Source: a virus | Length of the DNA stretch: 64,000 bases | Virus record (IMG/VR): IMGVR_UViG_3300032236_001503 | Span: 99,238-163,237 of that record | Direction: 5' to 3' (one strand) | Part shown: positions 1 to 64,000 of the stretch, in pieces | Layout of the letters: the number at the start of each line of letters is the position of its first letter | Position numbering within the stretch: the first letter of the stretch is position 1 | The notes under the pieces: generated by a model | What the model was told of the DNA's origin: nothing | The model's input: the letters and a program-made list of their open reading frames with translations, nothing else | The model's database searches: none | Position numbers and translations under genes: made by a program

Positions 1-952
1 ATGCCGAAATATCATCAAATTTTATTAAACGTTTAATACCATCAATCATCGCATTCCATTTTTCACCAAACCATTCGGATACTTTTATTAATGTTTTACT
101 TGATCTAAATGATTCTTCCCATTCACCTAAAACTCTTTCGGGTAAACCAAATAACCATTCAAATGCTTTTGATAATTTACCAGCCAATAATATACCATCG
201 GAAATTAATCCTAATAATAATAAAAATAATCCTGACATTCCACCCTTTGCTTGTTCTTCTTGATTATTACCAGTGATAGAAATTTTTGGAAATTTCTTGA
301 TAGCGTTATCTAAAAGATCGGTTATAAATTCTTTACCACTTTTTGAAAATCCAATAAGAGTTTCTTGTGGACCGAAATTCTTCTGCTCCTGATCAGCAGG
401 TTCATTTGGTTTGATATTCTTAACCGAATCGGGAATTATATTTTGAATTGGTTGATTTACTTTATTTAAATTCTCTGTTGGATTTGCAGCAGAAGCCTGT
501 TGAGCAAGAAATTGATCTCTTACTTCATTAGATACGAATCTATTATTTTGATCAACATATTGACCAGCTTTATTTTGTTTTATAGCTGGTATATTCTTTT
601 TATATTCTTCACTGGGTTCAAATTTCTTGTTGAGAAATTTTTCCATATTTGTTTTATATTTCTTAATAGCATCCTCATACTCTTTATTGATGTTAGATAA
701 CCCAAAAGGATCTGTTAATTTATCAACGGTTGTATTGTTTACTGTATCTAATTTCTTCTTTATTAAAGAATAGAAATCTTTTAACTTAGTTGAAACGGGA
801 TTAAAGAAATTTTCCTTAAATGATGCATGGAATTCATCTATATAGGCAGTATTATCCCCAAATAGAAGCTTATTGATAAGTTCTTGGGAATTAATTTCCC
901 CTGTCAAATTATCTTTAAGACTGTCTAGGACTTTTAAAATGTCTTCACCCAT
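1..952 (-). CDS. Large virion protein, probable baseplate hub/tape-measure-like (gp29-like); runs off the window start
   Basis: Open frame from ATG at 952 (MGEDILKVLDSLKDNL...) to the window edge, missing from the ORF track; TATAAATA just upstream; downstream of hub and tail-tube genes. Confidence 0.5.
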   Translation of the reverse strand, partial: MGEDILKVLDSLKDNLTGEINSQELINKLLFGDNTAYIDEFHASFKENFFNPVSTKLKDFYSLIKKKLDTVNNTTVDKLTDPFGLSNINKEYEDAIKKYKTNMEKFLNKKFEPSEEYKKNIPAIKQNKAGQYVDQNNRFVSNEVRDQFLAQQASAANPTENLNKVNQPIQNIIPDSVKNIKPNEPADQEQKNFGPQETLIGFSKSGKEFITDLLDNAIKKFPKISITGNNQEEQAKGGMSGLFLLLLGLISDGILLAGKLSKAFEWLFGLPERVLGEWEESFRSSKTLIKVSEWFGEKWNAMIDGIKRLIKFDDISA

Positions 953-958
953 ATATAA

Positions 959-966
959 TATTTATA
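959..966 (-). promoter_or_regulatory. T4-type late promoter TATAAATA
   Basis: Exact T4 gp55 consensus 6 nt upstream of the ATG at 952. Confidence 0.8.
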
Positions 967-985
967 TGGGAATAGTGGTTTAAGC

Positions 986-1795
986 TTAACTTAAAAACAA
1001 TAAACTATCTATAGTTATAACCTTCTTGAGATCACCATTTGTAACAGTCAATATCGAATCTATATCATTTTTCCATTCTGAAACTTGTGCGAGAACTTTT
1101 TGAATCAAGCCAGATGGTAATTTTTCAACAACTCTAAGTTTTTGATTGAATGTTAAAGTGTTAAAATCATATTTTGCGCCATTAATGGTGACATAATTGA
1201 TATACTTTGAGGTTTCTGATATAAAAGCATCAGAAATAATAGCTTGTACATCTTTATTAGTCTTAATATCATCTATCTTTTTATAATCATTATAAAAATT
1301 TTCTTCATATTCGACTTCGGTTTTAATGGTAGGCAAAGAAACACCAACAATTAAAGAAACTGTTTCATTTTTAAGCTCAACATCAGTTAAATTTGGTGTT
1401 TTATAATCATTAAATCTAGATATAACATCATTTAAATTTATTTTTGATGATATATCATCATTGAATTTAACAGTTAATTCTTCTGATATCTGAGATTTAA
1501 GTGCAATAGCAATAAACGATTTATCTGATACTGTTAATTCATCTACGACTGACTTTTCTTCCGAGAGAATGTTTTCCTTTAAGATACTGTAAAAAGTTTT
1601 TACGAATTCCGAATTATAAACAGAATTATCCATTGCTGAGCTTAAAAGCGTTTTCTGTTGTTTTGCATCAATTTCTTTAAAGTATATGGTTTTTTCTTTT
1701 GAAGGTATATAAACGCCAATTTTGAACGATTCTGACACACTGTTGAGTGCATTTATCGCAGCATTAAAGTCTAAAATTGTATTTTCTTCGGTCAT
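986..1795 (-). CDS. Baseplate hub assembly protein (T4 gp26-like)
   Basis: YIPSKEKTIYFKEIDAKQQK and LTVSDKSFIAIALKSQ resemble gp26-type proteins; tail-module context; TATAAATA at 1801-1808. Confidence 0.55.
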   Translation of the reverse strand: MTEENTILDFNAAINALNSVSESFKIGVYIPSKEKTIYFKEIDAKQQKTLLSSAMDNSVYNSEFVKTFYSILKENILSEEKSVVDELTVSDKSFIAIALKSQISEELTVKFNDDISSKINLNDVISRFNDYKTPNLTDVELKNETVSLIVGVSLPTIKTEVEYEENFYNDYKKIDDIKTNKDVQAIISDAFISETSKYINYVTINGAKYDFNTLTFNQKLRVVEKLPSGLIQKVLAQVSEWKNDIDSILTVTNGDLKKVITIDSLLFLS

Positions 1796-1800
1796 GAGAT

Positions 1801-1808
1801 TATTTATA
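1801..1808 (-). promoter_or_regulatory. T4-type late promoter TATAAATA
   Basis: Exact consensus 5 nt upstream of the ATG at 1795. Confidence 0.8.
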
Positions 1809-1812
1809 TAGG

Positions 1813-2775
1813 TTACTGTCCAAATTCAAGTGCCAAATCTTGGACACTTTTACTGGCATTACTCTTAATCATGTTGTTAACGCCGTCATTTTGGTTGTTT
1901 TCTTTCCTTTTTCTTGCCTCTACTATGATTGATGAATATACTTTTCTTTCTGCTGGTGATAATTTTAATACGTATTCAGGGGGTAAATTCTCACCTGCCA
2001 TATAAAAGATCTCTTCATAAAGAGACTTTACATCATAAGAGAAAAACAACCTTATAAAATCTATGAATGATAATGTGTATAAATTAAATGTATTATTTTT
2101 AAATGATTCAACCATGAATAAATCACATTGATTTAATTTCTTAACATTTTCTAGAACTAATTCTTGTACTTTTTTTATTAATGAAACCGATATTTTACAA
2201 AAAATTTCATTTTTTTGTATCGAATCAAAATTAGAAAAAATAATTTTCTTATCTCCTATTTTTATATATTCTATAAATTCTTGAAAACTATCAAATACAA
2301 CTTTGAAATCATTATCTATTATATCCTGAAACACTTTTATCGATTTTATGGTGGGCCAACACAATTTAATTTCAATGTTATTTTCAGTTATTAAATTATC
2401 TTTAATAGCTTCTACTGCACCATAATATAAATTCTTTAAAAATAAATTTAAATTTATTGTAGTTTTTGCGGTTTTAAATTCAGCATTTTCAGTCTTGGTT
2501 ATGAACTCTATAGATGAACCAATACTCACAATTCTTAATTTTGTTATGAATAAAACATAATCAATTATATTAATATTATCAAAATCATCTGGTGTTTCTA
2601 AACACTCTTTAATTGTTTTTAAAACAAAGTTATTATAATCAAAATAATTTTCTTTGGTTTTAGGAAAAGACAAATTAGCTTTTGACAGAGCTATTTGCTG
2701 CTCCGTTGTAATTTCCTTAAACTTTACCTTCTTGTTTGAAAATGGTAATTCTGTACTATAGTTATAGTATTCCAC
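1813..2775 (-). CDS. Baseplate hub protein (gp26-like, with gp51-like C-terminus)
   Basis: ELPFSNKKVKFKEITT...DYVLFITKLRIVSIG; C-terminal EYVLKLSPAERKVY resembles the gp51-like motif. Confidence 0.55.
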   Translation of the reverse strand: MEYYNYSTELPFSNKKVKFKEITTEQQIALSKANLSFPKTKENYFDYNNFVLKTIKECLETPDDFDNINIIDYVLFITKLRIVSIGSSIEFITKTENAEFKTAKTTINLNLFLKNLYYGAVEAIKDNLITENNIEIKLCWPTIKSIKVFQDIIDNDFKVVFDSFQEFIEYIKIGDKKIIFSNFDSIQKNEIFCKISVSLIKKVQELVLENVKKLNQCDLFMVESFKNNTFNLYTLSFIDFIRLFFSYDVKSLYEEIFYMAGENLPPEYVLKLSPAERKVYSSIIVEARKRKENNQNDGVNNMIKSNASKSVQDLALEFGQ

Positions 2776-2783
2776 CTAATAAC

Positions 2784-3500
2784 TTATAAGGTCTTTATCA
2801 AAGATCCAGTAGAAGCATCGGAAACCCAATATGAATCATAAACAAATTCTATTGGACTAGTTCTTAATCCGTCTTCCATGTAGGAATAAGATTCTGGTGG
2901 AATCGTTATGGGTGCAACATTACTAAAACTATAAACTTTTCTTGGAGCCATTGGACTACCATAACCCGTTTTAGCAAGCATTATTACATCCAATTGTCCA
3001 CATTTTACATACTTCTCAGAACCCTTATCTCTAGCAACTAAACCATTATAACCAACTGAAATAGCCCAAGGTCTTAATATTAAATCGATAAATGATGCAT
3101 TTGTTTCTAACATCGTGATCGATAATGGTTTATATTTTGTTCTTGTATTGGAAGTAGCAGGTGCTTGATAACCACCATAATCCAATCCTTCATGTGATGC
3201 ATTTATATTCTCACCGGGTAGATCGACTTCTCTAGCCCATGCACAACCAATATTACCAGTGTATTGGAACGTTTGACTTAATAAACTATATGAAGTACTT
3301 GGATCATAACTCCAACCAGCACTATTTTCATACGTATTTAATAAATTAGAAAAATTACTAGATAGAACATTAATATCAGTTATTCCAGTAAACTGCAAAA
3401 ACCACTGACTAGCCATTGCTAGATTAGTGGGCCAAGTACCTAGAAGACTTAAATAGTAATCATAGGTACTTGCGTATCCAAATGTATTAATTGGTGGCAT
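2784..3500 (-). CDS. Tail tube initiator/baseplate-tube junction (gp54/gp48-like)
   Basis: Tube-fold pattern (VDLPGE...LSITMLET...W...YSFSNVAPITI...FVYD); next to the tail tube gene. Confidence 0.6.
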   Translation of the reverse strand: MPPINTFGYASTYDYYLSLLGTWPTNLAMASQWFLQFTGITDINVLSSNFSNLLNTYENSAGWSYDPSTSYSLLSQTFQYTGNIGCAWAREVDLPGENINASHEGLDYGGYQAPATSNTRTKYKPLSITMLETNASFIDLILRPWAISVGYNGLVARDKGSEKYVKCGQLDVIMLAKTGYGSPMAPRKVYSFSNVAPITIPPESYSYMEDGLRTSPIEFVYDSYWVSDASTGSLIKTL

Positions 3501-3528
3501 AATAATATTTATGCCTTAGTGCTTATTA

Positions 3529-4068
3529 TTAAGACTTTCTCCAATACTGATAAGCAATTGTTGCACCTTGTGTTAAGACTGTTCCAGCATCGGTAATATC
3601 TAACGCAAGTTCACCAACTTCTTGTAACCATGCACCATAAAGTGTATAAGTTTCAAGAGGATTACCTAACTTATCAATTAATACTAAGATAATTGAATTA
3701 TTAGCATTTGTTGATGGTATATTGTAATTGCCAGTACTAGAAGAATCATCAAAAATTGATGTGATCCACTGTTCAAGCTTTTGACGGATTGAAATATTTT
3801 GAGGTAAACGGAATTCAACTTTCCAACCAGCACTATTTGGATAGTTAACCGTACCCGGTACGTTAAACTTAAGACCCATGAATGGGAGTTCAACATTCTG
3901 GATAGCCTTTGCTGGCATTGTTGTAGTTGTGATATAAAGTAATTCTTCAGGACTGAAGGTTGTGCCTCCAATTGAGATTACTCTGAATAAGTTCTTTCTT
4001 GCGAAGTCATTAGCTGCCGCCGCATTGTAGAAGTTTTCGATTCCGTATGTGTCAAGTATTCCGCTCAT
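3529..4068 (-). CDS. Tail tube protein (T4 gp19-like)
   Basis: ARKNLFRV, FMGLKFNVPG, YTLYGAW, IAYQYW motifs; directly follows the sheath gene. Confidence 0.9.
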   Translation of the reverse strand: MSGILDTYGIENFYNAAAANDFARKNLFRVISIGGTTFSPEELLYITTTTMPAKAIQNVELPFMGLKFNVPGTVNYPNSAGWKVEFRLPQNISIRQKLEQWITSIFDDSSSTGNYNIPSTNANNSIILVLIDKLGNPLETYTLYGAWLQEVGELALDITDAGTVLTQGATIAYQYWRKS

Positions 4069-4097
4069 ATGTTAATATTTATCCTTGTTGTATACAA

Positions 4098-6572
4098 TTA
4101 GAATTGGTTATTAGCAACTAATTCAGTAAAGTCTACTCCTGTTTGGGTTGCGATGAAGTCACACAAGATGAATTCAGCTGTTTTAACTGGTTGGATATAA
4201 ATTGAAACCTTCAATTGATTATTATCAATGATGTCAGGTGTATTGTTTCTACTATCACATACAATCAAGTAGTTGTATAAACCACTATTGATTTTTGCAT
4301 TATCGAATATTGGCTTTAATGCAGCAACCAAGCGAGTTTGGGTTGTATATGTGTTTGGCTCAAATACGAAGTACTTAAGTAATGATTGTGTTTGTTTTTC
4401 TAAGGTTAAGAAAAGTTCACGAACATTAACTCTATCGAAAGCAGATGGTGTTCTATAAAGAGTCTTCTGACCATATACAACATAACCTTCATTTGGGAAA
4501 TATGCGATTGGGTTCAAGTTCACCTTATAGAGTAAATCTCTCTGCTTTTGTGTTGGGTTAATTGCGAGATCAACCACATTGGTCAATGCACCTCTTGTGA
4601 ATCCAGCAACTGCATTCCAAGGGAATGTTTGTTGGAAAGATGTAGCCATTGCAGCTGCAACATAACCAGATGATGGAATCCAAACTAATTTGTTAGTTGT
4701 TGCATCATTATACTTGATCCAGTTAGCGTATGTAGCAACATAACTACTATTGATTGAACCAAACTGATTATTGAGGGGCCAGTAGATATCGTTTGAGAAT
4801 ACAAATCCATTATTGGATGTAACCTTGTTATCTGCACCCTGAACCAATAAATGTCTGATTGGGTCAGCGACGAAGATGTGATCTTTTCTATTATCATTTG
4901 CAAGTGATACGAATTGATCAGCAATACTTAAATAGTCAGCACCGGAACCACTTGTCCATCCTGAACCACTTCCAGTGATATCGTATAATCCAGTACCATT
5001 AGTTACTGAATCGGCACTTGTTCCAAGATTCCATTGGTAGTTATATGTTTCATCATAGAACCAAGGTAAACCTTGTGGTGTGGCAATTTGCTGCTGATAA
5101 GCATTAACACTTGCCCAAATTGTTCCTAATCCAGCTTCTACTGTAATATCAAGTTTAACGGTGTCATCATTTTGTATTCTTGATAAAACATTTTGTAACT
5201 TTAATGGAATATTACCGCAATCCTTTGTTTTATAATCAGTTTGGGACTGATAAACACCTGATGCATAAAGATTCTGACCAACTGGTGCAACTGAAACCTC
5301 TTTAGGTGGAATGTATGCACCATTACTATTTGTTGTACCTGTCCAATTTCCATATTGTGAAATATATGGATTGGTATGTACACTGATATTCTTAGAAGCT
5401 TTGTTTACAACATTGTCCAAGAAGAATGATACTGGTGCGCCACCGTTAGGGTTATTTTGGGTTCTATTTGAATAGAGTGAACCAACATAACCTTCAGCAA
5501 CACTATATGATAATGTTACAGTATCTTGATTATAAGTTGATGTACCAATCTTAAAGAGAACGAGTGATAAACTGTCTTGATAAGATGGTGATGAGAAATT
5601 ATATCCGGTTGGGAAAGTTTCTATAATCTCAGAAATACTCTGTCCACCAAAGGAATTAGCAACCGATGTGATTGGACTTGAGATACTAAATCTACTAGCT
5701 GGTACAGTGTAATAATCTTGCTGTGTACCATTTTGATCAATAGCAACAACTGATCTTACACCAGTAATACTTGTAAAGTTTGTTGCTGGGTTAATATTTT
5801 GATTACCGCATAAACCAACATAATAACCTTCATAAAGATTATCAACACTTGTTTTTGATTCATTGATAATGACTATACCACTACTGAAATTTGATGATAA
5901 TTGTGCAAAACTAGTAATCGTTGGGAGAATGTATGAACCACCTGCACTTAATGCATTTGTTAAAGGATAATATGAAAGATTTACACCCGATGTTGAAGCA
6001 TTGTATGAAACAGATGAAACGTCAGTTGCAGAATTAACATAATGTTGTGAATAGAATCCAGTTAACGCAGCAGCACTCGTTGATGGTGTTGAAATGATAT
6101 TAACAGATGATAATACATAAGGACTTACACCCCATGTGATATTATTCTGTTTAATCTGAGCATATTGAGAATCATTCAATAAGATTGAAACTGGTTCTAA
6201 TAATGTATAATTTGTTGCATTAGCAAAAAGAGGATTATCGGTTGATACAGGGTATACCAATGCACTATGATTGCTAGTATATCCAGTGCCAGCACTTTGA
6301 CCATAAGGTAATCTCACAATATTTAAATTTGCTGGTGATGTATTTAAAATCTGTCTAGCACTGTGATAGAGGTAACGCTCAGCGGCATTTGATGGAACAC
6401 CAAAAACACTTTCGTATTCACTGATACTGCTTACATTAATAAGTTCATTTGTAGGTCCTTGTTCAGCAAATCCCACCGCAAGAACATTTGTATTTCCTGT
6501 TGTGTTAGTTATTAAACTAAGATCTACTTCATTAATCTGAACGCCCGGTGATGTTATGGTTAAAGTTGACAT
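4098..6572 (-). CDS. Tail sheath protein (T4 gp18-like)
   Basis: N-terminal SPGVQINEVDLS; C-terminal AGFTRG, RDLLY...NPI, GQKTL, SAFDRVNVR, FEPN, IQPVKTAEFI. Confidence 0.97.
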   Translation of the reverse strand: MSTLTITSPGVQINEVDLSLITNTTGNTNVLAVGFAEQGPTNELINVSSISEYESVFGVPSNAAERYLYHSARQILNTSPANLNIVRLPYGQSAGTGYTSNHSALVYPVSTDNPLFANATNYTLLEPVSILLNDSQYAQIKQNNITWGVSPYVLSSVNIISTPSTSAAALTGFYSQHYVNSATDVSSVSYNASTSGVNLSYYPLTNALSAGGSYILPTITSFAQLSSNFSSGIVIINESKTSVDNLYEGYYVGLCGNQNINPATNFTSITGVRSVVAIDQNGTQQDYYTVPASRFSISSPITSVANSFGGQSISEIIETFPTGYNFSSPSYQDSLSLVLFKIGTSTYNQDTVTLSYSVAEGYVGSLYSNRTQNNPNGGAPVSFFLDNVVNKASKNISVHTNPYISQYGNWTGTTNSNGAYIPPKEVSVAPVGQNLYASGVYQSQTDYKTKDCGNIPLKLQNVLSRIQNDDTVKLDITVEAGLGTIWASVNAYQQQIATPQGLPWFYDETYNYQWNLGTSADSVTNGTGLYDITGSGSGWTSGSGADYLSIADQFVSLANDNRKDHIFVADPIRHLLVQGADNKVTSNNGFVFSNDIYWPLNNQFGSINSSYVATYANWIKYNDATTNKLVWIPSSGYVAAAMATSFQQTFPWNAVAGFTRGALTNVVDLAINPTQKQRDLLYKVNLNPIAYFPNEGYVVYGQKTLYRTPSAFDRVNVRELFLTLEKQTQSLLKYFVFEPNTYTTQTRLVAALKPIFDNAKINSGLYNYLIVCDSRNNTPDIIDNNQLKVSIYIQPVKTAEFILCDFIATQTGVDFTELVANNQF

Positions 6573-6654
6573 ATTTTCTAAATGTATTTACCCTAGAAAA
6601 TACCCATTTTATAAAATCTTTTTTTATTTCTCTTTAGGAGTAAGTAATAGTAAT

Positions 6655-6930
6655 ATGAATAAATATGATTTATTAGTAGCTTCTATTCTTGAAGAATCAA
6701 ATTGCACCAAAGTAACTCAAAAAACTCATTCAACTAGAAAAGGTAAGAAGTGGATGAAATGTGTTAAAAATCCAAAGGGTGGATATAAGAGAATCCATTG
6801 GGGACAAGCTGGTGTGAGAGTTACTGGTAAATCTGGAAATACAAAGAGAAAGAAATCATTTAGAGCTAGACATAAATGCTCATCAGCAAAACCGGGTACG
6901 CCTAAATATCAAGCTTGTAAAGATTGGTAA
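6655..6930 (+). CDS. Small basic conserved T4-like protein, probably internal virion protein
   Basis: IHWGQ...RKKSFRARHKC...ACKDW; start set at ATG 6655, after TAAGTA. Confidence 0.65.
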   Translation: MNKYDLLVASILEESNCTKVTQKTHSTRKGKKWMKCVKNPKGGYKRIHWGQAGVRVTGKSGNTKRKKSFRARHKCSSAKPGTPKYQACKDW

Positions 6931-6949
6931 TAAGTATTATAATAAAAAC

Positions 6950-7384
6950 ATGAGCAAACATTTCGAAACAGTTTTAAGAAAATATATATCAGAAGCAATT
7001 GGACAAGATGTTACAAGTCCATTAACACCAGCTGATATAGCAAATTCTGAAAAACAATTAAACACTGCTTCACCAGCAGTTAAAAAGGCAGCACAAACTG
7101 CTGCTCAAGCTTTAACACCAGCTAAACCATTTGAACAAATGTCACCAGTTGAGCAACTTCAATCTATTATTGATCCAACTCATCCAGAAAATGATATATC
7201 AAAGGTTAGTCTAACACCCGAATTGGACGAGCATCTTAAAAAAGTAGGGATTAATATTGGCAATCCAAGCAATTCTCAAACTACTCCATCAGCTTCTCAA
7301 GAAAAAGCTGGATCAGTTCAAACTAATCCTCAATCAGTTGAGGGTGGAACTACTTACGGTAGTGATAAAACACAAAATATATAA
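6950..7384 (+). CDS. Hypothetical late protein
   Basis: 144-aa ORF; TAAGTA upstream. Confidence 0.6.
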   Translation: MSKHFETVLRKYISEAIGQDVTSPLTPADIANSEKQLNTASPAVKKAAQTAAQALTPAKPFEQMSPVEQLQSIIDPTHPENDISKVSLTPELDEHLKKVGINIGNPSNSQTTPSASQEKAGSVQTNPQSVEGGTTYGSDKTQNI

Positions 7385-7415
7385 CTATTACTTTTTTAAT
7401 TAGTTATTAAAATTT

Positions 7416-8318
7416 ATGAGCAAAAAAATGCGCCCAAAAAAGGGTTCTGACAGGCATCAATCTGGCAGAACTCGTAATGTAACAACAACCCCAGAAAGTG
7501 GGAAACAAGAAGACAATTCACCATATGTCTTCCAAAGAGATAAAATCGCTTTTGATTTAACAATTAAAAATTTACCTTGGACAGAAAAACAAAAGGAAAT
7601 TATTGCTAGATTTTTAGATAAAGGAACAAAAGTACTCTTACTTAAAGGACCTGCTGGTACATCTAAAACAACCCTCGCAATGTATTGCGGATTAACTCTT
7701 CTTAATATGAGAAGAATTTCCGATATGGTATTGGTTCGTTCTGCTGTTGAATCATCTGATTCAAAACTTGGATTCCTACCGGGTGATGTTGCAGAAAAGT
7801 TCAACGTTTATCTAACACCATTCCATGACAAGTTTGAAGAGCTTTTAAATAAGCCACAACTTGATAAACTGGAAAAGGATAATCGTTTAACAATTTGCCC
7901 TATTAACTTTGCAAGAGGTCTTCACTTCTCAGCAAAGTTTGTTTGTGCTGATGAAGTTCAGAACTTTTCAAAAAGAGAAATTCACACTCTTATGAGTCGT
8001 ATTGGTGAGTTTTCAAAGGTTTTCCTTTGTGGTGATCCTGAACAAAGTGATCTTCCAATTGGTAAATCGGGATTTGATAAGGTTTATAACCTTTTCAATA
8101 ATGATGAAGCAAAAGAACATGGTATTTTTTGTATGGAATTAACCGAAGATGATATCGTTCGTTCTGAACTTTGTAAATTTATTACTCATAAGTTCAAGGA
8201 ATTACAGCTTGCTACCCAACAAGAGGAAGCAAATAAGGCTCAACATCACAAAGAAAATTCACATAAAGAATTTTCCGGAACCGAAAAAAGAACTTGGAAT
8301 CCTTCAAGTAATAAGTAA
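7416..8318 (+). CDS. phoH: PhoH-like ATPase
   Basis: GPAGTSKT, LGFLPGD, RG, DEVQN, SRIG, GDPEQSD, DIVRS motifs. Confidence 0.95.
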   Translation: MSKKMRPKKGSDRHQSGRTRNVTTTPESGKQEDNSPYVFQRDKIAFDLTIKNLPWTEKQKEIIARFLDKGTKVLLLKGPAGTSKTTLAMYCGLTLLNMRRISDMVLVRSAVESSDSKLGFLPGDVAEKFNVYLTPFHDKFEELLNKPQLDKLEKDNRLTICPINFARGLHFSAKFVCADEVQNFSKREIHTLMSRIGEFSKVFLCGDPEQSDLPIGKSGFDKVYNLFNNDEAKEHGIFCMELTEDDIVRSELCKFITHKFKELQLATQQEEANKAQHHKENSHKEFSGTEKRTWNPSSNK

Positions 8319-8328
8319 GTATATCACG

Positions 8329-8511
8329 ATGAATAATAATCCTCAATATCAAACATTAGAGAATCGTCCGGTCGCTTGTACATTTTGTGGTGCGCAAGTT
8401 CAAGGTAGAATAACTCCAAAGCAAGATCCAAAAACAAAGGCAATCGTACAAGAATGTCGTTGGTCTTGTGGAAGATGTGGTAATCTAGTTAGAATTGGTA
8501 ACTTAAAGTAA
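8329..8511 (+). CDS. Zinc-ribbon protein
   Basis: CTFC...CGRC; ATG 8329 after TAAGTA. Confidence 0.65.
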   Translation: MNNNPQYQTLENRPVACTFCGAQVQGRITPKQDPKTKAIVQECRWSCGRCGNLVRIGNLK

Positions 8512-8514
8512 AAA

Positions 8515-9000
8515 ATGGAATTGGATAAGATCATAACAGAAGTATATGATACTGCTAATAAGTCTTATCCTGCCTATAGCTCACCAGCTAGAAAAGATTT
8601 TTCACCTCAATCTGCCAGAAACACACCAAATTTTCCTTATCAAAAACAGGATGATTTAACTAATCCACCACCCCAATCAGTTCCTAGTTTACCGTGGCCC
8701 CTGCAAACAGTAGTGGATGATTTAACGGATAGTTTTGTGTTTTTATCACAAGCAATGGATAAAATTTCATCAGCAGTTAAAAACAACCCATCCTTAAACG
8801 ATAAACAAAAAACAAGATTAATTCGCTTTTATAAGATAGCAAAATTATCATTAAAAGGAATTAGAAAAATTGGTTTACATATTATAGATGTTGCCAACTT
8901 AGCAAGCGAACAACCATCACAGAATCCAGTTCCACCATCAGAGTATATTCCACCTGAATCTGCTCCTATGAAAAATAGGATTAAAATAAGAGTTAGATAA
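8515..9000 (+). CDS. Hypothetical protein
   Basis: 161-aa ORF in the operon. Confidence 0.6.
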   Translation: MELDKIITEVYDTANKSYPAYSSPARKDFSPQSARNTPNFPYQKQDDLTNPPPQSVPSLPWPLQTVVDDLTDSFVFLSQAMDKISSAVKNNPSLNDKQKTRLIRFYKIAKLSLKGIRKIGLHIIDVANLASEQPSQNPVPPSEYIPPESAPMKNRIKIRVR

Positions 9001-9044
9001 AAAAGTAGTTGACATGTTATTTGCAATATTGTAATATTGCTTAT

Positions 9045-9482
9045 ATGTTAAAAATAAAAATTCCTTGGATCTTTATCAGATCCACTATAACAGTATTATT
9101 TATATCCTTTATAGGATCACTAGGTGTCAAGACTATCGGTGGCAATTTTTGGGCATCCTTTGCCCTTTTTATTGCCATACAATATATTTTATTTTCTTTT
9201 GTAGCAACAATAGTTAAAAATTACATTTATCAAAAGACTCTTCAAAAAGAACTTGATGCACTTGAACCACTTTCGACCATTCTTGATTGTGCATATTGTT
9301 CAACTGCAAACGTTATGACATTCTTACCAGATCAAAATGAAAGAGCAGAATTTGTATGTACATCTTGTGATAAAAGAAATTTAGTTAATATACAATTTGT
9401 AGTTGCTAGAATAACTGAACCCGTAAATATGCCTTCTGCAACTGGTATCCCATCCATTCAAACTGTCGCTAATGAAAACTAA
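9045..9482 (+). CDS. Two-TM membrane protein with C-terminal Zn finger
   Basis: Two hydrophobic segments, CAYC...CTSC; TTGACA-N16-TAATAT promoter directly upstream. Confidence 0.6.
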   Translation: MLKIKIPWIFIRSTITVLFISFIGSLGVKTIGGNFWASFALFIAIQYILFSFVATIVKNYIYQKTLQKELDALEPLSTILDCAYCSTANVMTFLPDQNERAEFVCTSCDKRNLVNIQFVVARITEPVNMPSATGIPSIQTVANEN

Positions 9483-9744
9483 TAAATCTTGGAAAGTGAT
9501 AACTGAAGATAGTGCTAAATGGGCTAGATGGATGGCTTTTTACGAAGCAGTAAATATCATCATTGATAATGCCGAAGATAAGAAAATTCCCTTAGATAAG
9601 GTTGTTTTTAAACCTTTAAAAATTAGAGAATATATCGAAGCAACCGAAGATCTCTTTCTCAGAAAGCTTCTCAGACAAGAACATAATATTGATGTTGCTT
9701 ACCAAGAAGAACCTAATACAAAGGAAGAATATCAGTTTATTTAG
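9472..9744 (+). CDS. Hypothetical protein
   Basis: 90-aa ORF overlapping the end of the previous gene. Confidence 0.55.
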   Translation: MKTNKSWKVITEDSAKWARWMAFYEAVNIIIDNAEDKKIPLDKVVFKPLKIREYIEATEDLFLRKLLRQEHNIDVAYQEEPNTKEEYQFI

Positions 9745-10370
9745 TATTCCCCATACACACTAGTATTAGAGCATGGATTATCTATTGGGTAATGGAAGTT
9801 TCCTTCAGCTAAAGCCTCAAGAGCATCATTATCATTAACGGGTTTATTACCTTCGCCAGAACCGGGTGAACCGGGTTCGTAACTGTAATCATATCTCTTA
9901 GCTTTAAAGAACCAAACATAGTGACCACCTAATGCGTTAATAACAAACTCATCTATAACCTCTGTTAATTCATAGACAGTAGGACCTCTTTTTGGATAAT
10001 TGATTCTATCGCTTCCAAATTCTGTTAATTGTAATAGATCGCTTGGTTTTGGTTCACTTGCTGTACCAAAAACTTCCGTAAAATCATCAGGGTGTAAAAC
10101 ACCGTTTAAATCACTATCAGCAATGATACCAAATTTAGATAACAAATATGAATCGTTACTAAGATTTAATAAAACGATTAATGGTTTTGGTGGAGCAAAT
10201 CCAGCATCTGGTTCTTCACCATAAAGTATATTAACACCAGATAATGCAGTTTTATTTTGATAATAATTTATCAATTGACCATTAACATGGATTTGTTCTT
10301 TCCAGTAATTACTGAACAGTTGTCTTTCATTACTATTAATTCCTTTATTTAAATAGCGTAGCGATTCCAT
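9741..10370 (-). CDS. Neck/head-closure protein (T4 gp14-like)
   Basis: LYGEEP, LSKFGI, EPKPSDL, YVW...RYDYSYE match gp14-type proteins. Confidence 0.75.
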   Translation of the reverse strand: MESLRYLNKGINSNERQLFSNYWKEQIHVNGQLINYYQNKTALSGVNILYGEEPDAGFAPPKPLIVLLNLSNDSYLLSKFGIIADSDLNGVLHPDDFTEVFGTASEPKPSDLLQLTEFGSDRINYPKRGPTVYELTEVIDEFVINALGGHYVWFFKAKRYDYSYEPGSPGSGEGNKPVNDNDALEALAEGNFHYPIDNPCSNTSVYGEY

Positions 10371-10371
10371 T

Positions 10372-10722
10372 TTATTTTTCTAGATAAGGTTTACCTGTTA
10401 TTGGATTTCTTTTTATTTTGACACCATTAGCTAATGATTTACCTTTGGTTCCAATTTTATTAATATTGATTTTTCCACCATTAGAGCTTTTAGCTATAAT
10501 CTTTTTAAGTTCAACTTGTGATGCAACTGGTACTTTTGTTTTTGGGTTGTTGTTTGCTCTCTTAACTTTTTGATTTTTTCTTTGTTCTTTTTTAATACTA
10601 TCTGCCACTAATCCCATTGACTTTGGAATAACTGCACTTGCTATTTTAGATCCAGTTGCAGCTGCTATGGATTGGTGATGAGGACCACTCTTACGTTCTA
10701 AGAAAAATTGCTTGAAGTTCAT
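10372..10722 (-). CDS. Basic protein with T4-style capsid-targeting N-terminus
   Basis: MNFKQFFLE resembles the T4 internal-protein CTS; Lys-rich; TAAGTA upstream. Confidence 0.6.
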   Translation of the reverse strand: MNFKQFFLERKSGPHHQSIAAATGSKIASAVIPKSMGLVADSIKKEQRKNQKVKRANNNPKTKVPVASQVELKKIIAKSSNGGKININKIGTKGKSLANGVKIKRNPITGKPYLEK

Positions 10723-10739
10723 TAATATTACTTACCAAC

Positions 10740-10768
10740 AAAAAAGCCCTCCGAAGAGGGCTTTTTTT
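10740..10768 (-). terminator. Rho-independent terminator (UUCG loop), likely bidirectional
   Basis: GCCCTC-TTCG-GAGGGC flanked by A and T tracts. Confidence 0.9.
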
Positions 10769-10788
10769 ATTTATGGTTTTATTTTAAC

Positions 10789-11694
10789 TTATTCTCCACG
10801 CTGATCGTCAAAGAGGAACTTACCAGCTTTTACACCCTTTGCATCATGGGATGCCTTGGCTTGAAGTTTACTTACACCTTCTTTGTTTTCGAAAGCTTCT
10901 GGCTTACCAGTTACTTTCTTACCCTTTACAACTTCAGCCTTTGTGCCAGCCTTTGGTACTGCACCCTTAACGTTCCATGCAGTTTTCTTTGTGTGACCAG
11001 CTTCTAACTTTTCTTGGTCAACGAGAGCGTGTCCGAGAACTTCAGCATCAACAGCTTCTTCACTGAGATCTTCATCTTCGTGTTCTGTTTCTTCTTCACC
11101 CTCTTCTCTTGAATCCTCTGGGAACTCCTCGCCCTCTTCTCCCTCTTCATGTTCGATATGACCTTCTAAGTGGGACTCAAGTTTACCAACTAATTCTTTA
11201 AGTTGTGAAACAAGGGATTCAAGATCCTCATGTTCGTCTTCTTCAAAATCTTCTACGTCATCCTCGTCACCAAATGCCTCTTCGTCACTGAGTTCTTCAT
11301 CATGACCACCAAGACCTTCAGGACCACCGAAATTATCTTCTGGTTGTACACCCTCTTCTGAACCAAATGCAAATGAATCTTCGGAAATGATCTTATTGAA
11401 TAACACATCAAATGGATTTCTTGAATCCTTTAATGTTAACTTCTCACTAGCCTTGAATTCCTTTGGCTCATTTTCTGGATCTTCTGAGAGTTCAGCAGGT
11501 GCTTCAACTGGAGCTTTAACATCTTTCTTGGCTTTTTCTACGCCAGAATCTTTATAGAAAGTTTCGGTATTCTTTTTATTTTCGGAATGACCAAATGGTT
11601 CTCCAACTTTTAAGGATTGTCCTTCGACTTTTCCAGATGCTGAGTTTTCTTCAATTACCTTGAGGTAGGCTGATGTGAGAGGATCTTGTTTCAT
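10789..11694 (-). CDS. Highly acidic late protein, possibly prohead core/scaffold-like
   Basis: E/D-rich centre with a short coiled coil; TAAATA upstream. Confidence 0.5.
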   Translation of the reverse strand: MKQDPLTSAYLKVIEENSASGKVEGQSLKVGEPFGHSENKKNTETFYKDSGVEKAKKDVKAPVEAPAELSEDPENEPKEFKASEKLTLKDSRNPFDVLFNKIISEDSFAFGSEEGVQPEDNFGGPEGLGGHDEELSDEEAFGDEDDVEDFEEDEHEDLESLVSQLKELVGKLESHLEGHIEHEEGEEGEEFPEDSREEGEEETEHEDEDLSEEAVDAEVLGHALVDQEKLEAGHTKKTAWNVKGAVPKAGTKAEVVKGKKVTGKPEAFENKEGVSKLQAKASHDAKGVKAGKFLFDDQRGE

Positions 11695-11709
11695 ATGTGT
11701 TTTGAATAT

Positions 11710-11991
11710 TTACTCCTGACCTATTCCATTTTCAATATTTTTTTTAAAATGTTGATTATTATTTTTATAATATTGATTAGGTTTATCTGGACGTTCTACG
11801 CCATAAGTTAGGTTCTCAACACCTCTACAATCTTTAATATCGAAATAAAGATATTCACCCGTTTCATGTAAATGAACCAAAAATACACCATTTTGATTCA
11901 TACCATAATCTATATGAATTATGGCGAATCCTTCACCCTTTGGGGTTTGAATCCAAAGGGGTGGTTCTAGTTGTAATTGTGAAACACTCAT
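11710..11991 (-). CDS. Conserved phage hypothetical protein
   Basis: QLEPPLWIQTPKGEG..IDYG motif. Confidence 0.6.
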   Translation of the reverse strand: MSVSQLQLEPPLWIQTPKGEGFAIIHIDYGMNQNGVFLVHLHETGEYLYFDIKDCRGVENLTYGVERPDKPNQYYKNNNQHFKKNIENGIGQE

Positions 11992-12839
11992 GCGTTATTA
12001 ATTAATAATTCTGCTTCTCTTTCGAGATTAAGAATATTTATCAACTCGTAATCATCTTGACCAGCAACCCAAATAATATTACAATCACCAACTTCAAATG
12101 GTGTATTTCTTTCTAGTATTAGTTTATACAAACAAAGCTGAAGACTATATTTACCAAGTTCACATTTAGGAACCGTATCAATTGGTGATAACATAGTTTC
12201 ACCTTTATAACCTTGCCTTTTTATTTCCTTATTAGTTTTATAATCGAATAAGGCAAGTTTACCAGTTTTCTTATTAAATGAAAGGTTATCAATGGTTCCA
12301 CAGATTTTAGTTTCTTTATCACCAACGACAAATTCAGATTTTAGAAGAATATGATCTTGTCTCCACCATTCATAAAAATTTTTAAAATTCTTAAGCATAA
12401 GAGCCATATCCATATAATATGTTGCGAGTTGATCATCGGTATATCGACCATTATGTTTTCTGTTTAAGAATTTAATAATGTCTTCCTTATCAATCGGGAT
12501 AGTTCTCCTCTGATAAAATTCTTCAACCATTAAATGAAACTCGTTGCCTTTATGACAAGAGTAATCTTTATTATATTCCCATTGCCATAAAACATCTTCA
12601 ACTAATTTACCATCTCTTTTTGCAACCCTGTGTGCAATACTATTATCAAATGGTTTTTCGTATTTTGAAATAAGTTGAGAAACAGACATTGCTGCTCTCT
12701 TACCATCAATTTCGTAATGGTGATCCTTCTCAAAAAACTTGATAGAAGAAAATGCTTCTTCTAAAAGTATTAAGCTATTAAAATTAATTTCTACCGAATC
12801 CGACGATTCTTTCTTTATCTTCATTTGTTTTTTCTTCAT
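11988..12839 (-). CDS. PD-(D/E)xK exonuclease (Cas4-like/RecB family); start uncertain
   Basis: H.YEIDG, SVSQLI, KGNEFH, SE...ICGTID...DYKT, YSLQLCLY. Confidence 0.85.
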   Translation of the reverse strand: MKKKQMKIKKESSDSVEINFNSLILLEEAFSSIKFFEKDHHYEIDGKRAAMSVSQLISKYEKPFDNSIAHRVAKRDGKLVEDVLWQWEYNKDYSCHKGNEFHLMVEEFYQRRTIPIDKEDIIKFLNRKHNGRYTDDQLATYYMDMALMLKNFKNFYEWWRQDHILLKSEFVVGDKETKICGTIDNLSFNKKTGKLALFDYKTNKEIKRQGYKGETMLSPIDTVPKCELGKYSLQLCLYKLILERNTPFEVGDCNIIWVAGQDDYELINILNLEREAELLINNA

Positions 12840-13998
12840 TTAAATCAACTTCTTTTTCCAGATTATAAATATCAGCAACTGACATTGGTTTGGTAATGTC
12901 ATCGATAGTTTTCTTTTTATATTTCAAACTCTTTGCGAGTTTTTTTGCATCCGATATTGGCAATGCACCAAACTCGTAATCAACTTGCAATCTTCCTTTT
13001 CTCCTAAGTGCCGAATCAATTTCATTCTTTGGGCAGTTGTAAGTTAATATCACAGAAGTCTTTAAGATATCACTCATAATACCATCGGATAGATTAAGGA
13101 GAGAAGAAACCGCAGATGAATCCATACCATCACCGTGTCTTTTCATGATTGCTTTCTCCGCATCTTCTAAAATAATAACCGAATTGGGCTTTTGAATTAA
13201 AACACTTAAGCAATTGGGATCAGAGGTAAATGTCTCAACCATAGTAGTTGGGATATAAATAAAGTCCCTATCAACCTGACTAGCAAGATATTTAATATAT
13301 GTAGTTTTACCAGTACCCGGTAACCCATGAAACATAAACAACCCACTCTTATTATTTGTTAATCTTTCTTTAATGGTTTTATCAGTTTCCAAAAACTTTG
13401 ATCCATAATTAAGTTCAAGATCAATGTTTTCGGGTACATTTACACTAATAGGCTCAAATGAATAATCACCATATTGATTCTTTATGAACAAATGAACCTT
13501 TGATCCTTCTTCTTTGGATATGAATTTTTCAAAATCTTCAAAGTGATAATCTTGAACACTAGTTGGTGCAGCTATCATAATATCATATTTTTTAGTATTA
13601 ATTTTATTTTCTTTTCTAGCCTTTTCGTCTTCGTCAAAATTAAACGGAAGACCAGCAACATCCATTGTCATGTTGTCATCTTCTTGTCCACTTGCTGAAA
13701 GTTTGATATAAATGTCTTTATAATGAAACCAAAATGTGCCACCCCTAAAATGTTTGTAATTTTTAGTTAAATGCTTTATTTTACCTGTTGAACTTGATTT
13801 AATAAGTTTGGAATTTTCCAAAAGAAAGTCAAAAACATCTTCGTTAAATTTTTCATCAATGAAGAAAAATGAAGGAGAACAGTCATAAGTTTTTGAAATG
13901 AAACGAGTTATATTAAAATCATTTCCATTTGATAATGAATACAAATCTTTATTATCTTCGTTATGTTTGTAGATCTTGGATTCTTTTAACTTAAACAT
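12784..13998 (-). CDS. AAA+ ATPase
   Basis: GLPGTGKT, IILEDAE, LLNLSDG, DSALRRKGR. Confidence 0.9.
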   Translation of the reverse strand: MFKLKESKIYKHNEDNKDLYSLSNGNDFNITRFISKTYDCSPSFFFIDEKFNEDVFDFLLENSKLIKSSSTGKIKHLTKNYKHFRGGTFWFHYKDIYIKLSASGQEDDNMTMDVAGLPFNFDEDEKARKENKINTKKYDIMIAAPTSVQDYHFEDFEKFISKEEGSKVHLFIKNQYGDYSFEPISVNVPENIDLELNYGSKFLETDKTIKERLTNNKSGLFMFHGLPGTGKTTYIKYLASQVDRDFIYIPTTMVETFTSDPNCLSVLIQKPNSVIILEDAEKAIMKRHGDGMDSSAVSSLLNLSDGIMSDILKTSVILTYNCPKNEIDSALRRKGRLQVDYEFGALPISDAKKLAKSLKYKKKTIDDITKPMSVADIYNLEKEVDLNEEKTNEDKERIVGFGRN

Positions 13999-14082
13999 CC
14001 ATTAAATCTAACACAAATATCATATAAAGCAACAAAAAAATTCCATTTGACTTTTTGGCTTAGATATTCGATAATATAAGCA

Positions 14083-14280
14083 ATGAAAATTGCTATCATT
14101 GTTACAGTTGTCCTATTTTCTCTTTTAGTCCTACCATTATTAATAATCTGGAGTTTAAACAATATTTTTAAACTTGGGATTGCTTACAATGTTTCGGATT
14201 GGTTTTCAATTTTAGTGCTACTTACAATTTTAAATGCCATTTTTAAGGCATCCGTAACACCATCAAAAAAAGATAAATAG
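14083..14280 (+). CDS. Small two-TM membrane protein
   Basis: Hydrophobic 65 aa; TTGACT-N17-GATAAT promoter upstream. Confidence 0.6.
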   Translation: MKIAIIVTVVLFSLLVLPLLIIWSLNNIFKLGIAYNVSDWFSILVLLTILNAIFKASVTPSKKDK

Positions 14281-14286
14281 TAGGGT

Positions 14287-14670
14287 ATGGAAAAGCTAGG
14301 AAAATTAAAAACTAAAAAACTTTATACTAGATGCTTGAACCTAGCTAGAAGAAAACCCCCAGAGTTTTTTAATTTTAGAAAAATGAGGGGAACTCATGGG
14401 TATTGTAATTGGACAGACTTAGAATTTAATCCCGGTGGCGAATTGCTTTCAACAGCATACCATGAATGTATCCACTATTTAGAACAAGATTGGAGCGAAA
14501 CTCAAGTCCTTTACGCTGAATCAAGAATAAGAAACGTTATGTCTTATTTAGAACACGCAAGATTTTTAAAATATATTTCTGTTAAATTATATAAATCAGA
14601 ATTAATGAAACACGTTTTCAATAAACCTAAAAAAAGAAAAAAAAAGCTTTCCAACAATAAGAAAAACTAA
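14287..14670 (+). CDS. Hypothetical protein with HExxH motif
   Basis: YHECIHY...E. Confidence 0.55.
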   Translation: MEKLGKLKTKKLYTRCLNLARRKPPEFFNFRKMRGTHGYCNWTDLEFNPGGELLSTAYHECIHYLEQDWSETQVLYAESRIRNVMSYLEHARFLKYISVKLYKSELMKHVFNKPKKRKKKLSNNKKN

Positions 14671-14692
14671 TACAATTTACTAAATAAAATTT

Positions 14693-15664
14693 ATGATATT
14701 CGAAGAACAAATCAGCCGTAAACCCAACCATTACAAATGGACAGAAGAATTTATCGAAGCTATGCACAATGGTTTCTGGACAGATAAAGAATTTAATTTT
14801 AAATCTGACGTTCAACAATTCAAAGTGAATTTAAACGATCAGGAAAGAGACATTATCATTCGCACCCTTTCAGCAATTGGTCAAATTGAAATTGCTGTAA
14901 AAACATTTTGGGCAAAACTCGGAGAGAATCTCCCTCATCCATCATTAACCGATCTTGGTTATGTAATGGCTAACGTAGAAGTTATTCATAATAATGCTTA
15001 CGAAAGACTTATATCAGTCCTTGGACTTGAAGATGTATTTGAAAAGAATTTAAAGTTGAGTTGGATAGAAGGTCGTGTGAAATATCTAAGAAAATACACC
15101 CATCGTTTTTATAAAGATAGTAAAAAGCAGTATCTATATGCTCTCATTTTATTCACACTCTTTGTTGAGAATGTTTCCTTATTCTCACAATTCTATGTTA
15201 TCAATTGGTTTGCTCGTTTTAAGAATGTTCTTAAAGATACAGATCAACAAGTAAAATATACTCGTAACGAAGAAAATATTCATGCTCTTGTTGGTATTAA
15301 GATTATTAATACAATTCGTGAGGAATATCCTGATTTATTCGATGATGAACTTGAACAGAGAATTACACATGAAGCAAAGATGGCATTTGAATCGGAATCA
15401 GAAATTGTCGATTGGATGGTTAATGGAATCCAAGAAGAAAATTTAACTGCTCCTATTTTAAAAGAATTCATTAAGAATCGTATTAATGAATCACTTGCTC
15501 AAATCGGTTTTAAGCAACCATTTGAAATTAATAAAGATCTTTTAAGTAAAACTAAATGGTTTGAAGAAGAACTTCTTGGTAATAATATGACTGATTTTTT
15601 CCATTCTAGACCAGTAGAATACTCAAAGAAGAATCAATCGTTCACGGAAGACGATTTATTCTAA
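14693..15664 (+). CDS. nrdB: Ribonucleotide reductase class I beta subunit
   Basis: EVIHNNAY, ENVSLFSQF, EENIH, DFFH motifs. Confidence 0.97.
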   Translation: MIFEEQISRKPNHYKWTEEFIEAMHNGFWTDKEFNFKSDVQQFKVNLNDQERDIIIRTLSAIGQIEIAVKTFWAKLGENLPHPSLTDLGYVMANVEVIHNNAYERLISVLGLEDVFEKNLKLSWIEGRVKYLRKYTHRFYKDSKKQYLYALILFTLFVENVSLFSQFYVINWFARFKNVLKDTDQQVKYTRNEENIHALVGIKIINTIREEYPDLFDDELEQRITHEAKMAFESESEIVDWMVNGIQEENLTAPILKEFIKNRINESLAQIGFKQPFEINKDLLSKTKWFEEELLGNNMTDFFHSRPVEYSKKNQSFTEDDLF

Positions 15665-15715
15665 AATTTGATTGCTATTAAGCGTCATTTTGATAAGATA
15701 GATATATCAAATTTT

Positions 15716-17383
15716 ATGAGTACCGAAACGCAGAATTCCGACATTTATTGGCTTAACAAAGATTCTAGAAAGTTCCTTCAAAGAGGTTATTTGTTAGAAG
15801 GCGAAACACCAGAGCAAAGAATTCATGATATTGCAAAAACAGCCGAAAAGTTTTTAATCAAAACTGGCTTTGCAAAAAAGTTTGAGAACTATATGCACAG
15901 AGGATTTTATTCTCTCGCATCTCCTATTTGGTCGAACTTTGGTCGCAAGAGGGGTCTTCCTATTTCTTGTTTTGGTTCTTATATTGAAGATACTATTGAA
16001 AGTATCTTAGGAACTAAACACGGAGAAGTAGCTGTAATGACAAAGACAGGCGGTGGAACTTCTGGATATTTTGGAGAAATAAGAGGAAGAGGAGAGTCGA
16101 TTTCTTCTAATGGTGAATCTACTGGTTCTGTCCATTTTATGGAGAGTTACAATAAACTAATGAATGTAGTTTCTCAAGGTAATGTAAGAAGAGGTAGCTT
16201 TGCTGCATATCTACCAATTGACCATAAAGATATTGAAGAATTTTTAAAAATTCGCTCGGAAGGAAATGAGATACAAGATCTATCTATCGGTGTGTGTGTT
16301 TCTGATGAGTGGATGAAGTCCATGCTTGATGGCGATAAGGAAAAAAGAAGAATTTGGGGTCTTGTTATCAAGAAGCGTTTTGAATCGGGTTATCCTTATA
16401 TCTTCTTTAAAGACAATGCAAATAATCAAGCACCGCAAGTTTATAAAGATAAAGGATTAACAATTCACCATAGCAATCTTTGTAGCGAAATCATGCTTCC
16501 TAATTCACCAGATGAATCATTTGTTTGTGATTTATCATCAATGAATCTTGAGCGTTGGGAAGAATGGAAGGATACTGATGCAGTCGAAACGATGATTTGG
16601 TTTTTGGATGCAGTGATGGAAGAGTTTATTGAAAAAACCGAAGGGATGAAATTCATGGAAGCTGCTAGAAAGTTTGCTATTCGTCATCGTGCATTAGGTC
16701 TTGGTGTTCTCGGTTGGCATTCACTTTTGCAATCCAAGATGATTGCATTTGAATCGATGGAAGCAAAGTTCCTTAATGGAACTATTTGGAAAACTATCCG
16801 TGAAAGAGCAGATAAGGCAACAGCTGAACTTGCTCAAAAATACGGTGAACCAGATATCCTTCAAGGATATGGTCGTAGAAACACAACTACGCTTGCTGTT
16901 GCACCCACAACATCTTCCTCATTTATTCTGGGGCAAGTATCTCCAAGCATTGAACCTAACAATAGTAACTACTATGTTAAGGATCTTGCTAAAGGAAAGT
17001 TCTCATATAAGAATCCTTATCTTAAGAAACTTTTGAAAGAAAAAGGTAAAAATGATGATGATACTTGGCTTGATATTCTCAAGCATAGTGGATCGGTTCA
17101 GCATTTAGATTTTCTTACGCAAGAAGAAAAAGATGTATTTAAGACATTTGAAGAAACATCTCAAAGGGAAATTATCATTCAAGCTGCTGGTAGACAAAGG
17201 TATATTGATCAGGGTCAAAGTTTAAACATGCTTATCCCTGCTGGTACACCCCCTAAAGCAGTTAATGAGCTTATCATCTTTGCTTGGGAAAATGGAATCA
17301 AGAGTCTTTATTATCAAAGATCTACCAATCCAGCCAAAGAATTAGCTAGATCAATTATGACTTGCAAATCATGTGAAGCATAA
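15716..17383 (+). CDS. nrdA: Ribonucleotide reductase class I alpha subunit (no ATP cone)
   Basis: PISCF, GGGTS, RRG, SNLCSEI, APTTSSS, DQGQS, KSLYY, C-terminal CxxC; start set at ATG 15716. Confidence 0.97.
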   Translation: MSTETQNSDIYWLNKDSRKFLQRGYLLEGETPEQRIHDIAKTAEKFLIKTGFAKKFENYMHRGFYSLASPIWSNFGRKRGLPISCFGSYIEDTIESILGTKHGEVAVMTKTGGGTSGYFGEIRGRGESISSNGESTGSVHFMESYNKLMNVVSQGNVRRGSFAAYLPIDHKDIEEFLKIRSEGNEIQDLSIGVCVSDEWMKSMLDGDKEKRRIWGLVIKKRFESGYPYIFFKDNANNQAPQVYKDKGLTIHHSNLCSEIMLPNSPDESFVCDLSSMNLERWEEWKDTDAVETMIWFLDAVMEEFIEKTEGMKFMEAARKFAIRHRALGLGVLGWHSLLQSKMIAFESMEAKFLNGTIWKTIRERADKATAELAQKYGEPDILQGYGRRNTTTLAVAPTTSSSFILGQVSPSIEPNNSNYYVKDLAKGKFSYKNPYLKKLLKEKGKNDDDTWLDILKHSGSVQHLDFLTQEEKDVFKTFEETSQREIIIQAAGRQRYIDQGQSLNMLIPAGTPPKAVNELIIFAWENGIKSLYYQRSTNPAKELARSIMTCKSCEA

Positions 17384-17399
17384 ATATAATAGTTAGATT

Positions 17400-17987
17400 A
17401 TGAGTCATCTTAATAGAACTACAGTTCTGGTGCTTAATCGCAACTGGCAAGCTATTCACGTTAAATCGCCAGCGGAAGCATTGTCGATGATGTATACTGA
17501 TGCCGCAACCGGATTAGATATATTAGGAGAGGATCAAATGGTTCCATATCGTTGGAAAGATTGGATTAAGTTACCAAAGGACGACGATTCTGATTACGTA
17601 TCAACTGTTAATGGCAATATCAAAATACCAAAAGTAATTGTGCTTTGTAAATTTAATAAAGTTCCGATGAAAAGACCTAAGTTCTCCCTGAGTGGCGTTT
17701 GGAATCGTGACAATGGTATTTGTCAATATACGGGTAAAAAACTTTCAAAGAACGAAGGTAATGTTGATCACGTTATGCCAAGAAGTAGAGGTGGTAAAAC
17801 TGATTGGAGTAATTGTGTTCTTGCTCATAAAGAAGTTAATGCGCAAAAAGCCAATAGAACACCAGAAGAAGCTGGTTTAAAGCTCATTAAACCACCAGCT
17901 ATTCCTAGGCATATGCCGACAACATTCTATATTAAAAATAAACATAATATCAAGGAATGGGATATGTTCCTTAATTTTGAATCATGA
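17400..17987 (+). CDS. HNH endonuclease (McrA-like)
   Basis: VLVLN, RD..CQYTG, DHVMPRSRGG..W.N, N..KANRTPEEAG. Confidence 0.9.
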   Translation: MSHLNRTTVLVLNRNWQAIHVKSPAEALSMMYTDAATGLDILGEDQMVPYRWKDWIKLPKDDDSDYVSTVNGNIKIPKVIVLCKFNKVPMKRPKFSLSGVWNRDNGICQYTGKKLSKNEGNVDHVMPRSRGGKTDWSNCVLAHKEVNAQKANRTPEEAGLKLIKPPAIPRHMPTTFYIKNKHNIKEWDMFLNFES

Positions 17988-18388
17988 AAAGCTGGGAACA
18001 ATACGCATATGATCTTGCCATAGTCGCTGCGAGTAAGTCTAAAGATCCTTATGTAAAAGTTGGATGTTGTTTACTCAGAGATGACAATAGTGTTGCATCT
18101 TTAGGTTATAATGGATTTCCTGCTGGTATGCTAGAGGATTGGTCGGATCGTGATGAACGCAGAAAATACGTTGTTCACTCTGAAATTAATGCACTTCGTT
18201 ATATTAAACCTAATGAGTGCTATTTAGCTGCGACAACACTCCTCCCCTGCAATGATTGTTTAAAATCTCTTGCATCCTATGGGATTAAGAAGATCATATA
18301 CGGCGAGGTCTATAAACAAGACCCATCAACTCTTGAACTAGCTAAAAAGTTCGGAATTGAATTAGTCAATATCGTGTCTGTAGACTAA
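17984..18388 (+). CDS. dCMP deaminase
   Basis: SKDP..KVG, GYNG, HSEINAL, PCNDC. Confidence 0.95.
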   Translation: MKSWEQYAYDLAIVAASKSKDPYVKVGCCLLRDDNSVASLGYNGFPAGMLEDWSDRDERRKYVVHSEINALRYIKPNECYLAATTLLPCNDCLKSLASYGIKKIIYGEVYKQDPSTLELAKKFGIELVNIVSVD

Positions 18389-18709
18389 TACGTTAGCTAC
18401 CTTCACAATATGTTCTTCTGCTGATGTAATCAGATCTTGCATCCAAGGTTCAATCACACTACCTTTCTTTATTGCATCAACTGCCTGATGAGCATGCGCA
18501 ACAACCGAGCGTAGGCGAGTTTCAACCATACGGATTTTTTCATGTTCTAAATTTTCTAAATTTTCACCATCTTCTAAGTGTTCAGATGGTTCGATATCCT
18601 TACTGAAGTCACTATCATCTTCATGATGTGAATGCTCTTCTGGTGCAACTTCAAAGGAAGCAACTTCTTCATATGCTTCCATTAAACTTCTGATATCTTT
18701 TTTATTCAT
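18362..18709 (-). CDS. Acidic late protein carrying the D-x3-L-x2-A-Y N-terminal motif
   Basis: MNKKDIRSLMEAY; IEPWMQDLIT.A; TAAATA upstream. Confidence 0.65.
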   Translation of the reverse strand: MNKKDIRSLMEAYEEVASFEVAPEEHSHHEDDSDFSKDIEPSEHLEDGENLENLEHEKIRMVETRLRSVVAHAHQAVDAIKKGSVIEPWMQDLITSAEEHIVKVANVLVYRHDID

Positions 18710-18965
18710 ATGGAATATTTACCCATATGAGTAACAAAATCAGAAATTTATTTTTATAGTCGTATAAGTTCTAACTCTGTTAATACTGTTAAAATTATTA
18801 TAATCTAATAAATTTTCGCCAGTTAATTTAACTTCAAATGTTTTATGTTTAGATACTTGTAAAAAGTAAAGATTCTCTAACCTATCTTGCGCATAATCCT
18901 TTATAGGTAAATTAATATAATTTATTTCATTAGTATCTGCAAAACAGATACTGGTAAAAAATATA

Positions 18966-19361
18966 TTACATATGAGTAATAACCTCATGAAACTCTTTCG
19001 GAATAATAACATTATTTGGATGGTTTTTAAACATTGGAGCAATATCTTCAGGCGTATATCCTGCTAAACCACAACCAATTTGAGTTACTAAAAAGGTTTT
19101 ATCTGAGTTTTCTTTAGCATATTCCAAGAAATCAATAACATATTCTTCAATTCTGGTTAATGGAAGAGTCCAAATCATTTCATCTTTAGTTGGGATTGCA
19201 TAACATTGCCCAGTGATACCTATACCAACTCCCATTTGAGCACCAAATTTTTCTCTTGCGAGTTTAGCTGCTCCTGCACCATGAACACCTTTGAGATTTG
19301 AACCAAATACAAAAATCTCATTTGCTTTAAGTTCGTTTATATAGTTATCTGTGTATTTCAT
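18966..19361 (-). CDS. A1S_2505-like (macrodomain-related) phage protein
   Basis: IFVFGSN..G.HGAGAA, YAIPT, FLVTQIGCGLAG. Confidence 0.85.
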   Translation of the reverse strand: MKYTDNYINELKANEIFVFGSNLKGVHGAGAAKLAREKFGAQMGVGIGITGQCYAIPTKDEMIWTLPLTRIEEYVIDFLEYAKENSDKTFLVTQIGCGLAGYTPEDIAPMFKNHPNNVIIPKEFHEVITHM

Positions 19362-20341
19362 ATTTTTTTAAAAACAAAAACTGGTTCATATTTGAATCCA
19401 CCTTTAGTGATACTGGAAAGTTGAAGTTTAAGAGTTTCAATCAATTCAAATCCTTCTTCCTGTGCAATTCTAACAGTATCTGCCTCCAGTGTATTATGCG
19501 TTATTACGTTGGCTACGTTCAATATCATATGTCCAGTTGATTTAAGACAACTATAACAGTTTTGTATGGTCTTACGCAAGAAGTTTTCATTCCAAGATTG
19601 AACATTATCATATGCCATATAACTCTGGGTTGCTTCATCAGAATACTTTTCAGTATTAAAATACGGTGGTGATGTAAAGCATAAATCAACATCTTGTGAA
19701 AATAAGAATTTATCTTCACTTCCTCTTTTCTGGATAAGAGAAAACATATTCATATATTGAAAATCTTCCTGCATTTGCTGTAAACCATTAAACGTTTCGG
19801 TGCAAGGATCAGTACCATAATAAAACTTCACTACACCGCTTGCTAATGCCCCTAGGAACCTCCCACCAAAGCCACATGACATATCCCATACAATTCCATC
19901 TCCTGCATATTTACGATAAATTCCAGCGGCTGCTGATGGTCTGAAATTTGATACGGATTGAACACCAGAATGACTTCTGAGAGCTTTTCTAATTTGAGAA
20001 TCAGTCATTGAACCATCTGGTTTTAGCATTGGAAACCCACCTCTTTTTAGTCTTCTCTCGACCGCTTTTTTAAGAAGATCTTTATCATTAAAAACTTCCA
20101 TTGGTGTTTTCATATTCCTAGTCTTCACACTCCATGCATGAGGGAAGTATGACCAAGCTAAACCCAATCCATGCATGGTTTGTCTAACTGTATCACCTTG
20201 GATTATCTTAGATAAATCATACTTCTTAATCTTTTCCAATTCCTTTTTCTTCTCATTTAGTGAGAATTCATAATATGGGAATCCCCTGCTTAATACATAA
20301 GCATAGGCGGTATCCAATACGCTACTATCAAATGTGTACAT
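19358..20341 (-). CDS. Amino (N4-C/N6-A) DNA methyltransferase
   Basis: DMSCGFGGR SAM-binding motif, FTSPPYF catalytic motif. Confidence 0.9.
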   Translation of the reverse strand: MYTFDSSVLDTAYAYVLSRGFPYYEFSLNEKKKELEKIKKYDLSKIIQGDTVRQTMHGLGLAWSYFPHAWSVKTRNMKTPMEVFNDKDLLKKAVERRLKRGGFPMLKPDGSMTDSQIRKALRSHSGVQSVSNFRPSAAAGIYRKYAGDGIVWDMSCGFGGRFLGALASGVVKFYYGTDPCTETFNGLQQMQEDFQYMNMFSLIQKRGSEDKFLFSQDVDLCFTSPPYFNTEKYSDEATQSYMAYDNVQSWNENFLRKTIQNCYSCLKSTGHMILNVANVITHNTLEADTVRIAQEEGFELIETLKLQLSSITKGGFKYEPVFVFKKI

Positions 20342-20537
20342 TATCCTTGGATATCAAATTAGGATTAAACTCAATAATTCTAGAAATTATACCAATTATA
20401 TCCCTAGGTGTAATGGTAGAAACCCAATCACAATCATCACATATACGATCAACTTCATCCATGTAAAGATTGTAAAGTTTTTCTCTATCTATTTTAATAT
20501 CTTCAAACATTTTTAAGTCCTTTGAAAATTGGATCAT
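20328..20537 (-). CDS. Hypothetical protein
   Basis: Short ORF in a tightly packed operon. Confidence 0.5.
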   Translation of the reverse strand: MIQFSKDLKMFEDIKIDREKLYNLYMDEVDRICDDCDWVSTITPRDIIGIISRIIEFNPNLISKDNVHI

Positions 20538-20868
20538 CCTTTAAAGCTTCTTTCAATTTATTATTAATGACATCATTAATAGAAATATCTTTATCACAAG
20601 ATTCTTTAATTAAGAAGTGAAGAAGTTCGACGGGCCATTCTTCCAAATCAAGCTCCATTTTTACAAATGGAATTAACTGAACAGATCCATCATCAAGAGC
20701 TTTGAACTCAAATTTTTGACCTTTCTCCCAACCAAATTCCTCAATCTCTTCATCAGTAAACTGAATGTAGACATCATTTGTCGGTACTACCTTTTTAATA
20801 AAAGTTTTAGCAACCATTGATGATTTATTATTTGTTGTTTTCTTTAATTTGCTTTTTTGCTTCTTCAT
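20503..20868 (-). CDS. AbrB/MazE-like DNA-binding protein
   Basis: YIQFTDEEIEEFGWEKGQKFEF...DGSVQL swapped-hairpin pattern. Confidence 0.6.
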   Translation of the reverse strand: MKKQKSKLKKTTNNKSSMVAKTFIKKVVPTNDVYIQFTDEEIEEFGWEKGQKFEFKALDDGSVQLIPFVKMELDLEEWPVELLHFLIKESCDKDISINDVINNKLKEALKDDPIFKGLKNV

Positions 20869-21154
20869 AGTTTAATTTTATATCTTTAACCGCCTGATCC
20901 TTATAGAGATCAAATTTACTCTCAAACAAATAATAATCGGTGAAATCACGAGCCGTAAATTTAGGAAGTGGTTTTTCGTGTTTCTTTATCTTCTCAATAT
21001 GAAAGAAATAATGATATCCTAAAAGTAAACCAAGGATAAAAATTCCAGCGATTACAGTTTTAAATGCGCCAGCAATAACTCTTTCAATTAACCAAAGAGA
21101 TAGAATAATAAGAAAAGCTAGAATTACAATTTCAAGAGGGTTATCTAAGTTCAT
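20828..21154 (-). CDS. Membrane protein
   Basis: Two hydrophobic segments. Confidence 0.55.
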   Translation of the reverse strand: MNLDNPLEIVILAFLIILSLWLIERVIAGAFKTVIAGIFILGLLLGYHYFFHIEKIKKHEKPLPKFTARDFTDYYLFESKFDLYKDQAVKDIKLNYEEAKKQIKENNK

Positions 21155-21720
21155 AAAATATTTGGATTTGTGATACGATTATAGACTATATCAACTGCCC
21201 TGTCAACTGTCATTTTACCATAAGCTGTTGATCTCGGATGTATTCTTACTTCAGGAAATTCTGGTACTTCATAAGGTGAATCAATTCCGGTAAAATCTTT
21301 AATCTCACCTGCACGAGCTTTTTTATATAAACCTTTAGGATCTCTCTCTTCGCATATTTCTAACGGCGTATCCATATAAACTTCTATAAATCTAGCGTTA
21401 CAATATTTTGTAAGAATATCTCTAGCAATATCCCTCATTTCTTTTAATGGTGAAATTAGAGCAACAATTACAACTTCTGTTTTTTGAAATTGAAACATAT
21501 TACTTGCCATGTAAACTACATTATTAACAAATTGTTTTCTATCCTCTATAGTGAAACCATAATCTCTTCCCTTATTTTCTTTTAAATATTTTCTAACGTC
21601 ATCACCATCCAAAACACCAATTTTCACTCCATCGGCTTTTAAACGAGCTTCTAAAGCTTTAGCAACTGTTGTTTTACCGGAACCCGATAATCCAGTTAAC
21701 CATATGACTGCCTTCTCCAT
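21151..21720 (-). CDS. cysC: Adenylyl-sulfate (APS) kinase
   Basis: WLTGLSGSGKTT, LDGD.VR, ISP, RDPKGLY.KARAGEIKDFTGIDSPYE; GGAGG before ATG 21720. Confidence 0.97.
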   Translation of the reverse strand: MEKAVIWLTGLSGSGKTTVAKALEARLKADGVKIGVLDGDDVRKYLKENKGRDYGFTIEDRKQFVNNVVYMASNMFQFQKTEVVIVALISPLKEMRDIARDILTKYCNARFIEVYMDTPLEICEERDPKGLYKKARAGEIKDFTGIDSPYEVPEFPEVRIHPRSTAYGKMTVDRAVDIVYNRITNPNIL

Positions 21721-21721
21721 A

Positions 21722-22057
21722 TTATCCTCCAAGTCTACTATCAAAATCTGCTTGTTCACCAGCTTCGCAGACAGTCTCCCACAAAGAATCAATAGTGTGA
21801 CAAATTTCTACTTTCTTTCTCCCAACTTTTTTATAAGCTTTATTTTTTTTACCACTGAGACCTTCCCTTTCATATAGATACCAATCAATCCATCCCAATT
21901 GATCTGGGTTGAATGATGCCTTGAATAATTCATCAATTGCATGTTCATAGTTCTCATCATATTGCATGAGATCGACACCAAGTTTGTAGAGTTCATGAGA
22001 TCTCTTACGTGCAACCTGAAGGTTTAAGATAATCTTTTCGAATGAATGTTTTGTCAT
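21722..22057 (-). CDS. Hypothetical protein
   Basis: WIDWYLYE...TIDSLWE pattern typical of phage ORFs. Confidence 0.55.
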   Translation of the reverse strand: MTKHSFEKIILNLQVARKRSHELYKLGVDLMQYDENYEHAIDELFKASFNPDQLGWIDWYLYEREGLSGKKNKAYKKVGRKKVEICHTIDSLWETVCEAGEQADFDSRLGG

Positions 22058-22284
22058 TTGTCTAAATTTAAATTTTGCTCATCGATAAGTTGCCAAAGCT
22101 CATCTCTTACTAGTTGAAAAGTATCAATGTCGGCTTGTGGCATTTCATCACTAGCATATTTGATACTATTTCTCAAGTATTGATCTAAGTTCCAAAGAAT
22201 GGAATAATACTTTCCAGCATTAGTAGCAGTTTCGAATTCATCCTGCTCTTCTGGTAAATTAAATTCTAGGATTGCTTTTGGCAT
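22054..22284 (-). CDS. Conserved phage hypothetical protein
   Basis: MPKAILEFNLPEE...LDQYLR..KY; start set at 22284. Confidence 0.65.
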   Translation of the reverse strand: MPKAILEFNLPEEQDEFETATNAGKYYSILWNLDQYLRNSIKYASDEMPQADIDTFQLVRDELWQLIDEQNLNLDK

Positions 22285-22285
22285 A

Positions 22286-22846
22286 TTATATATTTTTTTT
22301 AATTTGTGGAAACCACCTATAATCAAAAACCCAATTAGCCTTTCCGTTTCCCTTTGTATCATTTATACGATTTTGTAAAATATGTTTTTTTGCTTTATTT
22401 TCAGATATAAGCTCAAGAATATGATGCATGCTTGTTATTCTAATTTCTCTATCTTCCATCCAATCGTTATACATGATATCAAACACTAAAATAAAATAAG
22501 GATAATTTTTATATCTTTGAACATCTTTATCATTCATTGTAATTGCATATCTGCTTTCGATATTATATAAATCAAATGCTTTATAAAAAGGTGTTCTAAT
22601 TGTTTTTAAATCTGAAGGGAATGCAGTCCATATATCATGAGTATAAGGATTAGTTTCCTTTTCTTTATTTTTCTTAATTATAATATTATAATTTTTAGCA
22701 TGATTATCAAGAAAATCTTTTTCTTGATCTTCACCAAATTTACACCATGCTTTTTTATCTTCTACATCTTTGGCGGGATTATAAATTCCATTAAAAATAG
22801 GTTGATTATTTTTATTCCAAGGTTTAACTTCATATTTATTACTCAT
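22286..22846 (-). CDS. Hypothetical protein, possible PD-(D/E)xK nuclease
   Basis: E..F, D...SDLKT pattern. Confidence 0.5.
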   Translation of the reverse strand: MSNKYEVKPWNKNNQPIFNGIYNPAKDVEDKKAWCKFGEDQEKDFLDNHAKNYNIIIKKNKEKETNPYTHDIWTAFPSDLKTIRTPFYKAFDLYNIESRYAITMNDKDVQRYKNYPYFILVFDIMYNDWMEDREIRITSMHHILELISENKAKKHILQNRINDTKGNGKANWVFDYRWFPQIKKNI

Positions 22847-22853
22847 ATTAATA

Positions 22854-23639
22854 TTATAATTTTGTTGAACACTCTTTAATAATATTCTTACAGGTATTAA
22901 TATAATCGGATTCCATTTCGATTATATTAATATTATCTTCAAATAGAATAAATGGTGAGTGAGTTGAAATAATGATTTGAAATTTGTCTTGAAAACTCTT
23001 AAGAAGTCTAAACAATTCAATTTGCTTTGGAATTGAAAGTGACTTCTCTGGTTCATCAAGAAGAATAGTAACTTTACCATTACGAGGAAGAGAACGAATG
23101 TATTGAACTTCCATTTGTTCAAATCTGTTACCGGGATTTGGCGTAGTTAAAGTAAAATCAGGTGGATTCATTGCGATGTTAAAAATCTTATTTAACTTTT
23201 GCATACGAGTCTGACCAGAAGACGGTCTTCTTGCCATATAATCCATCTGCTCTGCTGGTGAAGTCAATCCTTCTTGAGCTAGGATATCTTTATTGTAAAA
23301 CCATGCCATATCATCAATACGAAGATCACTATCATTATAAAAGGTAGGAGTTCCATCCCATTCAACAATGGTATCACATTCTTTAGTCGGGGTTAATGCA
23401 CGATAAACCATCGGGAAGTTTTTAACTCCACCAACACCTAATGACATGTAGTTACTGATCTTACTCCAGCCACCATGTTCAATTGCACAATAAGCTTTGA
23501 TACATTTCATGAGTGTGGATTTACCACAACCATTACTACCAAATAATACGTTAAATCCATCATTAAATTGGAATACTCTGTCCTTTAGACAAACCAATTC
23601 TGATGCGAACCCTTTTAATACTTTTACTCTATTAATCAT
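22854..23639 (-). CDS. ABC/AAA_21-type ATPase
   Basis: GSNGCGKST, SSGQ, LLDEPE, STHSP. Confidence 0.85.
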   Translation of the reverse strand: MINRVKVLKGFASELVCLKDRVFQFNDGFNVLFGSNGCGKSTLMKCIKAYCAIEHGGWSKISNYMSLGVGGVKNFPMVYRALTPTKECDTIVEWDGTPTFYNDSDLRIDDMAWFYNKDILAQEGLTSPAEQMDYMARRPSSGQTRMQKLNKIFNIAMNPPDFTLTTPNPGNRFEQMEVQYIRSLPRNGKVTILLDEPEKSLSIPKQIELFRLLKSFQDKFQIIISTHSPFILFEDNINIIEMESDYINTCKNIIKECSTKL

Positions 23640-24208
23640 GACTTTTTATTTATATTAACTTGTGAATTAATCAATTTCAATTCTTCAACTTGCTTTTCAA
23701 GTTTTACAACTCTTAAAGCTAAATCCGAAGTTGCTTGCTCCCAAGTGGTATCTACACTATATCCACCCCAATGTATAGGATATATTGGATGTTTTTGTAA
23801 TCTTACATCACCACAATCCTTTGGTGGAAAAATCTTTAATGAGTTATTTTCATTTTTAACATCTTGCAGATCCTTTTTTAGTTTATCAATTGTTTCCTTT
23901 GCTCCATCGATTATCTTATGAAGAGCCTTGATTTGAAGCTCTAGCTTTTGATTTAATTCACCAACTGGTTCACATGCATAACAAGAGCCTTGATAACCAT
24001 CTCTATATTTTGCAAGCATTTCCATTAGATCAACATTCTCTTGCTTAAGATGTCTGAGATCTTTAATCTCTTTCATAAGCTCGTCAATAATTTCTTGTTG
24101 TTCCTGTAGATAACCAACTGGTTCCCAATCTGTAGTAGGAAACGGAGATAATCCATTATCTTCTAAAATTTCATCAACACTTTTTTTTGGGGGAAATAAA
24201 TTGAACAT
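23636..24208 (-). CDS. Coiled-coil hypothetical protein
   Basis: Heptad pattern; sigma70 promoter directly upstream. Confidence 0.55.
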   Translation of the reverse strand: MFNLFPPKKSVDEILEDNGLSPFPTTDWEPVGYLQEQQEIIDELMKEIKDLRHLKQENVDLMEMLAKYRDGYQGSCYACEPVGELNQKLELQIKALHKIIDGAKETIDKLKKDLQDVKNENNSLKIFPPKDCGDVRLQKHPIYPIHWGGYSVDTTWEQATSDLALRVVKLEKQVEELKLINSQVNINKKS

Positions 24209-24214
24209 AACACT

Positions 24215-24242
24215 ATGATAGATGAAATTATATGGATGTCAA
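24215..24242 (-). promoter_or_regulatory. Sigma70-type promoter, apparently leaderless
   Basis: TTGACA-N16-TATCAT-N6-ATG. Confidence 0.75.
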
Positions 24243-24415
24243 ATAAATAATTCTATGCAACAGAGAATTGGTAAAACTGGAAAAAAACATGACACAATCG
24301 AACATTGGTTAGGGCATCACAATCGAAAGTTTGAAATGCTTAGAACAATCACTAGTCTCATTAGTGCCGTTGCTTCTACAATCGTATTATTAAAACTTTT
24401 TAATGTTATATAATA

Positions 24416-24907
24416 TTAACGATAAAAAAGATACATTTTTTTATCATTTTCATATATAAATGTAAAGTATTTATAATTTATGGTATGAGCCAAAGTTGAT
24501 ACCATTTTATCATAGAGCTTAACTCTGGATGGTTCAATAGCCATAATTCTGGCAAATTTTGGATTAAATTTATCAGCAAAATCTTTTAATCTAGCAAAAA
24601 CATTACTAAAAACTTCTACTGATTCACCAGAACCTGTTACACCATAAGATGCTTCATTACCTTTTTCTTCAAATACGATATTCCATACCAATTCATTTGG
24701 ATGATTTAATACCATATCGTTTAAATCATCTGGTGGAACCGATCCATCATTAACAATAAACATAAATTTTTTTATATTCGTGGGATCTGATTCTATGTAA
24801 ACTCTGTATTCTTTATTATTTTTTGTTATAAAATCCGAAAAGAATTCACCAGCACGAGAACCTTCTTGCCAGTTTATATCCACATCTATGTTAGTAATAT
24901 CAAACAT
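24416..24907 (-). CDS. Hypothetical protein
   Basis: GVTGSGE..EVF..V...SRVKLY pattern seen in T4-like ORFs. Confidence 0.55.
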   Translation of the reverse strand: MFDITNIDVDINWQEGSRAGEFFSDFITKNNKEYRVYIESDPTNIKKFMFIVNDGSVPPDDLNDMVLNHPNELVWNIVFEEKGNEASYGVTGSGESVEVFSNVFARLKDFADKFNPKFARIMAIEPSRVKLYDKMVSTLAHTINYKYFTFIYENDKKMYLFYR

Positions 24908-24928
24908 TAATATAATTAGTTATTTGAT

Positions 24929-25288
24929 TTATATTTCAAGAACTCTATTTTTAATTTCTCCAAGCTGTTTTTTATCATACCTTGCGTGTCTATCACAAGC
25001 ATATTGAATATCATCATCAGGCATTTCCAGATAAAAATTAATCTCTTCGATTATGGTTTCCTTTAAAAGGCGAATCATTTCTAATTCTGCTTCTTCGTAT
25101 GTGTTCCATATGGTATCTTCATATCTGTGGTTTATATAACCTTTATGCTCGACAATATATTCGATTGAATCACCATAAAAATAATGAGAATAGATATAAA
25201 AATGACAATCTCTATCTTTATGATATTCACTCGTAATAAGGTTATACCATATTGTATTAAGCGTTATTATTTTTTGATTATTTGTCAT
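24929..25288 (-). CDS. Hypothetical protein
   Basis: HKDRDCHFYI motif; start set at 25288. Confidence 0.55.
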   Translation of the reverse strand: MTNNQKIITLNTIWYNLITSEYHKDRDCHFYIYSHYFYGDSIEYIVEHKGYINHRYEDTIWNTYEEAELEMIRLLKETIIEEINFYLEMPDDDIQYACDRHARYDKKQLGEIKNRVLEI

Positions 25289-25859
25289 ATATTTTAGTTC
25301 CTTCTTCGTAATCTTTAAATAAATGTCCATTTTTATCTTTGTCGGAAAGAATAGGTACTCTATCACCAATACCAAATTGCCCTAATTGCCAATCAATTTT
25401 TAAATCGGGATCATTCCACATAAGCGTTCTTTCATATTCAGGATACCTATAATCAGATACAAGATAATTAAATCCACCTTCAATTGATTTTACCATAAAC
25501 CCATGAGCGCATCCTGCTGGTATATAGAGAAGGGTTCCTCTATTTAAAACATCAAACTTATAAGAATCCCACATACCAAATGTAGGCGAATTTTTTCTTA
25601 AATCAACAAACACATCAAGTATGATACCACTATTAACCCACACTAATTTGGCTTGTGGGTGTTCAATTTGATAATGCAATCCTCTTAAAACATTCTCATT
25701 TGATTTACTTTTATTCATTTGAACGAAGTCATGATGAATACCCAATAACTCACTAAAATCATTGGAATTCCACATTTCGGAAAATGATCCTCTATCATCT
25801 TCAAAGACTTTAGGTTCAATAATCCAAGCCCCTTCTATTTTTGTTTTTGTAAATTTCAC
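25278..25859 (-). CDS. rmlC: dTDP-4-dehydrorhamnose 3,5-epimerase
   Basis: DDRGSFSE, FVQ.N.S.S...LRGLHYQ, VDLR..SPTFG.W, P.GCAHGF, WNDP. Confidence 0.97.
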   Translation of the reverse strand: MKFTKTKIEGAWIIEPKVFEDDRGSFSEMWNSNDFSELLGIHHDFVQMNKSKSNENVLRGLHYQIEHPQAKLVWVNSGIILDVFVDLRKNSPTFGMWDSYKFDVLNRGTLLYIPAGCAHGFMVKSIEGGFNYLVSDYRYPEYERTLMWNDPDLKIDWQLGQFGIGDRVPILSDKDKNGHLFKDYEEGTKIYDK

Positions 25860-26335
25860 CTCTTTATAAGTTCTGGTGAATATTGTGGAATCAAAGATGG
25901 TGGTTCCGGTTGACCTTTAAGACCTTCTTGATGCGCTGTCCTCCTTCTCAAATCACTGGAAGAAAAATCATGTTTACGAGTATGATAATAAATTTCAATT
26001 CCGTGATCAATACAGTATTGCTTACCAGTAAAATCACGATCCTTATATTCCTCAGAAAGAAAACGAATATGCATCGTTTGAGTCATAATCATTTGAAGAA
26101 GATCATACTCAGTTGAATACACTAAAATCTCATCCACATATTTGCAACCTTGAAGTTGAACATATCTCTCATAGATAGATTGAATTGGTTTGTTTTTAAT
26201 ACCGGGTCTATCAATAGTAGGATCAACTTGAAGAGCAACCTTCAAGTAATCACACATTTCCTTTTCTTGTTTAAGCATCGTGACATGACCTGCGTGAAGT
26301 AAATCAAATGACGAGCAGTTGAATCCTATTTTCAT
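25856..26335 (-). CDS. Cytidylyltransferase (TagD/glycerol-3-phosphate CT-like)
   Basis: FDLLHAGH, KNKP, CKYVDE, FSSSDLR. Confidence 0.9.
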   Translation of the reverse strand: MKIGFNCSSFDLLHAGHVTMLKQEKEMCDYLKVALQVDPTIDRPGIKNKPIQSIYERYVQLQGCKYVDEILVYSTEYDLLQMIMTQTMHIRFLSEEYKDRDFTGKQYCIDHGIEIYYHTRKHDFSSSDLRRRTAHQEGLKGQPEPPSLIPQYSPELIKR

Positions 26336-26336
26336 A

Positions 26337-26804
26337 TTAATATCCCATATTAAGCTCTTGCGCTTGCTTTGTCAATTCATCTAAAACATTTGCACGAGAA
26401 TCTTTAATGCATGGTGTAATTTCACTTTGAACTATTTCTGGAAATTCACGACCAAGCATTGGTATTATAACTTTTGGTATAGATGTGTGATCCGCAATTA
26501 TATCTTGAAGAACTTGAATAGCAGCATCTTTTTGTTTACATGATAGTTCAAGTTCTTTGATCTCTTCTTCCAATAATGAAATTTTTTTATTTGCTTTTTG
26601 TAGTTTCAAATCGGATTCAAGACCATCAAGATAAAAATTATTTTTCTTTTGAATTTCAATACAACATCTTGTTTGCGCATCATACATATTCTCTTCCCAC
26701 CCACAGAGATATTGCATCTTACCAGATAATGTAACCAATTCTTGTTCAGAACCGCAGTGTGGACACTGTGAATGAGTTTTATTTTCCATAGTTTTCAAGA
26801 CCAA
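26337..26804 (-). CDS. Hypothetical protein (Zn ribbon plus coiled coil)
   Basis: CPHCG; C-terminal LDELTKQAQELNMGY. Confidence 0.55.
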   Translation of the reverse strand: MVLKTMENKTHSQCPHCGSEQELVTLSGKMQYLCGWEENMYDAQTRCCIEIQKKNNFYLDGLESDLKLQKANKKISLLEEEIKELELSCKQKDAAIQVLQDIIADHTSIPKVIIPMLGREFPEIVQSEITPCIKDSRANVLDELTKQAQELNMGY

Positions 26805-27369
26805 AGACTTCTAATTCAATAGCCCCAAGCTCCATAGGAGTATAGTTGATATGCTCACAAGAAACACAGAAGTATCTTGGATCAATTTCTTGTTTGTATA
26901 TTATTTCTCCACATGAATCATCTGAGTTTGGATATGCTACAGAATGATATACTTTCTTATCATGAATATGACCATGAACGTTTATCTTATGAGCATTACC
27001 AAAAGTACTAGGATGCACAGGGATATGGCTCATGATAATACCATTATCCAAGCGATGAGTTCCACGAATATCTTTGAAATACTTCGCATACTCTTTCATC
27101 TCGTAAATGTCATGATTTCCTTTGATAAGGATTTTTTTACCATTGAGTTTACCAAAGTTAGCAATGTCTTTCTTTTTCTGAGCCACATCACCAAGAATAT
27201 ATACTTTGTCACTTGGATGAGTGACTACTTTATTCCAATTCTCAATCAAAGCAGCATCATGCTCTTCTACACTCTTAAACGGGCGTATAGGATGTCCATC
27301 CTCTTTAATGAGGCTGCACATATCAGAATCCCCGAAATGGAGATCAGCTATGAGGAATACATTTTTCAT
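26779..27369 (-). CDS. Calcineurin-like metallophosphoesterase
   Basis: DLH, WN, LGD, GNHD, SHIP, HGHIH. Confidence 0.92.
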   Translation of the reverse strand: MKNVFLIADLHFGDSDMCSLIKEDGHPIRPFKSVEEHDAALIENWNKVVTHPSDKVYILGDVAQKKKDIANFGKLNGKKILIKGNHDIYEMKEYAKYFKDIRGTHRLDNGIIMSHIPVHPSTFGNAHKINVHGHIHDKKVYHSVAYPNSDDSCGEIIYKQEIDPRYFCVSCEHINYTPMELGAIELEVFGLENYGK

Positions 27370-27611
27370 TCAAGCATCTTAACAGCATCTCTATATGCTG
27401 TCAATGCTTTTATAATAGAATCAAGCTCATCGTTTTCAAAAGTCATGAATCTTTTTGGAGAACGATCAGCATCTAAATGACTAGAACATATATCAGTTGT
27501 AAACATCTCAGTCCACTCGTAGTTATCTGGTGATTGCCTGAATGTTACAAAAAAATCTTCCAGTTTTACATTTACTTGTACGCTTGTATTTTCGTTTTTC
27601 ATATATTCCAA
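27366..27611 (-). CDS. Hypothetical protein
   Basis: ORF overlapping its neighbours in the operon. Confidence 0.5.
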   Translation of the reverse strand: MEYMKNENTSVQVNVKLEDFFVTFRQSPDNYEWTEMFTTDICSSHLDADRSPKRFMTFENDELDSIIKALTAYRDAVKMLE

Positions 27612-27889
27612 GTTTCTCTATATCCAGAATGACCACAATCATCACATGAGCTTTCATCAAACTTTGTATCATCGGATTGAAAACATTCTACTAAATCTTT
27701 AAACGAGCAAGTACCATTCTTGATTCCTTCTTTAAGTTTTACAAGAAGATAATCCAGAAGTTCATCATCTTCTTCGGGTTGCTTAACACCTTCTTCTACT
27801 TCTCCGCTTCTCCATACATCATTAATAGAGAATCCCCAGTTATAACAGGACATCTCATCATATACAATTTTATATTTTGGTTCATTCAT
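27599..27889 (-). CDS. Hypothetical protein
   Basis: C-terminal CDDCG. Confidence 0.5.
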   Translation of the reverse strand: MNEPKYKIVYDEMSCYNWGFSINDVWRSGEVEEGVKQPEEDDELLDYLLVKLKEGIKNGTCSFKDLVECFQSDDTKFDESSCDDCGHSGYRETWNI

Positions 27890-28116
27890 TTGTTTTTTTC
27901 TTTCTTTTTCTTTTCTATTAATTCTTTAAAGGATGAAACATTATTTTCATAATACAATTCTTCTAATCCTTGCTTGACACCTTGGATAAATCCACTCACT
28001 AACCAAGAAGCAAAGGTTAATATGAAAACAATTATTCCCAATGCCAATGTGCCAAGAATAATTGCAGCTGATATTTTTATAATTTCTAGTGACATGTTAT
28101 TAATAAAGATAATCAA
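27886..28116 (-). CDS. Small membrane protein
   Basis: One long hydrophobic segment. Confidence 0.5.
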   Translation of the reverse strand: MIIFINNMSLEIIKISAAIILGTLALGIIVFILTFASWLVSGFIQGVKQGLEELYYENNVSSFKELIEKKKKEKNK

Positions 28117-28230
28117 TTAATGCAGATATGATAAACCAAATTCCAAATATAAAACACCCAACAATTAAAATAGATAGAAATAAAGATAAAAGGGTTACTA
28201 AAGTAATTCTAATAAATTGAAATAAAGTTA

Positions 28231-29064
28231 TCATAGATCTTTATAAATGCTATCATATGCACCAATACTATTCAAAGCTTTTTTTCTTCTTTTTTCTTGT
28301 GCGACTAAATAAAAGTTCGCAAGCCCCGTATCAATAGCTGCACAACTTCCATCTTCATCAATCTCAAGAACTTGGGTTAATCCACAATCGATATTGGCAT
28401 TAATACCACCATTCTCATACCATATAGTAACTTTATTCATCGTTGGAGTATGTCCAAAAACTTGTTTTAATCCTCTTGTAACATGACCCTCTCTAAAATC
28501 ATCACACCAGAGGATACCACCAACACTCCGCATACCACCACGACAACGACCAACCGCACCAATAGTTTCATTCCAAGTACGATTCAAATAATCATCAGTA
28601 GCCTTTGCAAGCTTGTCTAGAATAACTTCGTTACTCATACCTTTGATTGGATGCTCAAACCAATGAGGATGAATACCAGCGTGAGTAAACCAAAAACCAT
28701 TACCATAATGAGCAAATTTGATTTTATCCCAATCCTTTGCTTCCATGACACGATTAATGGCATCATCCTTTTTTAAATCATAACCAGAACAATTATAGAT
28801 ATTCTGAAGACTACCATTAGAATCTTTCGTGTAGTTTAGATATGAATAATTAATATCATGATTACCCATCAAATGAATACGATTGGGTTTATCAAGCGAT
28901 TCCTTAAGCCAACGGGCAGTTTGTATCGCATCTTGGGCAGTATCTCCAAAATCATCAAAATAATCACCAGTAAAAACAACAATATGGGTCTTATCATATA
29001 AAGAGGCAATCTCTTCAGCCTCAACCCAATGATTATGGATATCTCCAATTGCTATAATGTTCAT
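28231..29064 (-). CDS. Metallophosphoesterase (Ser/Thr phosphatase-like)
   Basis: GDIH, GDYFD, GNHD, THAG, W.D, GHT. Confidence 0.92.
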   Translation of the reverse strand: MNIIAIGDIHNHWVEAEEIASLYDKTHIVVFTGDYFDDFGDTAQDAIQTARWLKESLDKPNRIHLMGNHDINYSYLNYTKDSNGSLQNIYNCSGYDLKKDDAINRVMEAKDWDKIKFAHYGNGFWFTHAGIHPHWFEHPIKGMSNEVILDKLAKATDDYLNRTWNETIGAVGRCRGGMRSVGGILWCDDFREGHVTRGLKQVFGHTPTMNKVTIWYENGGINANIDCGLTQVLEIDEDGSCAAIDTGLANFYLVAQEKRRKKALNSIGAYDSIYKDL

Positions 29065-29070
29065 ATTTTT

Positions 29071-29099
29071 ATGATAGATGTTTTTTTTTTAAATGTCAA
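29071..29099 (-). promoter_or_regulatory. Sigma70-type promoter, apparently leaderless
   Basis: TTGACA-N17-TATCAT-N6-ATG. Confidence 0.75.
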
Positions 29100-29102
29100 C
29101 AA

Positions 29103-29399
29103 TTATCTACGATAGCAACCACCATATCCACCCCAACCGTATCCACGATAACACCCATACCCATATCCGTAACCACCCCAACCGTATCCACGATATCCAC
29201 CCCAACCATACCCATAACCATAATAAGGATAACTATACCCATAACCATAATAAGGATAACTATATCCATAGCCGTAATATGGGTACGAATACCCATAACT
29301 TACAGCTGGTGTAGATACTACATAATCACCATTAACGGTACACCCAATAAGAAAAATACACCCCAGAATAATAGCAATGTACTTAATCATATTAAGCAA
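29103..29399 (-). CDS. Gly/Tyr-rich putative lipoprotein
   Basis: Signal peptide with LIGC lipobox; (YGYSYPYYG)x3 and GWGGY x3. Confidence 0.65.
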   Translation of the reverse strand: MLNMIKYIAIILGCIFLIGCTVNGDYVVSTPAVSYGYSYPYYGYGYSYPYYGYGYSYPYYGYGYGWGGYRGYGWGGYGYGYGCYRGYGWGGYGGCYRR

Positions 29400-30027
29400 T
29401 GTTGCGATTAATCCACAAATCTAATTGTGATAATTTATTTCCAAATTTTCTAAAAAATTTACCAATAGCAAACCAAAAAAATCTCCAATAACCGAATGTA
29501 GATACTCTTAAAGCTTTTCTGATTCTAGTAGAAAGTTTTGCTTCTTCTTCAGCAAGTCTCCTTTCCCATTCATCATTATTTTTTTTTATGTCATTTGCGG
29601 TTTGAGAAAGACGAATTACAACTTTCTTTAGTTTTCCTTGTAGTTTTCCATTTACAAACTTACCGGAAAACTCAACCCACCATTCATTACCCTCCGTATC
29701 AAAAACGCCATCATAAAAACAAATATCACCAGTATGCTTATAGATTTTAGTCTTTCTGGATTTTTCAACAAATTTATGGGGCCAACAAAAATTTCCTCTT
29801 TTTCTGATTTTATCCTCTTCCTTCTTTGTCATGGTGCGAACCCAATCACCATCAACTATTGTTGTGGCAAGAGTTCCATTTTTCCTAATAGTATAAGTTG
29901 ATAGTGTGCAATCCAAATCCTTAGATTGAAAAACTTGTTCATCCCAATTTACATTGGAAAACTTTACCTTATCTTTCTTATTAAGAGGAAGAGGCATTTG
30001 GCATTTAATTGAATCGAACATTCCCAA
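29392..30027 (-). CDS. Conserved phage hypothetical protein (MGMFD..C...FQSKDL family)
   Basis: TTG start preceded by AAGGAGG; typical N-terminus. Confidence 0.65.
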   Translation of the reverse strand: MGMFDSIKCQMPLPLNKKDKVKFSNVNWDEQVFQSKDLDCTLSTYTIRKNGTLATTIVDGDWVRTMTKKEEDKIRKRGNFCWPHKFVEKSRKTKIYKHTGDICFYDGVFDTEGNEWWVEFSGKFVNGKLQGKLKKVVIRLSQTANDIKKNNDEWERRLAEEEAKLSTRIRKALRVSTFGYWRFFWFAIGKFFRKFGNKLSQLDLWINRNIA

Positions 30028-30074
30028 AATTACCTCCTTGTCCCATTTGGGACTGTTTGATTGTAAGTATTATT

Positions 30075-30710
30075 ATGAATCATATTTATATATTATACCG
30101 AATCATAAATAAAGTCAACAATAAATTTTATATTGGTGTTCACAAAACAAAAGATATTAATGATGATTATTATGGTTCTGGACATTCAATTAAAGCAGCA
30201 ATCGAAAAATATGGCAAGGAAAATTTTACAAAAGAAATTCTTCATATTTTTACAAATGCAAAAAAAGCATTTAAGAAAGAAAAAGAAATAGTTAATGAAG
30301 AATTAATTAAAAATAAAAATTGTTATAATCTTAAAGAAGGTGGTCATGGTGGATTTGATCATATAAGAAAAACTGGTTTACATAAATCTTCTAAAGGTAG
30401 AAAAATAATACATAAAGATGATCAACAAACGAAAGTTAAACCCGAAGATTTAGAAAAATATTTAAAAGAAGGTTGGAAACTTGGATTTAGACCAAGTGCA
30501 TTGAAACGTATGTCAGAATCAGGAAAAATAAAAATTCAATCGGAAGAACAAAAAAGAAAAAATTCAGAAACCAAAAAAGGTTGTATCAGAATGTTAAATC
30601 CAATTACAAATAAAATGAAATTTGTTAAAAGGGGATTAGTTGATGAATTTTTAAATAAAGGTTGGTCTTTTTATAAATTAAAAAGAAATCAACGGTTATC
30701 CTTCAAGTAA
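30075..30710 (+). CDS. GIY-YIG homing endonuclease (Seg-like)
   Basis: ILYRIIN.VNNKFYIGVH, YYGSG, KYG.ENF.KE, YNL..GG; inserted antisense to its neighbours; TAAGTA upstream. Confidence 0.9.
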   Translation: MNHIYILYRIINKVNNKFYIGVHKTKDINDDYYGSGHSIKAAIEKYGKENFTKEILHIFTNAKKAFKKEKEIVNEELIKNKNCYNLKEGGHGGFDHIRKTGLHKSSKGRKIIHKDDQQTKVKPEDLEKYLKEGWKLGFRPSALKRMSESGKIKIQSEEQKRKNSETKKGCIRMLNPITNKMKFVKRGLVDEFLNKGWSFYKLKRNQRLSFK

Positions 30711-31207
30711 ACACAAACTTTAAATTTACGAAGTTTTTCTAAAACAGGTGGAGCAAAAATCAAATCCTTTACCTTTCTTGATAGCATAATCTCAACCTTT
30801 GAATTTTTTTCATCAACCTTTGCGCCTATAAAATGATCTTGATCCGTTACCTTAGTAAATAAGGGATCTTCTTTTTGAAATGTCCAACTATCACCATACC
30901 TATTAGCAGATTCTAAATCTTGGGATTTAACATGAATTTTATATCCTTCACATTTCAAATCTGCATCAAAACTTTTTCTGTTCTTGTTATAAATTTTTAA
31001 ATCCGGTGGTGTAAGATTATCCAATCCCTTTTCTTTTAAAATATAATAGACAGCAAACTCTGCCATTTTTCCAATACGGATATCTTTTTTTATCTTTTCA
31101 ATATTCGTTTGATTTCTACTAGCGTATTCATCTTTGTTGGTTGGGCAACATTGTTCAGCAAAATCATTACAGATTTTTACAATATCATCATTTAAAATAA
31201 AAGCCAT
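30689..31207 (-). CDS. Hypothetical protein, restriction-fold-like nuclease
   Basis: GKMAEFAV, PD, DADL...IHVKS. Confidence 0.5.
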   Translation of the reverse strand: MAFILNDDIVKICNDFAEQCCPTNKDEYASRNQTNIEKIKKDIRIGKMAEFAVYYILKEKGLDNLTPPDLKIYNKNRKSFDADLKCEGYKIHVKSQDLESANRYGDSWTFQKEDPLFTKVTDQDHFIGAKVDEKNSKVEIMLSRKVKDLIFAPPVLEKLRKFKVCVYLKDNR

Positions 31208-31249
31208 TTTTTAATATTATGATATTTTATTTTTTTGTCAAGTATAATA

Positions 31250-31323
31250 CGGAACTGACGAGGCACGATCTCGCAACCTTCTGCGTGACAGGCAGACGCT
31301 CTAACCAATTGAGCTACAGTTCC
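31250..31323 (-). tRNA. tRNA-Asp(GTC)
   Basis: Cloverleaf; TCTGC-CTGTCAC-GCAGA; atypical T-loop ATCGTGC; no encoded CCA. Confidence 0.9.
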
Positions 31324-31344
31324 ATAAATTTAGTCCTATCGCAC

Positions 31345-31415
31345 CAATATGCTTACCTTATTAAGGTGGGTTCATCCATAGATAGTCTATGGTAACGCCT
31401 CTATCATACATACTG
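31345..31415 (-). ncRNA. Unassigned three-way-junction element in the tRNA-Ala trailer
   Basis: Stems CAGTATGT/GCATATTG, CCATAG/CTATGG, ACCTT/AAGGT. Confidence 0.4.
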
Positions 31416-31428
31416 TTTCTTTCTAAAA

Positions 31429-31504
<76 letters not shown>

Positions 31505-31511
31505 CTTAAAA

Positions 31512-31953
31512 TGGTGGACTAGAGGGGAATCGAACCCCTGTCCTTAATATTGTTCACTATCACTTCTACATGTTTAGGTAAATTTAGCATTTGATTGACT
31601 ACAGGCTGCTATGGCTTACCGACCTATCTTTTTTAGTCTGCCTGATATAGTGAAGAGTCTACATCCACCCCCTGCACTTATTTTACGAGTATCGCAGATA
31701 CTACTTCAACCTACTGTTATTCCACTACCCCTAATAGGATCAGGATTGTGGTGTTTATGCAGCCATAAGACAAAGCTCGTCTTCGCATCCGAAGAAAGAC
31801 TCTGCCATATTTGTCACGAATGACTTGACTGATTCAACTGCATTGGTTATTGCCTTTGCGTTTATGTTTCAAACGATTTTTTAAGTAGCCTTTCGTTCAA
31901 CTACTACATGCGTGTATAGATTTCAACGATTAAGTCGAAACCAGTACTAGCCC
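31512..31953 (-). ncRNA. ssrA: tmRNA
   Basis: 5' GGGCTAG pairs with 3' CTAGTCC-ACCA (G3:U), GGTTTCGAC D-region, T-arm GGTTCGATTCC, internal tag frame ending ...LMAA-stop (31755-31859). Confidence 0.95.
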
Positions 31954-31985
31954 ATTAAATTATACTTATCAAAGAACAAAGAACT

Positions 31986-32060
31986 TGGTACACGATGAGG
32001 GATTCAAACCCCCGACCCGCTCCGTGTAAAGGAGCCGCTCTATCACTGAGCTAATCGTGC
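31986..32060 (-). tRNA. tRNA-Val(TAC)
   Basis: Cloverleaf; GCTCC-TTTACAC-GGAGC; CCA. Confidence 0.93.
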
Positions 32061-32061
32061 A

Positions 32062-32610
32062 TTAAGTCCACAAATACTTACGAAGTCGAACCAAATCTGC
32101 AAGATATTCTGAATCTCTTTCATGGATATCGTGTTCAACTTTTGAATATTCTTGCCAGTTATTCGTACCTTCAATAGAATCCAAGTAATTTTGCATTGCT
32201 TTTTTGCCAGATTTAACCCAAGTATAAATTGCTTGAAGTCTGAGGTAATCTGCATATCTAGCATTATAATAATCCCAAAACAAGTCAACACTACCCCATT
32301 CTTTGATGAGATATTCATCGTCTTTTCCAAGAGAATCAAGAATCATTTCAATCTGATCCAATCCCTTTTCATCTTCAACAAATGAAATGATAACAGCAGA
32401 AAGAACATCTTCTACGATACTATCAAGATCTCTCCAAGCTCTAGGGATAGCTTTACGGATGGATTTGTGTTGTGGATTAAAAAGGTAATACACATACCAA
32501 TATGCTTTATCCCAAACTCTCCATATAGACCAATAAATCTCTTCCCATTTATTAATAAGTGGGTTTGGAAGATCTTTAACACTTTTAAACTTTTCGATTT
32601 TTATAGTCAT
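32062..32610 (-). CDS. Hypothetical protein
   Basis: W.DLD...FVEDE...IY.W...R.YLWT pattern. Confidence 0.6.
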   Translation of the reverse strand: MTIKIEKFKSVKDLPNPLINKWEEIYWSIWRVWDKAYWYVYYLFNPQHKSIRKAIPRAWRDLDSIVEDVLSAVIISFVEDEKGLDQIEMILDSLGKDDEYLIKEWGSVDLFWDYYNARYADYLRLQAIYTWVKSGKKAMQNYLDSIEGTNNWQEYSKVEHDIHERDSEYLADLVRLRKYLWT

Positions 32611-33271
32611 TGTTTAGATTTTGAAGTTCTTTTGAAATTCTTTCAAGATTTTTTGTTTCTTTTTTAGATGTTTCAGCGCATTCAATCATACGATCAAGAT
32701 CAGCAGTCATGTAAGCCTGAAGTTCATCTTTAAACACTTTATCATTATAACCGATAGATAGCAACCATTTTTTAATTTTATTTTTATTTTTCTCTGAAAT
32801 CTCATTTGTTATTTGATTTGCAGTCTTTTTATATTTTGGATAAAGATAATAAAAAGCATGAGCAACTTCATGAGCAATTGTTCTTTTGGCTTTTGGTTGT
32901 GAACCAATAAGATAATACTTTGGTGCATTGATATCACTATTGGTAATTTTATGATCTATTTCTTGGATAATATCATCATATTGATTTATATCATTAAAAC
33001 TTTTCTCATAACCATAACACTTGTCAATAATGTAACTTGGTACATTGAATCCAGCCCAATCATGAGGATATGTGAAACAACCGTCACCGTATTTAATGGA
33101 ATACATCCTTTGGAATTCGGTCATATTGAAATATTTTCCCCTAATTTCCTTAAAAGATGATTCATAAAACTCTTGAACCCTACAAAAAGTCATTGCTAAA
33201 TCATAAGCACCATCAATTGTTACCAAAAATACTTTGGGGTGGATTTCCTCTAGTTTATAATTAACATTCAT
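32585..33271 (-). CDS. Hypothetical protein with HExxH motif
   Basis: F.R.QEFYES, W.GFN.P, HEVAHA, DELQAY. Confidence 0.65.
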   Translation of the reverse strand: MNVNYKLEEIHPKVFLVTIDGAYDLAMTFCRVQEFYESSFKEIRGKYFNMTEFQRMYSIKYGDGCFTYPHDWAGFNVPSYIIDKCYGYEKSFNDINQYDDIIQEIDHKITNSDINAPKYYLIGSQPKAKRTIAHEVAHAFYYLYPKYKKTANQITNEISEKNKNKIKKWLLSIGYNDKVFKDELQAYMTADLDRMIECAETSKKETKNLERISKELQNLNNDYKNRKV

Positions 33272-33297
33272 GATTTATAAGTATATAAATAACCACT

Positions 33298-33753
33298 ATG
33301 ATTGTCAACTTAAAAGAATTCAGTATTAAATTAGCAGATAAAATTGCAGAATTCATTGGTTCTTGGACGTTTATCATTATTCAATCTACCATATTAACAA
33401 TATGGGTAATAGTGAATGTAATTGGATTGTTCAATTTTGACCCATATCCATTTATTCTTTTGAATCTTTTCCTCTCTTTTGAGGCTGCATATGCTACCCC
33501 TTTGATTTTAATGTCTTCTAGTAGACAATCTGATAAAGATAGACAGCATTTAATTCATGATCTTGAATTAGATGAAGAAGCAAATATTATTATAAAAAAA
33601 ATATCCGAAGTTTTAATTGAAGTAAAAAAGGATTTGGATTTAGATAGAATGGCTACTAGAGATCATAATAAATTAAAAGAAGATCACCTAGAACTTAAAA
33701 GAGATTTAGAAGAGATTAAAAGGCTTTTAAAAAATGGTGGGATGTCTAGGTAA
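33298..33753 (+). CDS. DUF1003-type membrane protein
   Basis: AD.IA.FIGSW.FI, FDPYPFILLNL.LS..AA..P.ILMS..RQ; TATAAATA upstream. Confidence 0.88.
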   Translation: MIVNLKEFSIKLADKIAEFIGSWTFIIIQSTILTIWVIVNVIGLFNFDPYPFILLNLFLSFEAAYATPLILMSSSRQSDKDRQHLIHDLELDEEANIIIKKISEVLIEVKKDLDLDRMATRDHNKLKEDHLELKRDLEEIKRLLKNGGMSR

Positions 33754-33821
33754 CGATCCTAGCGAGTCATAACAACGTCAGATTTACAGTCTGAACCGCC
33801 TCCTTAACGGTATACCATCCC
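33735..33821 (-). tRNA. tRNA-Tyr(GTA)
   Basis: TCAGA-CTGTAAA-TCTGA, long variable arm, T-loop ATCGTTA, CCA. Confidence 0.9.
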
Positions 33822-33829
33822 ATTATAAA

Positions 33830-33900
33830 CTACCCCTCATGGATTCGAACCATGACTCACAGTGCCAAAAACTGCGGTGCTACCGTTACACCAAAGGGTA
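33830..33900 (-). tRNA. tRNA-Gln(TTG)
   Basis: U1:A72 acceptor; GCAGT-TTTTGGC-ACTGT. Confidence 0.9.
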
Positions 33901-33910
33901 ATGTCGATTA

Positions 33911-34915
33911 TTATATTTTAGTCGTATCTCCAGAAAATACAAGCTTAATCGGATCAAAATTTTTCGGAAGATAATCAATTATATCAATCGCTAAATTATC
34001 TTTCATTTCATCAAGAGAAGAAAAATTCTTAATAAACCCATTGGGGCTTTGGTATTTAAAAACACCAACTTGTTCCAAAACATCACATTTATTGATAATG
34101 ACTTCGGTAACACCCGAAAGGTTTATAGCATTACAAAGTTTCTTAACATTAAGCCAATTTACAATTCTTTTTCTACCCGTAGTCGTTCCCTTTTCTCCAC
34201 CGATTTCAATGATATTACTCAAAACCGGATCATCCCAAAGACTTTCAGGGAATAATGGATCAACACCACTCTTGGTATCATAAATTTTTGCAACACCAAT
34301 GATATTACGAATTTTCTTTGGTGAGAAACCAAGTGAGCAAGCATTGTGGGGAAATGTTTCACTACTCGTTACATATGGGTAATCCCCCCAATTTATATCA
34401 AGCCAAATACTTTGAGCACCTTCGCATAGAATCTTGCCATTAAGATCCATATCCCAAAGGTATTCTTTATCTAGTTTTTTCCATGCTTGAACACCTACTC
34501 TGTTTGCTTTGTCTGCATAACAGGGAGCAATACCTTGACCAGTGGTTCCCAATTTTGGCTTTAAAAATTCTAAATCATATTTGATATGATCTTCTGTGAT
34601 AACGTGAGCATATGGGTGAACTTTTACCAAACTAGGATCAAAACCATTTTCCTCAATATATCTTATTTCGGCTAAAAATTTTTGAACATTAATTACACAA
34701 TTCGGTCCAATAATAGAGGGCTTACCATGAAAAACACCAGATGGAATAAGATGTGTTTTATATTTTTTACCATCAATGTAAACGGTATGTCCTGCGTTCG
34801 GTCCACCATTCCAGCGACAAACCATGTCATAATTTGCAGCCAATGCACTGGAAATTTTACCTTTGCCTTCATCTCCCCACGCAAGACCTACGATAATATC
34901 GGCGTATTCAATCAT
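33911..34915 (-). CDS. purA: Adenylosuccinate synthetase (short form)
   Basis: WGDEGKGK, GGPNAGHT, GTT..GI.P.Y.DK, EGAQ, YPYVTSS, GTTTGR.R. Confidence 0.96.
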   Translation of the reverse strand: MIEYADIIVGLAWGDEGKGKISSALAANYDMVCRWNGGPNAGHTVYIDGKKYKTHLIPSGVFHGKPSIIGPNCVINVQKFLAEIRYIEENGFDPSLVKVHPYAHVITEDHIKYDLEFLKPKLGTTGQGIAPCYADKANRVGVQAWKKLDKEYLWDMDLNGKILCEGAQSIWLDINWGDYPYVTSSETFPHNACSLGFSPKKIRNIIGVAKIYDTKSGVDPLFPESLWDDPVLSNIIEIGGEKGTTTGRKRIVNWLNVKKLCNAINLSGVTEVIINKCDVLEQVGVFKYQSPNGFIKNFSSLDEMKDNLAIDIIDYLPKNFDPIKLVFSGDTTKI

Positions 34916-34954
34916 TCATCCATTATATGGATGAAATTTTAAAATTCAAGAAAA

Positions 34955-35320
34955 TTATGCGTTATAGACAAGAACACTACCAGAAGCTAATTTTATAGCA
35001 CTGAATGACCCACTAATAGTAAACCCAGCAGGAAATGTAACAGAACCAATTGAAATATTGGAATTATATTGAGTGCCATTTACAGCCGTTATACCAGTGA
35101 AAACTGTATTTGTAATAGCAACAATTTGATTAAAGGGACCACCCGTAAGCGTATTAGTAGTACTAATTAAATTAAAGCCATTAGCACCTACCTGATTTGT
35201 GTCATAAACAGCAGCAGCATAAAGTGGTACATTTTGATCATTACTAACTTTAAACCAAGAGTTACTCCAAGCAACGTTTGGGTTCATTTGTAAAGGTTGT
35301 AGGGTAGGAGATAATTGCAT
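34955..35320 (-). CDS. Small beta-rich virion-type protein
   Basis: N-terminal module shared with the 43301-45535 protein; C-terminal G.F..I.LASG.V..Y. Confidence 0.55.
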   Translation of the reverse strand: MQLSPTLQPLQMNPNVAWSNSWFKVSNDQNVPLYAAAVYDTNQVGANGFNLISTTNTLTGGPFNQIVAITNTVFTGITAVNGTQYNSNISIGSVTFPAGFTISGSFSAIKLASGSVLVYNA

Positions 35321-35330
35321 ATATTCCTAA

Positions 35331-35696
35331 TTACTTATCTTCAAAAGATATCATTCCAGACTCTATTTCTCTATGACAATTTGCACATACTAAAATACAT
35401 TTTTTTGCTTCTTCTAATGATTTTTTATAATTTCTAGAAAATCCTTTATGAGCTAAACCAAAACTTTTTTCATTTGGAATAATATGATGAAATTCTAAAG
35501 CTCTTATACATTTATCATAATTGCAAATATTACACTTTCCTCCAAATTCACTAATCAATTTAGCTTTAACTAACTGTCTTCTTTTTGTAACGGAATTTGA
35601 TCTACATTTTTTACATCGGTAAGAATTTCTACCTTCTAATACATATTCTGTTTCACCATGATATTTACATGTTTTAATTGTGAATTTTTCTTTCAT
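35331..35696 (-). CDS. HNH endonuclease
   Basis: GGKC..C.Y, ALEFHH, E..KC..VCANCHRE. Confidence 0.9.
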   Translation of the reverse strand: MKEKFTIKTCKYHGETEYVLEGRNSYRCKKCRSNSVTKRRQLVKAKLISEFGGKCNICNYDKCIRALEFHHIIPNEKSFGLAHKGFSRNYKKSLEEAKKCILVCANCHREIESGMISFEDK

Positions 35697-35743
35697 ATGT
35701 AATTACTTATCTCGGTATAGCACCTTTTGTTATACCTTTTAAA

Positions 35744-35818
35744 TGGCTGTCGAGGTAGGATTCGAACCTACAACCGTGGTCTTAACAGGACCCTGCACTA
35801 CCGTTGTGCTACTCGACA
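35744..35818 (-). tRNA. tRNA-Asn(GTT)
   Basis: Cloverleaf, loop CTGTTAA, G73, CCA. Confidence 0.93.
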
Positions 35819-35832
35819 GTATTAAACTTTTA

Positions 35833-35907
35833 TCGGAGTGACAGGATTCGAACCTGCGACATCTTGGTCCCAAACCAAGTGCTCTAGCCAAGCTGAGCTA
35901 CACTCCG
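35833..35907 (-). tRNA. tRNA-Pro(TGG)
   Basis: Cloverleaf, C1:G72, A73, loop TTTGGGA. Confidence 0.95.
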
Positions 35908-35913
35908 TTTTTT

Positions 35914-36186
35914 TCAACCACCAGCTATGGCTGGGACTATTGAAATTTCATCGGTCTCCTTTACAGAAGTTGCCAAATCAGAAAGAAAGCAAATATCTTC
36001 ATCATTTAGAAAGATATTGATAAATCTACGAACTTCGCTATTCTCATCAAAAATTCTATCGTGGAGTTCTGGGAACCTCGCACACAACATCATAAGAATT
36101 GAACCCATAGTATCACCTTCAACCAAAACAACTTCTTGGTTGTTTGTGATTTTTCTAAGAGGAACTGGAATCCTTATTGTTGCCAT
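35914..36186 (-). CDS. MoaD/ThiS/CysO-family ubiquitin-like sulfur carrier
   Basis: IRIP..LR, FPEL..RI, RRFINIF.N.EDI, C-terminal IVPAIAGG; own TTGCAA...TAAGAT promoter. Confidence 0.93.
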   Translation of the reverse strand: MATIRIPVPLRKITNNQEVVLVEGDTMGSILMMLCARFPELHDRIFDENSEVRRFINIFLNDEDICFLSDLATSVKETDEISIVPAIAGG

Positions 36187-36243
36187 TCATATATCTTACT
36201 ACACTGATAAAATATTGCAAGAAAAATTTTATAAAAAAATAGC

Positions 36244-36341
36244 GATACATCGTTGGAATCGAACCAACACTAACCATTTGGATGCCTACTCTATCGTTAA
36301 ATATCTCGGACTTGTCGTGCTACCATTACACTAAATGTATC
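36244..36341 (-). ncRNA. tRNA-like RNA with expanded, non-canonical anticodon region
   Basis: Acceptor GATACATT/GATGTATC, D-arm GTGTAATGGTAGCAC, T-arm GTTGG-TTCGATT-CCAAC, about 25 extra nt in the middle. Confidence 0.75.
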
Positions 36342-36346
36342 AAAAA

Positions 36347-36424
36347 TGGAGCGTCAAGTAGGATTTGCACCTACGGCTTTAGAGTTTTGCAGACTCTTCC
36401 TTTGGACTTCTCAGGCATTGACGC
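36347..36424 (-). tRNA. tRNA-Cys(GCA)
   Basis: AGAGT-CTGCAAA-ACTCT, U73, CCA; atypical D and T loops. Confidence 0.88.
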
Positions 36425-36427
36425 ATA

Positions 36428-36515
36428 TGGAGGAAGCGGTGGGATTCGAACCCACGGTACATTTCTGTACTTCAGTTTTCAAGACTGACTCTTTAAACCG
36501 CTCAGACACACTTCC
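36428..36515 (-). tRNA. tRNA-Ser(TGA)
   Basis: TCAGT-CTTGAAA-ACTGA, long variable arm, CCA. Confidence 0.95.
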
Positions 36516-36518
36516 ATT

Positions 36519-36606
36519 TGGAGGAAGCTGTGGGATTCGAACCCACGGAACATTTCTGTTCGGCGGTTTAGTAAACCGCTCTCGTAAACCGCTTGAGTAA
36601 GCTTCC
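36519..36606 (-). tRNA. tRNA-Ser(ACT)
   Basis: GCGGT-TTACTAA-ACCGC, long variable arm, CCA. Confidence 0.92.
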
Positions 36607-36650
36607 GTTATTAATAACTTATCAGAAGCAGAATATTTGTAAAGAAAAAA

Positions 36651-36863
36651 ACGTGGTGTTTGAAGGATTTTGTTGCGCACTTTGTTCCTTCTTCAACGGG
36701 CAAGGCTGCGTGGAACGCTGCCCTATCCGTATAGCTCATGTTGTTCTAATCAGTAACATCATAGCTCCCGTAGCTTCGCTAGTTACCATTCAGAAAGTCA
36801 TCCCAACTTACCAATGAGCAAAGATTCGTTTCCTAGTTAGGTGATTTGCTACCTCCCAACCGT
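36651..36863 (-). ncRNA. Unassigned ~213-nt structured RNA
   Basis: GC-rich multi-hairpin intergenic segment with its own TTTACA-N16-TAAGAT promoter, ending at a T tract upstream of tRNA-Ser. Confidence 0.6.
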
Positions 36864-36912
36864 ATTAATATCTTATCATAGAAAATAGACTTGTAAAGCA
36901 TAAATATTTATA

Positions 36913-37275
36913 GTGAAAGATAACGACGAAAAAAAATTACAAATGATTTACGAGAAACTCTCTCATTCATCCGCTGAAGAGATGAAAGAGGATGATATCG
37001 GTGAACAAGAAAAAAGTGAAGAGATCGTAGATGAAAAACCACATGTGATGTATATTGATGTGGGTAATGATGTTTGGGAAATTGATCTAATGTCTGATGA
37101 TCATAAAAGAGACCCAAATAATCTTTTACATAAAGTTAAAAAATTTCTAATCTATTATAGAAACGATAAAGAAATAAATCACAATTTTTTGCATGGATTA
37201 CTCCATAGTGAAAAGCTTGCGAAATACTTAAAAAAGTTTAATACACACCCAGCAGAGTTTTTAAATCAACTTTAA
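36913..37275 (+). CDS. Late protein carrying the D-x3-L-x2-I-Y N-terminal motif
   Basis: MKDNDEKKLQMIY; TAAATA 6 nt before the GTG start. Confidence 0.65.
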   Translation: MKDNDEKKLQMIYEKLSHSSAEEMKEDDIGEQEKSEEIVDEKPHVMYIDVGNDVWEIDLMSDDHKRDPNNLLHKVKKFLIYYRNDKEINHNFLHGLLHSEKLAKYLKKFNTHPAEFLNQL

Positions 37276-37670
37276 ACCCAATCTGGAAATTTTTCTCTAT
37301 TTGGTCTATATTCTAATCTATAGTCTATAGTTAACTCTTCGTTTTCCTGAATATATCTAGCAGCCTTTATTGTTCCTTGGGGTATAAGCCATTTACAGTT
37401 GGGATTTCTACTATGATTAAAATAATGTATTTTTGAAATTAAATCAGATGTTAAACACCATTCTTCGTCACATGGTATCAACCAATTATGATTTATCTGG
37501 TATTCGGTTAAATCATTCCATCTTAATTTATAAAACGTCCTAAACCAAGGAACATAATTTAAAATTATCTCGCCTTCGGAAAATGGTATTTTTGAAAATA
37601 TACCTTTTCCAGCAATAAGAGAATCTGCGATATATGTTAGTGGTGCATTATCAATATCTATGTGGTTCAT
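37272..37670 (-). CDS. SET-domain lysine methyltransferase
   Basis: GKGIFS...GE.I, FNHS.NPN, A.R.I...EELTIDY. Confidence 0.9.
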   Translation of the reverse strand: MNHIDIDNAPLTYIADSLIAGKGIFSKIPFSEGEIILNYVPWFRTFYKLRWNDLTEYQINHNWLIPCDEEWCLTSDLISKIHYFNHSRNPNCKWLIPQGTIKAARYIQENEELTIDYRLEYRPNREKFPDWV

Positions 37671-37687
37671 ATAGATATTTACAAATT

Positions 37688-37759
37688 TGCGGTATGAGAG
37701 AATCGAACTCTCGTCTCAGCTTTGGAAGAGCCACGTAATAGCCATTATACCAATACCGC
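37688..37759 (-). tRNA. tRNA-Gly(TCC)
   Basis: Cloverleaf, loop CTTCCAA; A73; no encoded CCA. Confidence 0.9.
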
Positions 37760-37775
37760 TAAAATATAACCAATG

Positions 37776-37849
37776 TGGTCAGGAGGCTGGGATTTGAACC
37801 CAAACCGATTCTTTCACAGAGAATAATGCTACCATTACACCACAACCTG
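37776..37849 (-). tRNA. tRNA-His(GTG), atypical acceptor stem
   Basis: ATTCT-CTGTGAA-AGAAT; no G-1/C73; two acceptor mismatches; CCA. Confidence 0.75.
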
Positions 37850-37853
37850 AAAT

Positions 37854-37928
37854 TGGCATTCCCAAGGGGATTTGAACCCCTGCTACATCCGTGAAAGGGA
37901 TATGTGCTAACCGCTACACTATGGGAAC
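37854..37928 (-). tRNA. tRNA-Glu(TTC)
   Basis: Cloverleaf, loop CTTTCAC, CCA. Confidence 0.93.
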
Positions 37929-38252
37929 AAAAATTTACTCCTTATCGTATATCCATGTACAAATATTTACTACAAATGCCGTGGATATGGAAATCCAAAA
38001 GAATATCGTTTCATTAAAATCTAATCTACCATGTGTGGCAAAAAGCATATAAAGAGAACCCAGATTAAGAAATAACGCAATAATATTTAAGATGAGTAAT
38101 AGTTTAGCCATTCTTATATCTTAAACCATTTTTTAAATAAAGCAAGGAAAAAATAAAATAATTTATAAATTGCATATAGTCCTAAAAAACTTAGAACCAT
38201 GACTCCTGTTATAGCTGCTTCAAATGGATCAAGCACATAAATACTTACAATA

Positions 38253-38323
38253 AGGGGGTAGAGGGAATCGAACCCTCTCGTAAACCTTGGCAAGGTCTCA
38301 GGCTACCGTTACATTATACCCCC
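38253..38323 (-). tRNA. tRNA-Gly(GCC)
   Basis: AGACC-TTGCCAA-GGTTT, U73. Confidence 0.88.
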
Positions 38324-38328
38324 AAAAA

Positions 38329-38401
38329 TGGCAGGAGTGGGATTTGAACCCACGATCTTTGCGTTATGAGCGCAACGACTTAACCACTTGTCCATCCTGC
38401 G
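38329..38401 (-). tRNA. tRNA-Met(CAT), initiator-like
   Basis: C1xC72 mismatch, A73, loop CTCATAA. Confidence 0.85.
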
Positions 38402-38408
38402 TTAATTC

Positions 38409-38483
38409 TGGCACGTTGGGTAGGAATCGAACCTACATAAGGCAGTTTTGGAGACTGCTGCACAGCCACTATACCACCAACGT
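38409..38483 (-). tRNA. tRNA-Trp(CCA)
   Basis: GCAGT-CTCCAAA-ACTGC, G73, CCA. Confidence 0.92.
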
Positions 38484-38561
38484 ATGTTATATACTTATCT
38501 TATAGATTTATTTTAAAATGTCAATTGAAAATGTACTTATAGCAAATAAGTATATACATAT

Positions 38562-39188
38562 ATGAATAATATTTCGATAGTAAAAGAAGGCAAAATGAAT
38601 AATAAAGAAGCTGGAAAGCTTGGGTGGTTAAAATCAAAAGAGTTACACGAAGCAGCTTTTAAAAAAAGAATAAATGATTATAAAAATAATCCAACTTTTT
38701 GTTTTCAGTGTGGTGAAATGATTTCATACGAAAAAAGATTTAATAAATTTTGTTCTCACACTTGTAGTGCAATTTTTAATAATACGAGAAAGGAAAAAAA
38801 ATTAAAAACTTGTATATGTTGTAATAATAAATTTCATTCAAAACCCAAAGTTTCAAAATATTGTTCAAAGGATTGTGAAGTTAAATTTAAAAATGATAAA
38901 ATTATTAAAGATTGGAAACAAGGTATTCATAAAGGTTATAGTGGAAAAAATATGTTAGTCCCACCTTGGTTAAGAAAATATATGTTTGAAAAATTTAATT
39001 CTAAATGTTGTAAATGTGGTTGGTGTGAAATAAATCCAACTACTAATAAAACACCATTAGAAGTTAATCATATTGACGGAGATGCTTCAAACTCTAAAGA
39101 AGAAAACTTAGAATTAGTTTGTCCGAATTGTCATAGTCTTACTCCAAATTATAGAGCATTAAATAAAAACAGTAAAAGGGATAGATGA
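38562..39188 (+). CDS. HNH homing endonuclease with Zn-finger repeats
   Basis: KFCS..C repeats, LEVNHIDGD..N...ENL...CPNCH; antisense within the tRNA array. Confidence 0.92.
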   Translation: MNNISIVKEGKMNNKEAGKLGWLKSKELHEAAFKKRINDYKNNPTFCFQCGEMISYEKRFNKFCSHTCSAIFNNTRKEKKLKTCICCNNKFHSKPKVSKYCSKDCEVKFKNDKIIKDWKQGIHKGYSGKNMLVPPWLRKYMFEKFNSKCCKCGWCEINPTTNKTPLEVNHIDGDASNSKEENLELVCPNCHSLTPNYRALNKNSKRDR

Positions 39189-39268
39189 GCCGCAGGTGAG
39201 ATTCGAACTCACGAAGATTGCTCGTCGGTTTACAAAACCGATCCAATTGACCACTATGGGACTGCGGC
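39188..39268 (-). tRNA. tRNA-Thr(TGT) with enlarged variable loop
   Basis: TCGGT-TTTGTAA-ACCGA; 12-nt variable region. Confidence 0.88.
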
Positions 39269-39489
39269 ATTAACTATTAATAACTTACCACACCAACCCT
39301 TTGATGTCAATCAAAAGATAAATCTTTTTTCTCAATTTTTTCAATACTACCAGTTCTTCCTGATTGAACTACATAATGAAATTCTTCCTCACGAAGAATT
39401 TCTATAATCTGACCTCTTTCTAATGAAGGGTGATTTTCTGTTACTACAATTGCCTGACGATAGTTATATCTTTTATTACGCATTGAAGC

Positions 39490-39639
39490 TTATTTTTTGC
39501 TTTTCTTTTTATTCTTAATGCAATTATTAACTCTTTTACCTGTTCTACTACTTGTTTTTAAACCTTCTTTATGGTATCCATCCCAACATTTTACTTTTTT
39601 ACCTTCTAAAATGGATGCGAATAAAGTATCAAATTTCAT
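39490..39639 (-). CDS. 49-aa basic peptide with CWDGY...GK.V.NC motif (missing from the ORF track)
   Basis: MKFDTLFASILEGKKVKCWDGYHKEGLKTSSRTGKRVNNCIKNKKKSKK. Confidence 0.7.
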   Translation of the reverse strand: MKFDTLFASILEGKKVKCWDGYHKEGLKTSSRTGKRVNNCIKNKKKSKK

Positions 39640-39640
39640 A

Positions 39641-40045
39641 TTACTGTGCAGCTGGTGCTGCTGTTCCTGCTCGTCTTTCTAAGAAAATCAGACGTTGATC
39701 TAAATTATCCATTCTTTTATCTAAACCAGCTTCGGTTTGGTTGATATGTTTTAAATCTTCTGAAAATATACCCTGATTATTAATTATAGTTTCTAACTTT
39801 TGTTGTGTTACTTCAAATCTTTTTTCAGATTCTGATGATGCTAATTTATCGGCTTCTATTTGTCGTTCCACATAAACTGCAAATTTATCTTGGGTTACAT
39901 AATGTTGACTCATCCAAAGGGTTGCGTAGCTAAACATCATAAATGCTACTAACATTACCGCTGGTTTGATAAAAATGGTATACCATTTGTCTCCAGCGTG
40001 AGGTGCATCTAAGTGGGATAATGGGTTTAAAGGATCTAGAGACAT
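39641..40045 (-). CDS. Single-TM coiled-coil protein (possible lysis component)
   Basis: One TM segment followed by a coiled coil. Confidence 0.5.
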   Translation of the reverse strand: MSLDPLNPLSHLDAPHAGDKWYTIFIKPAVMLVAFMMFSYATLWMSQHYVTQDKFAVYVERQIEADKLASSESEKRFEVTQQKLETIINNQGIFSEDLKHINQTEAGLDKRMDNLDQRLIFLERRAGTAAPAAQ

Positions 40046-40086
40046 AAGATTTTACATGTATATGACTATACTTACAATTACTTGTA

Positions 40087-40404
40087 TCACTTTTCCTCTA
40101 GATTGAATGTTGCCCAAACAACTTGTGGATGACCCATACTAATTTCTATTTCAGGATCGGTCATATCTGCGATTTTATCAATATCAAGTTTAGCTAAAAC
40201 TATGAATTGCAGTGCTTTAGCAAAAAGATCAGGATCTACATCTTTATCCCACCTAACAATAGTTTCCAAAAAAGGTTCTGGTATTAATGGAACACCATCG
40301 TTAAAAATCTGACTTTTAGCTTCAAATGCACTAAACTGCATTACTAAAGTCTCTTTTAATTTTTCATTTAAATCAAATCCATCAATCATGTTTATATTAT
40401 ACAC
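40087..40404 (-). CDS. Hypothetical protein
   Basis: 105-aa ORF. Confidence 0.5.
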   Translation of the reverse strand: MYNINMIDGFDLNEKLKETLVMQFSAFEAKSQIFNDGVPLIPEPFLETIVRWDKDVDPDLFAKALQFIVLAKLDIDKIADMTDPEIEISMGHPQVVWATFNLEEK

Positions 40405-40416
40405 TAAATATTACAA

Positions 40417-41088
40417 ATGTCATCCCCTAAAACGCTAGTAATTTCAGATGTCCATCTAGGTTCACCCGTTTGTAAAACGGATTCTTTAATGGAGGTGTTA
40501 TTAGACGAAAAATATGATAAACTCATTATAAACGGTGATTTATTAGATAATGGTTATTTCCAAAGATATAAAAAGAAACACTGGAAAGTTTTAGAAACAA
40601 TAAGAAAGATTTCAAAGAAAAAGGAAGTAATATTAATCAGAGGAAATCATGATAAAAATTCTGAAGCTCTTGCTGCGATTTTAGGAATAGAATTTGTTCA
40701 CGAATATGAAATGCTAGTAAACGATAAGTGTTTCTTGTTCTTACATTTAGATATATTCGATACATTTATTGCTCACTATGGAATTTTAACAACTGTTGCG
40801 GAAAGGATTTATTATTTTTTTCAAAATATTAATAAACCACTAGCAACTTGGTTAAAACGAACCAGTAAAACTTTCTTACAGGTAAAGGATAAAATTAAAT
40901 TTAAGGCATTGGAATATATCCATAACACTCAATATGATGCGATATTTGGTGGACATGTTCATTATGCTGAAGAATATCACTGCATAAAAACTAATAAAAG
41001 TTATTATAATACTGGATCATTCTGTGATTCACCTTCCCATTATATTATTATAGATGGTAACGGGAAGGTGATATTAAAAGAAATTTAA
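40417..41088 (+). CDS. LpxH/YbbF-like metallophosphoesterase
   Basis: ISDVHLG, NGD..D, GNHD, GHVH, Y.NTG; TAAATA upstream. Confidence 0.85.
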   Translation: MSSPKTLVISDVHLGSPVCKTDSLMEVLLDEKYDKLIINGDLLDNGYFQRYKKKHWKVLETIRKISKKKEVILIRGNHDKNSEALAAILGIEFVHEYEMLVNDKCFLFLHLDIFDTFIAHYGILTTVAERIYYFFQNINKPLATWLKRTSKTFLQVKDKIKFKALEYIHNTQYDAIFGGHVHYAEEYHCIKTNKSYYNTGSFCDSPSHYIIIDGNGKVILKEI

Positions 41089-42191
41089 GCTCTTATAGTC
41101 TTTTGAAGTGTATTGACACAAGCTACATCTTCATGTACCGCTACGAAATCAACCCCAACCACATCTTCACCATAATTAACAATTGAAAACCCATTCTGCC
41201 AGTTTGGATCTTTTACATAAGATGGATTCAGGTCACACGCACAAGCATTCTCGTAGTTATAATATGTAACTGCTTTTCTGTTACCCACCGCTGGGTGTCT
41301 TTGCGAGGTAGCACCAAAACGATGAACATGATTTGTGATAGTTGAGGCAAATACCTTCTCGTATTCTGCTCTTGCTGATTGACCGCCATTCTTTCTAACT
41401 GCTGTGCCATGTTTAACAATCAGATTAGTTGGGAGAACCACCTCATCAACCAACTTGATTCTGCACCAATCCTCGGTTGGATAGAATACATTTGCGTAAG
41501 AAAGCAACTCTTGAATTCTAGGCAATGTTGCCGCCTGACCAATTTGCTTACTCAAATATCTCCACCATCTACCTTCCTGACTATTACCAGAATGATTTGC
41601 ATTAGTTTCTAAAATCTCACAACCCCAAGATTCGGTAATATCATGAAGAGTCTTCAAAAATGCATGATACTTTTTAAGTTCATCAGCAAGAGAATAGTTA
41701 TGACGAACATCATTTGAATATGTGCTAATTGAAAGCATATCAAGCGTATCACCATTAAGAATAACCTTTTCTGGTCTTACTTCTTCAACAACCTTAAAAA
41801 AGATTTCAATTGTTGGCTGGTGTTCAACACCAAAATGCAAGTCACCAATTACAACAGCAGAATTTGTTGCTTCCTGTCTCACTTGGGATCTCTTGGGTGC
41901 ATCGTATCGAATAGGAGTCAATTGCTCCAAGAACTGCAAAACTTCATCACCATCAGCATCATTTTGTTTACAAACTTTAAGTGCATTACCGATAAACTCA
42001 CCATCTTCATTAATAATAGGCTCTTCCTCAAGATAAGAGCGAGTAGTAATATTCAAACTATTACCAATCCAATTATAAACAGTCTTACGAGGAACATCTA
42101 AAATCTTTGAGATTTCGGTGTTTGTTTTACCTTGAGTCTGAAGCTCTTTAGCTTGTTCTATTAGCTGTTCTTTATTGTATGAGTTTGACAT
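41085..42191 (-). CDS. HTH plus metallophosphoesterase
   Basis: N-terminal EISKILDVPRKTVYNW; GDLH, NGD..D, NH, HG, HVHR, NWQNGF. Confidence 0.85.
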   Translation of the reverse strand: MSNSYNKEQLIEQAKELQTQGKTNTEISKILDVPRKTVYNWIGNSLNITTRSYLEEEPIINEDGEFIGNALKVCKQNDADGDEVLQFLEQLTPIRYDAPKRSQVRQEATNSAVVIGDLHFGVEHQPTIEIFFKVVEEVRPEKVILNGDTLDMLSISTYSNDVRHNYSLADELKKYHAFLKTLHDITESWGCEILETNANHSGNSQEGRWWRYLSKQIGQAATLPRIQELLSYANVFYPTEDWCRIKLVDEVVLPTNLIVKHGTAVRKNGGQSARAEYEKVFASTITNHVHRFGATSQRHPAVGNRKAVTYYNYENACACDLNPSYVKDPNWQNGFSIVNYGEDVVGVDFVAVHEDVACVNTLQKTIRA

Positions 42192-42393
42192 ATAACTACC
42201 ATGATAAGATAGTTTGATATAAATGTCAACTATTTCTTTTTTAAAATGCTCTTAAATACATTTTTAAAGTTTTCAAATTTTGAATCCCTTTCAACCTTAA
42301 GATTTTTTACGGTGGAATCTAGTTTTGATTCTTCAATAGGTTGTTCTTCAATCAAATCCCTATAATTCCTATTTGCGTTGTAATTTATTTTAT

Positions 42394-43284
42394 TCATGCT
42401 CTATAGTTTATTATATTGTCCAAATGCTTACGAATCCCCTTTAACTTTGGATACATTAAAGGTGAATTTTCAGAATTTTCCGCTTTAATGTATTCAACAT
42501 CATTTGCGTTAACTAAAGCGGATTTTTTAGAATTTTCCTCTTTAGTTAATTTATTTTTCTCTAAAAGGGAATTATATGCCAATATGAGCGCAACAGCCAA
42601 AGGATCAAAAACGCATACAATACCCAAAGTAAACCACTTGACAATCGTATCCATATCCACACCGAATGCTTTTGCCACATATTTGAGAGTTCCGATGTCC
42701 ACTTCTTTTGAACCTTCCATTTTTTCATTAATTGATTCTTGGCTCGTTTGGAAGAGTTCGGTTGTAAGTTGTTCAATTCGATTTCTCGTTGAAGTAATCT
42801 CTTCAGAAGAGCGTTTGATGTCTTCATAGATTGGTTTTGCTGCTTTAGTCGAGAGATCTGGTAATCTTTTTTCTTGTGCTTTTCTGGCTTCATTTAATGT
42901 AACGATTCTATCATTAAGTTGTTTAATTTCAAGATTTAAAAAATCTTTTTTTGAGGTCAGAGCTTCTTGTTTTGTATCCGTAAGTTCTACTTTAACATGG
43001 CTTTGTTGATAAGCTCCCGTTAAAAACCCAAAAATACCCAAAGATGTTATACCCATTAAAATTATTACAGCAAGTGTTAAATAAGTTTTAAGTAACCAAT
43101 TAATACTCTTCCAATATCTATGAAGAAAAGAGGCAGCTACAAGTTTACCAATTTCCAAACCACCTGCCATCACACAAACGGCTACAAATCTAGCAGCATA
43201 AAGAGTAGCTAAACCTTGAACAGAAAAGAAAGCAGCACAACCAGCAACTATTAAAGCTACAATTCCAACTAAAGCAGTAAACAT
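42394..43284 (-). CDS. Conserved multi-TM coiled-coil protein of large phages
   Basis: AAFFSV.GL, LE.GKLV, TS.GIFGFL, VFDPLA. Confidence 0.7.
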   Translation of the reverse strand: MFTALVGIVALIVAGCAAFFSVQGLATLYAARFVAVCVMAGGLEIGKLVAASFLHRYWKSINWLLKTYLTLAVIILMGITSLGIFGFLTGAYQQSHVKVELTDTKQEALTSKKDFLNLEIKQLNDRIVTLNEARKAQEKRLPDLSTKAAKPIYEDIKRSSEEITSTRNRIEQLTTELFQTSQESINEKMEGSKEVDIGTLKYVAKAFGVDMDTIVKWFTLGIVCVFDPLAVALILAYNSLLEKNKLTKEENSKKSALVNANDVEYIKAENSENSPLMYPKLKGIRKHLDNIINYRA

Positions 43285-43300
43285 ATAGAATACTTACTTT

Positions 43301-45535
43301 TTATAGTGCTTCAATAACGTTCAATGAAGCATGGGCGGTTAATGCACCAGATCCAGCCGCACGTTGAGTAACAAACAATACAAGTTGATCAGGATTTGTC
43401 ATATCAACATTTGTTCCAATGTTTAAGAAATTTAAAGAAGTTCTTGCGTCAATAACATTAGATGATGAACCATAACCAGCAAGCACTTGGACACCGCCAC
43501 TTACATATTGCACACCAGTTCCATAATCCCAAAATCTTGCTGATTTACCAAAATTAACAGGTGTTGGTATTGTACCTGATATAGCTGGGTTTAACATTAA
43601 TCTCCAAGAATAAATGGCAGGAGATGAATTTTTACCACTATTGACAGGATTAAGATCGAATATATTAATATCTTGCAATTGAAGATCTGATCTATTATAA
43701 GGTTGACCTTGTCTTAACCCTGCTCCAAGAATGGCATATTCAGCGGTTGATGCCGTGCTGGGCCACGTTACATCGGTTTGTGTTATTGCCCCAGCAAAAC
43801 TCGGATTTAAAGAAACTTCCGCTTCAACATCAACTGCTTCGGAAGCAAGTGTTAAAATCGGAAGAACTGTTTGTGTTGTTGTATTAAAAATTTCATACCT
43901 TAATGGCGAAGCTGGTTCATTAATAAATTGAGTACCTAATGTTCCACCAGAGCTATAAGTGTGAAGAAGAATTGCACCATAATTCGGTGAAGCAATTACC
44001 CAACGAACTCTACTTGTTCTACCACCGATATAGTCAACCCAATAAGTCCATTCCATATTCCAAGGACTTTGTGAGAATGAAATAGTTCTACCCGTTGGAA
44101 GAGAAGCTGGATTAAAAACATATGTTCCTGTAAGCTGAGTTGTGGAAGTACCAGCAACAAAAACTATACCATTATAAAGATTGTTTGATGCACCAGATAA
44201 AGTAATTTTAGTTCCTACTTTATAAGTGTTTGTTAAATCAACTCCATTTGTATCAAATACAACATTCCAAACAGTATTATAATTAGCTTGGGTAACTGGT
44301 GTTATAGAAACAGCTGATATACTGTTTGCTGTAACTGGAGCAGTAAACATGTTAATAGTGGAGGGACCCGTTCCATCCAATTTATCATTACTAAAGTTTG
44401 CACTGTTTGTTCTATCTTCTATAATTGTTCCATCTGGTAATGATCTACGAACAACAACGTTGAAGTTTGTTCCAGATAATTCAAAAAATAATCCATCAGA
44501 GCTATCAAATTGACCCATTCTTTTTACAACACCCGCCTGACGATCTGACCAATTCATCGTGAAGAAAACTTGGTGTCCAACGCCTGGTCTGTATTTAAAA
44601 TATCTTCTCGTCTGTCTAATTGCCGATCCCGTTGAACTTAAGCCTGATGTCATTGTTACTGAACCAATAGCAGGAATAAATAAACTTTGAGCACTAAGAG
44701 CAGTAAATTGTTCTGCGTATCTTAAATCTCCATCCTTATCAACTGCTGCCTGATACCACCATTGGTTTGAATTTAATGCTGTACGAAGTCTACCAAGAGG
44801 ATCAATTTGTAAAGTATCAGCTTGTTTAACCAAAACTGGTGTAGCATTTGAATTAGGAATAATAACTGCTGATACCGTATTACCGATTGTGAGATTACCA
44901 GAAACTGGAATAACCTGTGATGTACTAATCGGTATTGGATTACCTACATCATTAGTAATTTCAATTTGTGGGTTAATTATGTATGCACTTAGAGATGTAA
45001 CTGGATTTAATATTTGGACTGCTGTTACAGAATTTGAAACAGATATATTACCAGAAACGGGAAGAGTTACATTACAAGCAACGATATCAAAATTTGAAAC
45101 TGGATTTGTAATAGAAATCGCTGTAAGTTGTATTGGAAAATTTGTTACTGATACAGAACTGACATTATTTGTGGTAAAAACATTTAATGCACTATTAGTA
45201 ATGAGTGCATAATGCCCCAATTGATCACCTATAGAGATAGAATCTGAAGTTGCTGTTAAATCTTGAGATAATACTCTTAATGCGCCTAAACCGGGACCAA
45301 TCTGAGCAATATCAGCATGTAATCCAGTATAAGGGTCGGTGATATGAACATCACCAATATTCACATTACCAGAAGTTAATGATATTACCAACCCATCTAA
45401 ATTGGTAATATACGATGCTTGAGCATAAAGAGGTCTCCCTGCATTATTGTCAACCTGAATCCAAGAGTTGTTTGGGGGTATGTTTGCATTAACATACCCA
45501 GCAGATACTTGATTGTTGAAAACGTAGTTACTCAT
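43301..45535 (-). CDS. Large virion structural/fibre-like protein
   Basis: ITND.GNPIP, D..GRLR, RQTRRYFKY.PG, R.G.FD..DG.FFE motifs; TAAAGTA upstream. Confidence 0.7.
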   Translation of the reverse strand: MSNYVFNNQVSAGYVNANIPPNNSWIQVDNNAGRPLYAQASYITNLDGLVISLTSGNVNIGDVHITDPYTGLHADIAQIGPGLGALRVLSQDLTATSDSISIGDQLGHYALITNSALNVFTTNNVSSVSVTNFPIQLTAISITNPVSNFDIVACNVTLPVSGNISVSNSVTAVQILNPVTSLSAYIINPQIEITNDVGNPIPISTSQVIPVSGNLTIGNTVSAVIIPNSNATPVLVKQADTLQIDPLGRLRTALNSNQWWYQAAVDKDGDLRYAEQFTALSAQSLFIPAIGSVTMTSGLSSTGSAIRQTRRYFKYRPGVGHQVFFTMNWSDRQAGVVKRMGQFDSSDGLFFELSGTNFNVVVRRSLPDGTIIEDRTNSANFSNDKLDGTGPSTINMFTAPVTANSISAVSITPVTQANYNTVWNVVFDTNGVDLTNTYKVGTKITLSGASNNLYNGIVFVAGTSTTQLTGTYVFNPASLPTGRTISFSQSPWNMEWTYWVDYIGGRTSRVRWVIASPNYGAILLHTYSSGGTLGTQFINEPASPLRYEIFNTTTQTVLPILTLASEAVDVEAEVSLNPSFAGAITQTDVTWPSTASTAEYAILGAGLRQGQPYNRSDLQLQDINIFDLNPVNSGKNSSPAIYSWRLMLNPAISGTIPTPVNFGKSARFWDYGTGVQYVSGGVQVLAGYGSSSNVIDARTSLNFLNIGTNVDMTNPDQLVLFVTQRAAGSGALTAHASLNVIEAL

Positions 45536-45557
45536 CTGAATAACTACTTACTCTGAA

Positions 45558-45764
45558 TTATTCCTTAATGGCAACAACTAGTTCTTTCCAACTTTCAAAC
45601 TTTTCAGTGGGTTCTGGTATTTCCCAACCAAAAAACCAAAATTTACCCTTACGATATTGAGCAATTTCTACGGTTGGATTACCATCTTTATCCTTATCTT
45701 TGGATGTTACCAAATAAAGGAATTCTTCGATTAGTTCTGGAATAGTGTTATTTTGTTCTGACAT
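45558..45764 (-). CDS. Hypothetical protein
   Basis: 68-aa ORF overlapping the end of guaC. Confidence 0.5.
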   Translation of the reverse strand: MSEQNNTIPELIEEFLYLVTSKDKDKDGNPTVEIAQYRKGKFWFFGWEIPEPTEKFESWKELVVAIKE

Positions 45765-46686
45765 AATTTACTTTTTGGAAACAACTCAAGTCATGACCAC
45801 CAGCATAACTTATACTGGATTGTAGAGCTTGCTTTATTTCGTACATTCTTTCTTTCAAACTTACCTCTGCCATTTCAATCTGCAAGTCAAAACCTTCGAC
45901 ATGAAGATTTTGACCTTTGGCTGTAGCAGAAGCATTACCAAAATAATGTTTTTTACCATTAACAAAAGGAGCAGGAGAATCATTACAAGAAGCAAACATC
46001 CCTCCGCTCATAACCATTGTTGCACCTGCGACCAATGACTTAGCAATGTCACCGTAATACTTTGCACCGCCGTCAGCAATAATTGGCTTTTTGGCATAAC
46101 GTGAACAAGACTGAATGCAAGAAAACGAGGGTACATGGAATCCGGTTTGATACTTTGTAGAGCAAGCAGATCCTGTGCCAATTAGACATTTAGTTGCATC
46201 AGCACCCCATTCTTCCAAAGCAAGAGTTGCTTCGACTGAAGATGTATTACCAGCAATCAAAAAAACATTAGGGAAAAGTTCTTTGATTTGTTCAATACGA
46301 TTTTTAACCTTGATATGATGACCATGTGCGACATCAATTGTGATGTAATCAACAATGAGATTATCGCTTTTAATTTGAATCAATTCTTTGAAAGAATCAT
46401 CATTTACACCCGTTGAAATACTAATAGTATCCCATTCCTGTTCATTTGCATTACGAACAAATGGAACAGTGCAACCATTAAACCGATGCATCACATAAAA
46501 GTAATGATTATCACAAAGCCATTGCGCCCATTCCTGATTAATAACCGACATCATATTGGATGGGATAATTGGTAACTCAAATCTACTATTACCGAATACA
46601 ACAGTAGTATCCGCTTCTTTTCTTGAATAAAGTTCCGAATAATTAGGAACTAAATAAATGTCATCGTAGTATAGAGCTTTTTCCAT
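45748..46686 (-). CDS. guaC: GMP reductase
   Basis: YFYVMHRF, YITIDVAHGH, IAGN, GADATK, G.GSAC.T, IIADGG, LQSSISYAGG. Confidence 0.95.
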   Translation of the reverse strand: MEKALYYDDIYLVPNYSELYSRKEADTTVVFGNSRFELPIIPSNMMSVINQEWAQWLCDNHYFYVMHRFNGCTVPFVRNANEQEWDTISISTGVNDDSFKELIQIKSDNLIVDYITIDVAHGHHIKVKNRIEQIKELFPNVFLIAGNTSSVEATLALEEWGADATKCLIGTGSACSTKYQTGFHVPSFSCIQSCSRYAKKPIIADGGAKYYGDIAKSLVAGATMVMSGGMFASCNDSPAPFVNGKKHYFGNASATAKGQNLHVEGFDLQIEMAEVSLKERMYEIKQALQSSISYAGGHDLSCFQKVNYVRTK

Positions 46687-46726
46687 GATAGAATTATTCT
46701 ATCAAATTTTTAAATAAGGTCAAGTA

Positions 46727-47206
46727 TTATAATTCACCATTTAAAACTTTTCCATTAAGTTTTATTCTGGTGAACATGGTAGAAATAGGATGATCTTTAT
46801 AATCAACGAGTAATCCTCTTATACCCATTTGTCTAGCAAGTAATATATTTCCTATTTCATCATCAATATGGAATTGAATGTTTAAATCTTCAAACCATGT
46901 ATCTTTTGCTGCAAAATTGGTGCAAAAAATATTTTCTCTTGGGAAATCCACACCAGCATTTTTTAAAATTCTTTCATTGTTGCTTATACCCTCTTCTCCA
47001 TTTCCTGATATAGACTCAGCGGAAATAATATATGTTTTAATTCCCAATTTTAAACATCTTTTGAAAATCTCAAGAATCGGTCTATTGATATGTGTTGCCT
47101 CTTCAACCCTAAATGGTTTATGATGATATTGTCTTTCCACAAGGGTTCCGTGAAAATCAAAAGAGACAATTTTCTTGTCAAATATACCTGTATCTTGTAT
47201 GGTCAC
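46727..47206 (-). CDS. HAD-superfamily protein
   Basis: VSFDFHGTL, K, HIDD. Confidence 0.75.
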   Translation of the reverse strand: MTIQDTGIFDKKIVSFDFHGTLVERQYHHKPFRVEEATHINRPILEIFKRCLKLGIKTYIISAESISGNGEEGISNNERILKNAGVDFPRENIFCTNFAAKDTWFEDLNIQFHIDDEIGNILLARQMGIRGLLVDYKDHPISTMFTRIKLNGKVLNGEL

Positions 47207-47207
47207 A

Positions 47208-47414
47208 TTACAATTCCTTCAGTATACTTAGCTCAAGTATACCAAAATTGCTATGACCTGAATTAGCTACTTTAGCAGTATATTTTTTTCCTTCGTGTGA
47301 AAATTTTATTAAATCACCATTATCCAATTGGATATCGTTGTTTTCATTCCATTCGGATATATCTAAGTAAAACTTAGAACCATCCTTACTTATATACTTT
47401 TCAATTCCTAGCAT
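47208..47414 (-). CDS. Hypothetical protein
   Basis: 68-aa ORF. Confidence 0.45.
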   Translation of the reverse strand: MLGIEKYISKDGSKFYLDISEWNENNDIQLDNGDLIKFSHEGKKYTAKVANSGHSNFGILELSILKEL

Positions 47415-47733
47415 TTTATTTTTATTACTGGGCTGAGAATTTAGTACAATATGTCAAACCAGCAAACGCTATCAAAAGTATAGCTAAAGCAATATATTTG
47501 GATTTGATCATTTCAAATATTTACTCTAATGAAAAACACTTTAACGAACCTTTTTAATTTCCATCTCAATCTCATCATCCGTCTTCATTCTATAGGTTTC
47601 ATCTTCTGGGTTGTAAACAACAAACCCCTCGTCAATCAAATATTGCAATTCTTGAAGGAGGGCATCCATAGTAACTTTTTGGGTATCTTTTTTATTTTTA
47701 GCCATAAGTATAGGATATACCAACCACTATGGT

Positions 47734-48444
47734 ATGTCAACAATTATGGAAGGACTAAACGAAAAAATATGGCAGAGGGATGGAACCATTGTACCATCAG
47801 TAAGAGAAAAACTTTTACAAATCTCAAAAAGATTTTTAGATGATTTCATTACGCCAGTAACAGTTAAAAACATCTATCTCGTGGGATCTTTAGCGTCCTT
47901 TAAATGGACTCCAACTAGCGATATAGATGTCCATTTAACAGTAGACATCAATGAACCACATGCTGATAAAAGTATAGATGATTACTTTGATTTGAAAAAA
48001 GATTTCTTTAACAAAAATCATAATATCTTTATCAAAGGATATAAAGTAGAAATCAACATCAATGAAGAAGGTGCTGAACAAAAACAATTTTGGAAAGATA
48101 AACCAGTATATGATCTCTATAACCAAAAGTGGATCAAAAAACCAAACCCAAATACTAGAAACTTAAACGACCCTTTGGTATTACAACTTGCTGATTATTT
48201 TGAAAAGAAAACAGAGTGGCTTATAAAAAATGAAGCACCATATTATGATTTTAAAAAGTTAAAGAACACAATCAAAGCACTTCGAAAAGAGGGATTAAAA
48301 CATGATGGGGAATATTCTATTGGTAACTTAGTTTTTAAACAACTAAGAAATTCGGGTGCAAACGAAAAACTTTTTGATTATAAAAACGACATGGAAGACA
48401 AAGAATTATCACTGGAGAAGTTTAAAAACTTCTTTAAGAAATAA
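47734..48444 (+). CDS. Pol-beta-superfamily nucleotidyltransferase
   Basis: YLVGSLA...SDIDVHL, VEI, YDL...W, LRK.GL...GEYS..NLVFK.LR. Confidence 0.85.
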   Translation: MSTIMEGLNEKIWQRDGTIVPSVREKLLQISKRFLDDFITPVTVKNIYLVGSLASFKWTPTSDIDVHLTVDINEPHADKSIDDYFDLKKDFFNKNHNIFIKGYKVEININEEGAEQKQFWKDKPVYDLYNQKWIKKPNPNTRNLNDPLVLQLADYFEKKTEWLIKNEAPYYDFKKLKNTIKALRKEGLKHDGEYSIGNLVFKQLRNSGANEKLFDYKNDMEDKELSLEKFKNFFKK

Positions 48445-48516
48445 ATTTGTGTGTTCAGTGAAACTCATAAAACGTAAGTCGTTGTAGGTTCTCCCTACAC
48501 TCTATTCACAAATTTA
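48442..48516 (-). ncRNA. Unassigned structured element in the tRNA-Ile trailer
   Basis: 10-bp closing stem TAAATTTGTG/CACAAATTTA enclosing TGTAGG/CCTACA and ACG/CGT hairpins. Confidence 0.4.
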
Positions 48517-48518
48517 AA

Positions 48519-48613
48519 TGGAAGTGGGTGAGGGAATCGAACCCTCGCTAATCCCTCATCTAGGGAAGTTATAGGTATAAACTATATCGTGCTTCCAATT
48601 ACACTAACCCACC
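48519..48613 (-). tRNA. tRNA with TAT (Ile) anticodon and long variable arm
   Basis: GGTGGGT/ACCCACT-TCCA; TATAG-TTTATAC-CTATA; V-arm TCCCT-AGATG-AGGGA. Confidence 0.82.
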
Positions 48614-48620
48614 TAATTTT

Positions 48621-48815
48621 TTAAAACTCTTCTTCTTCCTTATCAGCATCAGGGCTAATGAGGTCATCAATCTCGGCTTGAATTCTTTTAATCTCATCAT
48701 TATAACCCTTTGAGGTCTTTTTCTTGAGATCCTTCATTTCATCCAACTCCTTGCAAAGTTGAAATACTTTGGCTTGCTTTCTGGTCATTGTTGTTTCTTC
48801 TGTTTCGTTTGTCAT
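48621..48815 (-). CDS. Small coiled-coil hypothetical protein
   Basis: 64-aa ORF between two tRNAs. Confidence 0.55.
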   Translation of the reverse strand: MTNETEETTMTRKQAKVFQLCKELDEMKDLKKKTSKGYNDEIKRIQAEIDDLISPDADKEEEEF

Positions 48816-48826
48816 AAAATTTAAAA

Positions 48827-48902
48827 TGGTAGCTATGGTCGGATTCGAACCGACACTTTACAGATTTTAAGTCTGTTGCCTCTGCCGTTGGGCTACATAG
48901 CC
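48827..48902 (-). tRNA. tRNA-Leu(TAA) with short variable loop
   Basis: ACAGA-CTTAAAA-TCTGT, 5-nt V-loop, A73, CCA. Confidence 0.9.
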
Positions 48903-49072
48903 ATATTTGATTATGTATTAATAATACACCAAATTTAGAAATCGGTCAATACTTTTTTGTAAGTTTTCCCTTAACTTTTACAAAGCCTTCAACTGGCTTC
49001 TTAGACTTAGGAAAATTCTGAACGAACTTCTTCATGTCAGTTGGACGAGGTTTAGATCCTTTACCAGCCATA

Positions 49073-49618
49073 TTACTTTTTCTTTGTGAAGCGACCCTTT
49101 ATGTCTCTCTTAACAGACTTTTTCTTAAGAGGTTTAAGATCAACAGAAGATTTTACAGTCTTCTTATAATCTTTATAAGCTGCTTTAAGATTCTTTTTAA
49201 CCTGTGCCTTAGAAACCTTCTTGGTTTTCTTTGCGAGATTAAGAATAACTTCATTTGCTTCCTTTTCGGAAACCTTAAAGTTCGTGTTATCTTTCTGGAT
49301 ATCTACCATGTGAAGACCTTCATTCGCAAGAAACTCAAGTCTTTTAAGAACATAGTTACCATTAAAACAATGATCCGTTGTTGCCAACGCTAGAATTTCA
49401 AGAAAAAGATTCTTGATATCATCCTCATGACCATTATAATAATCAGCCTGAATATATTCATCACCAAATGCATTGAGCTTATGATAAGAGTCCAACCACT
49501 TATAAAAGCAATTTATGGATTCAAGCCTATTAACAGGAACAACCTTATTAACGGCATCAATTACAATGCAAAATGATTTTGCTACTTTGGATTCGATATT
49601 AGGAATAGTTTCACTCAT
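49073..49618 (-). CDS. Hypothetical protein with Lys-rich C-terminus
   Basis: Ends KRDIKGRFTKKK; TTGCAA-N16-TAAGAT promoter. Confidence 0.6.
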   Translation of the reverse strand: MSETIPNIESKVAKSFCIVIDAVNKVVPVNRLESINCFYKWLDSYHKLNAFGDEYIQADYYNGHEDDIKNLFLEILALATTDHCFNGNYVLKRLEFLANEGLHMVDIQKDNTNFKVSEKEANEVILNLAKKTKKVSKAQVKKNLKAAYKDYKKTVKSSVDLKPLKKKSVKRDIKGRFTKKK

Positions 49619-49656
49619 AGAAACTATCTTAAAGCAATTTTTTAAATTTGCAAGTA

Positions 49657-50268
49657 CTATTTTAAATAATCTAAAGTAGAACCCTTGCGAGATTCTTTAA
49701 TTAAACCTTCTTCTGGATTAAATTGTTTGCTACCCTTACCACCCAAATATCTTAATGTTGAGTTGAATGATTCTTGGGCAACTGCTGTTTTTCCATCAAT
49801 ATGATCTGCCATCTTTTGTGCGCTACGATCAACATGTGAATTTTTTGCTGCATCTAAACTCTTTTTTAAGTCATTAAGAAATGCTTCTAAATTTTCTCTT
49901 GATGGATCATTGATGTAATTCTGTGCGATTTGATCGGATGTTTTTTCACCAATATCTTTTAAAAGTTCTTGTTGTTGTGCTACTGGTCTACCCTGTAATA
50001 ACGCCTTCACCTTACCGATAATATCCTGAACACCAGCACGAGAAGCTAAATGCTGAAGACCAGCAACGGCGGCAGCACCCATTGCACCGGGTACGGCAAA
50101 TGAAGCCAAAGTAATAAGACCCTGAATACCAGCTGGTAAGTGTTGGGTATTAGCCAATGCTGTACTAATCATTTGCCCCACCTCGGCTAAGTTTTCATTG
50201 ATAACGTTTCTTTTAACGCTACCATATGCTTCTTCTAAACTAACTTGATCTTTTGAATTTGAGAACAT
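49657..50268 (-). CDS. Protein carrying the D-x3-L-x2-A-Y motif, with a hydrophobic Ala/Gly segment
   Basis: MFSNSKDQVSLEEAY. Confidence 0.65.
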   Translation of the reverse strand: MFSNSKDQVSLEEAYGSVKRNVINENLAEVGQMISTALANTQHLPAGIQGLITLASFAVPGAMGAAAVAGLQHLASRAGVQDIIGKVKALLQGRPVAQQQELLKDIGEKTSDQIAQNYINDPSRENLEAFLNDLKKSLDAAKNSHVDRSAQKMADHIDGKTAVAQESFNSTLRYLGGKGSKQFNPEEGLIKESRKGSTLDYLK

Positions 50269-50269
50269 A

Positions 50270-50716
50270 TTATTTCTTTTTCTTTTTCTTTGCTACGGAT
50301 TTTTTATGAGATGCTTCTACATCTTTTTTACAACGCTTATATTTTGCTTCGTCTTCACGACCTACGGTTTTAGTACAAATTGCATATTTGCTACCTTCAG
50401 TCCATTTCTTTTTAGCCTCTTTGATAACATCAAGAGCAATGGAAAGTAAATCAAAAGCTTCTTCATCAATCTCTTTTTCTTTATCCTTTACATCCTTAAA
50501 TTCCTCTTCTTCAGTATCCTTTACATTTTCTTCCTTTTCATCTGCCTCAACTTTTGCATTTTTATAAGTGCTTGGCTTTTGTGTGCCAGTATGAGGATCA
50601 TTGTCTTTTCGATTAAAAGGGTGTTTATCATCAGTATTCTTTTCATCAATGTCTTTTGACTCGTTGATGATTTTAGAATAGATACTTTCTAATTCAGAGT
50701 GATCTTTATGCTTCAT
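50270..50716 (-). CDS. Late protein carrying the D-x3-L-x2-I-Y motif and a YAIC..TVGR...KY.RC module
   Basis: MKHKDHSELESIY; TAAGTA upstream. Confidence 0.65.
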   Translation of the reverse strand: MKHKDHSELESIYSKIINESKDIDEKNTDDKHPFNRKDNDPHTGTQKPSTYKNAKVEADEKEENVKDTEEEEFKDVKDKEKEIDEEAFDLLSIALDVIKEAKKKWTEGSKYAICTKTVGREDEAKYKRCKKDVEASHKKSVAKKKKKK

Positions 50717-50732
50717 TGAAAATACTTACTCT

Positions 50733-50978
50733 TTACGTTTCCAAAATCTCACGTAAATCTCTAAAAAGTCTATATGCTGCACCAATACTTAAATGTAAAA
50801 GAATACCTTCAAATGAAATTTTTAAAATAGTTGATTCATTAACTTCACCGCTTTCGTCTAAAATCTCCTCAACTTTTACTTCTTTGACCACGAAAGATTC
50901 TTTCTTCTTTGCTTTCGCAGCGAATTCCTTCGTTTTCATTCTTTTATTATAGTCTTTATTGGACATACTATTATCCAA
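50733..50978 (-). CDS. Hypothetical protein
   Basis: 81-aa ORF; TAAGTA upstream. Confidence 0.5.
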   Translation of the reverse strand: MDNSMSNKDYNKRMKTKEFAAKAKKKESFVVKEVKVEEILDESGEVNESTILKISFEGILLHLSIGAAYRLFRDLREILET

Positions 50979-51040
50979 TACTTATCGATTATTAACTACC
51001 CATTAACACTGTTATATTGGGCAATCGTAAAGGATAAATA

Positions 51041-52669
51041 CTAGCTTGCGTAGCACTGGATTTCATATAAAGGATCATCATTGTGATCCTTTCCATGATA
51101 ATGCCAATTGAATGAAATTAAAGAATTTTTAACGGCTGGATGTTCATCAAATGTTGCGGTTTTTTCATCATGCTTTCTATATGAAAGATTTCTTTGACCA
51201 TTCGCACCAATCAATAAATCACCTCTTACCATGTCTAATTCAAACCCAAGACCATGTAATGCCTTTGCTACAGCAGCAATTCCTTTTGATGGATTCCCAA
51301 AACGACCGTTACCATCTAATCCAGCTTCTTGGAAAGCTCTTCCGATTGCTCTTCTATCGGAATCCTTTACTTTATAGATTGGTTGAATCTTAGGTGTTTC
51401 GTTTTCTGATAAAACTTTTCTGTTGAAGAAACTCTTAAATGATTCTTGTTTTACTTCACCTTCCTCTGAAGGTGATTCTTGTTTATTAGCAAAGTCATAA
51501 ATGTAATCAATTATTTCTCTTGCTGCACCACCAATGATTTTTTCATTCTCCGATACGTGTTCGGGATCTATTCTCCAAATTGCAAGATATTTTGAAGCAT
51601 GTTCGTGTGGTAAATCAAACTCTCTTAATACAACATACGCAACACCTTCGGCTTGCAGTTCTTTAATTTTTCTGTCAACTTCCATTCTTGCTTCTAAATC
51701 GTGAAGCATTTCATGTGCGATCTCGTGAACCAATGTTGAGATATTTTCAGACATTAATTGGATAGAACCCATCTTACTGACACCTCTTGCTCCACCTAAT
51801 CCTTCTGCGCTAATATCAACCTGAATATTACGCTTTTTAGCAAAGTCCATAAGAGCATCAAAGATAACTCTTGTTTTTTCATCAGGTGTAGTTTCATCAA
51901 ACCATTTTGGTTCTTCTACCATTTTGTTTTCCTTGCCTTCGATTTGTTCGGTGTCGGAAACATCAAACACTGGTCTTAAAATAAAACGGGTTTGTCTAAG
52001 AACTTCTTGATCTTGAGCAGCATCGGCTTCGTCTTGATTTAACTTTTTAGAAATTGGAACATAAATGTATATTCCCTTTGCTCCCTTTTTTAACTGGCGA
52101 TTAAATTCCTTTAACCATTTATTTTTACCAGCAACATGGGTTGCGTTTCTCTTTTGAATAAAGATTAACATTTGATTCGCAAATGAATATCTTCTAAACT
52201 TCTTTCTAAAATTAAAAAATTCCTGAACCTCTGGTGAGCTTGCATCAGTTTTAATTTTTTCTTTTAATTCGTCTAAGAATGATGTAATCTTATCTTGCAT
52301 ACCTTCATCGACAGCATCTTCTAATTTTGATGCAATATCACCGAAGTCGGTTTCTGCTAAAGGTTTTTCGGTTTTATTTAATGAATAAATTGCCTTAACA
52401 TATTTTGGTGCTTCTACATCTCTTTGATGTTCAGAATCAAATGGTTTTACCCATGCTCTTAAATTTGCTCCGTCCCAAATAAAACCAGCCTTTTTAATTG
52501 CATCCTTTTTCTTAAAGGTTTCTCCATTTTGATTGGTAGTAACAACAAGAAGATATTTTGTATTACCGTTTTTATCCGTTATATTTTTCTTAGCAAGTGC
52601 TAAATCTTCTTCAAGAACCGAATACATTTCTGTATAAATGTTTTCAAGTATTAAGGCATCGTTTTTCAT
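51041..52669 (-). CDS. ArdC-like ssDNA-binding N-domain plus ImmA/IrrE-like HExxH metallopeptidase and an extra C-terminal domain
   Basis: F..YSF.N..LI..Q...AT.VAG...W....RQLKKG.KGI.I..P, VFDVSDT, TLVHEIAH, E..AE.VAY. Confidence 0.85.
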   Translation of the reverse strand: MKNDALILENIYTEMYSVLEEDLALAKKNITDKNGNTKYLLVVTTNQNGETFKKKDAIKKAGFIWDGANLRAWVKPFDSEHQRDVEAPKYVKAIYSLNKTEKPLAETDFGDIASKLEDAVDEGMQDKITSFLDELKEKIKTDASSPEVQEFFNFRKKFRRYSFANQMLIFIQKRNATHVAGKNKWLKEFNRQLKKGAKGIYIYVPISKKLNQDEADAAQDQEVLRQTRFILRPVFDVSDTEQIEGKENKMVEEPKWFDETTPDEKTRVIFDALMDFAKKRNIQVDISAEGLGGARGVSKMGSIQLMSENISTLVHEIAHEMLHDLEARMEVDRKIKELQAEGVAYVVLREFDLPHEHASKYLAIWRIDPEHVSENEKIIGGAAREIIDYIYDFANKQESPSEEGEVKQESFKSFFNRKVLSENETPKIQPIYKVKDSDRRAIGRAFQEAGLDGNGRFGNPSKGIAAVAKALHGLGFELDMVRGDLLIGANGQRNLSYRKHDEKTATFDEHPAVKNSLISFNWHYHGKDHNDDPLYEIQCYAS

Positions 52670-52674
52670 ATATT

Positions 52675-55635
52675 TTAATATTTACTTCTAAAGTACTTAG
52701 CAAAGCTTTCTTTTATCGCACCACCCAATTCATCAGCAATGATATCAAGATCACTTCCTTCAACTTCAGCAAGTTTCTTTTGGGCATCGATAATTTTTTG
52801 AAGAGCTTCTGAATCCTGATCACTTATCTTCTCTTGTTGATAGATCTTTCTATAAGTTTGAATAATTTCAGCAAGTTTCTTTTTCTTCTCGACGTTTTCG
52901 TAGAGTCTCTCGTCTCCACCGGGATTGATATTGTAAATCACTCTGACATTCTGATTGGTATTGATTCTATAAATTCTACCTTCACTCTGCTCAACGGATT
53001 CAGGTGTCCAATCATAATCATTAACAATCATTGTCTTAAATGTATTAGGGAATGAAATACCAGTTCCACCCATCTTCATACTCATCACCAAAATCTTAGC
53101 ATCAGGATGCTCCATTTTCTTTTTAACTTGATCCAATTCCTTCTTAGGTGTTGAACTCAAGAATGAATATGCTTTCCATTTTGGATTCACACTAGCAAGA
53201 GCTTCTTCGGCTTTACTTAACAGTTCTTGTCCTGCACCAACAAAGTTTGTGAAAATTAAAACCTTACTGGCAGAATAATTGTTTTCTTTATCTTTTTGGT
53301 TGTTAACAATTATATCCATTGCCATTCTGATGGTCTCGTCGGTTTTTTCCTTTGCTATAATATCTCTAAATGCAAGCATCTGAGATATTGCAAGATTTGG
53401 ATCTTTATATCCTTTAATTTTATCATTAACCTGTTTAATAAATTCTGCTTGTTTCTTAATAGAATTTCTTTTTTCCTTATCGATTTTAATATCAGGCATC
53501 TTCTCACCCTTCTCGCTTCTCATGTCTTCCTTGGAATGTCTAATATAAATTCCAGTAAGGTGCATCCATTTGTTAAGATGTTCAGCGGCTCTTATTCTAT
53601 CTTCAAAATCACCTTCGACATATGCTCCACCATAACCAGCTGGAACCATTCCTGCAAACTCTCTTTTAAACTTGCTATCATCAAGAAGACCCATAGGATG
53701 TCCTAAAATTGCCAATTGATTCTTAACATCCATTGGTTTATTAGCGGAAACCGTGGCAGTTGCACCCCATCTACATTTTGCTTTCTCGGCAATCTTCTCA
53801 AGATTTTGTGATCTCTTTGATGTGCTATGTTTGAGTTTATGTAATTCGTCAAAGATAACAACCGAATATTCTTGGTTTGAAAGATGATTGATAACTCCTT
53901 CTAAATTTCCACCAGCAGAGAAGTTCTCATAATAAAGAACATTCCATTTCTTTGTAACCATTGGATCAACGGAGATTTCTTTTCTTTCCTTTTCACCCAT
54001 AACAGCAACAATTTCTTCTGCGAACTGACTTTGAACTCTCTTTAATGTGACAATAAGAATTGGTTTCTTTTCTTCTTTGTAAACTAATTCAGCAGCATAA
54101 ATCATCTGAACAGTTTTTCCACCACCTGTTTCTGATCCCAAGATGGCATACTTGTTCTTATAAAGGAAATCCACTCCTTCTTTTTGCAAACCAAAAAGTT
54201 TAAATCCAGATTCTGGGAAATCATTATCGGTTGCTTCCGATACTTGTTCTTGTTTCTTTAATTTAAGATCTCTTGCTGGTTTAAGAATACCATCTTCTTT
54301 CATTTTCTTAAACACAATTCTGAGATTATCAACATTGAAATTATTATCTTTTAAGATCTGACCCAATTTTACATATTGTTCATAGTCGCCCTTTAAATTA
54401 GCCATGTAATTCTCCCACTTGGCAGTTGGGAAAAGATAACGAATACATTCTCTAAAGACTTTCTTTGCGTCTTCTGGAATACCTGAAGCATAATTTGGTG
54501 CAAGTCTAATTCCTTGTTTTGCAACATATTCAACATTAAGGAGATAACCATCACCACTTTCTGGTTTTACTTCTTCAACCGAACCATCACCAACTGGTGC
54601 TTCTTCTTTCCCAAAATGTTTTTCAAGATCAGATACATCAAGATCTTGTTCAAAAATTGGCTTTAATAATTCATAAGATGATTTCTTATCATCCATGAAT
54701 ATTTTCTTTGATGCCATATCAAATGATAAAAGTTTAGGAGTCAAGCCAGCATTTTTACATGCGAAATAAACTTTCTTTGAAACCGGACTACCTGTGGGAC
54801 CTAAATTAACCTCAAGCTTTCTGCCATATTTGGTTGGAAATGCTGAAACAATTTCAACCTTTGGTTTATTAACTGGTGCTTCTTCTTCACCCTGTCCTCT
54901 TGCTGGTAAATTACCAATTTCTTTAATCTCAACATCTGGATAAATCTTTTCTGCTAATCTACGGGCAAGTTCAGGAACCATGTAGAACTGACTTGGTGTA
55001 AGCTTTTTGAAATATTTGTAACTGTCTTGGAAAACATAATTTCCATAGTTGTCAATAACCTTTGGTATATTTTGTTCTTGGAAATAAGGATAGATAACTT
55101 CCTTATTGATTCTATTAATGGATGGGTATTCTTCCTTTACAACTCTTTTTCCACTTTTGATTTTAGGAACAGTAACCAAGATTTTACCGTATTGGGTATT
55201 TGAATAATCAAAAACTATCTTATCTTCATCCTGTTGTTGGGTATTTGTTACCTTGTTTATTTCATGACGGAGAACTTTCTCTTCCCCATCCCAATTAAAT
55301 CCGATACTTTTTAATTGGGTTGATCTATACTTGTAAAGTGCTCCCATTAATCTCTGGATTAACCACACAGGCATTTCATCACCCATGTTAAATTCTGGAG
55401 CTTGCATTAATCCATTACCCCATGCACCACCTACAATTGTAGTCCAATCAATTTTATTGAATCCCAAATCATTGAATTCATTTGGAACACCTCTTGCTGC
55501 CATGTCATTAACAGCCTTTCTAAGTCTAAGAATAGCATCGGCTTTTACCAATTTTTTGGAGTTCTCGTCTTGATGAAGTCCCTCAACGACAACCTCATAT
55601 AGACTTTCCAAAATTATTGAATCTTTATCGTACAT
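52675..55635 (-). CDS. SNF2-family helicase/translocase with long N-terminal extension
   Basis: Q.EGV.FL, ETGGGKT, IFDELH, TAT...N.P, KVLIFT, GGTGI, W.P...QSEGRIYRI. Confidence 0.9.
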   Translation of the reverse strand: MYDKDSIILESLYEVVVEGLHQDENSKKLVKADAILRLRKAVNDMAARGVPNEFNDLGFNKIDWTTIVGGAWGNGLMQAPEFNMGDEMPVWLIQRLMGALYKYRSTQLKSIGFNWDGEEKVLRHEINKVTNTQQQDEDKIVFDYSNTQYGKILVTVPKIKSGKRVVKEEYPSINRINKEVIYPYFQEQNIPKVIDNYGNYVFQDSYKYFKKLTPSQFYMVPELARRLAEKIYPDVEIKEIGNLPARGQGEEEAPVNKPKVEIVSAFPTKYGRKLEVNLGPTGSPVSKKVYFACKNAGLTPKLLSFDMASKKIFMDDKKSSYELLKPIFEQDLDVSDLEKHFGKEEAPVGDGSVEEVKPESGDGYLLNVEYVAKQGIRLAPNYASGIPEDAKKVFRECIRYLFPTAKWENYMANLKGDYEQYVKLGQILKDNNFNVDNLRIVFKKMKEDGILKPARDLKLKKQEQVSEATDNDFPESGFKLFGLQKEGVDFLYKNKYAILGSETGGGKTVQMIYAAELVYKEEKKPILIVTLKRVQSQFAEEIVAVMGEKERKEISVDPMVTKKWNVLYYENFSAGGNLEGVINHLSNQEYSVVIFDELHKLKHSTSKRSQNLEKIAEKAKCRWGATATVSANKPMDVKNQLAILGHPMGLLDDSKFKREFAGMVPAGYGGAYVEGDFEDRIRAAEHLNKWMHLTGIYIRHSKEDMRSEKGEKMPDIKIDKEKRNSIKKQAEFIKQVNDKIKGYKDPNLAISQMLAFRDIIAKEKTDETIRMAMDIIVNNQKDKENNYSASKVLIFTNFVGAGQELLSKAEEALASVNPKWKAYSFLSSTPKKELDQVKKKMEHPDAKILVMSMKMGGTGISFPNTFKTMIVNDYDWTPESVEQSEGRIYRINTNQNVRVIYNINPGGDERLYENVEKKKKLAEIIQTYRKIYQQEKISDQDSEALQKIIDAQKKLAEVEGSDLDIIADELGGAIKESFAKYFRSKY

Positions 55636-55650
55636 GTTTTATATTTACTC

Positions 55651-56085
55651 TTAGGTAAGTTCGGCTGTTAATTTCCCATCAATAATTGAAACTTGCTTGG
55701 CATTGTGTACAGGTGATTCATCTGCACGATTTACGAAGGAATTGTATTTGTAAGGGTTATAGGTGATGGAAACTGGTAAAACAACTGGTTCTTTGTTTTC
55801 CAAATACCCGATTACGCCAGCATGGACGTTTTTTCTCTTCTCTTCACGAACTCTTTCCATTCCCCCTTGGCGAACTTTCAACACACAATCTCTGAGCATG
55901 AGATTTCTCTCATGTCCAATAACCCTATTTGTTGAAACATCCATGATTGAGAAAATAGGGTATCCAAGTTTATCTGACAAGTTTAAATTTTTATAAACCC
56001 AAACTTTTCCGGTAAAGCCTTTGTGACCTGTTTTGGCAACAAGTCCATAGGCTTCTTGGATTAATAATGTGTCACGATCTCGCAT
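55651..56085 (-). CDS. Conserved phage protein (VYKNL...VRQGG.ERV..EKRKNVHA family)
   Basis: Family motif, YNPYK..SF; N-terminal MRDRDTLLIQEAY. Confidence 0.7.
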   Translation of the reverse strand: MRDRDTLLIQEAYGLVAKTGHKGFTGKVWVYKNLNLSDKLGYPIFSIMDVSTNRVIGHERNLMLRDCVLKVRQGGMERVREEKRKNVHAGVIGYLENKEPVVLPVSITYNPYKYNSFVNRADESPVHNAKQVSIIDGKLTAELT

Positions 56086-56097
56086 TTTTATAATAAT

Positions 56098-56126
56098 TAC
56101 CCTTAAAAAATTTTTTTAACTAAGTA
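56098..56126 (+). repeat. ~30-bp direct repeat, copy 1, containing a late-promoter core
   Basis: TACCCTTAAAAAATTTTTTTAACTAAGTA; second copy at 57654-57683. Confidence 0.6.
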
Positions 56127-56134
56127 AATAAGAG

Positions 56135-57649
56135 ATGGATTTAAAGAAAATCATATTAAATGTCTTGGAAGAAGGTCACTTCCACATACCAAGAGAAGTG
56201 TTTCAAGACATGATGAATTACTATCTTGAGATGTATAAAAAGTTTAAGGTCAATGGTGGCAAGAGAGTCACGGATCAACAATATCCACCAAAGAAGTTTA
56301 AATTGGATTTTTCCAAGGTAGGTAAGAGTTTTGAGTTTCTTAAAAACACACCAACACCACCTGAAGTAACCTTGCGCTTTACTGCAAATAATTCCGCACA
56401 ACATTGCAGATTTCAGGCAGGATATAATTCAGAAATCCAGCTTTCATTAAATGATGCAGAAAGAGTTTACACAGAGGTTATGGAGCACGAATTACTCCAT
56501 TCACTTCAGAATATATTAAAAAAACACGAACAGTTTAGAAGAAATCAGGTTGATCCCAAAGACGTAAGGGTAAAGGATAAAAAATCAATCTATAAGTCCA
56601 AAGACCCAAATTCCATCTGGAGAGCAAAATTGCCAGACGTTGAGTATGCAGGTGTACCAAAGAAAAAATTTATAGATCAAAAATACGATTGGCACGGATA
56701 TTCCAAAAACAAATACGCTCAAAGAAGAACAACCCACGAGAAAAGACCAATTGAATATTATCCGGATTTATTCTCCTCAATCAAGAGTATGCAAAGAAGT
56801 TGGTATAAATTCGCCAAACATCATGCAATGGATGAGAATGCCGTTAGATCAGAAGAAAAGAAAAAGAACTTCTACATGCTCTTTTTTAATAACATAAAAA
56901 CAGGTAAACCATATCCTGATTATGCCAAAAACTTCATCCCCAGCTTGGCAAGTAAAATCTTTGAGGTGTTTAAGAAAAACGGAGATGATTTTCTAAACAT
57001 GATGTTAAAGAAACTCTATGACGGATTTGTTAATAAAGATCCGGATTTCTCCTATGATGAATTCAAAAGTGTTGAGAAACAAGCCGAAGACGATGCCTAT
57101 AATAAACAAAACGAAAAGGCAAAGAAATTAGGCTTAAAGGAACCAGCAGCATTTAGTTTTGATCCTAGAAGCCTGAAACTTGATTACTATGACAGAGGTG
57201 AAATCTTTGATCAGGTTCAAAACGAAGAAGCCGAAGAATACCTTGATGGGAATAGATCGGAAAATGCCGAATATGTTTTAAACGAGCTTGGTTTAAAATC
57301 CAAGGAAGACAAGAGAGGTAATGAATATGTCTTATATCCAAGTAAAATAACAAACATTATAAAACTCTTTAAAAAGATAGCTGGTTTGAAAAATAGCACA
57401 TTTGATAAGGTTTCCAAACAGGCAAGTGATGCTATGTGGGATGGGGTGTTTAATTACTTCCTTGCCACCTACACAAGAGCACTAACAACGGAAGCATTAC
57501 CAAATTTAGATAGAAGATGGTTTCGCCTAACAGGAGAAAACGAAAAAGACGCAAGAAGACAATCCAAAGAAAATTACGATAAGCAAATAGCCGAATATTC
57601 TGATAACTTCAAAAAACTCATAGGCTCTTTGCGTTCTGCCAACGTATAA
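56135..57649 (+). CDS. Large late protein with zincin-like HExxH motif
   Basis: MEHELLHSLQ with downstream PIEYY; TAAGTA/TAAATA upstream. Confidence 0.65.
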   Translation: MDLKKIILNVLEEGHFHIPREVFQDMMNYYLEMYKKFKVNGGKRVTDQQYPPKKFKLDFSKVGKSFEFLKNTPTPPEVTLRFTANNSAQHCRFQAGYNSEIQLSLNDAERVYTEVMEHELLHSLQNILKKHEQFRRNQVDPKDVRVKDKKSIYKSKDPNSIWRAKLPDVEYAGVPKKKFIDQKYDWHGYSKNKYAQRRTTHEKRPIEYYPDLFSSIKSMQRSWYKFAKHHAMDENAVRSEEKKKNFYMLFFNNIKTGKPYPDYAKNFIPSLASKIFEVFKKNGDDFLNMMLKKLYDGFVNKDPDFSYDEFKSVEKQAEDDAYNKQNEKAKKLGLKEPAAFSFDPRSLKLDYYDRGEIFDQVQNEEAEEYLDGNRSENAEYVLNELGLKSKEDKRGNEYVLYPSKITNIIKLFKKIAGLKNSTFDKVSKQASDAMWDGVFNYFLATYTRALTTEALPNLDRRWFRLTGENEKDARRQSKENYDKQIAEYSDNFKKLIGSLRSANV

Positions 57650-57653
57650 AAGC

Positions 57654-57683
57654 TACCCTTAAAAAAATTTTTTGCACTAAATA
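57654..57683 (+). repeat. ~30-bp direct repeat, copy 2
   Basis: TACCCTTAAAAAAATTTTTTGCACTAAATA. Confidence 0.6.
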
Positions 57684-57692
57684 TAAAAAGAA

Positions 57693-57932
57693 ATGAAAGC
57701 ACCAAAAAGACTCGTAACACTAAAGGAACTCTATCAGACGAAAGTTTTGAAGGAAAATCAAATCCCTACAAATGAAACTGCAAGTGATATGGATGCTTTA
57801 TACACAATCATTAGAAATGCACTCAATAGAAACCATATTGATTTCAAAGAAGAAGCCGATTGTTTAAAGGTTGAATATTTCGAAAAACAGTATGAGATCA
57901 AGGTTTCTGAGCTTGGTAATACTGGATTATAA
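57693..57932 (+). CDS. Hypothetical late protein
   Basis: 79 aa; TAAATA upstream. Confidence 0.55.
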   Translation: MKAPKRLVTLKELYQTKVLKENQIPTNETASDMDALYTIIRNALNRNHIDFKEEADCLKVEYFEKQYEIKVSELGNTGL

Positions 57933-57967
57933 AACTTGATTTTTAAAAAATTCCCCTAATTAGGGGC

Positions 57968-58867
57968 ATGTCTTTTAATCAAAATTCATTTACTCAGGGA
58001 GAATTATTCCCATTGGTTCAGGGTGAATTATTTTCCAATTTACCAAATACCCGTAAAATAAAAAAAGGAAAATGTCTTCAGTGTCATAATGAATTTTCAA
58101 AATCAAAAAGCAATAATCTCTATTGCTCAAAAAAGTGTGTCAATAATGCATACCGTGAAAGAAAATTTCCCAAGAATATAGTTATAGTAAAATGCTTAAA
58201 GTGTTCTGAAGAGTTTGAAAGAAAACGCAGTGATCACAAATATTGTTCAAAGATTTGCTTAAATAAGCACAAATACGAATTAAACAGAGAAGAGTATTTA
58301 AAATATTCCAAACAATGGAGAGAAAGTAACAAAGAACGAGTCAAGCAATGGAGAATAGATAATAAAGATCGTTTGGCAAAATGGTATGAAAAAAACAGAG
58401 ACAGGCAAAATGAACGCAAAAGAATAGCAGAAAAAATACGCTATAATAAAAAGAAAGATGAAATCTATGCCAAACGCAAACATTTCATAAAAACAAATCC
58501 CCATGCCAAAATAGCAACTGCATGTAGGAAAAGAGTTCAGGCAATTTTTAGACGTAGTGGAATTAAAAAGAGTTCCAAAACCATAGAACTCTTAGGATGC
58601 ACTGCCAAAGAAGCAAAACAACATATAGAAAGCCAATTTAAAGACGGTATGAGTTGGGATAACTATGGCTTCTATGGATGGCACATAGATCATATAAAAC
58701 CATGTGCTGCCTTTGACCTAACCGATCCTGAAGAGCAAAAGAAGTGTTTCCATTACACAAACCTTCAACCCCTATGGTGGCAAGATAACCTTTCCAAGGG
58801 TAAGAAATATAATATAAATGATTTGGAATTAATTCCATTATCTTCAGAATCTTCGGCGCAACCGTAA
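57968..58867 (+). CDS. HNH endonuclease with Zn-finger repeats
   Basis: C..C...YCS..C x2, LGC, GM.W.NYG..WHIDHIKPC..FDL, CFHYTNLQPLW..DN..K. Confidence 0.92.
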   Translation: MSFNQNSFTQGELFPLVQGELFSNLPNTRKIKKGKCLQCHNEFSKSKSNNLYCSKKCVNNAYRERKFPKNIVIVKCLKCSEEFERKRSDHKYCSKICLNKHKYELNREEYLKYSKQWRESNKERVKQWRIDNKDRLAKWYEKNRDRQNERKRIAEKIRYNKKKDEIYAKRKHFIKTNPHAKIATACRKRVQAIFRRSGIKKSSKTIELLGCTAKEAKQHIESQFKDGMSWDNYGFYGWHIDHIKPCAAFDLTDPEEQKKCFHYTNLQPLWWQDNLSKGKKYNINDLELIPLSSESSAQP

Positions 58868-58884
58868 CATTCTGAATACTTTTT

Positions 58885-59003
58885 TATACCCTTTAAGGTA
58901 TAGTGATTTAAACACTACTCTGTATACCGCCCATAGGTATACCCTATAGGGTATAGGGGAGGCACTGCCCACCCCCCTATGTTAGGAACTAACATCCCTA
59001 TAG
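58885..59003. repeat. Dense cluster of palindromes
   Basis: Perfect 18-bp palindrome TATACCCTATAGGGTATA (58938-58955) plus at least four further inverted repeats. Confidence 0.8.
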
Positions 59004-59184
59004 CTAAATTTTCGTAGCCCCACCTCGGTTTTTGTCAAGCTCAAAAATCCAATGTCGTCTAATAGATACACGATAGAAAAAACTTGACTTGGGTAAAACA
59101 AAATGATTCGCAAGACTTGACCATGTATCAGTCGAAGAAGAATCCCAACCACCTTTCGATGATTGGGATCTCTTGAAGGATGGA

Positions 59185-59388
59185 TTAATAATCCTCGTCA
59201 AGACACTCGCCTAGTTCGGCAAGCTCCTGTCGCCCATCATTACCACTACGACTCCAACCACAGTAGCAACGAGATAGCTTATGATGGTTATCACAGCTAT
59301 GACAAACCCAAGCACCACACGAGCGACTCCACTCAAAGGTAGAGCCACAGCTGCAATCCTTAGAAGCTACGTTAGAATCCTGAGACAT
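59185..59388 (-). CDS. Small Cys-rich Zn-finger protein
   Basis: CSCG, C..CD, CYCGW; AAGGAGGTGA SD upstream. Confidence 0.65.
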   Translation of the reverse strand: MSQDSNVASKDCSCGSTFEWSRSCGAWVCHSCDNHHKLSRCYCGWSRSGNDGRQELAELGECLDEDY

Positions 59389-59507
59389 TTAAATCACCTC
59401 CTTTATAGATCAATAGAAGAACAAAGAAGTATGAAGAAGTAAAGAAGTATTTGCGTTGGGCAAAATAAATTCTTTTCATTCTTAATGCCCTAGGAATGTA
59501 TGAAGAA

Positions 59508-59538
59508 CTATCCGATCCCCACCACAAGGATCGGATAG
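59508..59538 (-). terminator. Probable intrinsic terminator
   Basis: 11-bp stem CTATCCGATCC/GGATCGGATAG after the 59561-61196 gene run. Confidence 0.7.
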
Positions 59539-59560
59539 CTTTTACTTCACCACTATCCTG

Positions 59561-59764
59561 TTATGAATTATTCTGAAAGGGTGAGGCTACTTGCCAAGAG
59601 TGTTGAGGATTGATTTGGAGGAAGAAGGCTTGCCAAGGTAGGGATGGATCTTTCTGGATCTTCTGGATATAAGAGGCGTAGGTATAGCCAAGGGTTAGGA
59701 AGAAGGAGATGGCGAGGATGATATTGATCCTTGTTGTGTATTTGCGAAGGAGGAAGATATTCAT
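59561..59764 (-). CDS. Small membrane protein
   Basis: One TM segment; translationally coupled. Confidence 0.5.
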   Translation of the reverse strand: MNIFLLRKYTTRINIILAISFFLTLGYTYASYIQKIQKDPSLPWQAFFLQINPQHSWQVASPFQNNS

Positions 59765-59979
59765 TACTTGGTATTGTTGGAGTTGTCGCAGTAGTCTTGA
59801 AAGGAGATTAACCCCTTGAGATAGCTTGCCAGTAGTAAAGCCTCATTGTAGTTGTAGCCTTGACCCATACGAGCATGGATAATGTCGCTGGCATTAAGGT
59901 TGACTGATATCTCTTTGGCTTCCGTGAGGTTGCCATTGATAAGGTTATCAATAGCGTCTTGGGCTAGGATTGTTTTCAT
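59764..59979 (-). CDS. Hypothetical protein
   Basis: ATGA overlap with the upstream gene. Confidence 0.55.
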   Translation of the reverse strand: MKTILAQDAIDNLINGNLTEAKEISVNLNASDIIHARMGQGYNYNEALLLASYLKGLISFQDYCDNSNNTK

Positions 59980-60269
59980 GCTTGAGCCTCCACGATCTGC
60001 ATAGCGGCTTCCTTGAGGATGCAGACACTACCTGCTTTAGTTGGATAGTCTCCGCATTCCTTTAGCTTGGTATTGATATCGAAGGGAACGATAGTCATCA
60101 TATTGTCCCAAGTGTTCAAGGGGATATTGTTGAAGTGATTGTCCTTTCCTTCCATGAGGGTTTCTAGGTGGAAGCGACTAACACGATTCATCACGGCAGG
60201 GGTGACGAATTGGGAATAGTATTCCCTATGTGTAAACTCTCCGTCGAGGTATTGTTTGCGAGTGATCAT
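59976..60269 (-). CDS. Conserved phage hypothetical protein
   Basis: TR..Y.....H.EYY.QFV...D.HFN.IPL..WD...VC.LKEAA. Confidence 0.65.
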   Translation of the reverse strand: MITRKQYLDGEFTHREYYSQFVTPAVMNRVSRFHLETLMEGKDNHFNNIPLNTWDNMMTIVPFDINTKLKECGDYPTKAGSVCILKEAAMQIVEAQA

Positions 60270-60295
60270 GGTGAGTGGTGAGGTTGAAGGTTGAA

Positions 60296-60496
60296 TTAGT
60301 ATCCTCTTTCGTTCTTGTCGGCGCAGGAGTTACAGATGGCGTAGTCGTGCTTGATCTTAACTTCCCTTCCGCATTGATTGCAAGTCTTCAATACGCTATT
60401 CTTCTGCATATAGTTGTAGAATTGGCGCATATCCTCTTGGGAATCAAATCCGTCTGGATTGTAGTGACCGAAGTTATCGTCGTAGAAGGTAGCCAT
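60296..60496 (-). CDS. Zn-finger hypothetical protein
   Basis: YDDNFGHY, C..CGR.V...C..CAD..E.G. Confidence 0.65.
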   Translation of the reverse strand: MATFYDDNFGHYNPDGFDSQEDMRQFYNYMQKNSVLKTCNQCGREVKIKHDYAICNSCADKNERGY

Positions 60497-60524
60497 AGTG
60501 GTGAGTGGTGAGGGTTAGGGATGG

Positions 60525-60791
60525 TTACTTGATACCAAGGGAGTTGAGCTTGTTCTGAAAAGCCTGTTTGGTGGCGTTCTCATAGAACGATCCGTCTTGA
60601 AAGGGAGCTTGGGCAAAGGAGTCATCATTCCAATGGAAGGAGACATTCCCCCAAGAGCTTGCTTCAAAGAAAGCGGCATGGTGGACGATTGCGGTATGTT
60701 GCCAGTAGAGGCTAGTCACTAGGCAATCAATGGCGCAGATGATGCAGATGAGGAGGGCAAGGGTGAGGGTTTGATAGATGGTGTTTTTCAT
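60525..60791 (-). CDS. Small membrane-anchored protein
   Basis: Start set at MKNTIY (60791), downstream of its promoter; one TM segment. Confidence 0.55.
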   Translation of the reverse strand: MKNTIYQTLTLALLICIICAIDCLVTSLYWQHTAIVHHAAFFEASSWGNVSFHWNDDSFAQAPFQDGSFYENATKQAFQNKLNSLGIK

Positions 60792-60839
60792 AACGAGAGT
60801 GATTAGATCAGATGACTTGGATTCTGTCAACAATATATT

Positions 60840-61196
60840 TTAACGATTGATGACAATCTGAACAGGGGGTTGAGTGGGATATGGAAGGCAATTAGGTTGA
60901 GGGACACAAACAGGAAGCGGTGCAAGGGGTGCAAAGGCTCCTAATGCTCCGATGATATTGGCAATGCCGTTGAGGGTGACAGCGGTTTGAGTGGAAGAAT
61001 AGTTTCCATAGATACCTCCGTTATTATAGGAAACCGAACGGGTGTAGTTTCCCCTTGCTCCAGAATAGGAGGTTGTGGAGTTGTAGGAGCTTGCGTTGCC
61101 ATAGCCTCCTCCCCCTCCATACCATGCTTTTGATGAGGAGAGCATGGAAGCGGTGACAAGGATAGCGAGGACTGATTTGGTGATGGTGTTTTTCAT
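60840..61196 (-). CDS. Secreted Gly/Ser/Tyr-rich protein
   Basis: Signal peptide ending SKA, low-complexity body, Pro-rich tail. Confidence 0.6.
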   Translation of the reverse strand: MKNTITKSVLAILVTASMLSSSKAWYGGGGGYGNASSYNSTTSYSGARGNYTRSVSYNNGGIYGNYSSTQTAVTLNGIANIIGALGAFAPLAPLPVCVPQPNCLPYPTQPPVQIVINR

Positions 61197-61250
61197 AACA
61201 AATGAGAGTCAATCAGATAGAGTTAAAGATTGCAAGACTTATTTTTTGGG

Positions 61251-61283
61251 GGTAAATGGGTGTTGGGTAAAATAAAATCTTTC
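61251..61283. repeat. Cassette repeat GGTAAATGGGTGTTGGGTAAAATAAAATCTTTC
   Basis: Identical over 33 bp to 62457-62489. Confidence 0.92.
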
Positions 61284-61333
61284 TGACTTGTCTGCCCAAA
61301 CCTAGGTAAATTAAATTGATATTATATAGGCAC

Positions 61334-61361
61334 AAAAAAAGAGGGCATTTCTGCCCCCTTT
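61334..61361 (-). terminator. Intrinsic terminator
   Basis: GGGGGCA-GAAA-TGCCCTC followed by a T tract. Confidence 0.85.
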
Positions 61362-61383
61362 AATTTGTTATGTTAGTTGAGTG

Positions 61384-61653
61384 TTAGCTCTGGTGGATGG
61401 CTGCGGTGATCGTGCGGATCAACTCTTCGCAATCGTCAATCCCCTGCTGGAGATCCCTGCTCTTGTACTTCTTGCCTGTGTACTGGGAGAGGCGAGTGAG
61501 GAGGAATTTGGCATTGGCTCCTCTGGTGATCATCATTCCCCTTTGGAGGGCTTTGAGACCCATTTTGATGGTGCTGATCTGCACCCCCTGAATCTGGATG
61601 GGAGTGTCGAGGACAACGCAAGGCTCTTGCGTTACTGGTGGTACTTTGCTCAT
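61384..61653 (-). CDS. Hypothetical protein
   Basis: 89 aa in a promoter-terminator cassette; GM..TRG...TGK.Y motif. Confidence 0.65.
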   Translation of the reverse strand: MSKVPPVTQEPCVVLDTPIQIQGVQISTIKMGLKALQRGMMITRGANAKFLLTRLSQYTGKKYKSRDLQQGIDDCEELIRTITAAIHQS

Positions 61654-61750
61654 GGTGGTGGTGTTTGGTTATATAGTCATCATTGACTATGGATAAAGTA
61701 GATCATGTTCTTGATTATTTGTCGAGCGAATTTTTTTAAATAAATACACC

Positions 61751-61771
61751 TTGGGTAAAATAAAATCTTTC
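61751..61771. repeat. Cassette repeat (21-bp core)
   Basis: TTGGGTAAAATAAAATCTTTC. Confidence 0.88.
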
Positions 61772-61808
61772 GCTTCTCTTTCCCCATAGGGAGGAAATAA
61801 AAAAAACC

Positions 61809-61846
61809 AAAAATCCCCTCCTCCTTTTTAGGGGAAGAGGGGATTT
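61809..61846 (-). terminator. Intrinsic terminator
   Basis: AAATCCCCTC...GAGGGGATTT stem followed by T tracts. Confidence 0.85.
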
Positions 61847-61859
61847 GATGGGGGGAAGG

Positions 61860-62321
61860 TTAGAGGATAATATCCCTCACATTCTCTGCCTTGATGGTGA
61901 AGCAAAGGGGCTTCTCTTCGTTAGGCTTGGGAAGCTCTGATGCCAGCACCAGCGGTTCAATCACCGACTTGTCAACCGATACGCCGTTGAGGAAATACTC
62001 AACCTTGGGGGTGAAGTCGATTCCGCTTGCAGGATAGAACCGAGCATAATCAGCCCCCTTGTGGGTGATATGAAGGGGAAACTCTGCCCATTCTCCCCAA
62101 GGCAGACCAGCGTTTTCAGAAGGAAGAGAACCATCTTCACGACCTTCCTTGACGACCTTCATGTTCTCATAGTCCACCCCTCCACGAATCACCAGCTTGG
62201 TGATTTTCTCGACCTTGTTGCCAGCGTGAGCCTTCTTTGTCTTGAGGCTCTTGCCGATGACCGCAGAAAGGTTTGCACCCTTGCGATTCTTGATGACTTC
62301 CTTGATGAGGTTGATGTTCAT
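61860..62321 (-). CDS. Conserved phage hypothetical protein
   Basis: R.GVDY.N, LPWGEW..FP..I.HKG..Y.R.YP. Confidence 0.7.
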   Translation of the reverse strand: MNINLIKEVIKNRKGANLSAVIGKSLKTKKAHAGNKVEKITKLVIRGGVDYENMKVVKEGREDGSLPSENAGLPWGEWAEFPLHITHKGADYARFYPASGIDFTPKVEYFLNGVSVDKSVIEPLVLASELPKPNEEKPLCFTIKAENVRDIIL

Positions 62322-62456
62322 ACTATCAATAAGGGTTTTCCACCCTTTGCCACTTTATTATCGGTAGGCTTTGCACCGGATCATCGTTTGATGATGGATA
62401 AAGTAAATCATACTTTCGTCTTTTCGTCAATAGGTTTTTTTATTTTTTTTATAGGA

Positions 62457-62489
62457 GGTAAATGGGTGTTGGGTAAAATAAAATCTTTC
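62457..62489. repeat. Cassette repeat (33 bp)
   Basis: Identical to 61251-61283. Confidence 0.92.
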
Positions 62490-62516
62490 CCAGCTTTTCC
62501 CCCATATAGGGATCAC

Positions 62517-62549
62517 AAAAAAATCCCCTTGACTTGCAAGAGGATTTTT
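62517..62549 (-). terminator. Intrinsic terminator
   Basis: AAAATCCTCTTG...CAAGGGGATTTT followed by further T. Confidence 0.85.
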
Positions 62550-62562
62550 GATTGTGGAAGGA

Positions 62563-63273
62563 TTAGGCTCTGTGGATCACAAAACCGCTTGTGTCTTTCT
62601 TTCCTTTCCCCTTTGCTTTCAATCCGACGATCACACCTTTTTCATCCAAAAAGCGGAGATCGCTTTCATCACCATTGATGACTTTCTTCCCCTTATAGGA
62701 TGAAGGGAGAGAGTCAAAAACCATCGCCACGTTTCCCCCCATTGAAAGGATGAGATCACAAAGGGCATCGTTATTTTCCTTTCTTGAAAAGGTGAGGTGA
62801 TAATTAGAGGGCAATTCACCTTTCAAGAATTGAATCATGCGGTTAGCGTTTGGCGTGTAATCATAAAATTGGACATCCGAAAAGGATTGCATGATGTCAC
62901 CGATATTGTGCCAAGGGAGATCGCTTGTGCCATTTAAGCGGACGCAAGGGGTCATCCCCTTTTTCTGTGCTTTCTTTACTAGGGAAGCAATTTCCTCCTT
63001 TAGTTGAGAGACAAAACCATCACGATCAGAAAGGAAACGGAGAGTCTTTTTTACTCTTGCGTCTTTGATAGGTTGCATGGCTCCCCTTCCACTAGTAAAT
63101 AGGCAAGCAACCTTGCAACCATCCGAAGCATGAGGGCAGAGGTTTTTTCCGCTTTCCGTTGCAGGGGCCAAGTAAATGATGCCCGTGATGAATCCCTTTT
63201 TCTGCCCTTTGATCGTCTTTGCGTTTGTATCGTGGGCAAGAATAGGTTGTGCTTTTGTGGTGGTGGTTTTCAT
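62563..63273 (-). CDS. Phage Gp88-like protein with a Cys triad
   Basis: N.KT.K, YLAP, LCP.AS.GC...CL...GRG, RLNGTSD, FYDYT, NYHLTFS, GD.SD.RF.D, GL.AKG. Confidence 0.75.
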   Translation of the reverse strand: MKTTTTKAQPILAHDTNAKTIKGQKKGFITGIIYLAPATESGKNLCPHASDGCKVACLFTSGRGAMQPIKDARVKKTLRFLSDRDGFVSQLKEEIASLVKKAQKKGMTPCVRLNGTSDLPWHNIGDIMQSFSDVQFYDYTPNANRMIQFLKGELPSNYHLTFSRKENNDALCDLILSMGGNVAMVFDSLPSSYKGKKVINGDESDLRFLDEKGVIVGLKAKGKGKKDTSGFVIHRA

Positions 63274-63350
63274 GAGGAAGCTATGAGATCAGAAAACCGC
63301 TTTCATGGCAAGAATTTTTTTTGATTTTTCAGATTTTTTTTTTGTGGTGG

Positions 63351-63380
63351 AAATGGGTGTTGGGTAAAATAAAATCTTTC
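63351..63380. repeat. Cassette repeat (30 bp)
   Basis: AAATGGGTGTTGGGTAAAATAAAATCTTTC. Confidence 0.92.
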
Positions 63381-63403
63381 TCGTGTATTCACCCATTATT
63401 ATA

Positions 63404-63469
63404 TTGTAAGATAAACGAACACTATCTATTCATTTATCTTACAAGTTATTATCTTACAATTACTTACAA
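63404..63469. repeat. Inverted and direct TTATCTTACAA repeats
   Basis: 12-bp inverted repeat 63404-63415/63433-63444, direct copy at 63449-63459, partial copy at 63461-63469. Confidence 0.7.
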
Positions 63470-63478
63470 AGTAAGAAT

Positions 63479-63676
63479 CTATTCATCTTCTGGATGGACA
63501 TCTCTACAATACTCTGCTACTCCTGCATCATATCCCATCTTGTATTGAATATGATTTAGAAGCTCTTTACCTTTACCATTCCATCCGTCATAAGGATTAT
63601 CGCTTACTCCCTCTTCATATCCATCCACAAATCCCTTGCAATAACCAATGTTTCTTTCGTCTGGTTTAATGCTCAT
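63479..63676 (-). CDS. Hypothetical protein
   Basis: GY..G..DG...NPY...Y..GY..G pattern. Confidence 0.6.
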   Translation of the reverse strand: MSIKPDERNIGYCKGFVDGYEEGVSDNPYDGWNGKGKELLNHIQYKMGYDAGVAEYCRDVHPEDE

Positions 63677-63870
63677 AGTCCGTGAATCTGCTTGTGCTTG
63701 ATGAGTGCTTCAATGAATTCCGTGAGTTCTTTATTTGGAATAGTCAGAACAACTTTCTCTGTCTTATCATCTTTTTCCTTGACAGTAGTGTAGGCAGGAT
63801 AATCTTCTGAGATTTCAATGATGTAGTCTGCGTCTTCTAAATTGATTGTGATACTTGTTCTAATTTTCAT
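63673..63870 (-). CDS. Hypothetical protein
   Basis: 65 aa; ATGA overlap with the next gene. Confidence 0.55.
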   Translation of the reverse strand: MKIRTSITINLEDADYIIEISEDYPAYTTVKEKDDKTEKVVLTIPNKELTEFIEALIKHKQIHGL

Positions 63871-64000
63871 GTGTGTATATACGAGTGCGTGTGTGTTATG
63901 ATGTTGCGTGTGTACTTGCGTGGTAATAAAACACGGTGTTGTATTTTAACACGGTGTTGTATAAAAACGCTGTTACAGATTTAAACTCTCAATGATTTGA

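Follow-up and report, generated by a model that had tools for sequence, protein, structure and literature searches.

A gene for an RNA of about 210 nucleotides, which almost certainly represents a real and new family of phage structured RNAs, resides in the DNA analysed here (the window), a 64,000-nucleotide stretch of a 163-kb IMG/VR virus record (IMGVR_UViG_3300032236_001503) whose completeness is estimated at 73%. The RNA extends from ACGG at its 5′ end to ACACCA at its 3′ end and occupies positions 36654–36863 of the minus strand, which also carries all 18 tRNA genes and the tmRNA gene of the window. Matches to both covariance models described below (R1 and R2) span the full model length. 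All coordinates given for the RNA refer to the minus strand, and RNA nucleotide n corresponds to window position 36864 − n. The locus had originally been noticed as a GC-rich non-coding island, and positions 36863–36651 indeed have a G+C content of 42–48% against a background of 25–30%. We favour, with moderate confidence, a reading in which this is a stable non-coding RNA that is transcribed together with tRNAs from a sigma-70 promoter, ends in a free ACCA tail, folds into a double pseudoknot and dimerizes through a kissing loop.

Searches against known RNAs and proteins agree with the original prediction of a phage non-coding RNA outside the known families. When the whole window was compared with Rfam 15 at gathering thresholds, the tRNAs and the tmRNA were the only matches and nothing was reported at the RNA; even at E ≤ 10, the interval 36550–36950 produced no family match, just two chance matches of 11–15 bits. 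Rfam models also gave no match over the RNA at seven homologous loci. Reading frames are not conserved, and many members have stop codons in all six frames, which leads us to reject a protein-coding function. BLAST searches with the window RNA and the commonest variant returned no match among 50,697 cultured-phage records, a BLAST search of 26 related phage records with the RNA recovered a near-identical copy only, and no description of this RNA family was found in the literature searched. A Y RNA or YrlA RNA acting with Ro60 was likewise rejected, given that no Rfam Y RNA model matches and that the TROVE domain (PF05731) is absent from the 73%-complete genome, in which no RtcB gene was found either.

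Homologues were collected with covariance models and pattern scans. Two copies that are 96–98% identical to the window RNA (L002/L084 and L003) have both the RNA and its promoter in common with the window. The first model, R1, was made from the three near-identical copies with hairpins predicted by minimum free energy (MFE) from a single sequence, and it recovered two distant relatives with full-length matches, each within a tRNA cluster. Its middle helices proved wrong on comparison, though it had served as a probe. Pattern scans of viral and metagenome contigs for the conserved 3′ motif, which consists of CGUUGA, a hairpin with the loop ACAAA-N6-AA-N-AAAA and then AYACCA, added members. The second model, R2, was built from one gap-free subclade with helices read from comparisons, because plain MAFFT alignments misplace the helices. 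R2 and two further pattern scans brought the collection to 24 distinct sequences from related phage and metagenome contigs, nearly all of which lie beside or between tRNA genes or inside tRNA arrays. A relaxed pattern scan of viral contigs returned mostly chance matches (four of 100 loci were real), and among the matches listed in a scan of genome contigs, none of the 120 sampled combined the P7 hairpin with the upstream motifs.

Comparison of the 24 homologues reveals strong, strand-specific covariation. In the alignment of these sequences (A9), the nested helices scored (P1, P2, P3, P6, P6a and P7) reach 93.7% paired cells, a value somewhat inflated by the fitting of A9 to the model, whereas column shuffles give 71.0% and strands slid by 1–3 columns give at most 49.6%. 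The pseudoknots PK1 and PK2 and the palindrome discussed below are unaffected by this fitting. Twenty-seven of the 35 nested pairs change on both sides, none of 500 shuffles reaches the observed values, and an earlier alignment (A8) gives the same picture. Up to five pair types occur per position, which is beyond what a model-fitted alignment explains. The MFE of the window sequence (−56.9 kcal/mol) is unexceptional relative to shuffles (−50.8 ± 4.2 kcal/mol, z = −1.45), and thus the structural support comes from the comparison of homologues and not from folding energy. G-U pairs, which would be A-C on the opposite strand, are frequent in the helices and therefore indicate that the constraint acts on RNA made from the minus strand.

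All conserved helices can form in the window sequence. P1 joins nucleotides 3–9 (36855–36861) to nucleotides 23–29 (36835–36841), and across the family it is 97% paired, with six of its eight pairs changing on both sides. P2 is short in the window copy, where GGAAA (nucleotides 31–35, 36829–36833) faces UUUCU (nucleotides 68–72, 36792–36796); for the family as a whole it is 95% paired and six of seven pairs change on both sides. P3 is formed by GGUAAC (nucleotides 77–82, 36782–36787) and GUUACU (nucleotides 107–112, 36752–36757), and all five modelled pairs change on both sides. The P4 hairpin (36762–36781), in which UAGC (nucleotides 83–86) pairs with GCUA (nucleotides 99–102) and whose loop bears one strand of PK1, is 91% paired; its AGC/GCU core is almost invariant, with a single compensated change to AGU/ACU in L240. 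P6 (ACGG/CCGU) and the P6a hairpin together span nucleotides 134–168 (36696–36730) and are 97–99% paired, and here one P6 pair (the last) and two of those in P6a covary. Finally, the P7 hairpin (nucleotides 173–202, 36662–36691) carries a 20-nucleotide loop, and each of its six pairs changes on both sides.

This fold replaces most of the secondary structure that had been drawn from the window sequence. The first and sixth of the hairpins originally proposed, GGTTGGG/CCTAACT and GAAGGA/TCCTTC, correspond to P1 and P7, respectively, and the fifth overlaps P6 and P6a in a different register. The second, third and fourth hairpins are paired in 52–57% of cells in the 24 homologues, and their bases belong to P2, P3, P4, PK1 and PK2. 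Three other pairings considered during the analysis were also discarded: GGAGCC/GGCUCC shows one-sided changes that are uncompensated, and its GGC belongs to the covarying P6a stem; GUAUGU/ACAUAC is confined to one clade; and the second GUUGGG of the window, as an alternative partner for P1, is not conserved.

To look beyond nested helices, all column pairs were searched for further stacked covarying runs. The two that emerged, PK1 and PK2, are absent from the model of the alignment and are 86% and 95% paired, respectively, compared with 30–48% for slid strands. PK1 connects the loops of P1 and P4 through GUAGC (nucleotides 12–16, 36848–36852) and GCUAC (nucleotides 90–94, 36770–36774). Its variants include UAGG/CCUA, CAGU/GCUG, UGGC/GCCA and GAUAGC/GCUAUC in addition to the UAGC/GCUA of the window. 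PK2 joins a strand enclosed by P2, GCUCAU (nucleotides 45–50, 36814–36819), to the segment just before P6, AUGAGC (nucleotides 125–130, 36734–36739), and five of its six pairs change on both sides. Homologues carry GUCUGU/ACAGAC, GCUUGU/ACAAGC, UCCUGC/GCAGGA or UCUUGU/ACAAGA in place of the GCUCAU/AUGAGC of the window. Even between the window and its close relative L084, which differ by four substitutions, two of the changes (C48G and G127U) affect the two sides of a single PK2 pair and convert C-G to G-U with pairing kept. A compact double pseudoknot (P1 loop with P4 loop, and P2-enclosed strand with pre-P6 segment) is thus well supported by the pattern of covariation. A different long-range pairing, CTTTG with CAAAG, had been suggested earlier; across the family it is reduced to invariant UU/AA pairs, because its G pairs within PK2 with covariation.

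The loop of P7 has an unusual form of variation. Its length is fixed at 20 nucleotides and it reads ACAAA, one base, six variable bases, and then A, Y and AAAA. In the window, the variable segment is the palindromic hexamer UGCGCA (nucleotides 185–190, 36674–36679). Nine octamer variants covering this segment occur in the 24 sequences: AUCCGGAA (ten sequences), UUCUAGAA (four), UACUAGUA (three), GUGCGCAA (the window and L084), and UUCCGGAA, UACCGGAA, ACCUAGGA, UUCUAGGA and ACCCGGGA (once each). The perfect palindromes among them comprise six different hexamers (UCCGGA, UCUAGA, ACUAGU, UGCGCA, CCUAGG and CCCGGG), and the imperfect hexamers are one with U-G at the outer position and one with an A-A mismatch. 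The symmetric pairs at the three inner positions are 96–100% complementary, each with changes on both sides.

Adjacent bases of this kind are unable to pair within one loop, and a second segment complementary to the hexamer was not found within the RNA of any member, so the simplest reading is a duplex between two copies of the RNA. Predicted loop–loop duplexes have energies of −6 to −14 kcal/mol. The same argument was made by Kretsch et al. (2025, PMC12286853) for intermolecular kissing loops, in that L9.3 tetranucleotides of OLE and L21a dinucleotides of GOLLD switch between palindromes and thereby supported the symmetric kissing loops seen by cryo-EM. On the strength of this signature we consider it reasonably probable that the palindromic kissing loop of P7 gives rise to homodimers. 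An unlikely alternative is that the palindrome is a site for a dimeric protein or pairs with some other palindromic RNA or DNA, in which case the RNA might function as a monomeric ribonucleoprotein or an antisense guide. In its favour, the loop variants could co-evolve with such a target, and a palindrome is complementary to every other copy of itself. Against it, six unrelated palindromes occupy the same six columns in RNAs that are otherwise similar, which is predicted by Watson–Crick self-pairing and is hard to square with one protein specificity, and the mosaic loci that carry the RNA offer no consistently adjacent gene.

Loop-mediated self-pairing has a well-known counterpart in the dimerization initiation site of HIV-1, where a hairpin loop presents a six-nucleotide palindrome with flanking unpaired A nucleotides, the palindrome is GCGCGC in some lineages and GUGCAC in others, and two RNA copies join through a loop–loop dimer. 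The P7 loop resembles this site in carrying a hexamer that varies between lineages yet remains self-complementary and that is flanked by A-rich sequence. The HIV-1 element differs in that it is a packaging signal of retroviral genomic RNA, and it has no homology to the phage RNA. Retroviruses are also cited as a precedent in PMC12286853.

The 3′ end of the RNA is the second distinctive feature. The tail ACCA (nucleotides 207–210, 36654–36657) begins only 2–4 nucleotides past P7; its ACC is present in all 24 sequences, and the final nucleotide completes ACCA in 21 and ACCU in three. A complementary UGGU (nucleotides 51–54, 36810–36813) resides directly 3′ of the PK2 strand, and its GGU is found in 24 of 24 sequences. 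Pairing of UGGU with ACCA could extend PK2 coaxially. Because four of the five possible pairs never vary, the fifth (A-U, G-U or G-C) is unpaired in seven of 24 sequences and three members end in ACCU, we put forward this docking as a hypothesis.

In the window, the terminal ACACCA ends at 36654 and is followed by CG and a run of seven U nucleotides (36645–36651) that occurs only in the clade of the window, L084 and L003. A T tract at this location (36651–36645), about 45 nucleotides ahead of tRNA-Ser(ACT) at 36606–36519, had been noted from the start and is borne out. Homology with L084 and L003 breaks off directly past the U tract, and the module is taken to end there on its 3′ side. The tract lies 10 nucleotides past the last stem and a terminator scan reported nothing there, indicating that it is not a canonical terminator. 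Further downstream, a tRNA scan identified tRNA-Ser(ACU), tRNA-Ser(UGA) and tRNA-Cys (36347–36606, minus strand), and the arrangement suggests that the RNA and these three tRNAs are probably parts of one transcript.

Homologues place other elements at the same point. At four loci (L116, L128, L134 and L202), a tRNA starts about 10 nucleotides after the tail. At 10 or more loci (at least 10), a nine-nucleotide strand after the tail pairs with downstream sequence and closes a type-P1 twister-like element, whose P1 strands, AUUUCUUUA and UAAAGAAAU, are visible in the sequence. These elements are sub-threshold matches, scoring 31–37 bits (E values of 1e-4 to 2e-3) against a gathering threshold of 67.2 for RF03160 (L126, L163, L164 and L168). 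At L126:10510–10579, for example, the P1 strand starts right after ACCAN, and a terminator-like hairpin with a U tract follows the element. No twister-like element is present in the window copy. Ribozyme-like elements, tRNAs and terminators thus appear to be interchangeable means of releasing a non-tRNA product from tRNA operons. For theta (HDV-like) ribozymes situated behind phage tRNAs, a role in 3′-trailer processing has been suggested (Kienbeck et al. 2024, PMC10879173), and the twister-like elements occupy the corresponding position at the 3′ end of a phage structured RNA. By this analogy, a short free 3′ end probably matters for the RNA. The theta ribozymes differ in belonging to another ribozyme class, and in the present case the match is sub-threshold, the RNA upstream is something other than a tRNA, and the window lacks the element.

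At L162/L171 and L167, the twister-like element follows other non-coding modules in place of the RNA. Additional conserved, G+C-rich non-coding modules lie upstream of the RNA or of the twister-like element at L126:10060–10290, L162/L171 and L172. One of these is about 125 nucleotides long and is closed by GACUAG/CUAGUC, and another has the hairpin loop CGCGGGUAA. They are shuffled among loci at a common CAUAnAAAUUAA linker, have no Rfam match and could represent additional small RNAs of phages.

The 5′ end of the RNA, an A at 36863, is preceded by promoter-like hexamers, as had been proposed when the locus was first described (TTTACA-N16-TAAGAT, 36897–36870). The −35-like hexamer TTTACA (36892–36897) and the −10-like hexamer TAAGAT (36870–36875), which has a TG just upstream, end six nucleotides before the RNA on the minus strand. 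The same geometry is present in L084, L087 and L202, and 6–7 nucleotides separate the −10 hexamer from the conserved 5′ A. In L087 and L202 the −35 hexamer is a perfect TTGACA, in the arrangement TTGACA-N17-TATGTT and TTGACA-N17-TAAATT, at equal distance to the RNA 5′ end. In the window clade, the RNA thus appears to be transcribed from its own sigma-70-like promoter. The next gene upstream is on the opposite strand and starts at 36943; the position of the promoter, along with this divergent gene, suggests that the promoter heads a unit containing the RNA, tRNA-Ser(ACU), tRNA-Ser(UGA) and tRNA-Cys. Members of other clades have a tRNA or a different non-coding module on the 5′ side of the RNA, joined to it by an AAAUUAA(U) linker, and there the RNA is presumably cut from a longer precursor.

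We infer expression, the exact ends and dimer formation from sequence comparison, and the following sequence of events is proposed for the favoured reading. The host sigma-70 polymerase would transcribe the RNA from its own promoter together with the three following tRNAs. RNase P cleavage at tRNA-Ser and subsequent 3′ trimming would release the RNA at its 3′ end. The same release would be accomplished in relatives by a tRNA about 10 nucleotides downstream or by a twister-like self-cleaver before a terminator. The short single-stranded tail ending in ACCA may then dock on the invariant UGGU stacked on PK2, and two copies would join via the self-complementary hexamer in the A-rich P7 loop to form a symmetric kissing-loop dimer. 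Our guess is that this dimer forms a particle, of RNA alone or of RNA and protein, that acts in tRNA or translation biology while the phage infects its host; a similar role is suspected for GOLLD and ROOL.

The tail and its surroundings lend themselves to other explanations. The RNA could be a mimic or decoy of tRNA 3′ ends, offering its NCCA tail to tRNA enzymes (CCA-adding enzyme, aminoacyl-tRNA synthetases, 3′ exonucleases or anti-phage tRNA nucleases) that it titrates or by which it is charged. The presence of ACCA in 21 of 24 members, contexts that would all free the tail within a few nucleotides, the location among tRNAs whose genes likewise encode CCA, and the CACCA at the end of T4 rnaD are all compatible with mimicry. 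However, hairpin P1 sequesters the 5′ end, and the 2–4 nucleotides between P7 and the tail leave no acceptor stem, as do the covarying helices in general. ARAGORN and the Rfam models of the tRNA clan, tmRNA and tRNA-like structures give no match, so a tRNA or tRNA-like identity was rejected. In addition, three members end in ACCU, and no gene for a CCA-adding enzyme was found in the 73%-complete genome. We hold the chance of such mimicry to be slight. In the converse arrangement, UGGU on PK2 would be a receptor for an NCCA 3′ end, whether that of the RNA itself or that of a tRNA from phage or host, and the RNA would be a trans-acting binder of tRNA ends or a catalyst; this seems improbable to us. 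Such an RNA might be a T-box-like sensor of charging, or might acylate, trim or join CCA ends as a symmetric dimer. Were this correct, docking would place the 3′-OH beside the 5′ end of the 3′ strand of PK2, an arrangement favourable to chemistry.

The motif UGGN is that by which T-box leaders bind the NCCA end of tRNA, and a cis-acting leader that uses UGGU to sense a ligand or an uncharged tRNA and governs read-through into the tRNAs would fit the position of the window RNA between a promoter and three tRNA genes, as well as its complex fold with many invariant unpaired bases. Yet what follows the RNA differs from locus to locus (tRNA-Ser, another tRNA, a twister-like element with a terminator, or unrelated modules). 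No alternative terminator–antiterminator pairing is visible, the scan reported no terminator, and neither T-box nor riboswitch models match; the UGGN-like motif is the only feature in common with T-box leaders, and identity with them was rejected. We consider a leader function quite improbable. A ribozyme, be it a catalyst of tRNA processing (a reduced form of RNase P, for instance) or an RNA that processes itself, is more improbable still. The pseudoknotted core, the invariant unpaired nucleotides and the location in tRNA arrays would suit one, and the GGU beside a helix recalls the manner in which RNase P L15 and the flexizyme contact the CCA end of tRNA. In opposition to this, the models of RNase P, group I introns and small ribozymes gave no match even at E ≤ 10, and RNase P RNA was rejected as an identity given that hairpin P1 contains the 5′ end and the 3′ end is predicted to be single-stranded, so that the two ends do not form a P1 together. 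A faint resemblance to RNase P CR-I had been pointed out in the original prediction; the stretch concerned is the variable 5′ strand of P2 and is not conserved.

The favoured reading, a dimeric structured RNA with a free tail, finds its closest parallels in GOLLD and ROOL, although the RNA matches neither family by sequence or by model and identity with them was rejected. GOLLD and ROOL are phage- or prophage-encoded structured non-coding RNAs often located near tRNA islands (PMC12286853), much as the RNA described here lies in tRNA arrays, and they also possess multiple pseudoknots and have no known protein partner or function. They form homo-oligomers held together partly by symmetric kissing loops, whereas oligomerization of the present RNA is proposed from its covariation signature. 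They also differ in size, at about 580 to more than 800 nucleotides compared with about 210 nucleotides here, and the predicted free ACCA tail is a feature of the present RNA. With a single self-complementary loop, a dimer is expected rather than a cage.

Among the RNAs of cultured phages, T4 species 1 and 2 RNAs (rnaC and rnaD) are small, stable RNAs that are encoded in the tRNA cluster and reside on the same primary transcript as the tRNAs (PMC2330249). The likeness extends to the phage, in that the tail sheath of the window phage is distantly T4-like. These RNAs differ in their length of 119–139 nucleotides, and rnaC has a tRNA-like T arm that the RNA described here lacks. Identity was rejected, since a search of T4 positions 68500–74500 using R2 with filters off gave no match at rnaC/rnaD (70908–71171). 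The rnaD sequence (L297:2554–2672) ends in GCGCACCA, as does the tail of the phage RNA, and the two are not detectably related.

Self-assembling natural RNAs were long thought to be rare, a view that changed in 2025 with the cryo-EM structures of OLE, ROOL and GOLLD, two of which are phage RNAs encoded near tRNA genes. The RNA described here is much smaller, at about 210 nucleotides, and combines an unrelated fold with very clear covariation and a predicted tRNA-like free end. At this size, it is amenable to crystallography, cryo-EM, mutational scanning and tests of dimer design, and it could serve as a model for the role of self-pairing RNAs in phage tRNA islands.

The window phage encodes a contractile tail sheath that, among cultured phages, is closest to those of T4-type cyanophages (33–37% identity over the C-terminal third). 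The RNA family is probably carried by a lineage of uncultured T4-like myoviruses, with the gene inside their tRNA arrays. Applied to 35 related phage records, R2 gave nine occurrences of the RNA; of three related complete genomes, one has it and two lack it. No second copy was found in the 73%-complete genome of the window phage. Three loci (L132, L166 and L168) hold deletion derivatives that retain only the last 20–90 nucleotides (part of P7 with the ACCA tail, or P6–P7) and are fused to other modules upstream of a twister-like element. These 3′-only derivatives indicate recombination within the RNA gene and, along with the absence from two of the three complete relatives, show that the RNA is dispensable. 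It is an accessory, single-copy element in a mosaic region.

Protein genes are interspersed among the tRNA genes of the window, including a ThiS/MoaD-like gene (35914–36186), a SET-domain gene (37272–37670) and genes for an HNH endonuclease (35331–35696) and a GIY-YIG endonuclease (30009–30710). Across loci, the neighbours of the RNA are drawn from ThiS-like, SET-domain, HNH, PurA and GIY-YIG genes in a set that varies, and they provide no functional clue. A tRNA-Ser with the unusual anticodon ACU recurs in the lineage, usually beside tRNA-Ser(UGA), with copies in the window (36519–36606), L087 (2063–2149), L089 (8753–8842), L126 (14177–14263), L128 (9925–10011) and, just past the RNA, L202. 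The tmRNA of the window (RF00023, 99 bits) lies at 31512–31953 on the same strand as the tRNAs and is also present in the relatives L089, L126 and L167. Group I introns (RF00028) occur in the tRNA and tmRNA region of relatives at L110:1001–1233 and L091:3301–3525 (78–84 bits), and a truncated RF00028 match of 35 bits lies at L164:3907–4013. The start of the L110 intron overlaps the 3′ end of the tmRNA match.

Follow-up and report, generated by a model that had tools for sequence, protein, structure and literature searches.

Seven late proteins of an uncultured T4-like water phage begin with the same exactly spaced motif, D-x3-[LI]-x2-[AIL]-Y. What does this N-terminus do? The stretch of DNA analysed here (the window, 64,000 nt) is part of the 163-kb genome of the phage, and an earlier note on it had read the motif as a portable tag, distinct from the signal of T4, by which proteins enter the head and are later ejected with the DNA. 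When the ORFs and their N-terminal peptides were re-read, all seven opened as claimed, with the motif at residues 3–6. The peptides and upstream boxes of the full set of nine ORFs (seven strict, two looser) also match the earlier description. The bodies behind the motif are indeed unrelated, the lowest BLASTP E-value between them being 0.09.

A six-frame search of the whole 163-kb genome gave 33 strict matches, approximately seven of which fall within real proteins. Eight of the 33 lie 3–6 residues behind the start codon of an ORF of at least 110 aa: the seven claimed and an eighth member outside the window (genome 49543–49887), with the N-terminus MNDKDSRLLQEAY. A ninth strict match at window 19358–20341 (MYTFDSSVLDTAY) is doubtful. 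From the genome-wide match counts, we estimate that approximately 0.4 N-terminal matches would be expected by chance, against 8–9 observed (binomial P~1e-11, on the same estimate). Leave-one-out scoring ranked every member 8th to 32nd among 49,669 positions. We compared leaders across five genomes (G000 to G004), and the enrichment recurs in relatives, with seven N-terminal strict matches in G003 and eight in G004. IMG/VR was scanned with the pattern M-x-x-K-D-x3-[LIM]-x-E-A-Y. The scan gave at least 128 matches, and at least 94 further true copies of the leader at ORF starts are among the 128 matches listed.

The motif makes up the front of a leader of 15–25 residues, for which the consensus M-x-x-[KR]-D-x-x-x-[LI]-x-x-[AIL]-Y-x-x-[VI]-hydrophobic-x-E was derived. 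Net charge is acidic, and nothing in the leader resembles a signal peptide or a transmembrane segment. No consistent hydrophobic moment emerges, and AF2 predicts a leader helix at low confidence only. The same genomes hold a second, shorter leader class, MKFD-x-L-...-L-E, which the first reading had overlooked. In the window, it opens a 49-aa basic protein (39490..39639, minus strand) as MKFDTLFASILE/G (here and below, a slash marks the cleavage-type site), and related small genes in G003 and G004 begin MKFD[AL]LV.S[IL]LEE.

The leader genes have upstream boxes of late type, as the structural genes do. A late-promoter-like box, TAA[AGT]TA, lies 6–9 nt before the start in six of the eight, and the remaining two are coupled to a box-bearing gene. 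Co-occurrence of leader and box held up when compared with the other genes, of which 59 of 191 have a box (Fisher P=0.016). The TAAATA box of the helicase gene (52675–55635) is at 55642..55647 on the minus strand, 6 nt before the ATG. Those of 18362–18709 and 36913–37275 are at 18716–18721 and 36901–36906, the latter 6 nt upstream of a GTG start, and further similar boxes are found at 50723–50728, 52679–52684 and 56094–56099. The same box precedes tail, baseplate and fibre genes, starting mostly 11–13 nt (in some cases 15–18 nt) upstream of the ATG.

The proteins behind the leader are of several kinds. The 986-aa protein (52675..55635, minus strand) has the leader MYDKDSIILESLYEVVVE/G, and a stretch to which no family could be assigned (from residue 20 to residue ~410–420) precedes a SNF2/Rad54-type translocase core (residues ~460–960). 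Two RecA-like lobes with SNF2-type signatures were identified, PF00176, PF04851 and PF00271 score above cut-off, and the top-scoring PDB entry is 1z63, the SNF2/Rad54 core of Sulfolobus (E=1e-12). Orthologues in G001 and G002 (40–46% identity) keep a leader, followed by IQE or LVE. The 542-aa protein (51041..52669, minus strand; leader MKNDALILENIYTEMYSVLEE) has an ArdC-N-like domain at residues 122–229 and HExxH at residue 315. It matches phrog_7245 (anti-restriction, E=6e-12) and PF08401 (27 bits, cut-off 22.6), and a sequence search of the PDB gave no match. Its predicted architecture is that of ArdC, with an N-terminal ssDNA-binding ArdC-N domain and a C-terminal HExxH metalloprotease motif. 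The 144-aa protein (55651..56085, minus strand; leader MRDRDTLLIQEAY) has an L5 gp82-like domain (PF25735) from residue 26. The AF2 model of this protein comprises a helix at residues 4–19 with low pLDDT and a β-rich domain at 27–142 with block-mean pLDDT mostly >90. A six-residue segment, SLICEE, is missing from it; the aligned close homologues P0003, P0004, P0009 and P0010 have the segment, which bears their predicted cleavage site.

Also on the minus strand is a charged 148-aa protein of no known family (50270..50716; leader MKHKDHSELESIYSKIINE/S), whose leader ends in Y-x-x-I-I-x-E, as in TYQEFIAE of T4. Translationally coupled to its gene is that of a 203-aa protein (49657..50268, minus strand; leader MFSNSKDQVSLEEAYGSVKRNVINE/N) with a Gly/Ala-rich hydrophobic stretch. 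The 203-aa protein is 95% identical to its G004 orthologue over residues 1–20 and 45–48% identical over the following 100 residues. Two acidic members have 120 aa (36913..37275, plus strand; leader VKDNDEKKLQMIY) and 115 aa (18362..18709, minus strand; leader MNKKDIRSLMEAY); the GTG start of the former finds support in its box and in the G004 orthologue, whose leader is identical. A very acidic 301-aa protein (10789..11694, minus strand) has a short T4-like leader core, SAYLKVIEE, and its G003 orthologue opens with MIDPIAKAYLKVIEEE. Two weak cases are a 504-aa candidate cargo protein of no known family (56135..57649, plus strand; loose leader MDLKKIILNVLEE/G), the gene of which runs divergently to the leader-gene cluster, and a 79-aa protein (57693..57932, plus strand) with the loose version LVTLKELYQTKVLKE.

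The capsid-targeting sequence (CTS) of the T4 internal proteins IPI, IPII and IPIII, like the Alt propeptide, is removed by the prohead protease gp21, whose cleavage motif is [LIVM]-x-E. The N-terminus of IPII and IPIII is MKTYQEFIAE/A. In the T4 leader, targeting depends on residues 4 and 7 (Tyr4 and Phe7) and processing on residues 8 and 10 (PMC9026906). The T4-type determinants, an aromatic residue and a hydrophobic one at +3, are present as Y-x-x-[VILM] in all eight leaders of our phage. The hydrophobic-x-E site that had been noted behind several tags is found in five of the eight. Across the five genomes, 16 of 22 leaders have [LIVM]-x-E no more than 13 residues past the Tyr, compared with a background of 13.8% (P=6e-10). 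The three leaders of the phage without this site (18362, 55651 and genome 49543) are thus possibly cut elsewhere or uncut. Among the 84 distinct IMG/VR leaders in the matches listed, V or I occupies Tyr+3 in 68%, a position left unconstrained in the scan, and a cleavage-type site is present in 69%. For the strict T4-like core [FY]-x-x-hydrophobic-hydrophobic-x-E, N-terminal enrichment is only weak, with 4 occurrences where 1.5 would be expected. Similarity to MKT[YF][QK]EF was not found in the long leader, the front half of which differs. The leader thus resembles the T4 CTS in its N-terminal place on unrelated late proteins and in the order of aromatic, hydrophobic at +3 and hydrophobic-x-Glu. 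However, it is approximately twice as long, its conserved front half ([KR]-D-x3-[LI]-x2-[AIL]) is absent from T4, and its cleavage-type site stands at no fixed distance from the Tyr.

The phage encodes T4-type head genes. The gp21-type prohead protease (genome 24521–25015) matches Peptidase_S77 (PF03420, 107 bits, E=6e-32), T4 gp21 can be aligned with it at the GELNHP and SSRxLG motifs, and it is 97% identical between G000 and G004. The gp23-type capsid protein matches PF07068 (307 bits, E=9e-93), and its best cultured matches are cyanophages with only ~34% identity. A gp22-like scaffold candidate lies between the two genes. It has a T4_CASP match below cut-off (21 bits), matches phrog_237 at E=0.002, and aligns with T4 gp22 near the IVEM segment. 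The N-terminus of this scaffold candidate recalls the leader of its own phage (MKNFKAILENLDKSVISEE versus MKNDALILENIY...SVLEE), as MLKEQLIAE/A of T4 gp22 recalls the CTS. The likeness of the leader to the gp21 tail and gp22 segments is weak or at most suggestive. Peptidase_S77 is present in 5 of 10 large leader-carrying contigs among the matches listed; gp21 or gp23 matches are absent from two complete ~60-kb genomes with a leader-like N-terminus. As in T4, a gp21-type protease, a gp22(-like) scaffold and gp23 occur in one genome with cargo linked to anti-restriction. T4's cargo is mostly small and basic, whereas some of the predicted cargo here consists of large enzymes (542 and 986 aa).

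Leaders have been exchanged on one cargo family, and cassettes at the leader boundary. Homologues of the L5 gp82-like cargo bear the long leader, MLTFKEYFEE/A or MLSFKEYFEE/A, a third leader, or none. MLTFKEYFEE/A is a near-canonical T4-type leader, found at the same place on orthologous cargo in sister phages, and the long and T4-type leaders stand side by side at the loci L058 and L059. Domains that are leaderless in mycobacteriophages and Erwinia phage FBB1 bear the tag and the late box here. In G004, compared with G000, a GP88-like gene stands in place of window 51041–55594, and the two sequences become homologous again within the leader codons.

Could such a motif arise by chance, or be left over from a shared ancestor of paralogous genes? 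AT-richness of the genome and its many codons for Lys, Asp, Glu, Leu and Tyr would favour such an origin, but the N-terminal match counts effectively refute it, and the bodies are unrelated and the pattern recurs in four relatives and at the IMG/VR ORF starts. It is very improbable that what is conserved acts in the mRNA or in translation initiation, as a feature of late genes whose 5′ leaders are very short, and that the peptide itself has no function. The closeness of the late box to the start codon and the A-rich codons 2–5 of the leader genes would fit such a feature. Conservation, however, is at the amino-acid level and reaches residue 13–17, and the motif is absent from most other late genes bearing the same box. 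At the DNA level, members share only 47% identity in the leader and use varied synonymous codons at conserved residues (GAT/GAC, TTA/CTT/TTG, TAT/TAC), so the leader is not a DNA repeat either.

A short, conserved, predicted helical tag restricted to late genes could also be an intracellular docking or regulatory peptide, such as a degron or a handle timing late-protein activity, with no packaging involved. We hold this to be quite improbable; it leaves unexplained both the gp21-type cleavage motif behind the tag and the gain of tag and late box by domains that are leaderless in mycobacteriophages and FBB1. The leader might instead send the proteins somewhere outside the head: to the lumen of the tail or baseplate, to the cell membrane, or to a compartment of phage replication or assembly. 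Such an address would fit the hydrophobic stretch of the 203-aa member and the leader-like N-terminus in the two non-T4-like 60-kb genomes. The acidic leader without signal-peptide or transmembrane character argues against it, as do the core and following cleavage-type site common to the leader and the T4 head-targeting sequence, and the interchange of T4-type and long leaders on the same cargo. Such an address is therefore unlikely.

The leader is probably a longer, lineage-specific form of the T4 CTS that loads late cargo into the head for injection, the steps of packaging, cleavage and ejection being read from sequence. A portable capsid-loading and injection tag, as first proposed, is thus the best-supported reading. 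Weighing against it are the three leaders that lack the cleavage-type site, the weak enrichment of the strict core, the low-confidence helix and inconsistent hydrophobic moment, the faint likeness to the gp21 tail and gp22 segments, and the two ~60-kb genomes in which gp21 and gp23 matches are absent. The proposal of a signal distinct from that of T4 found no support, because the phage encodes the gp21, gp22-like and gp23 proteins, the T4 core is shared, and orthologous cargo in sister phages has a near-canonical T4-type leader in the same position. Leader genes would be expressed late in infection, and the leader would dock the cargo on the gp22-type scaffolding core during prohead assembly. 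The gp21-type protease would cut after hydrophobic-x-Glu, a few residues behind the Tyr, and the freed cargo would remain in the head and exit with the DNA at infection. The cargo would be a fast-changing set that includes an ArdC-like ssDNA-binding protein with a metalloprotease motif, a SNF2 dsDNA translocase, small proteins of acidic or basic character, and an L5 gp82-like protein. From this make-up in the window, its probable role is to oppose host defences on entry.

Parallels exist in several systems. The variable internal-protein loci of T-even phages have different IP genes behind a conserved CTS (PMC9026906, PMC3012670). Here too, close relatives have different cargo at one locus, and homology enters the leader codons and stops there, but the lineage is uncultured and the cassettes are enzyme-sized. 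P1 DarB, a methylase-helicase, is packed in the head, and its N-terminal 30 residues suffice for targeting (PMC9024508); likewise, a large helicase-type protein with a presumed anti-restriction role is predicted here to be head-packed through an N-terminal signal. No sequence relation between the 986-aa protein and DarB was found: no methylase family was detected in it by profile search, and tblastn did not match P1. The P1 Dar proteins are not known to have a common leader, whereas one leader is common to all here. Polyvalent proteins combine ArdC-N, Zn-metalloprotease motif and SWI2/SNF2 ATPase domains and are known, or predicted, to accompany invading DNA (PMC5512222, Iyer et al. 2017). The same toolkit is found in the cargo here, but as separate proteins, each with a leader, and not as one giant polypeptide. 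In the giant phages phiKZ, 201phi2-1 and SPN3US, a prohead protease related to gp21 of T4 cuts many proteins of the head interior after Glu (PMC9026906); the propeptides there are long and are not known to have a short address motif in common.

A broader reading is tentative, and we put it forward as a possibility somewhat short of even. The long leader, M-x-x-K-D-x3-L-x-E-A-Y-x-x-V..., may be an undescribed, widespread capsid-targeting class of uncultured T4-like phages that imitates conserved segments of the phage's own scaffold, one being its N-terminal propeptide and the other the internal stretch that is conserved best, K-D-S-S-Y-I-E-E-N-F-N-Y-V-V-E. Whole enzymes, among them the 110-kDa SNF2 translocase and the ArdC-like protease, might then be swapped as ready-tagged cassettes and injected, which would make a modular system of the Dar kind for delivering anti-defence proteins.

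Proteins that enter the host together with phage DNA act ahead of any phage gene expression and are therefore a first line against host defences. To our knowledge, only a handful of them have come to light, the majority in T4 and P1. With a leader that can be recognised, candidate injected proteins of uncultured T4-like phages could be listed from sequence alone, and since most leader-tagged cargo has no known family, it may be a pool of possible new anti-defence proteins. The natural leader variants on one cargo domain (long, T4-type, third and none) form a ready series for working on scaffold recognition, which matters for T4-type heads as protein-delivery vehicles.

The motif D-x3-[LI]-x2-[AIL]-Y has 33 matches in a six-frame search of the whole source IMG/VR virus record (163,237 bp, estimated as 73% complete, with the window as its final 64 kb). 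Eight of them lie near the N-terminus of an ORF ≥110 aa in length, 3–6 residues past its start codon. All seven proteins that the earlier note had listed as tagged are among these eight, and their ORFs and peptides are as it described them. The remaining tagged ORF lies outside the window, at genome positions 49543–49887, with a strict match near its start. Around seven strict matches fall inside real proteins, and a further N-terminal match, the ninth, is doubtful. We estimate from the genome-wide counts that about 0.4 N-terminal matches would be expected, with a binomial P near 1e-11. When each member was scored with itself left out of the profile, it ranked between 8 and 32 among 49,669 positions. 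The N-terminal motif is real and strongly non-random. The bodies behind it are indeed unrelated (best BLASTP E-value between them, 0.09). The DNA encoding the leader is 47% identical among members, and synonymous codons differ at conserved residues; selection therefore acts at the peptide level, with no DNA or RNA element as its target.

The doubtful ninth match, at window 19358–20341 (MYTFDSSVLDTAY), agrees with the pattern and is probably due to chance: it lacks a late box, its Asp is not preceded by Lys/Arg, and it scores low against the profile. The same probably holds for leader-like residues 20–33 of the ORF at window 11988–12839, which sit inside a PD-(D/E)XK exonuclease domain match. 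An amphipathic helix is not supported as a general property of the leader, as the hydrophobic moments of the eight leaders fall anywhere between the 26th and 99th percentiles. The proposed association with late promoters stands, but the effect is modest (Fisher P=0.016): the late box TAA[AGT]TA ends 6–9 nt before the start in 6/8 genes, and the remaining two genes are coupled to a gene of this kind. Genes for the tail, baseplate and fibres also have this box, mostly starting 11–13 nt upstream of the ATG.

The tagged cargo in the window includes an ArdC-like protein (51041–52669) with an ArdC-N domain and an HExxH motif, a SNF2/Rad54-type translocase (52675–55635) whose front ~400 residues have no assigned domain, and a 144-aa L5 gp82-like protein (55651–56085). 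The other tagged members belong to no known family and are small, with an acidic, basic or hydrophobic character. The set of ArdC-N, metalloprotease and SWI2/SNF2 domains is typical of proteins thought to enter cells alongside invading DNA (PMC5512222). The helicase-methylase DarB of phage P1 is packed in the head, and its 30-residue N-terminus is enough for targeting (PMC9024508). We found neither a relation to DarB nor a methylase domain in the translocase. For its residues 20–420, the ESM Atlas gave no usable feature match, and the structural matches all had TM ≤0.34.

The genome encodes the head proteins of a T4-like phage. A gp23-type capsid protein (PF07068, 307 bits) and a gp21-type prohead protease (Peptidase_S77, 107 bits) were identified, and the GELNHP and SSRxLG motifs of the protease align with T4 gp21. 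Between their genes, outside the window, lies a gene for an acidic gp22-like scaffold protein of 305 aa (genome 23157–24074, minus strand), which has weak matches to T4 scaffold families and whose best-conserved segment aligns with T4 gp22. A gp4-like head-closure gene is next in the order. The cultured phages that match the capsid protein best are cyanophages, at only ~34% identity, and we therefore place this phage in a deep uncultured T4-like lineage. Alignment with T4 gave no placement for the gp23 maturation site.

The earlier note had taken the tag for a signal different from that of the T4 internal proteins. We read the long leader instead as a probable variant of the T4 capsid targeting sequence, on the basis of a shared Y-x-x-hydrophobic element, a cleavage-type site and the exchange of leaders on one cargo family. 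The N-terminus of T4 IPII and IPIII is MKTYQEFIAE↓A (an arrow marks the cleavage point, which outside T4 is a prediction), that of IPI is MKTFKEF and that of T4 gp22 is MLKEQLIAE↓A. A review (PMC9026906) assigns targeting by the T4 sequence to residues 4 and 7, and the direction of gp21 processing to residues 8 and 10. All eight leaders of this genome continue as Y-x-x-[VILM], and one of them, IYSKIINE, has the same pattern as TYQEFIAE of T4. Within 13 residues past the Tyr, [LIVM]-x-E is present in 16/22 leaders from five genomes, compared to 13.8% behind internal tyrosines (P=6e-10). The strict T4 core [FY]-x-x-hydrophobic-hydrophobic-x-E is too weak for defining more members, its N-terminal enrichment being just 2–3 times. 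The long leader is less close to MKT[YF][QK]EF of T4 than is a second class of leader, the shorter MKFD-x-L-[VFY]-x-x-[IL]-L-E. This short class occurs in 5/5 related genomes, mainly on small, 49–94-aa basic proteins (window 39490–39639, minus strand; G003 19207–19850; G004 15342–15763; several in G001 and G002). The short class is absent from the original list of tagged proteins. A 301-aa protein encoded at window 10789–11694 (minus strand) is extremely acidic and of low complexity (pI 4.5), with a late box upstream and a T4-like core, AYLKVIEE, that is conserved in the related record G003. Its possible roles are those of an accessory core or scaffold protein and of a DNA mimic.

Leader variation among homologues of the 144-aa protein is the strongest single argument for the proposed T4 link. 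In homologues 77–83% identical to it, LICEE comes behind the long leader, while those 55–59% identical have MLTFKEYFEE↓A or MLSFKEYFEE↓A in the same place. Further homologues bear a third leader, MKILIKENQYKKLLE, and leaderless ones also exist, including an unannotated ORF of a T-even-type Erwinia phage. Mycobacteriophage matches begin at residue 27, past the leader. Genes with the long and the T4-type leader are adjacent in two loci (L058 and L059). The AF2 model of the 144-aa protein has a low-confidence helix at residues 4–19, apart from a beta-rich domain at 27–142 (block-mean pLDDT mostly >90). At residues 13–20, the protein itself (55651–56085, minus strand) lacks six residues (SLICEE or similar) that bear the predicted cleavage site in the aligned close homologues P0003, P0004, P0009 and P0010. 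It may be packed uncut, or cut at IQE↓A within the motif.

A weak lead is that the leaders may imitate a scaffold contact. The best-conserved stretch of the gp22-like protein, residues 223–240 (KDSSYIEENFNYVVE), aligns with T4 gp22 at ...AIVEM and shares with the leader of the translocase (KDSIILESLYEVVVE) an equal spacing of Lys-Asp, Ile/Leu-Glu, an aromatic residue and Val-Val-Glu. We estimate a ~3% chance of this match at random, and it comes without demonstrable co-variation between leader and gp22. The N-terminus of the gp22-like protein is similar to the ArdC-like leader. The C-terminal tail of gp21 was also considered as leader-like and rejected: DNGELEALY, just past the Pfam domain, matches the strict pattern in the source genome and G004 alone. 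With a profile of 24 leaders, only these two score high (rank 18 of 49,485); other orthologues, such as that of G003, rank in the 1–4% range, and T4 has no match.

Four related records (G001–G004) were taken whole for comparison. The leader occurs at N-termini seven times in G003 (195 kb, 92% complete, gp21 81% identical), eight times in G004 (gp21 97% identical) and once in each of the distant records G001 and G002, whose helicase orthologues both retain a leader. Tagged cargo of the relatives is mostly without a family; exceptions are a GP88-like protein and an AstE/AspA-like zinc hydrolase (domain from residue 20 onwards). Homology between the source genome and G004 spans the 144-aa gene and the intergenic region and ends in the first codons of the following gene. 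In place of window 51041–55594 (ArdC-like and SNF2 genes), G004 has a 377-aa GP88-like gene; the second junction lies in the first codons of 50270–50716. Such replacement resembles the variable internal-protein loci of T-even phages. A 203-aa protein is 95% identical between the two genomes over residues 1–20 and 45–48% identical over the following 100 residues.

The variable cargo cluster is adjoined by a 299-aa HNH/endonuclease VII-like gene (phrog_1035, phrog_1271; window 57968–58867, plus strand); a homing-type nuclease in this place could favour the exchange of cassettes. The entire 163-kb genome has two A6-7/T6-7 palindromes, both at the cargo locus: one (56105–56117) between 55651–56085 and 56135–57649, the other (57661–57673) between 56135–57649 and 57693–57932. 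Each has ACCCTT before it and a late-type box just downstream. A shared regulatory or terminator element is one possible reading of them, a recombination site another.

A scan of IMG/VR with M-x-x-K-D-x3-[LIM]-x-E-A-Y gave at least 128 matches in at least 120 stretches. Among the matches listed, 94 are true ORF starts, and the remainder comes largely from a single conserved protein family with an internal motif. That family (L144, L147, L148, L156 and ~20 other loci) has MLNKDVNFIREAYP ~83 residues into the protein, the same short motif in a different context. Among the matches listed, the 84 distinct leaders are conserved at positions that the scan left free: the third residue after the Tyr is V or I in 68%, and hydrophobic-x-Glu then follows in 69%. 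Cargo length in these matches ranges from 64 to 675 aa, and in several short loci between two and four tagged genes stand together. Peptidase_S77 was found in 5/10 large leader-bearing contigs; most of the others are fragments. Two complete ~60-kb genomes (L198, L208) encode a 101-aa protein with the N-terminus M[NT]SKDKEFI[AS]EAYSLIVQ[IL]EE and gave no match to gp21 or gp23; either a leader-like start also occurs outside T4-like phages, or this is coincidence. Neither megablast of the region nor tblastn of a 22-residue leader and of a conserved 186-aa cargo protein detected a cultured phage that has this leader.

Judged from sequence comparison, the leader is quite likely a longer variant, within this lineage, of the T4 capsid targeting sequence. 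The tagged proteins would be packaged in the head, cleaved and ejected, and the leader would serve a modular, fast-changing head-packed set that probably acts against host defence.
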